Under the pieces are notes generated by a model, which saw nothing but the letters and a program-made list of their open reading frames with translations, was not told the DNA's origin and searched no databases. Shown in pieces: positions 1 to 64,000 of a DNA stretch of 64,000 nt. The stretch covers positions 115,546,397 to 115,610,396 of the forward strand of contig CM097887.1 of assembly GCA_044892525.1 (NCBI GenBank). The letters run 5' to 3'. Origin of the DNA: Schmidtea polychroa (taxonomy: Eukaryota). A program made the translations under genes and the position numbers. Numbering within the stretch: position 1 is the first letter of the stretch; each line of letters starts with the position of its first letter.

Positions 1-13046: not shown

Positions 13047-13617
13047 TGGGATTTGCCTGGATATCATAAAGCTTGTAAAGTTTATATTAAAATAATATAG
13101 AAATTTCAGGAAATATGCTTTCAAAAGATAGGAATAAAGATCAAAATTGCCACATTTATAAAAATGTTTAAATCACGAATATAAATAGTTATTGGAAGCT
13201 TTATTTTATAAATATCTTAAAATTCTTTTTATTAAAATAGGCTTCTATGGGCTAATTATAGAAGCTTTAAAAATTTTAAGATTTTGGTTGATGTTTCATT
13301 TTGAATTTTAGAGGATATTTAATTTTAATTTTAAATAAAAATTTTTAAAAATTCTTCAGAAAAAGAAAGTAAATAATGATATATTATATATTTTTAAACA
13401 ATGAGAAGAAAAATGAAATAAAAGAAAAATCGAGATGTATGTTCGGGAATGCTAAATTCCAGGAGATTGACAAGAACTATCTTACAGTCGAAAATTTTTT
13501 CATTAAATACATTATTCGCATCAAAAGGCTTAAATTATCACTTTATTGTTTTATACAAATTAAATATGTTCATAAATAAAATTACTATTTATTACTATTT
13601 ATTTTTATAATACTGAT

Positions 13618-13974
13618 TTGTTATTGGCATTTATTCGCGATAAAGTAAACCTTAATCTTAGGAACAGTAATATGATTTTGGTTATGGACAATGCGCGATT
13701 TCCTCATTCTATGGTTATTTCTGAGCTTCTACAAAGAAATAGAACTGGACTTCGATTTCTCACACCATACTCACCCCAGCTTAACCCAATTGAAGAATTC
13801 ATTTCAATGGTCAAAAGTCTATATACATCCTCTGATATTTCTGTAACTTCCTCATCACAAGCTAAAGAAAAAATTAATAACGTTCTTAATAACGAAGATT
13901 TGCTATTACAACCATTTTATACTAATATGAAAAGATTTATTGCTATTGGTCTGTCAAGAAATCAATTTATATAA
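13618..13974 (+). pseudogene. IS630/Tc1-mariner transposase C-terminal (DDE) fragment
   Basis: ILVMDNARFPH and FLTPYSPQLNPIEEFISMVK; N-terminal half missing. Confidence 0.85.
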
Positions 13975-14243
13975 TAAATTTAATGCTTAAATAGTCTTTA
14001 TTTTTTAATTTTCATAATACTATTTTAAAATAATGCAAAAACAATTTTATAATACAAATGTTTAATTTTAATTTAAAAATTCGCAACAATATGTTTGTTA
14101 AAATTTGAATTATAAAATTATAATAAAATATATTAGAAATTTTTAAATATATTCATTAGAAAGTCTAAATTGAAAAATAATTGATTATTTAATTTAAAAA
14201 TAATAAAATTAGTTTATTAAATCTATGAAAAAAATTTCTATCC

Positions 14244-14283
14244 TACCTGATGATGACAGGAAAACTGTCGAAGTATATCGTAA
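14244..14283 (+). ncRNA. Degenerate hammerhead ribozyme
   Basis: CTGATGA-T-GACAG-GAAAA-CTGTC-GAAG-TATA-TC; core GAAA changed to GAAG; stem I only TAC/GTA. Confidence 0.5.
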
Positions 14284-14349
14284 AAAATATTTGAGTTGCT
14301 CTTTCTTATAAGAGTAATCATTGCCAGGTTTATTGAATTATTTATTATA

Positions 14350-15176
14350 CCGTCTTTCCGAAAATAAGACACTGTCTTACTATTTTTTTGGTCCAAAATA
14401 CGCACTAGGGCTTAATTTCGGTGGAGGACCAAAATAAAAGTTTATTTATATTTTTTTATTTAATATTTATTTTACACAGAATGCAGAAATTTAAATTTAT
14501 TTAATTACGGTAATGTCATCTTCTGGAACATCGTCATAAATAAAATTCTGAATTATATTCTGATTTTCTATCAAATCAATTTCCTGTTGAATTACTGGTG
14601 CTTGTAAAATAAAAAAAATTTTGATAAAAAATAAAATTATTACATAAAAACAAAGAAATTTATAAAAAACAAAGAAATGTTAAAATCTTTGATTGATTTT
14701 ATGGTAAAATAATTAATATATTATTTTGAAAAACAATATTAATAAAACTATTTTTCAATTCAAAATTTCGGATCTCAAATATATCAACGAGTTAAAATTT
14801 GCTAAATATAAAAGAAAATTTATAAAAGTTTATAAAATACCTTTTTTAAAACATTATTTTATAAATTTTCGACGTTTTGACGGGAGTCAATAATCAGACT
14901 TACAACACTGAAATGAATGAACGCTGTACTTGCACTGTTGCCCAATAAAGACTGCTGCCTCGTGTTGTATTTTTAAGATAAATCCCCGTAGAGGTAAACA
15001 ATTATTTTCTCGAAATATTTTATTTGAAACATTTCACTGAAATACGAGTATTGGGGAAGCTAAATTTACTATTATTTATACTTAATATATCAACAGCATT
15101 TTTTAACGAATTCTTTTTTCGCATTTTTTATCTAGGAATTATTTTCGGTGAATGTCTTATTTTCGGAAAAACACGG
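14350..15176. mobile_element. pogo/Tigger-type non-autonomous element (827 bp)
   Basis: TIRs CCGTCTTTCCGAAAATAAGAC and, reverse-complemented, CCGTGTTTTTCCGAAAATAAGAC; TA on the left flank, CA (mutated TA) on the right. Confidence 0.85.
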
Positions 15177-15475
15177 CAGATTTTGTATTAATTTAAATTT
15201 ATTGTTAAACATATTTATTACATATTATATATGTATATATTTATATATATTTCAGTATCACGTTATATATCGGAGTCACACATTAAAATATTTAATAATA
15301 AATTTACTTCAAAAAGTTTGTTACTTTTTGTGATTTACGTTTTGGAAAAAATATGACGCATCTATTTAGGGGTTGAACAATTTGAACAATTCTATTGAAC
15401 AATTTATCGATAAAATTCAAATCGCTAAATATGTGAAATCATAAGAAATAAAAACAAAAAATATATGCAATAGTT

Positions 15476-16630
15476 TTATGAACAAATATAAGCACCTGAT
15501 TGAATATTATGCAAAAGTCCTTTATTGTTGGGATTTGATATGAATTCCCCGCTTTCCTTTAATAAACCACCGGAATTTATTTTATGTAAATTTGAGCTCT
15601 TTCTTATTGAATCCAATATATTTTGGTTACTATGGCTGGAGACGTAAAATCTATGTTTAACATTGAACTTTGTAGAGAGAGTAGAATTTTGAATGGAATT
15701 TCTCGTTACTACCATAGTTGATGAAGGCTTGAACCGTTTCTGAGTATCTGAATTACTATTATTATAGGAAATTGTATTTGCAGAACTGGAAAATTGATAT
15801 GCTGTAACTAAAGGAGGTGCAATACCGGAATCATAAAAGTTCGTCGATTTTCTTGCGTGTTGTGATGATAAAGAATTGGTAGTCGTCGTGTTAGGTAGTG
15901 AATAGTATGCAGAGTCATTGCTAATTGAGCTCTCACAACAATCAAATTCTTCTAATTCATCTTTATCGTTGTCAATGAGAATCGAATTATTATGCTCATC
16001 GGTAAATATAGCACAACCGTAAGATTTATCAAATCCAGTTTGTTTAATAGTCACTTTAGGTAGAAAATTTAAATTTACAATTGGTTTAATATTAACTGAA
16101 TTTTCACAAAGTGTTGACATTCTATCGAAAATATTTGACTCCATTTTTATGGTTGATGTTAAGAGCCCATTGGAATTAACTTTAATATTTAGTTTCAAAT
16201 CATTATTTGGTTGTTCTTTCTCTACTTCCGGTTTTACGATTATTTTATTTTCTAATTGCATTGTATCTGAATGAGAATGGCTTTCAGAAGATTTTGATTC
16301 ACTTTCGACTTTATGAAAAATATTTACATTTTCTTCAATTAATCTTTCGTTTTTACTTTCTTTCTCTTTTTTTATAGCTCCATTGGGTTGAGCTATTTTA
16401 ATTAATTGCACTGAAGACCTTTTTATCTTGGGTATTGCTTTCATTAATTCTTTGTCCCTATTATTTGTGATGTCTAGTTTTGGTTTTTTAATTTGAACTA
16501 AATCATTATTTTTATTGCTGCCATTAGATTTTTTAGTGATTAACAATTTCTTGGATTTGTGTTCACATAATAAATCATAAACTTCAACTGCATTGTATGG
16601 AATAATATATTTAGAACATTTCTTTGCCAA
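15476..16630 (-). CDS. Hypothetical Ser/Asn/Lys-rich host protein, probably a terminal exon
   Basis: 384-codon uninterrupted ORF with no ATG at its start; an acceptor TTTGCTTTCTAG (AG at 16651-52) keeps the frame open (AFHNKKLAKKCSKY...). No domain recognised. Confidence 0.65.
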   Translation of the reverse strand: MAKKCSKYIIPYNAVEVYDLLCEHKSKKLLITKKSNGSNKNNDLVQIKKPKLDITNNRDKELMKAIPKIKRSSVQLIKIAQPNGAIKKEKESKNERLIEENVNIFHKVESESKSSESHSHSDTMQLENKIIVKPEVEKEQPNNDLKLNIKVNSNGLLTSTIKMESNIFDRMSTLCENSVNIKPIVNLNFLPKVTIKQTGFDKSYGCAIFTDEHNNSILIDNDKDELEEFDCCESSISNDSAYYSLPNTTTTNSLSSQHARKSTNFYDSGIAPPLVTAYQFSSSANTISYNNSNSDTQKRFKPSSTMVVTRNSIQNSTLSTKFNVKHRFYVSSHSNQNILDSIRKSSNLHKINSGGLLKESGEFISNPNNKGLLHNIQSGAYICS

Positions 16631-17161
16631 TTTTTTATTATGAAAGGCTTCTAGAAAGCAAATGAGTAGTCAAATAATGATAATAAAATAATAATCGCTC
16701 AATTACAATAATATGCAACTTGTGTTCAATTTTATTGATAATTTTTGTATATTTTTAATTTTAACTTCATATGTCATTTAGAAGACATGTCAAACAATAT
16801 CAAGATAAAAAAAATAAAATCAATGTGTTGATTAATCTTTTGAATAACATTCAATAAAAGCTGTGTAGAAAATTAGTCTGTAGTTAGAATTATTTGACAT
16901 ACATAGTATTTCGATTTACAAACTGCGCAACATGTAAAATTTTCAAGATATTTTTTTATAATATCTTAGGTACAAAAGGTAATACCTTTCTTTACAATTG
17001 AACTTAAACCTGTTTTAAATTATACTCTTTAACTTTTCCCCTTAGTACTTGAAACATTTTTAATATTAAGTACTATACTAGCAAATATGTATGCAGGTTT
17101 CGCTTAACGCATGCTGAATCATTTCTATTGTAATGATAGTTATATTTATTAAAATATTAAC

Positions 17162-17299
17162 TATGAATTAGTAAAGATATCGATGTTTTTTTTATATTCG
17201 CGAAATGTCAATACAGCCTTTTTCAAGTGATTTTGATATACAGAATCACTTGAAAATTCGTGAATATCAAAAAATCATCGATATCTTTACTAATTCATA
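17162..17299. repeat. ~138-bp foldback (palindromic) element; diverged relative at ~2090-2161
   Basis: 24-bp perfect outer arms TATGAATTAGTAAAGATATCGATG / CATCGATATCTTTACTAATTCATA; 13-bp inner arms TTTTCAAGTGATT / AATCACTTGAAAA. Confidence 0.85.
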
Positions 17300-17829
17300 T
17301 TCAGTTTTTTTAAAAATGTCAATTGAAAATAAAAAGAAATCAGAGGTGAAAATCCAAAGAATTTTTTATGATTGTTATCACTACGCTCTATTTATCTGGT
17401 ATACGACGAAAACTGTACATATTTGCGTTTTTGTATATTTCGGTATTTCTATAAACAATTAATCCCTTTGAGGTTTTTTAGGTTTGTATTTAATTTATGG
17501 ATTTTGTGTTACTTTTATAATTGATGTGTTTTATTGTAGCTTTAGCCTCATTTCTTGGATAATCTACCAGATTAGCTTTATTTCATTGGTTATTGAATTA
17601 TTTTTAATATGAAGAAAAAGAAAAATGAAAAATAAAGAGAAAATCACATTTGAAGATAAAATCTTAGAGTCTTTATAAAGCAAAAATTTAATAGTCACAA
17701 ACTCAGTATTATATGAACAGGTAACATCAAAGCCTGAGAAATCTGATAATTTATCTATGAGTGAAATGCAAAAGCTTTACTCCAATAGTGAAAAGGTACC
17801 TACAAGAAAATAGTCTCATGAGAAAGTTC

Positions 17830-18110
17830 TTTGTATAATGGACAAAGCTTCAACGCATCCCCTACAGTTGGAAGTTTAATTTCATTAGGATTACGTTTTT
17901 GTCTTCTAATACTGCGTAACTTACACAACCAATGGATTAATGTTTTATTTCCAATTTCAAAAATCTTAATATCAAAACTATTTTCGAAAGATGCTTGTAC
18001 AAAATTAACCCTCGTGGAACTCTGAAGAATGAAACCCGAGTCTTCATTGTTTGGGACTTATTAATCAGACATGGGAGATGTTTGTCTAATAATTCTAAAA
18101 TCAGCTTATA
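17830..18110 (+). pseudogene. pogo/Tigger (DDE_1, CENP-B-like) transposase remnant
   Basis: CIMDKASTHP and, after a frameshift, TQPMD*CFISNFKN, matching LMDNAxxHP ... LQPMDQGVIxNFK. Confidence 0.7.
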
Positions 18111-19499
18111 AAATACGTGTCTGAGGAATCGTATTGTAATGACCTGAAAACAAAATTTGCATTATATATGCAGTTGACCCAATGGGTAAGATTATGCATT
18201 TGGAAGTTGATATATCTGGGCAACAGAAGACGGCAGATCTCAAATAGCAAAAGAAAGAAGCCAGAAGATACCAGTTTTAAGCAGTTTACTATTTGTAAAT
18301 TCAACGAGTAGATACAGCATTTCATTTATGGGGTTATTTTTTAAAAATACCAGTACCTACAGAATAATATGAAATATTTGGATAGATGGCTGGATAATGC
18401 TATTGAAAAACTCAAACTTAAATAAAATTCATTCATATTCCAAGAGAACAATGTACAATGTCAATTATCCAAATTTAATAAAGAATATTTTAGTGGCAAT
18501 ATTTTAGTTGCAAATCAAAAAACTATTGTTATGATAATAATACCGATCTAATGAGAGAAACATATGCGTTCTTCTCAAATTCTTTCAATCTTTCCATAAG
18601 GCATTCTCATTTTTGTCTTCCAGAATGCATACTTAATTACCCTTCTTTTCTGATAGTATATAACTGATTCTGAAATATTTTTCTATCTGCTGTCTTTATC
18701 TACCCTATGCCTAGGATTCAGTCTTGAAAACCTCAGGTTCTCACGAGATTTTTATACAAGTTGTCGTTCTTCGCAAATATCTTCAATATTCACTTATGGC
18801 TAGGTTTCTTTGAGGAGCATTTGTATAACTCCATAAATATCGCTACCGGTTCGCTTAATAGACTTGCTTAAATAGAGTTTTCAAACTCTGCCTTTTTCGA
18901 AGTCCTTTCATTTTATATAATTTTGTTCTTTTGCCCAGTTTCCCGAGTAGTGTCGATACCTGATTAACATTCATTCATATTCCCACAGCAATGTCATATA
19001 TCCAAGTTCGATTAAGAATATTTCAGTGACATTATAATCTATGTAATAAATTGGCCATCAAATTCACGAAATATCAACTTAGTGGCCAACCCCTGATAAC
19101 CAATAAAGCACAAAATCAATAAGAAAATCTCAGCATCAAAATGTGAATTTCAAAAGTTGAGATCTATTAAATTCCAGTTCAATCTGCAAACATTTTGTGA
19201 TTTAAATGCCAAATAGAGTCAAAAATATCATAAAAATATGTTTCTTAGTCAATGTAAATAAATTTTTAATTTAAATGTTATTTTTCTTAGAGTATCCCAT
19301 TTTCAATTAACTCATTATCGTATTTGTTATAAATATCGAAAAATAATAATAAAAACTTAATTAGCACAAATTATGTTTATTTTTTAAATAATAAAACTTG
19401 TTATTTATCAGAGTCGCTGATGGTACTGCCGTTTTCCATAATATAGAAATATAACATGTTATCTATTTTTATTTAATCCTCGTCAATAATTATTCCATT

Positions 19500-20220
19500 A
19501 TATTGAGGTTCTTTTATATCAGGAACTACAATTTTTGCAGTTCTTTAAATGTTATACTTTTGACTGCTGTGTGCACAGCAACTCTTCATTGGAGAAAAGG
19601 GAGAAAGATGTATTTAGTTCGGATTTAAAAATATACAATAGTATTTAATAGTCAATCAAGCATTTCCTCTATAAATACTGTGTGCATCCAATCAGGAACA
19701 TTTTTGTTTTTTAATTTGATTTTGGTAGAGTGGTTTTGAAGTTGATTAGGAAGTTAGTTATCAAATAATTGTAATTAATGTACTTTCTACAATTTACAAA
19801 CAAACAGCCTCAACAATTAAAATTAGGTCTCTGAAGGAACATTAGATTTAGTTCGTTGTTTGGTTCATGAATTAAGATTTTTTGTACTCCTCAAATTGAT
19901 TTGGATTTGATTATTTATGTACGCTTTAGTATTTCCTATCAAATGCAGGATATCAGGCATGCAACATAACTCATCAAGGTCAAAAACTAAAAGTATGGAA
20001 TTCCATTTGAATAGATCATTCTGTCCAATAGTTATTTATAAGGGAAACCTTTTGAGAAAAGTCAAGAAGTTGGTCAGAATAGTAAAGTCCTATTTATCGA
20101 TGTTTGATTGATGAATTGACAAAACCAACTAATATGTTTCCATACATTTTAAGCCGCATTTTTGTGTAAGGATATTTTTGGATGTATATGACAATTCTTT
20201 ATTTTCCATTTGTCTTCAAT
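19500..20220 (-). pseudogene. Possible decayed leucine-rich-repeat-like gene
   Basis: Stop-riddled frame with LRR-like pieces (KIKELSY, LTNFLTFLKRF); similar pieces at ~32750-33000 (+, FKNLNVLSIYD) and ~39830-41100 (-, KLEILELL). Confidence 0.25.
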
Positions 20221-20364
20221 GTTCCGTAAATTTTTGAATTTTTAAAGTTTAAAATTAAATAAAAACTAAATAATCTGTTGCCACAATAAATACAAAACAT
20301 TTAACAAAAACCTTAATATAATTAATTTTGAAAAAATTGATGAACGATTACTGCTGTTATACTT

Positions 20365-21367
20365 CTATGTCAGATAGAGTGACCAACTTGAATCCATGTA
20401 TCTATTATCACATTTATTTCGAACATTTACTTTGATCAATACACAATCTCCAATTTGAAATTCTCGATTTGTCATCTGATTGATTTTTTCTTCTTTCGCC
20501 ATCTCTGAGAACCATTCACCATAAATCTTTTTCTCAAACACCATTTCCGCTGGAGTCTTCCTAATAGTTTTTTGAAAAGATGAATTCACCGTAAACTGAA
20601 CTTCTGGAAGAACATCTACCCATGATTTATGTCTTTTATCTTTGAGTGTTATCTGTATTGCATCTCTAATTGTACGGAATTGTCTCTCAATCTGTCCATT
20701 TGCTGAGTGATGATATGGATTTGAATAATTAATTTCAATATTGTGGAATTCTGCAAAATGATTTACCTCTGTCACAGTTTATTATCCTTGGTACTTCAAA
20801 CTTCATTATCCACTCTTCTTTCAGTAATCTTGTGATTTCACTGCATGTAAAGAAATAAACCTACTATGATGATCTATAATCCCAAGAATATATCTTTCTC
20901 CTCTCATTGCAAGTTCTAATGGACCACAAAAATCTACATAGATTGTTTCAAATAATTTCGAATCACTTTGCAAATTATTTCTTCTTTTGTTTTAGTTGTA
21001 TCAACCTTTCATTTCTGACAGTTTTCAGAGGTTTATACAACATTATGAATATATTGCTCCAAATCTTTCATATGAAAATTGTTTGATACATACATCTTTA
21101 CCTTTTAGCACCCGTGTGACAGAGCTTATTATGATATTCTAAGATGAATTTGGACTTGTTTTCTTCTGGAATCCAAATTTTATTATTATTTGTCATAATC
21201 ACTCCGTTGACATATTTAAAAAATGTTTTTTCTGGCGTCATACTAATATTTTCTTTTATATTTTCAATTTCTTTCGAGTTCTTTTGCCATATATTTTCAA
21301 TATTATCAGTCATCAGTGTCAATAATCTTGTTTTTAATTTATCCATTTTAGGATTTTCATTAATCAT
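20365..21367 (-). pseudogene. pol: Gypsy integrase (zf-H2C2 and core), fragmented
   Basis: KIWIPEENKSKFILEYHNKLCHTG; SNPYHHSANGQIERQFRTIRD; WVDVLPEVQFTVNSSFQKTIRKTPAEMVF. Confidence 0.9.
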
Positions 21368-21566
21368 TTGGCATTGAATACATGTTTCACATTCTTTCCT
21401 AGATAAAGCGTCGGCATTATTGTGGGTATCACCTTTTCAGTATTGAATCTCCATGTCCAGAACACTAAGATGATCAAGTTTAAAATTGTGGGGTAATAGG
21501 TTTCTTTGTCTTCATCATAAATGTAATGGCTTTTGTGAAATAAACTTTTTACCATATAGATAGTGC

Positions 21567-22665
21567 TTAAAATGACCAGTAAAATAAAATATAGATGGTA
21601 ATTCTTTTCTTGTTATACAATAACCCAATTCGTGTATTCATAGCTCGAAACCCATATGCGATTACTCTTTCATTATTTTCATCTTTTTGAGACAGAACAG
21701 CACCGATGCGGTCAAAACTTGCATCTGTATCCAAAATGAATGGTTTAGAAAAATCTGGGAACTTCAATACAGGTGTAGATGTTAATTTCAGTTATAAATT
21801 TAAATTCAGTCCACATAAGCTTCTTTTGTTTACTTCCACATAACGCTTCTAATACTTTGGAATCCTTGATAGAATTTTCTATAAATCTGTGATAGTAATT
21901 TGCCAAGCCTAAAAATCCTCTTAAGCTTTTTACGCATTTAGGTCTTTCAAAATTTTTAATAGTTTCAATCTTGCTTTCATCCATACGTATTCCATTTACA
22001 CCAATGATATGACCCAAAAATTTTACTTCTTTTCTTTTGAATTGACATTGCTCATTTAATCCTTTGAAAAACCTTTTCAATGGTGCTATATAATGTTCAT
22101 TCAATGTCTTTGAAAATATAAGGATATCATCCAGATATACAATTGTTCCATTCCAATTTAATTCTCCAAGAACCAAATTCATAAGTCTTTGAAATGTTGC
22201 TGGTGCGGTGGCTATTCCAAATTGCATTCTGTTAAAGTAATATTGCTTGCTTTTTGTCGAAAATGCTGTTTTCAATTTTGACGCATCATCGAGTTTTACT
22301 TGATAATAAGAATTGCCTAAATAAATTTTCGAGAAAATTTTTGCTCCGACAAAAATATCTAATAATTCATCTGTATTTGGAATGGGAAAAATCGGTCTTT
22401 CTGTTACATTATTTAAAGCACGGTAGTCCAAACATATTCTTATATCACTGCTGTTTTTCTTTTTAACACATACTAATGGAGAATTCCAAGGAGATATACA
22501 TTCTGATATAATGCTATATTTCAACATTTCTTGAATATTTTCTATTAAATGTATAGGTTGTCGCCTTGGGTTTATTACAATCGGACTAACCTTAATAAGT
22601 GATTCATGCTTTAATAGTTCTGTTTTCCCAACATCCAATTTATGTTTCATAAAAAATGCCGTCAA
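21567..22665 (-). pseudogene. pol: Gypsy reverse transcriptase and RNase H, fragmented
   Basis: SPWNSPLVCVKKK, RICLDYRALN, RMQFGIATAPATFQRLMN, VYLDDILIFS, FLGHII, LRGFLGLANYY; PDFSKPFILDTDASFDRIGAVLSQ. Confidence 0.95.
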
Positions 22666-22849
22666 ATGTGGAAATTAAATTATTTATTATCTTATCTTCA
22701 CTCCTGTGTTTATTAAATGACTTCCATAATTGCATTTATTTCGTCTTCACAATCTTTTATTTGCGATTGCATTCCAAATCTTTCGAGAAAATCTATACCT
22801 CCTATTAACTTTGGGTATAGATTTGAGTAAATATCTTTTGGGTATATAT

Positions 22850-25272
22850 CAAGGGTGGGCACACATGGGTTCAATAAGAGCCATTTTCCGAAAATTTATT
22901 TTTTACAGAGCCACCATAGTAAAGTACATATTTTTTTTATTTCATTAATTTGATTAAAGAGACTTAAACGCTATTAAAAAAACAAAATAATTATTTCAAA
23001 CATTAAGTAACAAACATAAAAATCCATTAATAAAAAGTAATAAAATTTCTTGAATTAACGAAGACTTTTGGTCAAATCTTTGAAATTTGGTGTATACTTT
23101 GTTAAAGCTGTTCGCAGCAATTCTGTAAGATGCTGATTGGTCAACTGTGAACGATATTTCGACTTTACGAACTTCATTGTGGAGTACAAAGATTCACAAC
23201 AATATGTTGTACCAAAAATTGAAATTAGACGGCAAGCAGCTTGTTTTAAGTGTGGATATTTTGCCTCTGGTACGAGTTTCCAAAATTCAACTATAGAAGT
23301 AGATTTATGGTGCATTTGCAAAGCCTGGTCCTCTATCATATCTAATAACTCCAATTCCCCAACCGCTTTTTTAACAAGTATTACTTCAGAAATTGGAAAT
23401 CCATCTTCAATAATATCACAAATAAATGGGTTCACAAAAAATGCAAATGTAGATTTATAACTTTTCAAATCTTCAAACCTACATTTGAAATCCGCTTGCA
23501 ATTCTTCCAATTTTTCACTGTATTCGTTAACTTTTTCTTCTGTAATATCAATTATATTAGCTTTTATTCGTGGAAAATGATTAAATATTTTCGACCTAAG
23601 ATCGTTCACAAAAAGCCGAAGTTTAGCTTCAAAACTAAATAACGTTTGTGACAAATCAATAATTATCTTTTCTTTTCCTTGTAAAGCCAAATTTAATGTT
23701 TGCAAATGTTCCATAATGTCTGTAAGGAACATTAAGTCAGAAAGCCAAGTTTCATTTTCTAATTCTGGGTATGCTATTCCGTTTTCTTTGGTAAATATTA
23801 TGATAGGATTTAGGAGTTCCACAAAACGGTTCAAAACATTGTAAGTTGACAGCCATCTAACAATACACCATAAGGAGACATCATTAGGCAAATCGTCTGT
23901 TTCGTCATTTAATCTTAATTCTTCCAAAAAGTTTTTAAATTGACGATGTGTTTTGGCATTTGTTCTAATTAAATTCACAATCTTCAAAACAATCTTCCAC
24001 ACATTTTCGTATTTAAAGTACTTCGCTATGAGATGCTCGCGATGAATTATGCAGTGAAGAGATAAAAAGTGAGGAATATTAGGATCTCTGTTTAAAATAC
24101 CAATGAGACCTTGATTTTTCCCCATCATTGCAGGCGCTCCGTCTGTCGCAACACTTACAAGTTTGTCACGAGCCAATTCGAACCTGTCCATAACTACATC
24201 AAGCGCAGTTTTGATATCGATACCGCGAGTTGTTTCGAGAAGAGCTACTAGGTCTAACATTTCTTCCTTCACTTTTACGTCAGAAGATACAAAGCGGACA
24301 AAAACGGCTAATTGTGGAACATCCTGAATGTCAGTAGACTCGTCGAGAGCTAAACTGAATGCTGTACAATTTTTTAAATCACACATCAAATTATTTTCAA
24401 CATTTTCGCTAATTTGGCCAATTCGACGCTCAGTTGTACGACGTGAAATAGGAATACGTGAGATCAATTTATGTAGTTTTGAGTTGTCCGGATCCAAAAC
24501 TTTAATCACTTCTTCCAAGTTTCTCTTAATAAATTCACCTTCTCCATATGGACGTTTAGCACGAGCTATATTCCAAGCTATCAAAAAACTAGCTTCGTTG
24601 GCACTGTCATCTTCTCGACTAAAAGTAGATAATAGTCCTTGTTGGGCTTGAAGCCCTGATTGCAATGACTTAAGTTTTTCTGTCCGCAAGTTTGAATTGA
24701 GTGGATATTGAATTGATAAGTGTGGATGACTTACTTCATAGTGTCGACGTAAATTGGTTACTTTGTAGTTGGAAATTGTACCTTTACAAATAAGACACAA
24801 CGATTTACCATTATTGTCAATAAAAAAAAACTTTTCTGTCCATTCTTCTTGAAAAGTTCTATTTTCTTGTCTGTATTTTCGTTTTTTGATGTTTTCTGAT
24901 GTCATTATAATAATAAATTTAAATAACTATATGGCTGAAATTTAAACAAAATAATAAAAAGACATTAATTTAATTTTAATTAGTTTAAAATTTTAAAATG
25001 CTTCATAAAAAAATCTTCTTACCAAATTTTTCAAAAAACACGAATAGAAAACTATACTAAAATATACAAACGACCGCAATCTTGTACAAACAAAATAATA
25101 ACCAATGTTTCGTTAATTTTTGACATTTATGAAAATACAATTGCAACAAAAAATTTTTTCTCAAAACATTTAGTGAAAAATTTCAAAATAAAAAATCGAA
25201 TTCGATTATCAAGAATTCAATTATCAATGAGCCGGAGTTTACTCAACGAAGAGCCGCATTTGCCCACCGTTG
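22850..25272 (-). mobile_element. Full-length Buster/SPIN-clade hAT transposon (2423 bp)
   Basis: TIRs CAAGGGTGGGCACA / CAACGGTGGGCAAA (12/14); perfect 8-bp TSD GTATATAT (22842-49 and 25273-80); single intact ORF. Confidence 0.95.
23055..24905 (-). CDS. hAT transposase, GTF2IRD2/EPM2AIP1/SPIN-like, 616 aa, apparently intact
   Basis: N-terminal LCLIC...LRRHY zinc finger, SLALDESTD (D), VATDGAPAM (D), HCIIH (CxxH), VRWLS, FGTTYCCESLYS (E). Confidence 0.95.
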   Translation of the reverse strand: MTSENIKKRKYRQENRTFQEEWTEKFFFIDNNGKSLCLICKGTISNYKVTNLRRHYEVSHPHLSIQYPLNSNLRTEKLKSLQSGLQAQQGLLSTFSREDDSANEASFLIAWNIARAKRPYGEGEFIKRNLEEVIKVLDPDNSKLHKLISRIPISRRTTERRIGQISENVENNLMCDLKNCTAFSLALDESTDIQDVPQLAVFVRFVSSDVKVKEEMLDLVALLETTRGIDIKTALDVVMDRFELARDKLVSVATDGAPAMMGKNQGLIGILNRDPNIPHFLSLHCIIHREHLIAKYFKYENVWKIVLKIVNLIRTNAKTHRQFKNFLEELRLNDETDDLPNDVSLWCIVRWLSTYNVLNRFVELLNPIIIFTKENGIAYPELENETWLSDLMFLTDIMEHLQTLNLALQGKEKIIIDLSQTLFSFEAKLRLFVNDLRSKIFNHFPRIKANIIDITEEKVNEYSEKLEELQADFKCRFEDLKSYKSTFAFFVNPFICDIIEDGFPISEVILVKKAVGELELLDMIEDQALQMHHKSTSIVEFWKLVPEAKYPHLKQAACRLISIFGTTYCCESLYSTMKFVKSKYRSQLTNQHLTELLRTALTKYTPNFKDLTKSLR

Positions 25273-25411
25273 GTATATATCTTTGGCTACAACGAATTCT
25301 AGTTTTATAATTTCAGAAATTTTATCAACTTTTAAATGTAATAGATTTTTACCGCAAATTTTAATCGGCTATCATTCGCGCATCTTGATTTTAAATTACT
25401 TGCAGTCATAT

Positions 25412-25735
25412 TCAAATTTCCAAGTTTTTTAAAATATTATAATCAATCACACTTATTTTAGCTACCGTATCTAATAGAGATAATAATTTTACAATATTAA
25501 TCATTATGGTAAAACTGGGTCGTTTTTGCATTTTATCGTATGCAATTATATCATTCCGTTTATCACGATTAAAAACATTTATTTCATTAGAAGTTAGAGG
25601 TGGGTCTTTAAAAAGTTCATCCATACAAAATTTATTAATGTATATATTAGTATAATTTCTATAATCAAAAACACAATCACAACAATTATCATTCAAACTA
25701 TCACAATCATTAAAAATCATACAACCCTTACTCAT
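25412..25735 (-). pseudogene. Gypsy aspartic protease remnant
   Basis: LSLLDTVAKISVID, the LDTGA active-site motif with G changed to V. Confidence 0.75.
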
Positions 25736-25796
25736 ATCATTAATTACCTTTAATTTATTGCTCTGATCACCTCCTCGTTTGCTAGAGCATTTCCGA

Positions 25797-26822
25797 TTAG
25801 GTACTCAAAATCAGCTCCTGGATCCTGGTCACCGAATGCGGCCACTGATTTATGGAATTTTCGTCGTCTGTCTGGAAATAACTCATGGCACTGTTTGAAA
25901 TGTCCTGATCTTTTACAATGGGCACATTGGATATTGGAACATTCAGATCTTCTATGACCTTCTTCGTGGCACCCCCAACATCGCGAAATTTGATTTGTTC
26001 GGACATGATCTCATGAATGAAATTCCCTGGTATTATAAGACTTACTTCTATTCATAGGTCTCCATCCATTTGAAATAGTATATCAATGTTCTCTTGTATA
26101 TTCATCTTTCAATCTGTTATTAGTTTATCTTTCTCTAATTGATCAGTTATCATAACCATATCTTAGTGAGCTCTACTTAGCAGCATCAGCATAGCGTTGG
26201 GTTTTATTCACTGAAGCTACATCAGCATGAAATACATTAATTTCTTTTGATAATTGGTCCTGTTTCTTTAATCTTTGTTTCATTCCATCAAATGATTTTA
26301 AATCTTGCATTTTGAGATCTTTTTAACTTCTTTATCTTCAAGCAAATTGAATAGTAAAAATTTCTTTAGTTCTTCATCAAGTTATGCTTCAAAATATTTT
26401 TTTGCAAGTTTCTCAATTTTTGAGCAGAATTCTTCGGCAGCCTCATTTTTTGGCGATAATTTAGCGCTTCGTTGAGATCATCGATAAGACTTCTGTTCTT
26501 AGCAAAAGCGTTTCTTAATCTTTCTGTATAATGCAGTTTCATTTGTCAACTCATATTTCTTCGTTGCATTAATTGATAGAAAAGCTTAGACGAAGTTGCT
26601 TCTGTATTTATCGACAATATTGGTCATCTCGAAGAATCGTTCCGTTTCTAAGATGAAATCTTCCACATCTGAATCTGGTGTTTCTGGTGTTTCTGATGGT
26701 TTGATAACATTTGCAATCGTGGTCGCCATACTAGCCACAGAGCTACGGGTATTAATCCAATCCATAACACAAATTATATTAACACTTTTTTTATTATATA
26801 ACACAAATATTATTAAAAACAA
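25797..26822 (-). pseudogene. gag: Gypsy gag remnant
   Basis: MATTIANVIKP...DSDVEDFILETERFFEMTN, gag N-terminus-like and positioned upstream of the protease. Confidence 0.6.
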
Positions 26823-27757
26823 ATTATAATGTTAATTTGTTTGAGAAGTTTCTAAAAATAATAATTAATGTATAAGTAAGGATTTCAACATACAATCAAA
26901 CATGCACAACATCATACTATTATTTTAATACAAATTACAAGGCCGCCTTTTTCATCTTCAGATAACTAAAAATACCGACACGTTTAATACCGACACGTTT
27001 ATGACTATTATAAAGTGAAGTAAAGTATAACTGCATTTAACTTGGGTTTTTTTCAGAGAATTTGACATTTTGTGCCTATATTGAGAGCATATTACCTAAT
27101 ATTCATATTGATAAGTAATATTTTTTTTATAATTAGTATTGACATTTATAAATACAGACTCCATCACTATGAATTCCGGTAGTGACAAAACTAGACGTCT
27201 CCAAAAAAAGGCAAAGCAATTATGTAATTTCCATAAATACTGGAGGACCACGCACAAATTGAATTAAAGAAGCAACATATCGAAGGAGTTTGGAATTGGA
27301 CACGAAAAGGAGGAAGATGCAAATGTGGAAACTGAATATCTTAAATTTGAAAGTTAGCAGGCTAGTACATTAAAAGCTTGTTCGCGTCTACGAAAGATAC
27401 TATTACTCAATGCAAAATAACGACAGTTGAGCTATCTTGGGTATACCATAATAACGAACACATTTTATCATGCCGTTCTATTGATTCTTCAGGAAAATTA
27501 AGTAAATATACATTTTTTGATTCTGATGATGCAACTAAAATTGTCTGGGAAGAACAGTGGTGGATATTCCATATGTGGAAGGTGTCCACTTATTTTTTTT
27601 ATTTTTATTCATAATAACTTTCAATAATAACTACACGATTTTCACAATATCTATTATTAAAACAAAACTGCAAATAAAACTTAGAGAATTCAATAATGTA
27701 TTTTAATATTCTGAGCGATGGCAACATACTGCAATCATACAAATACTATTTAAGCCA

Positions 27758-28000
27758 CTATTGTATGATGATAAGAATACGCGCAGATGGTTTTGGTCGT
27801 CCAATATGAGGGTTGACAGTGGATTTCCATGAATTACGAAATTGACACATAATATTGTTCACTGTCGACAGAGGCATGTGCAAAGCAGCCAAGGCGTTTC
27901 TTTGTGATCTTTCTGCCTCACATTGTCCAATAATTCTACCTCTTAAACAGTCTGACAGTTCACTGGCTCCTGGAGTGTGTGTAATAATTAGCACAAATGT
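27758..28000 (-). pseudogene. Tc1-like transposase N-terminal HTH fragment
   Basis: SELSDCLRGRIIGQCEAERSQRNALAALHMPLSTVNNI...GRP. Confidence 0.7.
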
Positions 28001-28570
28001 GAAAACACGTGGAAATGAGCTCTGTTTTCTAGCCAATGGGAAGATACTAATACTTTCGCACAGCAACTAACAATAAGGCGATGTAAATTTTGTATTTTAA
28101 TTTTATTGTAGTTTTTGCAATATTACTAATGATTTTAAGTATTTTTTCTATTTTGTTTGTATATTCACTTATAACAATACTCTGTATATAAAAGATAAAT
28201 TCTCACAATTAGCATTGTCAGCTAGTGTTGCCAATCTTTGAAGGTCAACCAGAAAGATATCTATCGGTTCATCTTTTCTGTAAACGCGGTCGAAACATGT
28301 ATTTTTAAAGAATCTGTTAACATCATCGCAATAGGAAATTTGTGCCAAGTTTATACAACATGCGTCTTAACTTTCACACATACGAAGATCATAGTCAAAG
28401 CAATACCAATACAAGTAGAGCGTGTAGTTTAAAGTTTAATGCTAACACATTCGTGCCTATTTTATAATAAGAGGACTTCTCTGAATGCGTTTTGGCAAAA
28501 AACGTGTTATCCAGATATTATGTACACAAAAAACTCCAACTGTATGCATACATAAGTTCCGCGGGTTACC

Positions 28571-28737
28571 CAGGACCGGCCCTAGGCTATTTAATACCCC
28601 AGTCAGAAACTAAATTTGACCCCCTTGTAAATACTTCAATAACTCATTATGATCTCAAAAATATAATATCAATTCAAATAATAGATTTTAGACAATACCC
28701 TTTTTTGCGATTTTGCCTATCACTTGAGCCGGCCCTG
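28571..28737. mobile_element. hAT-family MITE (167 bp)
   Basis: TIR CAGG(A/G)CCGGC; TSD GGGTTACC / GCGTTACC (7/8). Confidence 0.8.
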
Positions 28738-30660
28738 GCGTTACCCCCAGTATAGAAATGTGTTAAGTAGCCATTGTAATTTCTCAGTTCTCATAATTAA
28801 CCACGACAATAATCCTTATACATGGAGTCTGTTCATCGATTTCATGTTCTTTCTGATCTATTACTTGGAATCACGATCAGAAAAAACATAAAGATCAGTC
28901 TTGTGAGAGTCAATTATAAATCTCATCAAAATAGATAAACTATCAGTAATTTTAATCTCAGTCACATGTCTTATATGTAGAATCTATTCATTATATGTTT
29001 ATACGAGATGTTAAAACAAAGATAAAAATCTATAACAAAACTTAATTTTATCCTAATCCATATCAAAAACTAAAAATTTGTAGCATGTTAGTTATTATAT
29101 TTTGTGCGTACATAGACATTGTTAGAACACCCCTCCTCCTCGATGCTTACATAACATATGGATGGTCCCAGATAGATTTTATAAGCACTACTATGAAACT
29201 CACTCCTCGCCACTGGATCATGGAAACATAACAAATATTTGAACGGGCACTTAGATATTTTAATGTTAAAAATCGATTACTTGATTTCTATGAAGATTTA
29301 AATGAAACTGCACAAAACATTGAACAAATTGTTGATATTTTGATCAAATGCAAATTAAATATTTCCCATTAATCTACATATTCAGCTGATAACACAAATG
29401 TGGATTTCGGTAAATTCCGTTCAGTATTTAAACTTCTGGCTAAAGAAAATCAAACCGTATTGAAACATTCCACTGCTTTCAGTGACACTTTAAATTGAAA
29501 AATATTTAATTATCTTCTCAAATCCTTAATATTTTGATGGGTTTCAAATTTATTATCCTTAATACGCTAATTAACTTTCTATTAAAATAGATAAAAATTT
29601 GAAATTAGCTAAACGAGTGAAAAAGGATTCTCAATTTGCATGATATTAATGATAAATAAAATGTTTTAAAAAATTGCATATCTATTGAAATTGATTGATA
29701 TTAAAAATATAATTTTTACTAAAATGATGCAAAGTTTGACTTTTCAATAATAAAATTTGGCAAATATTACAAGTAACTATACTTGAGGACTTTTTAAAAT
29801 TGTTCGGAAATCTATTGTCAATTATTTTGCTTGCTAAATTTTTTTAAATGGTAAATTACTATATTATTATAATAGATGATACTAACAGGATTTTTGTGGG
29901 GATCTCGCTTTAACTGACAAGGATGCCCATGGATTTCCTAAATATTAATAAATTCAGAAATCTTTTATAAAGTTGCTCTATCGTGACAAATTATACTTTA
30001 ATAAATTTTTAAATAGAAATATTCAATATTCTAACCGTCACTTTCCTCACATTCCATTGTTAAACAACAATTAAGATTTTCTTTGCAATAAATTTATAAT
30101 TTCATGTTTACTTTTAATATTTTATGATAATTAAAATAAGAAACAGATGATAATCTAATTATTTGCAGCTTCAACAATTTTATACATATAATTAAAACAA
30201 ATGAACTTGTCTTTTTTAATAAATTTTTCAAGTTCAAATGAAATTAGATTATTTGATGGATATGAAATACGTTTTATTGTATAATTTATTAGTTTAATAA
30301 AAAGCATTTTCTTTTTAAATAATTGACTTAAAATTTATTGTTCACGTTTCATCTATTTTTACTTTTTAAGATCGAATTTATTCAAAATGCAAATACCTTT
30401 TTCAGGTGTGATTTGAAAAAGTTATTTGTAAAAATAAATGTCGAAAGTTTGTGTTACATATTGTAGGTGTCTTTGTCATTCTTCTACAATATGGCTATGT
30501 CAACAGTCGTCCTTGATCTTGAAACGCCAAATTATTTTACATTTTCGATCAATGCAACACTTCTCGCTACCTACCACCTGTTTGAAAATGTTTATAGGGG
30601 TACTCATGGATTTTGAATCGACTCTTTCCTAAACGTCTTCATAATTATTGTACTTTATAC

Positions 30661-30810
30661 CCTCTGTGTGCCCATGGTGATAACCATGTTGGTGCAGTAT
30701 ACAATGGCTGAAAATCGATGAGCGGGTGAGCTCTACTGCTAAAACTACTCCTCATTGTATTTTCATTTTCGGGTTTTGGACTGACGATAGAAGGTCTTAC
30801 GTCATTGTTC
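30661..30810. ncRNA. Conserved structured element, copy C (probable retroelement 3' terminus)
   Basis: TGTGTGC-C-CATGGT-GATA-ACCATG-TTGGTGCA-GTATACA, then GCGGGTGAGCTCTACTGCTAAAACTACTCC and GATAGAAGGTCTTAC, homologous to copies at 45861 and 58281. Confidence 0.7.
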
Positions 30811-30826
30811 ATTATCTTTCCTCTTG

Positions 30827-31140
30827 TTAGATTATTGTCATGTATTCATTTAATTGGGCTCCTCGTTTCTGGAGGTTTTTCAATGTTATCTTCGGAAATT
30901 TTGCGCTTCCCTTAGTTTCTTGTTCATAAATGTCATTTTCCTTCCGATCGTTGGGTTTAGTAGTATATTCTAAAATAACTATTCCTTGAATCCTGGTGTC
31001 AGTGACGAACTCGTCAGAGGCCCTCCGAATTAAATCCAATCAACTGATGTTGAAGACTTATTGACATCCAACACGATACAAATTCTTGAGGTATCTGTAT
31101 GCCGTGAACGTACTCATATCTCGTGATACTGTTAAATAAA
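30827..31140 (-). pseudogene. Decayed ORF end upstream of structured copy C, possibly the C-terminal tail of a non-LTR retrotransposon ORF
   Basis: Stop-interrupted frame AYRYLKNL...LDLIRRASDEF...; resemblance to LINE C-termini is from memory only. Confidence 0.3.
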
Positions 31141-31522
31141 TCCAATCAATGATGATAATTCCGCTGTACCTATTAAAAGTACTCATGCATAAATATTAAG
31201 ACAGGAAACAGACGATAAAAGAACATAAAAAAAACTACATTGAATATAAAGATTTATTGAATTACTTAATCCAAAATTACTTGATCCAAAACAAGCTTAC
31301 TGCAATGGCAGAAACCGAAAACTGAGAGCAGGTTACACGGAAAATTTATGTTCAGACTTTCGTCAAATATAAATGTCTAAGTCAAAACAAGTTCTCGTTG
31401 AAATCACGTTTTTTTTATCAAATCACAAGTTTTTTAACTAAATTTTCAATCAGTATTTATACTGATTTTGATTGCATTTTCTGCTACTAGATCCAATCAG
31501 AATGCAGTGCAGTTGAATTACG

Positions 31523-31550
31523 TTGCACACACATATATGAGTGTGTGCAA
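31523..31550. repeat. Perfect 10-bp hairpin
   Basis: TTGCACACAC-ATATATGA-GTGTGTGCAA. Confidence 0.8.
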
Positions 31551-32289
31551 TATTTTAATTTAATTGATTTAAATAATCAAATTATTTTATTTTTATTCAT
31601 TTTAACAATTTAATTTTATAAATTTTATAATTTAAATAATTTTAACTAATTTTATTTTAATCTTTATTATTTTGTCAATTGTAATGGAAATTTTTAGTTT
31701 CAATTTTTTTAATTTATTTACTTAGAACATTTTCCTATTCCTCTTCTTAACGCATGCACTCATTGCGATAGCTCCTTCGTGTGTAAATTCGAGCCATAAC
31801 AGTACTAATTAATTTGATTATGGTCCTTCGTATGTAAATACGACCAATAATCCTTCTTAAAATTTCTTTTCATATTATTAATTATTTTATTTTCAATTAT
31901 TATTTTATTTATTATCCTTTTATTTTCCCAGTTGACAGATTTTTTCGAATGCGTTATTCTTCTCTTAACTATGTTGGTGATTGCAACTTCTTGCGTTCCT
32001 CGATTTTATTATACGTGTTTTATTTATCCTCAATGTGTTGTGTACTTTATTTTGTATTATTTGGTGTATGATCATAGATTTTAATTCAACTTGGTGCGGT
32101 TTTTATGCTATGTATTTCTGACTCATTAAAACAAACTCCTAATTTTCGGTTCTAGCTCAACAATGTGTTGAGTGATTAAGAACTAATGAAAAGGTGACAT
32201 ATATTAACTTCTCATTAATTCTCCGTTCCGGAATTTTGACTACAGATTGGTGGACTTACCTCTTCATCATATATATTTATTCTTTAGAT

Positions 32290-32703
32290 CAGTGCTTCTC
32301 AAACTTTCTGATGTGGCGTACCGGCAGATGTTTTTTAGATCAGATGGTCGGGACATGGTTCCAAATGACAATCACGTTGATATCCTTGGGAACATGACTG
32401 TTTCACTTCTTGCTGATGACTTACATTCCATGTTACATCTTGCTGCTCCACACGTGTGGATCAGGTTGTCAGATGTGTGACATAGAGTAAAATATCAGTC
32501 AAATCTTTTAATAAAGTGCATACAATAACTGTTTCCAATTAAATTACTACCATGCTGTATTCTTATTAGATAAATAAACAAAAAATATCAGTCATATGAC
32601 CCACCTGTTTCTCATGGCATGTAATTTTACATTTGTTTATTTTCCTTTGAAAATCTCTTCGCGTACCGGCACCGGTACGCGTACCACACTTTGAGTAGCA
32701 CTG
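32290..32703. mobile_element. Charlie/Buster-type hAT MITE (414 bp)
   Basis: TIR CAGTGCT(T/A)CTCAAA; perfect TSD CTTTAGAT. Confidence 0.92.
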
Positions 32704-35700
32704 CTTTAGATAACCAAAACTATCACATATTAATTCGCTTTTATTCTTTTCAGAATTTTTCTATGAATATTACTCATCGCAAGTTCATTTCAAAAATTTA
32801 ATAATTTGCTCTTCATTTAAATTCTATATCAATGCTAATGCAATCACTTCAAGAATTTGAACGTTTTGTCCATATACGATAGTTTGGACAATTCCAAGAG
32901 TCTTTAACACTTGAACGTTTACATTTTATCATCAATTTACTTGTTCAATTCAATACTTGTAAACCTGTCTAGCGAAAATCAACAAAACCTATTCCTAGAG
33001 CTTAAGATTTTATGGTACTCAAAATTTGCTCTACCTTAGATATTATATAAGCATAGTTTTACGCAACAATTTTCATCCTTAAATCGGCAAATAGTTCGAT
33101 AGATGACTAAGCCAATGCTCCGAATTGCTGCAAAATGATCCGGTAATGGGGCCATCCAAATTAACGAAAGCTCATCTAGTAGAGACAAAAAAGACATGTA
33201 AAATTAAATTGGAAATTTATTGTTTTTGCTTTTAAAATTGCTGATGATTTACTTATTCCATCTACCTTATATATTTATTTTCTTTTAAAAGGAAAAATAG
33301 GCTAACTCAAAATGGACACATTCATGAAATGATATTTAAATTCCTATCAAGGTAAACGTGGAAAAACAAAAAATTAAAGAAAACAGACTGATTAAATGTT
33401 TTTAGACCACCAAACATTTATTTACATATTATATTCATATTAGATAAATGCACAAATATTGTTCCACAGATAATGTTAAATTACAAGTAATGCAAACCCA
33501 CGATGTTTAATAAAATTCAATGGCGTAATCTGGATTTTGCCTTGCTTTGCCACCTATAAAATTACTGAAGGCAGTGGATTGCATTATATAGCTACAATTA
33601 TCCTAACTTTGTTGATCGCACCATCCTTCTAGTGTTGAGGGATTTCACCTGCAAATTAATTCTCAAAAATTATAAAAGTTAGTAATCTGGTTTTAAAGAC
33701 AAGTAGTCAACGATGCCGCCAAGGTCTAAAAATATAGTTTGGCTTTTGAGATCAGGGACAACTATATCCTACTTATAGATTTAAATTGTATTGGAAATAG
33801 ATAACCGATATAACTATTTAATGTATTTCTTTGAGAAATGAAAAACTTATATTTTGTCTAAGGTACTAGCTAAATCAACACATTGATCATCATTTGAGTT
33901 ACATTTTACTTACTATGTGCTTGACCAAAAATATGTGTAAGTTACACACATCTCAGTCATGGAGCCTAAGAGTCGGTTTTTGCAACATTTTCACTTAATG
34001 AATTAGAATGTAACGCCTTTTGATTTAACTTATAAAATTTAGCTAATTAGGTAAATATTTTATGAAGCTTGAAACACCATCATCGAATTCATAGAAGTGA
34101 TAATACTGCTTGGTATATTGTAAGGAAAATTCTTTCTGTATACTCTCTCATTTTGGTCTCTTGCCATTCTCCTTTGCTACTAATCATATAATATTTAACT
34201 TACCACTATGAGCCTGTCGTAACAGCGTTATCGATATGCAATAACAGTTTTCTGGGTTCATGGCCTTACCATTGAAGGCACCTCACTCCTATTCAACTTT
34301 ATCACTTACACAGTATCTCGTCGTATCTTATCCATTTGCTCTTCTCTGGGAAGTTTTATGGCTGTCTCAAAAAGATGAAAATTCATTAGAATCATTAAAT
34401 TCATTAAAAAAAATGTAATTTATATGTTTATAAATTACATGATACATAAATACCACTGAACACCGAACGAGCATAAAAATGGTTTACAGTCCAATCTTGT
34501 TACTATGCCACCTCGATACTATGCCACTCTCGCTATTATACCACTCTCTACTCTCGCTACTATGCTTATATTGTGTAACTGTCAAAAGGTACGAGTTTTT
34601 AAAAGCACAATGCTTGATCATCACTCACGTCCCAAAGTTAAAGCGATAAATTAAGTCTAACTGCACACAACAACACTTAATACCTACACACATAGTATGA
34701 CTGTGTCTAGGTCAAAAACGCGATGCTTCTCGCAGATAAACAACTACACCAAGCCAGTCACAATATGTACAGCGAGAAGTCTACAACCGAAGCTAATAAG
34801 CGAATATAAAAGCGCGACCATATATATAAACGATTACACAATAGTGACGTAATAATAACAATAGTAATTTTTTTTCAAATTCAACCTATATTGTCAGCTC
34901 AGAAGCGTAAGCGAAATAACTTTACTCTAAAGCAAAAAAAGTAAATCATCGATACTGCATCACTAGGAAAAGTTTGTACTGTTTTTCCGAAAATCTTTAG
35001 TAGCATTCATAAATGTTCCTAGATATGCCAGGATCATTATTCAAACCATCGTTTATTATCATAATAATTATGTACTCTAAATCATGACTCTGTGGTTAGA
35101 TATCAGTAATTCGTCTAAAGACCTCAGCCGTTCTTGAATTACTATTATTCCCCAAGATTTGCGGGAAGAAATCTAAAAAGTCACGGCTTCGAAAACAGTT
35201 ACAAATGGCCAACGAAATGAAAACTCCATTGTTCTGTGTCACCACGACCTCTTTCCATTGCAACGGGAGCGCTATTAATGATTGCGTTGTTACAAAGCCA
35301 TCTGGTTCAGAGCCGACGTCATTCAGTGGTGGATGAGAAATAATACCATAAAATATGATTATCAAAGCTTTCAAATCTGTAAGCCATCATTTCAAGTTTG
35401 GAAATAAAAAAATCAGATCCAGAACTATTGAATATGGAATACCCCTGATTTTACTGTTACAAGTTTACTTTTTTTTGCTGATGTGTTGTCATGATTAATA
35501 ATTACTCTTACCTCGTTCAACTTTAAAACTATCCAGTACAAAATAATGTTTACCTGTTTTTATTGTATTTTTTAGCTTTTTGAAGATAATCGAAGAATAA
35601 TTAACCTTACACATATAACCTTTCTTTACTTTTCCAACAGACTTTTGCCTTTTGGTAATTTATGAGAACTTCCACCAGCTTCTACCCACTGATTTTCACT

Positions 35701-35935
35701 CGATTTGTATTAAAATAATCCATATAATTAAAGACCTTTTGTCCTTGATAGTACTCGTAAATCTTTTATTTGAAGTCAATTACTAGTTTGCCGTTCAAAA
35801 AATTAATGGTATTTCCTTGGAAAAATTATTTTTTTGTGGCAATTAAGTCAAAAACGGAAAAACCCACACAAATTTACTAATCCAGAAAATTCCACAGTTG
35901 AGGAAATAGTCAATGGCGACAAAAAAGATCTAGAC

Positions 35936-36407
35936 CAGGGATGGGGAACCTATTTATTTCCATAGGCCACATTGAAATTTGTCGCCCCCAAATATGGCTG
36001 CAGTCAAAAAGTATTTTAACATTAATCAATTTCATTTTAAATCTTTTGTTTATATACAGTTAGTAATTAAAACAAAGTTTATAATCATTCTCCAGATTTG
36101 AAAAATACAGGCGTACGAAATATTCTGGAAAATGTTTATTATTTCTGAATCAAAAATTGATGCAAATAAGTCATCATTTCACAAATGAGTGCTCAATAAT
36201 CTTATTTATTCGTCTACAAACGTTTTGTATTTATGGGTGTGAATGATTGACTTTTATATTTCGTTTTTGTAATCGGCGGGATGCATGTACAGTACAGTTC
36301 AGTAGTTACAAGTATTTTTATTTATAAATCCTCAAAATTCATGGATTTTGATATAAATTAAGATTCATTTCGAAAAAACTCCAGAGGCCGCAAGTTTCAC
36401 ACCCCTG
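35936..36407. mobile_element. Buster-type hAT MITE (472 bp)
   Basis: TIRs CAGGGATGGGGAAC / CAGGGGTGTGAAAC; TSD ATCTAGAC / ATCTAAAC (7/8). Confidence 0.85.
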
Positions 36408-38275
36408 ATCTAAACGATTTTGGTGAAATTCGATCACATAAATTGCCAGTCAATACAAAATTTTTGAATATTAATTAAAATAATATTCCATATAATGGTT
36501 AATAAATGGTCATATTTCTTCAAAAATAATTGGCCATTACTTTTATTATTTTTGACCACTAGTTTTAAAACCAGTAAAATGTTTTATTTTTTGAATCACC
36601 TTTGATCAGTTTTCGTTTTTTTGGTATTTATTATCACTATGAGAATATATTAAAAAATTCATTTTCTAAGCAACACAAATTTCCGACACTGCCTTTATCA
36701 ACTCTAAAAACCTCCTCATTTTGCAACAAAATATTTTCTATTTAGAAATTTTAAAGGAAAACAGCTTTACAGTAAAGCATTTTCAACCAATTAAAATGAA
36801 AATTATAATTATATTTGATAATGACATTAATAGAAAAAAAAATCTAAAAAATGAAATTTACAATCTGAAAATGTATTAAAATCATTGTCCTATACATACC
36901 AGGCCAATTCGATCTCGTGGCAAATAAAACAAACACGGGAAATGAATTAAAGTGTTTCGGAGAGAATAGCTAATCAATTTTTAAAAATAAATAAAAAACA
37001 ACTTTGATAAATAAGCTCATAAATACGACAAAACTAATACAATGAAAAATTCACTAAATAAAAATAGTAAAGCTTCTGTTGGTTGTTGTTTTTGTGTGAC
37101 TAGTTATCGATTTTATTCCGGTAGGTTTATTGTCGGTGCTGTCGAAAAAGAGGACCAATCATTGGTAAATGGCGCATTTTATCAGCCAATCTAAAAAACC
37201 CCATCATTAAAAACACTATTTGATGAATTGGTAAAAATGTGCAATTATCGATTTCTGTTGACAGAAAGTTACAGAGAGAAAATTGAACGAGAACATCCAA
37301 CTAAACATGCATACAAGACCGACAGACAAGCTAACAAATGTGTACAAATGATCAGATCATCATTATACATTATTCATTCATTCGGCAGGATATTTATTGC
37401 ATGCAACAACAAACTGCTTGCAGCTTCATATAAAGAATGCAATATTATTATATAAATATCTCACGAAAACTGACCTTGATATTACAAGCGAAATTTTATT
37501 TGTCAAAAGTCGATACATATTGTCTAGTTCAACCTGAAATAAATAATAAGCACCAACAGTCTTTGGAATGAGGTTTAAATAGCGCAATGCAATGATATTC
37601 ACCATCAAATATTTCAAGTGAGATTGGTTAATAATAAATTATTAGTTTAAGAACATAATTTAGACTAATTTAAGAAACGGCGGACAGGTGGAATTTTCAA
37701 ACTTTTTGGTTGCTTTGAATCCTTAAACCTCCACTAAATTAGAATATTAATAGTTTGATTGGTAATATTTCAAAATCCCTCATACAACCGGGAATTAGTG
37801 GGGATAGATCGGAATCAAAAAGAAAAATCGATCGATTTCTTAACAACTTTATTTGAGGTAGAAGAGAACGTTGAAAATAAAAAATGACAGATCAATATTG
37901 TCACAAGTCGAAAATTGAAAGATAAAAAGGAAAATATGTCAATATTGAAAAAGATTAAAACATTTCATTGAGAATCTTAATGAATGAAAAATGTATTGAT
38001 AAAATTTAAATGGTTCTTTTTAGTCTCTCTTGGCAGCTGAACATGTGAAACGGAAATACGTTATATATAACCCTTCAGAGCATGATTTTATGTAAAGATT
38101 TAATTAAAAAACTTTTAAAATATTTTTATATTTTCATAAAAGCTTAAAACCCATGTGGAAATGCAAAATCAAATTTTTTCCAAAAATTTATAAAAATATT
38201 ATGTTCAATTTTAAATACCACGCCGTCTTTAATTATTGATAAATCTTCTTTCTAAAATAAATTTTCTTTATTTTC

Positions 38276-38676
38276 NNNNNNNNNNNNNNNNNNNNNNNNN
38301 NNNNNNNNNNNNNNNNNNNNNNNNNNNNNNNNNNNNNNNNNNNNNNNNNNNNNNNNNNNNNNNNNNNNNNNNNNNNNNNNNNNNNNNNNNNNNNNNNNNN
38401 NNNNNNNNNNNNNNNNNNNNNNNNNNNNNNNNNNNNNNNNNNNNNNNNNNNNNNNNNNNNNNNNNNNNNNNNNNNNNNNNNNNNNNNNNNNNNNNNNNNN
38501 NNNNNNNNNNNNNNNNNNNNNNNNNNNNNNNNNNNNNNNNNNNNNNNNNNNNNNNNNNNNNNNNTATTATTATTATTAATATTTTTATTATTATTATTAT
38601 TATTAATAATATTTTTTTTATTATTTATTATAAATTATTATTATTTATTAAAAATTGTTATTATTAATATTATTAT

Positions 38677-38707
<31 letters not shown>

Positions 38708-39442
38708 ATTATTATTATTATTATTTTATTATAAATTATTATTATTATTCTTAATATTTTTATTATTATTTNNNNNNNNNNNNNNNNNNNNNNNNNNNNN
38801 NNNNNNNNNNNNNNNNNNNNNNNNNNNNNNNNNNNNNNNNNNNNNNNNNNNNNNNNNNNNNNNNNNNNNNNNNNNNNNNNNNNNNNNNNNNNNNNNNNNN
38901 NNNNNNNNNNNNNNNNNNNNNNNNNNNNNNNNNNNNNNNNNNNNNNNNNNNNNNNNNNNNNNNNNNNNNNNNNNNNNNNNNNNNNNNNNNNNNNNNNNNN
39001 NNNNNNNNNNNNNNNNNNNNNNNNNNNNNNNNNNNNNNNNNNNNNNNNNNNNNNNNNNNNNNNNNNNNNNNNNTATTATTATTATTAATATTTTTATTAT
39101 TATTATTAATAATATTTTTTTTATTATTTATTATAAATTATTATTANNNNNNNNNNNNNNNNNNNNNNNNNNNNNNNNNNNNNNNNNNNNNNNNNNNNNN
39201 NNNNNNNNNNNNNNNNNNNNNNNNNNNNNNNNNNNNNNNNNNNNNNNNNNNNNNNNNNNNNNNNNNNNNNNNNNNNNNNNNNNNNNNNNNNNNNNNNNNN
39301 NNNNNNNNNNNNNNNNNNNNNNNNNNNNNNNNNNNNNNNNNNNNNNNNNNNNNNNNNNNNNNNNNNNNNNNNNNNNNNNNNNNNNNNNNNNNNNNNNATT
39401 ATTATTTATTAAAAGTTGTTATTATTAATATTATTATTATTA

Positions 39443-39495
<53 letters not shown>
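38276..39495. repeat. (TTA)n microsatellite array with assembly gaps
   Basis: Imperfect TTA runs alternating with N blocks; the long ORFs here are artefacts. Confidence 0.95.
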
Positions 39496-39497
<2 letters not shown>

Positions 39498-41308
39498 CAA
39501 AAATATCCAAGAAGCATGAAAACTTATAATATTTATAGTATTAAACAGAAACAACTTTTCTTGAACGATCAATAAATATATAAAATAAAACAGTGTAGAA
39601 AATTTAAAACTAATAAATAAAATAATATAAACCTGATAAGTTTGATAGATTTTCGGTACACAGAATACGATAAGAGTCACTAGATTAAAAATGAAAATGA
39701 AAGTGGGACATGGATTAAATAGTAAGAAAACGGAACAATTATAGTTAATCGGTTCCTGTTACATAATAGATAATTGGAAACTTACCTAAAATGCATAAAG
39801 TCATAAAATTGAATTTAGCTCCGATATATGTCATAAAATATAGAAAAACACCCAACTGCAATTATAATTGGAAAAATTAAGTTTTAATTCATCAAATTCT
39901 ACCTTGAGAGATTCAAAATAATCTTCGATCAACAATAAACTTCGAATCTTTAAAACAAATGCATCAACTTTGGCTATAAATCCTTCTGTAAAGGCAGAAG
40001 ATTTGCTTTTATTCATTTTAATATCTTTATCCAAGTACAGCCTATTAATATTCACTCATTAAATGCTTACTATAGCTGTGGAAATTTATATAAAATACAC
40101 ATCTGCAATCAACGAAAATTTATGTGATTTTGATAAAAATTTTATATTTGTTGTTTGAATTTGCGATGTTAGATCGAAAGAAGAAATTTGATAAAATCTA
40201 CGGAAATTTCCTTCATTTTACGATCATTATCAATTTTCAATTTATCCAGTGACTTATTCAAGAGATTTCAAAATACTTTTGGTTGACACAGAATTAACTT
40301 CTTTACAGGATGATATATTAAATACCTAGTGCTAACAACTCGATATTCAGACAAGAAAGAAATTCATTTATTGGAGGAATTGTAATTTATAAATGAGTTT
40401 AAGAGACATTCATTTTATAGGACTCTCGAGTCAACTCAGATAGAACGCTATTGTTTTCTACTGAATCGTTTTTTCTACATTTTCTACATGCCGTTCTAAC
40501 ATTTTGGCCAGATTTTGACCTTTCGATTACGTTATTTGATTAATAATTCGAGAATCTCCAATTTATAGTTTATTTATTGAATAAAATTAAAGAGTTAGTT
40601 CCAGGGATGAATGATGGATAGGCCAATATTGATCGAGCAAGTCGTATTTTAATTATTAGGATTATTGAAAAAAGTGTAACTTTTAAGAAGAAATAATAAC
40701 TTCACTAGATTATTCCGAAGTCTTTTATAAGATGATCTATAAAAGCTGATGGTATAAAGGATTTTTGTCTGAAACACTATCTGAACAATTATATTATTCA
40801 TGTAATTAGAAGCCATTAAAGCTACAGAGAGCTTAAAATATCTCAATTTAATTTGAGATTTCCAATATATATTGAGCAAATTCTAATTATGAAAGATTTA
40901 TTAAGAAAATTTCGTTGAGCTATTTGGAGAATTAAAATAAGAAATATTAAACATTCTAAATTGCTTCTAATATAAATTATAAGCCTTTCCATTATTTTTC
41001 AGTTTATCAATAAAAAGATTTTCGAAGAAAAATATCTGTTTCACACATCTAATATGAAATATTTTTGTAAGATGACAAAATCTCAATAATTCTTCTTTAC
41101 AGTTGTTAAAATATTTTCTGAAAGTATGCGGTCACATAAAATAAATATCGCATTATCAAAAAAATTTTGTGTATTGATTTTTACATTTTTCCAAAAAAGT
41201 GTGTTGAGAATTTAATTTTAAAAATTTCTATTGAAACTACAAAAAATTATCTAAATCTATTCAAATCCTTTACACAGTCACCAATAGTAGTCAAATAGAA
41301 AAAATATT

Positions 41309-41750
41309 ATGACCTTAAATAAACTATATCGTTTAAACCTACTTTTTTGACCTTCAAATTACATTTTTTACTTTAACCTTAAAAATAACCTACTATTAAA
41401 ATTTTTTAGCTTAATATTTTTTTGTGGGATTGCCCTATATCTGACCTGCTCACATCCTACTACACTAAGCTTTTACGATTTTAATAATATAGTTTTTGAA
41501 AGCAAATAGGAAATCTATAAATATATTACATACTAAATCTGACCTTAAATAAACTATAGCTTTAAATAAATACACTATATAGTTTTAAAAAATATGACCT
41601 ACTTTTTTTTACCTTACTGGTTTACTTTTTAAAAAATCAAGCTTATTTTTTTCCTAGGGGAAGTTGACCTATATCTGACGAATTCACATTCTACTATTAC
41701 CAATCAATATTTTACGATTTTAATGGTACGGTTGTTGAAAGCCAAAAAGC
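41309..41750. repeat. Diverged tandem duplication (~230-bp unit)
   Basis: Repeated anchors TGACCTTAAATAAACTATA, CCTATATCTGAC and TTTTACGATTTTAAT...TTGAAAGC. Confidence 0.7.
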
Positions 41751-43119
41751 CTGACATCCTAACAAGGCTTTTAAGATTACTATTCTTAGTAAAAAGTAAT
41801 TATTGGATATATCCGACTCAGCTGTGAAGCTAAATATAAATCATTCGTTTTAACCAATAAAAAATGCCAAATTTGGAAAGAAAAAATTTTTACACTGGTA
41901 AAATCATTAATATTATTAACTATTTATCACATTTTTTTAATTGAATATATTTTATTTTTAGCATATCATAACAGGCTTGACTGTGGATCAATTAGAGAGT
42001 GAAAAATCAATATTTATATTATCATATCAAATATCTGCATACATTTTGCTGGCAGCTATTCTGAAACTGTAACAGCTACATGGCTAGTTCATGGACATGG
42101 ATTATTTTACTGTCAAAATAATTTATACAATTTTCTAGAAATCACATTTATAATATTTAGCAGTACATTAATTATGTTGACATTTTTCTCAAGAGATTTT
42201 TGGGTATTTATCAAGTCTAAAATTTGTGATTATCTTCAGGAATTTATTGATCTTTTAATTTTTCTTTATTTTAAAATTTTTTTATACTATCGATCGGAAT
42301 TTTGTTTTATATTCAACAAGTTTTTCCCCATAGCCTTGTTCAAGATTTATTGTCTTCGTTAAAAACAAAAAGCTAGTAAATTAATAATTTTATCAGAACT
42401 TTGTGAAAATGTGTTGTAAATAGAGTTTTTGTGATTGAATAGAGAATGAGGGAGACAGATTATAACTTTGTTTCTACCAAGACATAAAAATCTCAACCTT
42501 ATGTGCTTTGTAATTATTGTATTTATAGTCTTCAAGCTCTTTTTAATAAATATATTGGAAAAAAAGTTCTTATAATATTTGTAATTGTTTTTAAAAATCA
42601 ATAATTTTTCAAAATTTTCAATTTATTGTTTATAAATTTAAAAAAAAGATAATAACAATTTAAACTTTCGAAATGAACTGCAGAAATAATTTGAATTGGA
42701 ATGATATAGTCTTTGGATCATACAATCAAAATTATATGACCAAATTATTTGTAGAGTTTTGTTTAAATGCAAATTCCGGGAGCATTTTCCAATTTAACGC
42801 AAAAGATTGAATTGTGGAAAACTACTGGGAAGTTTTAAGTATTAAAAAAGAAGGCAAATGATGCTCGTGTTGCTATACATATTCAAAGGAAATTGAATAG
42901 AAACTTATATTATAGAAAGCCAAATGAAAGACAATGTTATTTCCAGGTTGAAAGATTGGTTGTCATTTAATTTATGATGAATATTACTGTACATAAGAGG
43001 TCCAGTTGAAACTATTTATGCGGAATGAGATGTGTTATGATTGGAACGAAATTAGTCATAAAAAGGAAGAAAATCGGAAAATAATGAAGATATCAGACAG
43101 TCCAAACATTTTTAGACCG

Positions 43120-43350
43120 GTTGGGTGACCAAGGGGATGGATCCTAAAGTGGAGTTCTTGTGGGCTTTTGGGTGGTGTCCAGTGGTAAGTCCATTGGTTG
43201 TCACTCAGAGATGGTCAATAAGATTTAGGACTTATCGCCTGGGACTCGAACAGCAAATCTAGGCAAACCGTGATGGTTGACAACTAGGGCAACCCTAACA
43301 AGTCGAATCAGCAAAAACCTAACGCTGATATTGGACAAAATAAGAAATAA
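43120..43350 (+). mobile_element. GC-rich structured island, probable 5' end of a non-LTR retrotransposon
   Basis: Several helices (see findings) followed by a decayed frame KSRQTVMVDN*GNPNKSNQQKPNADIG, which I recall from N-termini of microsporidian LINE ORFs (unverified). Confidence 0.45.
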
Positions 43351-45860
43351 AGTATTTGAAACAGATGACTCTTAAAAAATAGGGAACTATCACTGAGAAA
43401 AGTGAGGCGAAGCTATTGTGTCAAATTAGATAATGGGAAAGCAGAATTGATAACGTGATGGTTAAAATAATTTTTCTAACAGAATTTAAGTAAATGACGT
43501 AAATATGTAATATATTACATCACATTAGCTAAAGGTCAAATGTGAATGTATGTAAGTTGAATATATTGCTTTATAAGTTATAATTATTTTAGATACTCTT
43601 CGGCTAGATTAATATTGCTTGTAGCAAATATTATTGGTTAATACATGTTCTACTTTAACCCATGATACTCCAAAACGTGCCTACTTCTAGAATTCTCATT
43701 TCCAAAATATTAACTTACCTGTATTGTATTTACTACTATCAAATGCTTTTGTTTTTTCAGAGAAAATACTCAATTTTAGCCATGATGTACTCGAGTTAAT
43801 GGACACATCTAAAATAAAGTCACCAATTACCTTAGGTAAAAGTAATACAGGTTAGTCCAGTCCGTTTACAATGCAAAATATCAGCTTTTACTAGCCTCTA
43901 TTACTACTTTCTTCAAAAATGTAAACCATCCAATCAGTGTTCAGCTTTTATAGAATTGCAATTTTTACAATAAAATAATCAATTTCTTTTAATTAATTAA
44001 ATAAACTGTAATCAGTTAAATAATTTTTTAGAAAATCTGTATAATTAGAACTTATTGATTTTGAGTCCTATAACAATAAAGAAAACAATCGAAAATAATC
44101 AATTAATCAGTGATAATTAATAAATGCAAATTAACGTAATATATTTGTAATAGTCAAAAAATTTGTTCAGTGTAGGAAGTTTACCTATCCTTGGTAAACT
44201 ATTTCTTTTCTAAAACATTAAATGTCAACTAAATGTCAATGTAAATTGAATTTGTTAAATAAATATATTTATAATCATATTTAAAATATTCAGAAATGTA
44301 ATTGCTCGTATAAAATGTATTAAAAATAAGGTTTGGGCAATATTTTATCCTTCTCGCGATTTCCATCCTATCATAGTTACAAGTGACCCCGTTGAAAATA
44401 TGAATTCATTTTGAACGCATATGCAAAATTTTATTACGCTACATGAAAGTTTTCGAGAGAAACTTTCAACTTTAATGTATAGAATTTAAAGTAATTATTC
44501 CATTAAAATAAGAAAATCATAAATAAATTTGCATTTAATGTAAAATAAAAGATAATTATAATATTAGAATTATAAAGGTACAAAACTTTTGTAAATCAAA
44601 TATTTAATAACTTACTGAATAAAGTTATTGTCATTTTGTCCACTAAATTTCATATACATACGAAAACTTGTAGCGACAATTAAAAATGTTAATCCTGCAT
44701 AAGCCAAAACTGAAATTACTGAAAAGCATATTAAACTGATTTCTAAAGTCATACAGGATAACAAAATTGCTGCAGTTTTCAAAGGACTTCGCCAGAGTAT
44801 TATGTCTAGAACTTAAAATTTTACATTTATATTAATTCTAGATTAAATAAATAAAACAAAATTTTAACTTGAAATCAAAACCAACAAACCAAGGTAATAT
44901 TAAGCATTAGTATTAACAAATTTAATAAGTATTTATTGTAAATTTAAAATATTGATTTACTAGGATGATTAAAAATTTCAATCTGGTTTCCAAAATATTT
45001 TCTATCTATATAAATAATGAGATAATTAATTGTTCACTATTGTTAAAATTAAAAAAATTAACGAATTTCATATTAAAATTAATAGAAAAAATTATAGCTA
45101 CTTTTAAAATCTTGAGTCTCGTTTTCAACTGCTGATTGCTCTGTATCAGAAACTGACATTGTAAAATTGAACTTGTTCGATTAAAAAAAATAAGACCAAA
45201 GATTTTAGCAAAATGTAAGTATAATACAAAATTTAATTGCCACAGTAAAACAAATTGAGTTCAGGTTATTGTTTTTTATGAAAATAATAAAATTTGATAA
45301 GCAATAAAAGAATTCTAAAAATTCGGGATTAGAGTTTTGAGCAATATAAAAAGATAAAACGTGATATTAACTTTAAGGTCAATTTGGAATTATTTGAAAT
45401 CTATTTGGATAAAGGTGGCATTTTTTAATAAATAAATATTATAATTTAGTCTACGACTATAGAAACCATTGATTTATAGTGTTCAGATTGAAGCTGCTGA
45501 TTTATTTTTGGTAATATGGTAATATGAATACTAAATCTTGATTCAATGAAAACTTTACTAGACCTAAACTAGAACAATTTCAAGTGAAATCTATGTGGTG
45601 CATCCAAAAAGTATTTAAACTCGTCAAGAAATAATTTTGTTTTATAAAAATGGTAGTTATACTTAAATATGTAATGATAATGAAAAGTGTTTTAGTTTTT
45701 TACATTATCTTTCTTTGGAAAAGAAATTGTGCTATTTTTGAGAGGAATCGGAGTTAATGGAGCTCATAAATGTGTTGGTTACCTAGAAGGAAGAATTACA
45801 CCATCCCATATGCTCAGGCAAAAATGATCTAGATAACCTTCATGAGTTGACAATTATATC

Positions 45861-46004
45861 CCCTTGCGTATACCCGTGGCGATGTAACACGTTGGTATTG
45901 TATACGAAGGTCGGAGTCTACCAGCAGGTGAGCTCCTATGGTAAAACTACTCCCGGTAGAACTCGCGGTGTGGATTCCAGAGTGCCGTAGAAGGGCTTAC
46001 CTCG
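45861..46004. ncRNA. Conserved structured element, copy A
   Basis: CGTATAC-C-CGTG-(9 nt)-CACG-TTGGTATT-GTATACG; GCAGGTGAGCTCCTATGGTAAAACTACTCC; TAGAAGGGCTTAC. Confidence 0.75.
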
Positions 46005-46454
46005 CTTCTTTCTCTTTAAACCGGCGTCCTGGTCTAAGGGACGTCTCTCCAAAATAGAACCTACTCTATTTGAACGTTTCGCTCAATTTTTACCATAAAA
46101 TTCAGAAAACTAAATATAACGCAAGAATTTCTTTCTCAATACATTTAATTGTGCTATACAACACATACAACAATCATAACAGGTGTTTCCCTCTACAGAT
46201 TAACGGATAGGATGTCTTTGTACACTTTCTCCGGGATGCGAACGAAATTGAATATGTTGCTACATGTCGCCCTCGGCTAACAGGGGGACAATATCTAACT
46301 GTAGCCGGGAATCGCTTCGAATATTGGCTGTTTCGGTAGAAACTATCCGGAAATCATTTATCGGAATAGTTACGGTGGTCGTTGAGACTTTCTCTTTAGA
46401 AGATTGAGCAGCAAATAGGTATGCCCCAAGGGCAGCGATAGTATCGCATCGCTT

Positions 46455-47018
46455 TTAATTCATCTCAGCCTGTGAAGGACGTTTTCGTTTCTTGGTATAT
46501 GAGATAGAATGATCCGCATTAGGAATCGGTAGCAACGCACGAACAGTTTCTGCATGTGTCAAAGATATACTATTGGTCTTGTACGACCCGGATAGAATTG
46601 GGTCTACGAGCGGTGGAAAGTTACTCCCATGTCCGCTACAACTAGATTTTTTCGCTTGAGATTCTCCTTCCTGATGATGAACGGGGAACACATTGGTCCC
46701 ATCTTTTATAGGGTATTCCCGGACTCTTCGTTGTATTTCTTCTTCCGAATTCACCTTGTGTAGAGCCTCAGACTGGGCTTTGATTGTCAGCCGTTGACAT
46801 CGGCTTTCTTCTAGGAGACTGTCTCGACAGTGCTCCAGCCGCAGTATTTTTGTCCTCTCTTCTTTTATTTGTGGTGGGGAGAACCACGTACACTCATAAT
46901 ATTCGATTCGTTTTTTCAGAGCCCCTTTGTATTCTTGGAGTTTCTTAATATCTGTGTTTTTATCTGAGCAGGAAAAACATGGTCGAAGATCTTTAGACGG
47001 CCGACTTGGTTCACTCAT
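46455..47018 (-). CDS. Orphan coiled-coil protein with TWFSP motif (187 aa from the first ATG); frame stays open 65 codons past the TAA, to 46260
   Basis: ATG at 47018, 1 nt after a candidate 39-nt intron (47058-47020); heptad-rich segment; C-terminal KKRKRP; homologous to ORF 58609-59079. Confidence 0.65.
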   Translation of the reverse strand: MSEPSRPSKDLRPCFSCSDKNTDIKKLQEYKGALKKRIEYYECTWFSPPQIKEERTKILRLEHCRDSLLEESRCQRLTIKAQSEALHKVNSEEEIQRRVREYPIKDGTNVFPVHHQEGESQAKKSSCSGHGSNFPPLVDPILSGSYKTNSISLTHAETVRALLPIPNADHSISYTKKRKRPSQAEMN

Positions 47019-48869
47019 TCTAAAAGGGAATTCGTTATAAGAGATTTGATCGACATACCACAACACAATTAACTATTAACAAATTCGATTTAGTGCCCAC
47101 GCGCATTTCTCCATTTTCTACATTACCATATCCCTTACACCATTCGTCGACACATTTCCATTGTACCATAATTTATGCGGGTGAAGATTTGATCAATGTG
47201 TATATTTAAACATTTTCCCACCGTCGATTCCTATATTTGAAAAATATAATTAAAGGGAAATCTAAATTTAAGTTGCCGCAATAGAATGTTTAATTTAATT
47301 TTTTATGTAAGATTCAACATAAAACAAAATTAAATCAAATTTAATTTGAAAAATCCTGGATCTTTAATTAAAAATTTATCCGATGTACGGTAAATAAGAA
47401 TGTCGATTGCTCGTAATTTGTGTACTTTCCCGTATCGATCGCATGATCGTCGTTATGTCATTTGATTCAGATTCATCAACCGAATTTTTCGGCTTAATCG
47501 AGATAATATCGTTTTACTGCAGATTTTGCCTGACAGCGTTTAATGTCAATATTTACGTTAACTTGTATGTCTTTAAAGAAACCGATGGACGTTTCAACTG
47601 AAGTCAGTAAATCAGTGTATCACTGGATTTTGTTTATCTCATTCAATATCTATGCCTGTGAAAAATCAATCACTGTCATACACCTAATGAGCGGAGGTTT
47701 GTCAAGATCAAAATCAATCATCATCGATAATGGATAAATATTTTTCTTAATGAATTCATGATTGCAGAGATTTTATCGCAGCTCATAGTATAGTTCGGAT
47801 TTTCTATGACGTCGAATATGAATTTCTCACTGGAATTAAGCCTAGTCAGCTACTGGAAGATATTCAGATGATATAGTCCTTGGAATTATAGATCTCGACT
47901 ACTGGATACTTATTGGTTCGAAGGAAAGATGACAGAAAATTCTCCACGTACCGGTGCATGCTGAGTCTCAGAAACTTTGTCGCAAATGAAATTTTCTTCG
48001 AGTTCTTACTGAAGTATGGATGTTATAGCACGGAAAATACTGGAATTAAGTCAGCATTACGATCCTCCTGGTTTATTGAACAAACTAACGGTTTACTGCC
48101 ACTCGATGTGAACACTGGAATTTAGCAATTTGTTTCGTTTTCCTGACTTTATTATTGGCTCCTCCACCTGCCAGAACCCACCTAAACACCACCGGTATTG
48201 CTACCGACCGTCTCTAGATCGTGCTGACCGACAGATTTACCGCACTCAAATTTATCAAATCAATAAAAGAAAAGAAAATTTGTTTATGAAATATAAATGC
48301 TGTGGATTACTTTATTTAATCAAAAATGAATAAAATAAATTTTACCCGGCGACCATGTCCTTTGGAATCCGAGTACGAGGTCCTAGTATTGAACCGTTCA
48401 GTGGTGGTTTTCCAAGTATACCTCATAAACATTCTAAACCTGACACTCGTATTTTCTCATCATATCCATCTGAAGTCACTAATAAGTCGAAATCCATACT
48501 GTGGATAGGAAATTTTGCAAAATTATGTAGTTCCTCATACTCGGGGTTCCCAGACGGCATCGTCGCCGGTTCCATGAAGGCAAAGCATGATTCCGTATTG
48601 AAGAATTCATAATTTTATTATAGCATATATACAATATTACTCATTATTATTGGTGCATAAAATGTAAAAAGAAAATCAAACCAATACTTTTCGGTGGTTA
48701 ATAGCTGGATAGCTGAATGGATTTATCAAATCTCTTTTCCCTAATAGTTCGATAAGTAATCGACGTATAATCTCCAATAGTCCCTTAATCGATGTCGTTA
48801 ATAGATAATTCATGAATTCTCGTTGATTGCTCTGTTGTCGTTGGCTTACTCCGCGTTGTTAGGTTTCCC

Positions 48870-49283
48870 TGTAGATTAGATTTTTTGAAGTAGTTGCTTA
48901 ACTGACTTAACGGCCGCTTTATATATTAAATTTTAACCAATCAAAATTAAGTTGGGTTGTTTTTTGGTTATTTTCTATATTTCTTTATTTTTTATTGTTT
49001 TTCTTAGCTATTGTTTTGTTTTATTTTGTTATTTTATTTGTCTTATTATATTTTTACTTAATTACGCGTATTTCTGTTGACTTTTGGTTATATGGCGGCC
49101 TATTTTTAGTTTTCTTTCTGTTTTTACTTAATATTTCATGTTTTATTTAAGTTTCTTATTTTTACTATTTTTACTAAATCTATTTATTGCTCTATTCAAT
49201 TATTTTATTTACTTTTTCTTTCCTACTTCTCCATTCAGCCCACAACTATTAACCGCTCACAATTATTCCGGTTCAGCCCAACA
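48870..49283 (-). repeat. LTR-like A-rich repeat starting TGTTGGGCTGAAC
   Basis: TG start and a possible CA end; start resembles TGTTGGGCTAGAAC of the 56.2/63.0 kb repeats; no TSD found. Confidence 0.35.
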
Positions 49284-49719
49284 AATGGATCAGTAGATTG
49301 GAAACAGACATAGACCTTCTTACGCATGTTTTTGAGAACCAAATGTGCACCACAGATCAGAAGTTCCGAAAGCGAATCTCATATTTTGCTGACACATTTC
49401 AAATTCTACCTAGCAACGGGTTTACGTGATGAGAAATAGTGGTAATGGAGGTTGTGATGGGACCTTAAGTAGATCACTCCATTCATCAAAACACCAGAAA
49501 CACTTCATTCATTTCGAGTGTGGTTTCATTGATAGTGTTTGATGAGAGTTGTGACTGTTGTTAGTTGAGCAGTAAGTATTATTTTAGTACTAATAAATGC
49601 TACTAACTATGAAGACTAAACCAAATCAACAACTACAATTCCATCAAACTATCACAACATCACGCGAATTTTAAGCAAGATTACCGAAAATTAATTCAAT
49701 CAGAATATTTTCTTTTTAT

Positions 49720-49770
49720 TGATTAAAACGTTTCATGTATAATACTAGATCATTATCTTCAGTTTGCGCA
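49720..49770 (-). ncRNA. Degenerate hammerhead ribozyme at the 3' end of a Penelope-like remnant
   Basis: Minus strand CTGAAGA-TAATGATCTAGTATTATACAT-GAAACGTTT, with palindromic AACGTT stem III; stems I and II are poor. Confidence 0.45.
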
Positions 49771-49799
49771 AATATTCTAGTATTTATACATCGAAAATT

Positions 49800-50800
49800 T
49801 ATTTTCAAAAACCAAGTTGATCTATCAATTAAAATTTTAAGTTAAATAACAAGATGATTTTAGCATCCTTAAGAAGTCAACGCTCAATGTCAAAATTTCC
49901 ATTAATAGTGCATTTAGTAATTTTTAATTATATAATTATTAACTCTTCAAGTGTTTTAATAAATTACCTAATATTTTAATGTAAACTTAAATATTTATGA
50001 TTTGGCTATAATATATAATTTTTCGTGTAACAATATTTAATTAATAATTTTAATCTATATTATCAGTTATTTAGGTATTTCATTTTCATACCAGATTTCA
50101 TGAATGTTGTATACATAGATCGAATATTATCATCATTGTCTTTGTGTAAGGTTTGCTTAGAACGAAAAAATAAATCTCCATCAGAAAAACTTTTGTTAAA
50201 GTCTCAAGGGTATTTTCATATATTCGTTAAATTATTATTTTATTTTAGATCAGTTTTAAATGATTTTAATTGTGTTTTAGCTTTAAACGGAGATTCTATT
50301 TTTGATGCAGTAATAATACGAATTTTTTGAAAATATTTTATTTAGTGTTAGGATATAAAATTAAAGAGACCTAATCATACTTTGTATAAAGCGTCTATTA
50401 AAGAAGAATTTGGTGATATTTATAAGCTCCAACAAGTTATATTTTATCCATAAATTCAAATTAATAAATAGTTTACGATTTAGATTCAAGATTGTTTAAA
50501 TTTGATAACAAATGCATTTAATATGGTTAATACAGAAAAAGTATATGGAAATATAGATCTGATGTCTTCTAATTATAAAGTACTAGTAATTATTTGTTTA
50601 AATATATGTCATTTCAATAACTAATTACATTTCTTGAATTTTGTAAATCTGGATTATAAACTATAAAAGTCTTTTCGTTATCACTAGCCATGTCCTGATG
50701 AAGTCGTATAATTTCTGGTGTTTGTTTCTTAATTCCAGTTTTCAAGGTTTCCTGACATAACTTGGAATGGTCAATCAAATATCGTTATTGAATTTATGGT
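49800..50800 (-). pseudogene. Penelope-like element GIY-YIG endonuclease remnants (apparently two in tandem)
   Basis: Decayed YIHHKFN...SYVRKP*KLELRNKHQ and LTILNAFVIKFKQ..LNRK (~50800-50470); KFRIITASKI...FK and TKCTINGNFDIER (~50330-49880). Confidence 0.45.
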
Positions 50801-51539
50801 GTATATATTGATATGAATAAAGGTTTTGGCTACTTACCGTTTCAATAAAACTTCTTCCGTAATTTAGTCTTGTCGAACATGGTTGACATCAAATCTCAAA
50901 TACCTTCCAGTATAATTAAATCTTGCTCCAATATTACCGTAGGTGTTACACCTTCTGCCGGTAGGTTCAACGCCATTCAATGTATTTGACAAAATTTTAA
51001 TAGGATTATCAATAGTTGAGATTGAACATTTGTTGTTTAATCATCGGTTATTAAATGCGTCATTGATCCCATGCGCCGGTGCTTCCAACCTTATTGGCTA
51101 ATTTTTCGCCGATTTTCATGTCTCTACGATTATTTTTTTTTCTTTTTCTAGTTACTTACTATTTATGATCAACTGAAGGTTTATATCGAAAAATGTTACT
51201 TGCAAATCTCAAATATATTTTGGTAAATAAAAAATGATCATGTGAACATATCATTCAATTACTTATCAACAATATTTATACTTGTACAAATAATCGCAGC
51301 TAACATGTCATGTATAGCTATAATGAAGGATTAAAGGATTAGAGATTCACATGACAGATGAAATAGAAATTCAAAATCATTTCAAATATAAACATTTTTA
51401 TTTATTCCATTAATGCTTATTACCTAGCACTCTTTATTGTCAATTGGCCAATTGTATTGTCACAATTTATTTCCTAGCTCTTTCCTGTTCTCTTGATAGC
51501 ACATCGAGTCCGTTAAATATTTTTGTTGCATACTTTCTG

Positions 51540-51660
51540 TTAACCCTTTCGCGGACACGTCGGCATAGACCGACACTACGAATTGCTTAAATTGAGACAC
51601 GTCGGCATATGTCGACACATAAAAATATCGTACATTAACACGTCGTATATAGCCGTCGGC
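51540..51660 (+). mobile_element. piggyBac-like left terminus
   Basis: TTAA followed by CCCTTTCGCGGAC, with subterminal repeats ACACGTCGGCATA x2; no matching right end found. Confidence 0.55.
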
Positions 51661-51876
51661 GATTGCATTGGTTTTATATGTAAGAGCATATTTTGTGCCC
51701 TTACAGAAGCTATCAGATTTGAGATAGTGACCCAATTAGATTGTTTTTTGTATTCTTATGTTTATCCATAATCCGAATTTAAATATCTGCATTAAAAATC
51801 AAATAATCACTTGTGTCACTTTGCGAACATTTTCTAAATTTCAAGGATTAAATTATTTTAATAAAGTAATTTCTTA

Positions 51877-52346
51877 ATGCTACATATACATTCCCAAAAT
51901 GCCACTATAGAATCCTCTTCCTAATGCTACTTATGCATTCCCATAATGCCACTATAGAATCCTTATGCTTATGCTACTTATCCATTATCAGAATTCCACT
52001 ATAGAATCCTTATCCTAATGCTACTTATCCATTATCAGAATTCCACTATAGAATCCTTATCCTAATGCTACTTATGCATTCCCATAATGCCACTATAGAA
52101 TCCTTATCCTAATGCTACTTATGCATTCCCATAATGCCACTATAGAATCCTTATGCTTATGCTACTTATCCATTATCAGAATTCCACTATAGAATCCTTA
52201 TCCTAATGCTACTTATCCATTATCAGAATTCCACTATAGAATCCTTATCCTAATGCTACTTATGCATTCCCATAATGCCACTATAGAATCCTTATCCTAA
52301 TGCTACTTATCCATTATCAGAATTCCACTATAGAATCATTATCAAT
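51877..52346. repeat. 47-bp minisatellite, 10 units, two variants in a higher-order arrangement
   Basis: Units start every 47 nt (51877, 51924, 51971 ... 52300); variant A ATGCATTCCCATAATGCC, variant B ATCCATTATCAGAATTCC. Confidence 0.97.
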
Positions 52347-53664
52347 CAATTTCTTAAATTGAGCATAATTATCGACAATGCCAACTCTTTCAAAAATCAA
52401 AATTTCTCAAAATCTTTGATTTTAAACGCCGACCCTTGTTTCTTTATAAATTGGCTTTTGCCATAATATCATCAATTTCCTTGGCATTATACATCCAATA
52501 TGGTTTGCAGCTCGATTACCCGGGAATTCAAAATTCTAATTTAAAATAATTATTATTGGTTATAGGGATTATGGGAAATTTTGGTAATATTATTTTTTTA
52601 GTTTTCGTAAAATGAATAAAAGAAAATCTAAAGCATGGAATCATTTTCTAAAATATAGAAAAGAATTAAGCTAATTGCTATGATTGTGGAGCAATATAGT
52701 GGTTCAATTAACCATTAAAAACTCCACAGTACGTTTATTTGTCATCAATCAATACTATTATTATTTTTATCGATCTATATATTATTGCAATTATAATATA
52801 AATAGTCAAATAATTTCCCTTCCGATAATATTTACGATTTGCAATCAATCTTCTCTCTAAGCTGTGCGCGTGTACATAACAATTTAGGGTGCATACAAAA
52901 AAAAATTAGGGGAAAGTATTTATTTTTTTAATTAAGTTATATCACATTTTAGAGTAAGTCCATAAATTAGAATTATGTAGAAATATCATTAATTTTAAAT
53001 AGAGTATAAGAGAGTTACAGAAAGATTGTAAATTTGATAAACTGCAACACTTGCATATATCTCTCATTATAGGTTAACAGATAGCACTGGGCCTATCATG
53101 TGTTTTCACTTCTTAAACATAAGATAAGATTGCCAGTAACATTAAATTATTTGTCTGTATTCCACAGACATCCGGTTAATAATAAAAAACCGTTATCCTG
53201 TTTCTTGCCTTGTCGTTTGCAATAAAATTTAATGATAAATGTAAAGGTTTGTAGTTCAAATCCTGATCCGGGACAAGTTAATGAGACATATTATGGATTA
53301 TGTGTAGCGAAACAGCCATGTTCTTCGATGAGATTTCAAAGCCGTTATATAAATTTCCCCATTTGTAACTCGTTATGCATTGCATAGTGCATGCCATTTA
53401 CTTTGGATTGTAAACCAATACATAATTTCTGGCTTATTCACTGCAACACGTGTACAATTTCAAAAGTTTTGCACACACAAAATTAGTAGCACCCAAGGCA
53501 AACGAAAAATTAGAGGGAACATTGCCTTTTATAAAGAAATATCGAATGAATTGCGATATTCAACGCTTTCTTTGGACATTTTAATTCATTTGTTTACTTC
53601 TATAAGAGTCTCACTACTTATTGGGCACATCGCGTATTTGCAACTGTTAAGCTCATATATAGTA

Positions 53665-53686
53665 TTGTTGTTGTTGTTGTTGTTGT
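53665..53686. repeat. (TTG)7 microsatellite, possibly the (CAA)n tail of a minus-strand LINE remnant
   Basis: Perfect trinucleotide run directly downstream of decayed minus-strand ORF 53653-53901. Confidence 0.7.
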
Positions 53687-56222
53687 CTTGATTTAATGAA
53701 TGCCGAATATAAATGGATATAATTGCAGTTTCTGCTTGCACTTTTTGAACATCTTAAAGACGCGAAAGAAGTATTAACAAATCCCCGAAGGAAATCGATA
53801 GAAGAGCATATTACTAATCCAAAACGAGTATTTTTCATGACCAGATTATCTCGATTATAAATTTTTTCTTTAGAAATGTTTTCATCCGCCTGTACCTTCA
53901 AATTTAGCTCTCAGTATTTTCATTCGAGATTCTACATTGATATTTGCCGCATATCTATTGGAAATGAATCAAAATAAACGCTACGAACTTGCTGGAAGAA
54001 TCACAGTAATATTTGGTATTTTTATAAAATTTAAACCGTTTTCAATAGGTCGATTGTGTTATTCCGTGCATCTCGGAAGTCCTTAATCATCTGACTTTTT
54101 CGATTAATACGTGTTTATTTTTGATGCGAAAATGTAAAATAAATTGATTTTGTTCTAGATTTTTTACTATTAATAATAGATATTATGAGAACTTTTTTTC
54201 CAATTTCACCACTGATTATTTTTTCCATTGAATTTTAATAAAATTTTAATAATTTTGCGTTCAAAGTGTCAATGATCAGAGCGTTGTGCATTTTACATTA
54301 ATTCACGTATTTCGCTACGTTCTTCATCGATGTGTGGCATTTTAATAAAATTGAATTTTAATAAATTTATTAAATAGATAGTTATTAAAAAGTAAATTTC
54401 TGTGAAACATCATTTTGAAAATTGAATATTCTATACTCCGTCTGTTTTCTATCAAATATGTAGTATACCATTATATTTAAGTCATACAAATTTCACTTAA
54501 TGTACGATGTTGCCAAAATACTGTTTATGATTTCACTTTACTTTCGCAATTTTTAACCGGAAATTTCCTGCGTTTCTCTGTTTCGTTTTCCTATTATAAA
54601 GGTGGCATCTTGTATTAACTGTAAAATTTAACGGGGATTCGCTCATATTTTCAGGTATTATTTGATGATCGTTATCATTCAAACTAACCGTTAATAATTC
54701 TTGGGTAGGGATCCGCCATTAATTTACTAATCTGTTAACTTCCACAAATCAGTAGTAATTAAAACTAGCTTCCAAATTTTGAGTAGGGCCTGTCGCTGAT
54801 TTTATTAACCCGCTTTCTTATGTTCGTAGTTAAAACTAACTTTCAAAAATTCGAGCGAGAATTGGCTCTGAATTTTATTTATTTGTCCCTATATTCATAG
54901 ATAAAAATTATCTTTCAAAAATTTGGCCAGGGATCTGCTCTTATTTTTACTGGTTAACCCTGATGACCTGACTTTGGTTTGCGCTACGGGCAAAATAGAT
55001 ATTACTGTTTCGTTTCTCATTGTTATTTGTCATAAGTTTAAGTCCATAATAGATTATATGCTTGCTTCCTTGGGCCCACTAGACATTGGGGAAACGAGGT
55101 CTTAGCGTACTATCATAGATAAAATAGTGTATTTTGAATGTTGAGTTTAGATGTGTAGTCTTCATGAGTTATAACATTAGCATAAAACGAAAAATCACTA
55201 CACCCACAAGGGCACCGGACGCTAGTGTGACGAGCTCTCAGTGTTATGTCATAATGTCTTTGGAATCACGACCGAACTAAAAAGCTCGGCGTATTACCCA
55301 ATCTTCTATCTAGTTATCGTTGCTGTTTGGCTTTCCGTGTGTACTGGGCTTACCTATTGCCGACAGCACGGACACGAGCGAGCTTCCCAGTTGTAGATAA
55401 CAGGACGGTAAGGCATTCCTCCCTCCACTGCCAACATTTACACTGACATAAGAAGTTTTCAGATAAACGGCACAGTAAAACTGCTTCCTTGAACTTTATC
55501 ACAATAATCGCTTTCAATAATCTGATTTGGATTCGACCCTAATAGATCTCTTGATTTCTCTTAAATTCTTCGTTTGCCCTACTTACAAAATTTTGATAGA
55601 TTTCCTCAATTTGTATTCTCCATCTCTTCGTCTTTACGTAATTTCGATTTTCTTTATATAATGGTATAATCCAGTTGATTAATAATTCACAGTCTAAATC
55701 GTCCTTTTGCGCCGTATATCAAATTTTCTTGTATTAATTAATTAACGTTTTCCTTTTTTTCTCATTCCTTTGCTTTTCGACCCTGATAACGTATTTGTGT
55801 AAATTCAATATCTCCATCAACCTCATGTCTGTTTTATTCGTGGCAAATTCAAATTTGAAAGTTTATTGATTTTCTGTAATTTCGCATTCTTCGGCATTCG
55901 GTTTTTGACTGTTTCACAATAAATTCCTAGAAATTATGACCTTTTAAGATAATTTTTTTACAACCCTAACACTAAGAATTACATGACTTTACTTTTCTCT
56001 TCGTAAAGATTAACGTGATTATTAGAAATTTATATCAGCAGTAAAAATGTCAGATTTACAATTTTGTTATATTTTTGGAGAATTTAAAATGTTCACGTTT
56101 GGCATATTTTCCATGGACAGTCATTCAACCCATCAAATTGATAGCTAAAAACCTTATAGTACAATACTAAAGTCATTCGTAATGGTTGTATTGCGGAGAA
56201 ATAACAAATAATTTCACCTTTG

Positions 56223-56970
56223 TGTTGGGCTAGAACTGAATTCTAGACTCACATCTAGAAACTGTGACGAAATGTGATGGTACACAACATGCAGATCCAG
56301 CAGTAAGCTTACTCAAATAAAAATAGATAAAAACACCCAGTAAAAAATAATAGAGAGATAACATACCCAAAAATAAAACATCTGAATTAAAACTAAAATG
56401 AAACACGAGCAAGAAGTATCACACGAAAACTGACTCAAATACAACAGAAAAACATAAAACCACAGAAATAAACTTGAATAAAGTTGAATTAGAAAAAAAG
56501 TAGAGAGCAAAATTCAAAAAAAATTTAGAAAATCTAACATAAAGAAAATTCTAGGCGAAAGACCGAGAACGATCAATAAAAATGGCGAAATCCATCATGG
56601 CCGCCAAGCGACACAATAAAGTTTAAGAAAATAAATAATTTAGTTTAAAATATAAAAAAAATCTTTAAAAAAATTCACGAATAACGACTTTAAAATAAGA
56701 ATCAGATTAAAGTTAATATGGAATGTTCTGGAAATGCCCAAATCCATCATGTACGCAAAGTTAAAAAAAAATAATTCAGAAATAAAATTTTAAAAAAAAC
56801 AAAAATTATGGCACCAAAATCGATAAAAATTAAGAATCGAATATTCTAGAATTAAAAAGAATTCTAGTTTGTTTTACTGCATCAATGCACCCACACATAC
56901 TGGCACACCGAAAACCAGGTATATATGGCGCCACATTTCGATTACATGTCACTCTTTATGCCAAAAAAAA
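56223..56970 (+). repeat. ~750-bp A-rich repeat; diverged inverted copy at 62270-62992
   Basis: Shared colinear anchors TGTTGGGCTAGAACTGA.TTCTAGAC, GGTACACAACATGCA, AGCAAGAAGT, ATAAAAATGGCGA, GAATGTTCTGGAA, CAAATCCATCATG, AAAAGAATTC.AGTTTGTTTTA, AGGTATATAT. Confidence 0.85.
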
Positions 56971-58280
56971 ATTTTTCTTTGTTAACGTAATCAGACCTAA
57001 TCGACAGATTAACAGTAAGGCCGATTGATTATTATTTTATGTTATTATATGATGTTCTTATATTTAAATTATAATTTATGATGTCTAGCGAGTTGATGAA
57101 ACGTTTACTTTTTGTTTTTGTATTAAGCTGCAAGAGTGACTGGAATCTTCGTGTCCACATTTTTATGCGCGAGATTCGAGCCAGTCTTGCATCCATCTAA
57201 TAAACTAACATCATCATTGTTGGATCCACAACCCTCAATGACTGCAGGTCCATGACCTGGCATGCACATAAAATGAAATTTCGGATACCAGAGGTCGCCA
57301 CAAACTACATGGTGCAAACTATAGAGTTGTGGGGTAATCTCCCCATGGTAGTTGGCATAGTCGTTACGACTTTGTAGACAAGCAAAATGATGGTAATTAA
57401 AAAGGTCAACTGACTGTCACATAACAATAGGGCCTATCGTACAGAACTCAGTATTGTCGGGAAAATAGGCAAATTTTAACTAATTCGACTCTTTCTAGTA
57501 AATTACATACCTAATATAACACTTAAACTACCTTATTTTACACGACACTAGGTATTGGTAAATGGGGAATTTATCCAGACTCAAAATCTAACAAAACAAG
57601 GTCAAATGTAGTCGATTAATTCAGTTCAATCTATTCAGTTCAATTAAAGAATAGGGCAATCCTTACAAAATTAGAAGTTTCTACCCCTTAATGAAGTCGA
57701 AGCTACTAAATAGCAATAATAGTTAGGTTCTTGTAGCTTAAAAGAAAAATAAAAAATGATTTATCTAAGTTATATTAGCTACCAAAATATATTATCTTAA
57801 ATAAAGTCATATCCAAAGAAATAATCCGAAATCACATTAGATCAGAATAAAGTGCAGAGTAGTTATACCACCCAGGTCATCTTCAATAGCTCCTCACAAC
57901 TTGACGTATCTCATAATTAACTTTTATCATGATTAACTCAACTTATATCAACTTATATTTTTACTTTACATTATTAACTCATATGGTTAACTTGTGTTAG
58001 TATTCGTTTAGACCATCAATATATCACTTATGCTACATCCACCAGCACCCATACCTATCCCTCATAACTTGCGAAAATTAATTTATGTCATATCCAAATT
58101 ATATTATTTAGGCGAAATCTATGCAACTACCACAACCCTCAACTTACATTACATTCAAACTAAAAAAAATAATATCATAAATGTATTATATTATATCACA
58201 TTTAGAAAATTGGTGGGTTACTGGTGGTTGAATGATTGAGTGCTGTTACCAGCGTAACCCAAAATACAACATTGTTTTTC

Positions 58281-58410
58281 CGCTTGGTACCCGTTGAGTG
58301 ATCAACGTTGGTACTGTACCAAGGGTTGAGTACTCGCAAAAAGTGAGCGCATCAACGCACTATAGTTGTCGAGTACTCCGTGGGTTCACGGACTACCGAT
58401 AGAAGGTGTG
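58281..58410. ncRNA. Conserved structured element, copy B
   Basis: CTTGGTAC-C-CGTTGA-GTGA-TCAACG-TTGGTACT-GTACCAAG; GAGTACTCG...CGAGTACTC helix; GATAGAAGG. Confidence 0.75.
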
Positions 58411-58608
58411 TGTCCGATTTCTCAGGTCCCTTTATCAAAATTGTTTTCCCAACCTTATGCACAAACTCTCATTTCCCAGGCAATCATAAACTGTACTAGT
58501 CATTATTTTATCACTACAAAACGTGCAGTATTTTAACAAGGAACATATTATTTGAAGACTACCACAATACATAAAAATACTACAAAACACCTAAAACCGA
58601 ATATAAGT

Positions 58609-59079
58609 TCAAACAGGCTTATTGGTAGGACTGGCCAATTTCGTCGCAGCTGCTAGTGACAAATTTGCTTGTCGCTCGTATTCGGCCAGTCTAGCTTTCT
58701 TCAATTTTTCCCGAATATTTCGGCCTAACCGCTTTCTTTTGGGTTTCTCTTTCGCGGCCGGGGGGTATATTGCTGCTAGTTCCACGGTCAACGGCCGGAT
58801 TTGGCTTATGGCGGCTCCGTGAACTACTTGTTCATTGCGTTCGGTTTTTAACGCGCGGAGCTGGAGTTTCAGTGCCCGGATCTCCATCTGATCCTGCGCA
58901 GCTTGCGTCTGCAGTTGAAGGACCTGCGCCACCTTCTTTTTCATATCCTCGGGACTAAACCAGGTGCTTTCTAGTTCCCGGCACCGTCCCTTGAGCTTGT
59001 CTACTCGTATGCGGAGCTCCTCGGACTGTTTTTGAGCTTCTGCCCTATCTCTTCGCAGATTTTCCAATAGTTTGAACAC
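58609..59079 (-). CDS. Orphan coiled-coil protein with TWFSP motif (exon, or ORF with an upstream in-frame TGA)
   Basis: GC-rich 156-codon frame with strong heptads, LESTWFSP and basic KPKRKR; preceded by acceptor-like TTTATCTAG; 12/29 ungapped identity to ORF 46455-47018. Confidence 0.7.
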   Translation of the reverse strand: MFKLLENLRRDRAEAQKQSEELRIRVDKLKGRCRELESTWFSPEDMKKKVAQVLQLQTQAAQDQMEIRALKLQLRALKTERNEQVVHGAAISQIRPLTVELAAIYPPAAKEKPKRKRLGRNIREKLKKARLAEYERQANLSLAAATKLASPTNKPV

Positions 59080-59288
59080 TAGATAAATTCAACGATTATA
59101 TTCTTGCAGCATACTATTCATTCAATTATAAAATAAAATCAATATTATAAGTAAACATAGTTTCGGATGTTAAGCACGCAATACACAAGATGATTTATTA
59201 AAAGGACTGAAATAATTATCACTAAAATCAAAGTTTAATAAAGTCACAACTGAATGATAATTTGCAAAAACGAAATTTTGACGATGAG

Positions 59289-59654
59289 TCAGTTCAGTCG
59301 CTTGCGAGGCCTTCCCCTCTTCCGCGGGGTTGCCTCGGCCTCTTCTAGGTCCTCCACGGTTTTTCCCTCTTTTTCTGCTTGGATTTGTAGCTCGATCTTC
59401 TTGAGTCGCATCTGAGCTGCTTCTACCTCGATGGCCGCTCGGTCGCGGGCCTCTTGCAAAAAATCGTTTGTGGGCTCTGTTTTTACCCACGCCGGAGCGT
59501 CCGGCTCCGGCCCACTCCTGATTACTGGGCCAAAGTTGTCGAGGTCCAAACCCCGATTCCAATCATGGATACGGTGCCATATGTACCGTGTACGGAGTCT
59601 GGTAAGCATCTGTCGGTCGGCTTCTTCGTGGCTATCGCTGTCAGAGTAGGACAT
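59289..59654 (-). CDS. Orphan 121-aa protein with short coiled coil and C-terminal AT-hook/NLS
   Basis: ATG 2 nt after acceptor ATTTTGTAG; ends TPRKRGRPRKRLN (RGRP AT-hook core); GC-rich. Confidence 0.7.
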   Translation of the reverse strand: MSYSDSDSHEEADRQMLTRLRTRYIWHRIHDWNRGLDLDNFGPVIRSGPEPDAPAWVKTEPTNDFLQEARDRAAIEVEAAQMRLKKIELQIQAEKEGKTVEDLEEAEATPRKRGRPRKRLN

Positions 59655-60594
59655 TTCTACAAAATAATAATCAAGCCCCTCTATACTGATTGAGATACGA
59701 CGTCAACCACAAGATTTTGTTGACCCTTTTTCCCTTTTAAAAAAAAATATTTTATTTTAAGACTAACATCTATAAGCTTAGGAGCAGTGGAATAAAATTT
59801 CCTACTTTATCAAAACAAACACAAAAAAAAAAAATTTCGTCAAAATTCGTTTGTTTAAATCAATCATTTCCATTCAAAATTTTGTTTACCACTGAGTGGT
59901 AATTTTAATTACTATTTATAAATTTTAATTTATATGTTAATAAAATGTGAATTTTTTTTTTTTTAGATCGTCATTTTTAGGCCACTAAATTCGGGCACGC
60001 TGGGGCGACAGGTACTAGCAACGAACTAAGCTCTTCGTCTGCTTACCTTTCCTTCGGTTGTGCTCGTTATGAGTGGTTTGCTCTACATGCAAGTAATTTA
60101 TTTGATTTTTTTTACTTCCTTATTTTTTAGGCGATAACATTAGGAACCTCGATCGAGTAAGGGGAATATATTAGCTTGGAGTAGTCTTCCCATAGTTCTT
60201 CCCAGGGAATGACATTTCATGCCCAATATTTGATTTGGACCCGCAATTTGTCCCTCGCAGAAAATTGGAAATTTTTCGGGAATATTTGTATTCTGTATGT
60301 AGGTAAATCTCTGCGAATTATGGCTTATTTATTCAATTGCATGGTTCGCCGGAGTCATCCTCACCATCTCCTGGAAACTCTTGATTGTCATAGCCCCGTC
60401 TTGAATTTTTCCTTAAGGTTTCTCTGGGGGGGGGTGTTGCTAAATATAGATTTTCAGTTAGGAACGTTTTTATTGGGCAAAAGAATTGACTCCAAATCTA
60501 GATATGGGGAAAAAATCAATAATTGATTTTTTGCTTTCCTAGTAAGTAATACTAATTATGATCATAACCGTAAAAATGGTGATAACGAGGATAA

Positions 60595-60750
60595 CAAATG
60601 ATCGTAGTGGTAATAATAATAATAGTAATAGTCATAATAACAATAATGATAATAATAATAATGAGAACAATAAGGATAGCAATAAGAACAATAATAGCAA
60701 TAATAATAGTAATAATGATAATGGCAACAATAATAATAATAGTGATAATA
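60595..60750. repeat. (AAT/AAC)-rich low-complexity tract
   Basis: Imperfect trinucleotide repeats. Confidence 0.85.
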
Positions 60751-60779
60751 TAACTTTATATTTTACCATTCGTATTTTG

Positions 60780-61460
60780 GCTTTCACAATTTAGGGATTC
60801 ATATTTTATGAGTTCGAGGGTTACATTTTGCACTTTACAGGTTTTCGTCTACGATTTTCAATTTTTTTATCTTACAGTTTATAAATTCATACTTTAGAAG
60901 TTCTCATCATACACTTTATAATTTATAAATTGTTTATTTAACATTTTACCATTTTATATTTTTTACTTCCTAATTTTCTATTTTCAGATTTATAGTTTCA
61001 TGGTCTACCATTTAGAATTTGGATTCTTGATTTATGATTATATGGTTTAAAATTTTTTGTTCAATATTTTACGACGTTATGTTTTCGACTTAATGGTTAT
61101 GATTTATACAATTATAGTCTACTATTTAGAAATTTAGATTTTTACTTTATGATTATATAGTTTTTGCTGACAATTTATATTCAACATTTTACGATCTTAC
61201 ATTTCAGACTTCATCGTTATGATTTGCCCTTTTATGATCTACAGTTTAGATTTTTGATCCATAGTTGTATAGTTTATAACTTATAATACTATATTCGGTA
61301 TTTTAGACTTTATGATTATACTTTACACTTTTAAAGTCTACAATTTAGAAATTTAGGTTTTTGATTTATAGTTGGTAGTTTTATATTCAGTAATTTACGG
61401 TTTTAGGTCTATAATTTATCAATATAATTATCTCCAAGCTATTATAGTTATTTATAAAAG
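60780..61460. repeat. Degenerate T-rich tandem repeat, ~115-120-bp period
   Basis: Recurring TTTAGAA(A)TTT.GATT.TT.A.TTTATGATTATAT.GTTT and TTCAA.ATTTTACGA. Confidence 0.6.
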
Positions 61461-61776
61461 TTATAATCAATTATTTATACCTTTAGGAATATGTTACAGT
61501 GAGAATTTAGATTCGGGATTCTTTTAAATTTATAACTTTTTCCCTTACGTTGGATTCATTAAGTCGGTGATTTATTCACAGGTCTATCCAAATTTAGGCT
61601 CTACTTAGACATAGGCCGAAGAATTTTACCATTTCTATTATTCCAATTACCATGGGCTCCTATTACCAAACCTAATTCGGCATATGTCCAAGTGTACCAA
61701 AATATTATTATTGATCAACCAACTACATTAATGTGCTTGCAGAATTGTGTAAGTTTAGGTATGAGCTCTACTCAAT

Positions 61777-62169
61777 TTAGGACCTTAGTGTGGAGTCGTT
61801 GTTTATGATTTTGAATGTGGATTTTTCATGTGTATTAAACGAAAGTCGGGAAGAATATTGCTTCCATGGCCCCACTGTGACCACTTCTACAAACCTTAGT
61901 GTTGTGTGCTGAGTCAACCATTTACGGTTGACCTTGAATAAATACAAAGAGTCAGGCGGAGGGTTTCCTCGACCTAACTCCATGGCAGGACCATGAAGTA
62001 GTTCGACCTCCGGCTGACCCGAACAAAAAGAAAGCATATAATAAATATCACTATAATAATGATAATGCGTGTCTGCATGTCCTGTTAATAACGATTTTAA
62101 TAAATTGGATGCAGGACTGAACAACGACGCAGGAATACCAGTACGCCGTTGATCACTCATACATCGCAA
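61777..62169 (-). CDS. Hypothetical protein fragment
   Basis: 130-codon, relatively GC-rich frame (GPAMELGRGNPPPDSLYLFKVNRKW); no family recognised. Confidence 0.4.
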   Translation of the reverse strand: MRCMSDQRRTGIPASLFSPASNLLKSLLTGHADTHYHYYSDIYYMLSFCSGQPEVELLHGPAMELGRGNPPPDSLYLFKVNRKWLTQHTTLRFVEVVTVGPWKQYSSRLSFNTHEKSTFKIINNDSTLRS

Positions 62170-62269
62170 AAAATTTTAAGCAAAAATAAATTTAAAATAC
62201 CATCTATATAATTAAACAATTAATATACAAATAAAGATCAATGCTTACTATCGATTTTGGAAATTTCGT

Positions 62270-62585
62270 CACAAAAATTTGGCATAAAAAGTGATTGATT
62301 GTGACTGAAACGTGTCAGTATATATACCTATTTAGTACACGTGTATGTATTGATGCATTAAAACAAACTCGAATTCTTTTTATTCCAGAATTTTCTATTT
62401 TACGATTTTGCTATTTTTAATGGCAATTTTTGTGCCATAATTTTTGTTTTTATTTTTATATTTTTATTTTTTAATTATTTTTCATTAATTTTACGTCCAT
62501 GATGGATTTGGAACGGTTCCAGAACATTCTATTTTACTTTTAATTTAATTTTTATTTTAACTGATGTTTTTATGAATTCTTTTTG

Positions 62586-62619
<34 letters not shown>

Positions 62620-62992
62620 CTAATTTATTTATTTTCCTTAACTTTTGTTGTTCTAGATAACTTTTGTGATGGTCATCGCCATTTTTATAGAATGTTCTGG
62701 GTTTTTCTGGAATGTTTTACTGTTTTTATCGTCTTTTAAGTTATTCGAGTCTGTTTTTTGTAACTCTGTGTTTATTTGGTTATTTTTGAGTTAGATTTTT
62801 GCATCACTTCTTGCTTTTGTATAATTTTGTTTAATTTCTTTGTTTATGTTTTTGTTGCTTTCTCCTTTAGTTAATATTGTTTATTTGATGTAATTTTAAT
62901 ATTTAGCTAAACGTCTTGCTTTTGCATGTTGTGTACCTGCACCTTTCAGTCACAATTCAAGTTTGGGTCTAGAAGTCAGTTCTAGCCCAACA
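62270..62992 (-). repeat. Inverted copy of the 56223-56970 repeat, with an internal poly-T run
   Basis: Same anchors as the 56.2 kb copy, on the opposite strand. Confidence 0.85.
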
Positions 62993-63347
62993 TAAAACAC
63001 TCGGGGGCCCATAAAATTGCGACCCGCAATTTAAATCACAAGATGAAGAAAATTATTTTTCAGAATACTTGCACTATATTACAAGTGCCTACATGCAAAT
63101 TGGGTCTACGAGCTACAGGGTCGTGACCTCAATACCCACATACATAAAAAGGCTACTATTATACTACATTCTACGGATGGGTTGAAAGATGAAGAAAAAG
63201 AACGACCGAGGTCGGTCCACACAAAAATAAAATTATCATGCTCAAGAATCAATGTTATTAGTCACAATCAGTCTCAGTCTTTGAAATCATGATTGTTTGA
63301 TAATGTTTTATAATGTCATGAAATGTTTATACTGTCGTGATGTCACA

Positions 63348-64000
63348 TTAATAAAATTCGGTTGTTCGGGATCTCGTCTCGATGACGGCTCTGGTTTCAA
63401 TGTTTGGGGAAGATTTGAAGTAGCTTGGTTGGTTCGTTGTTTGGACTAGCTGTTCTTCCATTGGGATACGAATACTTCTTGATTGTTCCTTTAGTTTGAG
63501 GGTTTTGTTTCTTTCTTTACTGGAATTGGGTTTGAGTGCAATCAGGCTCAGTACGGTGATGTTTATCATTAGGCTCGCCGCTAATAGGATCAATATTGTG
63601 AGGGATTCAGACTCTCTCGGTTCTATTACTTTGGGTTTGTTCATAATTTCTTTTAATTGGGTTGTATCCGCCGTTTCTGATTTTTCGGGCTTATTGAATT
63701 TGTTTTCTTCTGAGGTGACAACTTTCTTTATTGCCTCAAGGGTTTTAATCATCTTCTCGGAGTTCGTTGGGTTTTTGTTTATGGTAGTTAGGATTTCCCT
63801 TGTCATTTCTTTCAAGGTTTTCGTTACCTCATTTTTAATGCTGGGTTCCTCTTTGATGATGGAAGTTATTTTTCCTTTCATTTCCTCCAAAGATTTTACT
63901 ACTGTTTCGCAATTGCTTGAACGTCCATAGGCGGTTGCTGTTACCTGTTGTTTTATTTCCTCTAATATTATTACCATCATTCTCATTGCGGCTGGATCTG
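63348..64000 (-). CDS. C-terminal part of a helical protein with one transmembrane segment; runs off the window
   Basis: Frame open to the window edge; hydrophobic LTILILLAASLMINITVLSLIAL followed by a basic tail. Confidence 0.6.
   Translation of the reverse strand, partial: DPAAMRMMVIILEEIKQQVTATAYGRSSNCETVVKSLEEMKGKITSIIKEEPSIKNEVTKTLKEMTREILTTINKNPTNSEKMIKTLEAIKKVVTSEENKFNKPEKSETADTTQLKEIMNKPKVIEPRESESLTILILLAASLMINITVLSLIALKPNSSKERNKTLKLKEQSRSIRIPMEEQLVQTTNQPSYFKSSPNIETRAVIETRSRTTEFY

Follow-up and report, generated by a model that had tools for sequence, protein, structure and literature searches.

The window, by which we mean the whole stretch of 64,000 nt analysed here, is AT-rich and full of transposon remnants (hAT, Tc1-like and RT). 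Together with a reticulon exon, this content points to an animal genome. Two hAT transposase genes are found at 4598-6994 and 23055-24905, the latter with a frame of 616 aa that looks intact and has a Spin-doc zinc finger. Ten copies of a 47-bp unit form a tandem array at 51875-52343, and an isolated AT-rich 5.8S rRNA fragment lies at 54229-54336 on the minus strand, with no other rRNA in the window. The window also holds three long terminal repeats (LTRs), each with one copy of a conserved fold close to the same end (Table 1).

Table 1. The LTRs, the copies of the fold, their parts and the associated ORFs, in positions of the window
Feature	Position	Strand	Description
LTR1	45773..49283	minus	solo LTR, 3511 bp, inverted ends TGTTGG...CCAACA
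LTR2	58211..62992	minus	4782 bp; putative 3' LTR of an element running off the right end of the window
LTR3	~30589..32162	minus	about 1574 bp; probable solo LTR
Copy 1 of the fold	45861..46003	minus (putative sense strand)	P4 hairpin 45980-46003; T-arm-complementary word 45972-45977; middle domain; P1/P2 junction 45867-45906
Copy 2 of the fold	58278..58414	minus	P4 58391-58414; T-arm-complementary word 58382-58388; P1/P2 58283-58323
Copy 3 of the fold	30660..30803	minus	P4 30779-30803; T-arm-complementary word 30770-30775; P1/P2 30665-30703
P1 stem, copy 1	45867-73/45900-06	plus-strand letters	
P1 stem, copy 2	58283-90/58316-23	plus-strand letters	
P1 stem, copy 3	30665-71/30697-703	plus-strand letters	
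Single C after P1	45874; 58291; 30672		copies 1; 2; 3
P2			4 bp in copy 1, 6 bp in copy 2, 6 bp in copy 3
8-nt strand TTGGTRYW	45892; 58308; 30689		copies 1; 2; 3
GTGAGC	45928; 58343; 30726		copies 1; 2; 3
TAGAAGG	45988; 58400; 30788		copies 1; 2; 3
P0 of LTR1	45777..45838	minus	predicted fold; 11-bp stem, one U-G pair, 4 nt from the LTR end
P0 of LTR2	58214..58261	minus	predicted fold
P0 of LTR3	30597..30662	minus	predicted fold; weaker, pairing differs by strand
LTR1 ORF	46455..47018	minus	coiled-coil protein with a TWF.P word
LTR2 ORF	58609..59088	minus	homologous to the LTR1 ORF; long helices (predicted) and a basic tail
Second LTR2 ORF	59289..59654	minus	121 aa, terminal RGRP word
Outer ORF	63348..63998	minus	216 aa, open at the window end, hydrophobic segment; putative last internal ORF of the element
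C-rich stretch	63002..63012	minus	9 nt beyond the far LTR2 end, at the expected place of a polypurine tract; pairing with the tRNA-Pro primer site possible

LTRs carrying the fold

LTR1 has the TG...CA ends with a short inverted repeat that are expected of LTR retrotransposons. As for a target-site duplication of 4-6 bp, AATG flanks LTR1 (4 bp, at 45769-45772 and 49284-49287); in LTR3 the duplication is imperfect, ATGT fitting only if the motif-side end has lost about 3 nt; and none is expected for LTR2. The far end is common to four repeats, including a fourth that starts at 56223 on the other strand, and the far-end word TGTTG(G/A)GCT(A)GAAC closes the repeats at 62992 (copy 2) and 32162 (copy 3). 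On the motif side of LTR2, contigs of four public runs covering 57800-60500 have repeated DNA that starts abruptly at 58211, and low-depth flank contigs in runs X4 and X5 match up to 58210 and then continue in other letters, like an empty site; contig depth served for the boundary only, not for copy number. A Helitron or Terminon end is a poor fit to the TG...CA ends and the 4-bp duplication. A Polinton end RNA was likewise rejected, its ends and target duplication being different and no sequence look-alike being found.

The start of the fourth LTR (56223-58210, plus strand) is 67% like the first 660 nt of LTR2, and the element carrying copy 2 appears to interrupt this LTR at 58210. On the minus strand, the first 600 nt of the LTRs are about 50% A (48700-49283, 62400-62992 and 31600-32162). 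About 1 kb separates LTR1 from a reticulon exon at 44612-44812 (minus strand), and LTR1 may be situated within an intron of the reticulon gene. A GC-rich island at 55160-55460 opens with the word CTTCATGAGTT, found also at 45839 beside copy 1; the island has no match to the motif models (nhmmer, covariance model).

The host is an LTR element by its ends and duplication; with no gag or pol in view it could be Burro, another gypsy element or a BEL/Pao element. Burro/GYPSM1, giant gypsy-like planarian elements, are alike in their multi-kilobase LTRs and accessory ORFs, as described in an excerpt of PMC6431247, which gives Burro 25 kb of internal DNA and over 30 kb in total. LTR1 and LTR2 (3511 and 4782 bp) have the several kilobases that Burro LTRs, whose size is deduced, would have. 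In contrast to Burro with its giant polyprotein (gag, env-like, PR, RT, RH and IN), no polyprotein is linked to LTR1-3 here, the view extending to 216 aa of an unassigned ORF, and the excerpt (PMC6431247) mentions no LTR RNA structure.

Every sizeable ORF of the LTRs, like the outer ORF, is on the minus strand. The LTR2 ORF is similar to the LTR1 ORF (34% over 50 aa, E 1e-5), and a full HMMER scan gave it one outside relative, P0001 (40%, E 6.6e-22), a cluster of two unnamed proteins on short contigs; its AlphaFold model shows plain long helices (pTM 0.29). The second LTR2 ORF ends in a word that we take to be AT-hook-like and has no convincing Pfam match. Protein searches found no family or homologue for the outer ORF, and a word-index search no relative for it or for the two LTR ORFs. 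For these ORFs nothing was found in viral contigs, Pfam and PHROGs were blank, and Atlas matches were weak or none. A coding explanation for the motif itself was rejected because its conserved words fall in different frames in copies 1 and 3; the short minus-strand frames there stop before the LTR end.

Structure and conservation of the fold

The initial annotation described three dispersed copies of a shared layout (P1, single C, P2 hairpin, 8-nt strand, P1') with compensatory changes in the stems, and took them for a selected RNA (or ssDNA) structure of a new class. The layout is confirmed: the window holds the fold in three copies, with every stem in its place on the plus strand. So are the compensatory changes. 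Over P1, P2 and P4 all 51 of 51 stem cells are paired (17 hand-set pairs in three sequences), and both sides have changed in 9 of the 17 pairs (P ~1e-4 by permutation of the 3' letters, for three sequences only). P4 is an extra hairpin, missed at first and present in all copies, with 3 bp, a 1x4 internal loop and 3 bp. The conserved TAGAAGG that had been noted recurs in 3/3 copies, with TAGAAG as the P4 loop, and a GGRTTY word is conserved 2-3 nt before P4. The claim of a second helix around GTGAGC stood in part: the word is in 3/3 copies, but the enclosing helix of copy 2 is unlike those of copies 1 and 3, and the middle domain is variable.

A descriptor of the layout (P1 of at least 6, C, P2 of at least 4, TTGGTRYW) matches three times in the window, versus 0.03 times per shuffled window and a maximum of 1 in 200 block-wise dinucleotide shuffles. 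A spaced-word pattern matches three times versus 0 in 100 shuffles. Both were derived from the same three copies, making these comparisons post hoc. A covariance model, which the initial annotation had advised building, was run on the window with filters off and scored the three copies at 124-152 bits and the next match at 11 bits; neither it nor nhmmer found a fourth copy in the window. Matches of the pattern outside the window, in three viral and three metagenome contigs, are put down to chance, with the P1-C-P2 junction in 0 of the 6. The motif is not an existing Rfam entry: over the copies Rfam 15 gives no match at gathering score and nothing but junk matches up to E 10.

In 3/3 LTRs the copy is found 73-231 nt from the same end; the motif spans 95-231 (copy 1), 73-204 (copy 2) and 77-215 nt (copy 3) from that end, and a terminal hairpin, P0, follows it. 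The motif, at 64%, is all that blastn aligns between LTR1 and LTR3, and between LTR1 and LTR2 there is no blastn match at E 0.01. Because the other DNA of the LTRs has diverged beyond alignment, the fold is their most conserved part.

The proposal that the structure is kept by selection is borne out, as is its absence from Rfam, and with high confidence we regard the fold as a cis-element of the LTR end under selection. What is not borne out is a set of dispersed, free-standing RNA genes: the copies are a fixed part of one LTR end in a repeated retroelement family; the fold therefore belongs among the cis-acting leader structures of LTR retroelements. It is a so far unrecorded cis-element of retrotransposon LTRs, not a free RNA class. 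We found no published RNA structure or primer site for planarian LTRs; a description may exist in the original Burro paper, its supplements or Repbase.

Orientation of the LTRs

Two contigs of run X7 continue past 58211, and their minus-strand letters match 9 of the 9 start bases of the tRNA-Pro primer site, the primer sequence being that given in passages of PMC10993922 and PMC4587795. The match is 9 nt long, lies outside the window, comes from two contigs of one of the four runs, and stands 8 nt from the LTR end (4 if the LTR of the contig family is longer). P0 of copy 1 is predicted to form a perfect 11-bp stem on the minus strand only. Taken with the minus-strand ORFs and this hairpin, the primer-site match leads us to read the motif end as U5, which it probably is. 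Function is more likely to reside on the minus strand; the initial annotation had folded the other one. Within 660 nt of the motif-side end no AATAAA was found in any LTR. Part of the fold could be U3, depending on the transcription start. GTGAG was dropped as a splice donor, being antisense in the favoured orientation.

That the fold acts instead on the plus strand, in minus-strand strong-stop cDNA or in an antisense RNA starting at the motif end of the LTR, seems to us improbable. Two G-T pairs in P1 of copy 3 work on the plus strand only, and folding is more stable on this strand in each of the three copies, the z-scores being as good or better (-1.97, -3.65 and -2.38 for copies 1, 2 and 3, versus -1.57, -3.28 and -2.10 on the minus strand); with DNA parameters the z-scores are -4.0 for copy 2 and -2.7 for copy 3. 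However, the DNA z-score of copy 1 is -0.7, the wobble in its P0 favours the minus strand, and G-rich strands fold lower anyway. A tRNA-derived Pol III unit was not recognized in the copies: ARAGORN called no tRNA, and by eye the A and B boxes are incomplete against the consensus. With the plus strand as sense, neither junction has a primer site or a purine tract.

On the favoured strand, a polypurine tract is absent from the far junction of LTR2 (62993 onward), where 5 of the last 15 bases are purines (a share of 0.33, at one junction and in DNA that would be internal to the element). At this one junction the interval 62993-63032 holds a small hairpin and the C-rich stretch in the place of the tract. 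By eye, 63002-63012 and the tRNA-Pro primer site form 11 bp, three of them G-U, with the primer as given in a passage of PMC10993922. This pairing hints at 5'-3' pairing of the RNA and would leave plus-strand priming unexplained.

Complementarity to tRNA-Pro and other readings of the fold

The reading that we put first, tentatively and from complementarity of sequences, is that the fold is a leader-RNA platform that binds tRNA-Pro beyond the primer site to start reverse transcription. The minus strand would be the RNA, and the fold would lie in the 5' leader of the element, just before the primer-binding site. Once the tRNA 3' end has annealed to that site, the 5' strand that this frees (nt 5-11), the D-loop (13-18) and the T-arm (49-56) would pair with three unpaired words displayed by the helices.

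Three of the four conserved unpaired words are complementary to the tRNA-Pro 5' arm, D-loop and T-arm. The comparison was made by eye with human tRNA-Pro(TGG) from a passage of PMC12217144, which may not match the host tRNA; a search for a eukaryotic tRNA-Pro gene returned seven loci and 0 tRNAs. GTTGGT (plus strand) is identical to nt 6-11 of this tRNA in 3/3 copies, lengthened to CGTTGGT (nt 5-11) in copies 1 and 2, and is present in 0 of the 6 other full tRNAs of the PMC12217144 passage. With two G-U pairs TAGAAG can be fitted to nt 13-18. A 6-7 nt fit to the T-arm is seen for the word before P4 in 3/3 copies; such a word fits most tRNAs. The first two words are colinear with the tRNA, and all three are predicted to be unpaired or nearly so. 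The chance of three of four words finding a partner is ~0.007, a post hoc value from base composition that uses the human tRNA and ignores how common T-arm words are. GTGAGC has no partner in tRNA-Pro, and two changes in copy 3 shorten the tRNA pairings.

Extended contacts of this kind have precedents. Passages of PMC11181671 and PMC11251516 describe for HIV-1 pairing of the PAS, the signal for primer activation, with the T-arm and other extended tRNA pairings upstream of the PBS. The HIV-1 U5/PBS region is alike in being structured just upstream of the primer site and, going by the comparison made by eye, in having short words complementary to the primer tRNA beyond its 3' end, the T-arm included, but it has another fold; here the tRNA is tRNA-Pro, 5' strand and D-loop pairing is predicted in addition, the element is from an invertebrate, and the pairing is read from sequence alone. 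Ty1, Ty3 and Drosophila gypsy have bipartite primer sites according to passages of PMC5371799 and PMC1635307, that is, a short primer site plus further tRNA-complementary segments. The extra segments are near or after the primer site in Ty1 and at the RNA 3' end in Ty3 and gypsy, whereas here they would be loops of a conserved 140-nt fold inside the LTR.

It is possible, if on the unlikely side, that the fold serves as a signal for packaging or dimerisation, or as the binding site for a protein of the element (Gag or the LTR-encoded basic coiled-coil protein). For protein binding, the Rex/Rev-type response element is an analogy. Packaging or protein binding would suit the position in the putative leader and the helix-bulge-helix junction with its invariant unpaired bases, and would leave the likeness of the words to tRNA-Pro unexplained. 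The palindromic GAGCTC loop of copies 1 and 3, also in favour, is missing from copy 2. A homologous basic-tailed ORF lies 200-450 nt away in two of the three LTRs, likewise in favour, but no homologue of the coiled-coil ORF was found in LTR3.

We give rather little credence to a role in controlling translation or the formation of transcript ends; gag, for instance, might be initiated internally behind a leader that contains upstream ORFs. ORFs do lie upstream of the fold in the same LTR and on the same strand, and would put gag after a long leader; against this, the fold has no similarity to any Rfam IRES.

A self-cleaving ribozyme of an undescribed class, cutting the leader or making an RNA end, is a very doubtful proposition. 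The combination of variable stems with short invariant junction words over ~140 nt would be in keeping with one, and on the minus strand a pyrimidine-rich loop on a 3-bp helix resembles P3/L3 of HDV. As the initial annotation had it, however, the known small ribozymes do not fit, with no Rfam ribozyme model matching at E<=10 and no ribozyme core complete. A hammerhead core consists of CUGANGA and GAAA at a three-way junction; one CTGANGA is present, in copy 3 only and with no GAAA after it, and there is no Rfam match. HDV-like ribozymes also have no Rfam match and, beyond the P3/L3-like hairpin, no common P2, P1.1 or J4/2 C could be seen by eye. Twister, twister-sister, pistol, hatchet and hairpin ribozymes gave no covariance-model or core-word match. 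By eye, no pseudoknot is common to the three copies, and cleavage between the cap and the primer site would curtail the repeat that strand transfer requires. The location in a retroelement terminal repeat does have a hammerhead precedent in an excerpt of PMC6431247: the hammerheads of Penelope-like elements and retrozymes are likewise conserved RNA folds in such repeats. They differ in that our copies have no hammerhead core and sit in LTRs with integrase-type ends and a target duplication. Slighter still is the prospect of a new ribozyme in the U5 of a very abundant LTR family that also has no polypurine tract, which would mean RNA processing and priming undescribed for LTR elements.

Few LTR retrotransposons (Ty1, Ty3 and gypsy) have cis-acting RNA structures of which the details are known. 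The present fold has persisted in LTRs whose DNA similarity is otherwise almost entirely gone. Its occurrence in a repeated family offers many natural variants for covariation analysis. Should the fold serve packaging only, it would still be an unrecorded RNA family, of narrower interest. The absence of a polypurine tract, with a stretch complementary to the primer site instead, would raise a question about plus-strand priming. The platform reading makes a sharp prediction, namely pairing of three loops with defined parts of tRNA-Pro. If that reading is true, the fold would be to an invertebrate element what the primer-activation region is to retroviruses, and would serve as a marker with which to find and orient such large elements.

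Follow-up and report, generated by a model that had tools for sequence, protein, structure and literature searches.

The window analyzed here is a continuous stretch of 64,000 nucleotides with 30% G+C, which was judged to be animal DNA because it contains a reticulon exon at 44612-44812 together with hAT, gypsy-type reverse transcriptase (RT) and DDE remnants. In this work we describe two small open reading frames (ORFs) of its minus strand, each followed on the same strand by one copy of a structured motif.

ORFs A and B and their putative splice sites

ORF A encodes a protein of 187 aa, from ATG to TAA, at 46455-47018 of the minus strand. Its frame is open from 46455 to 47072, and the ATG at 47018 is, from the sequence, the most likely start because P0004, one of the outside relatives described below, likewise begins with MSEP. 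The original prediction had taken the span 46260-47058 as a single open frame; however, an in-frame TAA is found inside it, at 46455-46457. Past this stop, 64 codons remain open (46260-46454, minus strand), and since this stretch, read with X, could not be aligned significantly with the tails of either P0003 or P0004, it could be either a 3' UTR or the tail of a longer ORF that has been broken. ORF B (58609-59079, minus strand) encodes 156 aa and has no ATG at its start. Upstream of it and in the same repeat lies ORF C (59289-59654, minus strand), whose 121 aa have a basic C-terminus with the sequence RKRGRPRK, presumably AT-hook-like; this protein has no match in Pfam or Atlas.

The three ORFs are preceded by sites that resemble splice acceptors: a pyrimidine tract whose terminal AG immediately precedes the start codon of ORF A (47020-47035, minus strand), an AG before ORF B (59080-59079, minus strand), and another AG before the ATG of ORF C. 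A strong donor-like site is found upstream of ORFs C and B (60040-60048, minus strand), from which an intron would start at 60046. The G+C content of the ORFs is 44-56%; that of the spacers before the ORFs of unit B, which end in the acceptor-like AG, is 25-26%. This arrangement suggests that the RNA of the element may be spliced.

The peptides of ORFs A and B are both encoded on the minus strand and share the 12/29 residues, aligned without gaps, that had been noticed at first sight. Taken alone in a whole-window search, the protein match appears weak (tblastx, E 0.18); in a pairwise comparison 17/50 residues are identical (E 2e-5), and neither 5000 plain shuffles (maximum 66) nor 5000 heptad-preserving ones (maximum 62) equalled the local score, which is 67. 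A profile built from five outside relatives places ORF A first (76.6 bits) and ORF B second (14.3 bits) among 3066 tiles of the window; thus, the homology is independently supported, and to judge from these comparisons ORFs A and B are genuine, if distant, homologues. As had been stated, their DNA similarity is not obvious, and blastn gives no nucleotide match between them.

The structured motif downstream of the ORFs

Copy A of the motif, at 45771-46003 of the minus strand, includes the hairpins H0, H1 and H2 and the terminal stem H3. Copy B occupies 58182-58415 of the same strand, with its end placed between 58182 and 58211. Measured from the stop codon to the start of the motif, the distance is 452 nt for ORF A and 194 nt for ORF B, in agreement with the 200-450 nt and the common strand given in the original prediction. 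A pattern drawn from motifs A and B matches just those two places, a result that is circular by construction. The motif has more than two copies in the window; a third, decayed one, copy C (30589-30803, minus strand), was found with an nhmmer profile of A and B (28.5 bits, E 4e-8 over 30658-30797), along with a much decayed candidate fourth, copy D (49310-49520, plus strand), that scores 13.2 bits over 49405-49515; the best score in 40 control sequences was 6.7 bits. Copy D was not recovered by the covariance model, its pairwise support is weak, and it is cut upstream by an LTR-like insertion.

Upstream of copy C there is a decayed remnant of 26 residues (30953-31030, minus strand; about 8.0-8.1 bits) that resembles the proteins of ORFs A and B. 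It is the third-ranked locus of the 3066 tiles, the next unrelated locus scoring 6.6 bits, and on its own this candidate is marginal. With the remnant, an ORF lies upstream on the same strand in 3/3 motif copies whose upstream sequence has not been replaced; beyond ORFs A and B, the only additional homologue whose DNA is known is accordingly linked to the motif.

In copies A, B and C alike, ACA followed by TTT forms the end, no more than about 45 nt away from the terminal stem; by chance such an ending is expected in about 5% of cases per copy. Neither a poly(A) tail nor AATAAA is present at the ends of the units, and the window holds no partner end or long direct repeat of them. Outside the window, the motif DNA patterns returned 47 metagenome loci, 11 prokaryote loci and, in two rounds, 0 and 1 viral loci; inspected with the covariance model (12 loci) and with the profile, every one of them proved to be a chance match. 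The motif was also considered as coding sequence, a possibility discarded given that A and B differ in frame across it.

Four elements make up the predicted fold: a small hairpin whose loop is conserved, a long stem interrupted by an internal loop, another stem carrying a two-base bulge, and the terminal stem. Changes on both sides are seen in 14/33 pairs, a count obtained from three sequences with a structure that was itself derived from them, so that the covariation is support for the fold and not proof of it. In the alignment 86% of the motif cells are paired, against 29-41% for slid partners, and 0/500 shuffles did as well as the motif. A candidate 4-bp pseudoknot between the H0 loop and H1 pairs in 3/3 copies with one compensatory change; at this site, one side differs by a letter in the loose ends from two of the public runs described below (X8 and X9). 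Copy A folded alone is no better than its shuffles (z -0.97).

The working strand of the motif is less evident than its pairing. On the ORF strand there are 12 G-U cells versus 3 A-C cells. The consensus fold energy is -23.0 on the opposite strand versus -18.35 on the ORF strand, and single-sequence folds are lower on the opposite strand in 3/3 cases; therefore, the fold is not clearly that of an RNA of the ORF strand, and its helices are nearly strand-neutral. Rfam gave no hit up to E 10 across 44000-61000, and this search covers twister, twister-sister, pistol, HDV, s2m, SECIS and snoRNA. The hammerhead core occurs 0 times in 3/3 motif regions on both strands. A reading of the motif by hand as HDV-like was abandoned, since the helix order fails in B.

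Abundance of unit B and distribution of the TWxxP proteins

The region of unit B (57000-60480) was compared with 4 of 19 public runs, which belong to four studies (X1, X5, X8 and X9). The contigs on this region numbered 5671 in X1, 2360 in X5, 297 in X8 and 42 in X9, with graded likeness. Contig depth shows that unit B is repeated over 58182-60480 (minus strand), the extent covered by the comparison. Depth was referred to the flank 57585-58169 and is to be read as a contrast and not as a copy number, X1 being possibly the source sample. In X1 the summed depth relative to this flank is 4459-fold at the motif, 856-1425-fold at ORF B and 70-121-fold beyond 60159, and in X5 it is 3781-fold at the motif, 204-423-fold at ORF B and 13-39-fold beyond 59691; the motif is shared 3-10 times more widely than the region of the ORFs. 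Depth declines with distance from the motif, which could reflect divergence between families rather than truncation.

In two studies (X1 and X5) single-locus contigs stop at 58210, which indicates an end of the element immediately past the motif. At 58420, 60, 55, 11 and 3 contigs continue into related but unlike sequence (agreement 0.50-0.69), an indication that several families share the motif. On the other side, contigs of X8 and X9 bridge 60037-60243 and beyond, so that the far end of unit B was not reached. Many copies have an extra base at 58322 and thereby the spacing seen in A. Of the variants shown within the ORFs in these contigs, 4/10 are synonymous, too few to show selection, and 0/8 of the indels shown inside unit B hit the ORFs, among the 12 of 45 variant rows listed. 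One contig of X8 stops at 59080; this run is RNA by guess only and was not counted as evidence of expression or splicing. The unit was also considered as part of a Polinton, a proposal dropped given that the flank after the motif is single-locus. The unit formed by the ORF and the motif is very likely part of a mobile element.

Relatives of the proteins were sought outside the window. ORF B as the only query found no relative among 175 candidates, and a profile of A and B matched 6 proteins among 1.84 billion; further searches added P0008 and the cluster member P0007, for 8 outside relatives. P0001 has 38% identity with ORF B over 151 aa, and P0003 has 33% identity with ORF A over 104 aa. The proteins of ORFs A and B had been described as coiled coils interrupted by TWFSP; the interruption is predicted in both, but TWFSP is not invariant. 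Because T, W and P, as well as L, E and R, are invariant in 9/9 aligned proteins, the family motif is written TWxxP. A break at TWxxP between two predicted helices is common to the 8 outside relatives. In the structure models, ORF A has helices at residues 17-42 and 49-89, interrupted at TWFSP, and ORF B has helices at 2-37, 44-104 and 120-149; both models have a low global confidence (pTM 0.34-0.35). The basic, NLS-like patch that had been pointed out is present in ORFs A and B, and in 9/10 proteins a 12-residue stretch with 5-8 basic residues is found 65-125 residues downstream of TWxxP; the row of P0005, which was mis-anchored, was dropped from the table of basic patches and PPxY motifs. 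The PPxY late motif was rejected as a family trait given that it is present in 2/10 proteins only. In P0006, one of the 8 outside members, the Arg-rich patch scores 19.1 bits against Pfam REV (cut-off 22; E 1e-3).

The view of this family as an orphan is sustained by the searches, in which no housekeeping family and no known ORF1 family was matched in Pfam or among PDB sequences. The TWxxP proteins have nothing significant in Pfam, PHROGs, PDB sequences or Atlas; the TWxxP model has no match to viral folds at E<=0.001, and no viral locus was found for P0001. Fold comparison returned generic coiled coils only (best Z 6.5), and such matches of predicted models would neither show nor exclude kinship. 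The family was not described in the literature searched, which was limited to main texts, and is not mentioned in the available portions of a planarian genome paper (PMC11410931) or of a retrozyme preprint (10.64898/2026.07.22.740005). The unit may sit as an unclassified repeat in Repbase, which was outside the search.

In 6/8 outside proteins the TWxxP domain is fused with an unrelated domain of the host, namely ribosomal L21, CRAL-TRIO, glycine cleavage P, neurotransmitter symporter, subtilase or ABC transporter. Such a set of unrelated fusions is as expected for a dispersed repeat, and these proteins are probably database gene models that swallowed a repeat ORF. Stand-alone TWxxP copies may simply be missing from protein sets.

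Nature of the probable mobile element

The proposal that the ORF encodes a cargo protein of a mobile cassette is in agreement with a unit B that exists in many copies and ends after the motif, and with the six host-gene fusions of the relatives and the ORF remnant upstream of the third motif copy. We tentatively favor a reading in which the units are the 3' module of an unclassified mobile element that would move through RNA; an enzyme acting in trans would copy it from the folded end, and the TWxxP protein would be the partner that binds its RNA. In this module, a conserved terminal domain of 230 bases, predicted to be folded, would come after one or two small ORFs. Transcription would proceed on the strand of the ORFs, with splicing into the acceptor-like sites and introns that would be kept in new copies. 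The TWxxP protein may associate with itself through its helices and bind the RNA of the element through the basic patch; nucleic-acid binding or chaperoning is suggested by this patch alone. The folded end is a likely signal for a reverse transcriptase encoded elsewhere to copy the element RNA, and if copying starts at the 3' end, the 5' part would often be lost, as in Penelope/Terminon units. The motif fold has been retained by families with proteins of about 21% identity, and this points to a common enzyme or protein partner.

This plan is closest to the one in Penelope-like elements (PLEs), given that the unit is one-ended, its fold is conserved across distant families, it has neither a tail nor a partner end, and its spacers resemble introns. 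In excerpts of PMC8557442, PLEs are described as keeping introns, as often truncated at the 5' end and as able to carry ORFs with coiled coils and NLS; hammerhead ribozymes are given there as universal in PLEs outside Naiad/Chlamys, and Naiads as also lacking the hammerhead. Terminons combine coiled-coil ORFs with a 3'-terminal fold (PMC6431247, in part), and coiled-coil ORFs are common to Terminons and LTR elements, with spliced ORF3s (PMC5408684, in part). With the Terminon/Athena PLEs, as far as the excerpts portray them, the units share a predicted coiled-coil ORF with a basic patch, intron-like spacers that would be retained, a predicted 3' fold and the lack of poly(A); in contrast, they have no hammerhead or reverse-telomeric tail, no RT or pseudo-LTR was found, and the ORFs were compared by description only. 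A tandem or inverted pseudo-LTR was sought, and the window has no second copy of the end of either unit; the inverted copy D is too unlike A to belong to the same insertion. Reading with X, no transposition enzyme, be it a PLE-type RT (with or without GIY-YIG) or another one, was found in 47100-48700, 60050-60531 or 61500-62251, where the copies may be truncated. Since the hammerhead and pseudo-LTR tests fail and no RT is in view, the unit was not filed as a PLE; by analogy, it may work like a Terminon/Athena coiled-coil unit with another fold in the place of the hammerhead.

The original prediction had also called the protein ORF1-like. Its position does not agree with this term, given that the ORF is the last one before the end and no polymerase follows it. 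LINE-1 ORF1p and the hepatitis delta antigen combine long helices with a basic patch that binds nucleic acids, and the TWxxP proteins resemble them in their predicted long helices and basic patch. Unlike LINE-1 ORF1p, they have no match in Pfam or PDB sequences, no ORF2 lies downstream, and the junction is T-rich without a tail; unlike the delta antigen, they have no Pfam or PDB hit, and the DNA has neither rod-like self-complementarity nor an HDV ribozyme hit.

An alternative that we regard as rather unlikely is that the motif is the terminus of a rolling-circle DNA transposon of the Helentron/Helitron2 type (HLE2), in which the hairpins would act in single-stranded DNA and the small ORFs flanked by introns would be cargo or accessory genes moved as DNA. 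An arm of H2 carries TACCCGT in A and B, as does the subTIR of DINE-1 from Drosophila melanogaster (PMC2374699 Table 1, in part), and the word is followed by a stem-loop and a T-rich sequence at the end. According to the portions available of PMC4067079, PMC2374699 and PMC11417382, Helentrons, HINEs and DINE-1 have a hairpin that contains the word TACCCG, a T-rich end with a stem-loop close to it, and an end shared across families, and right ends are more conserved than left ends in HLEs (PMC11417382). Transposition as DNA would explain the kept introns and the lack of poly(A), and would suit the strand-neutral helices. Nevertheless, the word lies about 105-112 nt from the end here versus 38-60 in HINEs (PMC4067079, in part), it is missing from copy C, and the conserved loops and bulges span 230 nt, a far larger fold than the described 60-nt end. 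HLE2 elements carry a pair of subTIRs of 12-15 bp, one of them at the 5' end. As for such a 5' partner, A has a candidate at 49426 with 11/13 matches in inverted orientation, but it falls inside copy D, which is inverted as a whole, and no partner within 2 mismatches exists upstream of B or C. RepHel, the transposase of autonomous HLE2 copies, was not seen in the stretches tested.

In retroviruses, the export proteins Rev, Rex and Rec have a leucine-rich export signal and an Arg-rich motif that binds a structured response element, and the pairs Rex/RxRE and Rec/RcRE provide a model for an LTR element that has an accessory ORF and a response element. In a similar manner, the units could be LTRs, either solo or 3', or represent an LTR retrotransposon's 3' accessory region; the accessory ORFs would be spliced and a response element would lie close to the LTR end. 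We consider this explanation unlikely. The ACA end of three copies resembles that of the TGTT..CA units found elsewhere in the window, there is an acceptor-like site before each ORF, and the Arg-rich patch of P0006 has its weak score to REV, a match below the cut-off and confined to that patch in 1/8 members. The available portions of PMC5408684 describe small downstream ORF3s in LTR retrotransposons, among them spliced ORF3s of the coiled-coil type. LTR retrotransposons have TG...CA ends and target duplications of 4-6 bp. In contrast with such systems, gag-pol is not seen next to A or B in the stretches examined, and no matching left end, second LTR or target duplication was found. The ACA ends are not followed by a primer-binding site, nor is there a purine tract ahead of the candidate start at 60139, two observations for which the ends are uncertain. 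Moreover, TTT follows ACA in 3/3 copies, where duplicated targets should differ.

That the units are the 3' end of a tyrosine-recombinase (DIRS-order) element or of a non-LTR element of the NeSL/LIN type is very unlikely. Their ends include ATT/TTT, the type of trinucleotide that bounds most DIRS1-like elements (PMC3266345, in part), and LIN elements are known from planarians (PMC4640811, in part); however, DIRS1-like elements have inverted terminal repeats and internal complementary regions of 85-130 bp in total (PMC3266345, in part), and neither 44500-48500 nor 57000-61000 contains internal complementary regions or long repeats, whether inverted or direct. For either type, the lack of a poly(A) tail and of any RT, YR or RLE match upstream is adverse. 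The stretch 47500-47750 seemed RLE-like by eye, an impression that was not borne out. Finally, the idea that the ORFs belong to ordinary genes of the host or resemble each other by chance, with the motif as an independent host RNA gene or a SINE, accommodates the wider sharing of the motif and the weakness of the protein match between A and B alone, and yet is highly improbable, being largely refuted by the contig depth of the public runs, in which ORF B is itself repeated hundreds-fold, and having against it the outside relatives that link A and B, the three loci where an ORF precedes the motif on the same strand, and the absence of a tRNA or Rfam head.

Returning to the 3' module of an RNA-moved element, its most adventurous version is quite improbable: a new class of flatworm element, whose end would be a new self-cleaving or polymerase-recruiting RNA fold that replaces the hammerhead, with its own Rev-like protein to carry the unspliced, intron-retaining RNA. 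If true, it would provide an explanation, open to test, for the retention of introns by Penelope-type elements. More generally, if the fold self-cleaves or is bound by the TWxxP protein, it would be a new RNA element, with a bearing on the movement of intron-bearing retroelements. Small accessory coiled-coil ORFs are already known in mobile elements; it is the protein family and the conserved terminal fold, absent from the libraries searched and carried by a repeat that is abundant in this genome, that appear to be undescribed. As a practical consequence, six public host gene models seem to carry a merged TWxxP ORF, and this ORF should be masked.

Contig skips and joins in unit B and a separate repeated stretch

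Within the many-copy repeat that we call unit B (58182-60480 as far as tested, minus strand), the terminal structured motif (copy B, 58182-58415) lacks 63-67 nt at 58317-58385 in single contigs from two public sequencing runs of different studies, X1 and X5, a skip that would delete most of the long stem, H1. A distinct repeated stretch at 57117-57584 is connected to the motif region in two ways: position 57192 is joined to 58432, on opposite strands, in single contigs of X1 and X5, and 58327 is joined back to 57418 by a single contig in X1. At 60426-60439 the plus strand reads nine G followed by TGTTG; this sequence resembles a purine tract and the start of an LTR, and it lies within the stretch that still repeats together with the unit.

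LTR-like units

Three LTR-like units that start with TGTTGGG and end with CA lie at 56219-56965 (plus), 62278-62996 (minus) and 48651-49283 (minus); the first two are 67% alike. The third separates the possible, much decayed motif copy D (49310-49520, plus) from its own upstream sequence. Directly upstream of the LTR-like unit at 62996 there is an open frame of at least 212 aa with a hydrophobic segment (63348-63998, minus) that continues past the window edge; it is possibly an accessory ORF3, and it had no significant match in Pfam.

Surroundings of unit A

Upstream of ORF A, the TWxxP coiled-coil frame of unit A (46455-47018, minus), lies decayed coding-like sequence with intron-like gaps (47100-48650, minus), whose translation, read with X, matched nothing in Pfam or PDB. 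The strand of unit A also carries a Reticulon-domain exon (44612-44812, minus), which follows the unit at a distance of about 1 kb in the downstream direction; unit A may lie in an intron of this gene, in parallel to its relatives, which are apparently in or beside host genes. Six public protein records (P0002-P0006 and P0008) appear to be chimeric gene models in which the TWxxP ORF is joined to host genes.

Other features of the window

A 5.8S rRNA fragment (54229-54336, minus, 49.2 bits) was the only rRNA match within the window. A 47-nt unit is tandemly repeated in ten copies with 90% matches (51872-52343), and open frames encode hAT transposases at 5684-6994 (plus) and at 23055-24905 (minus), the latter uninterrupted throughout its 616 aa.
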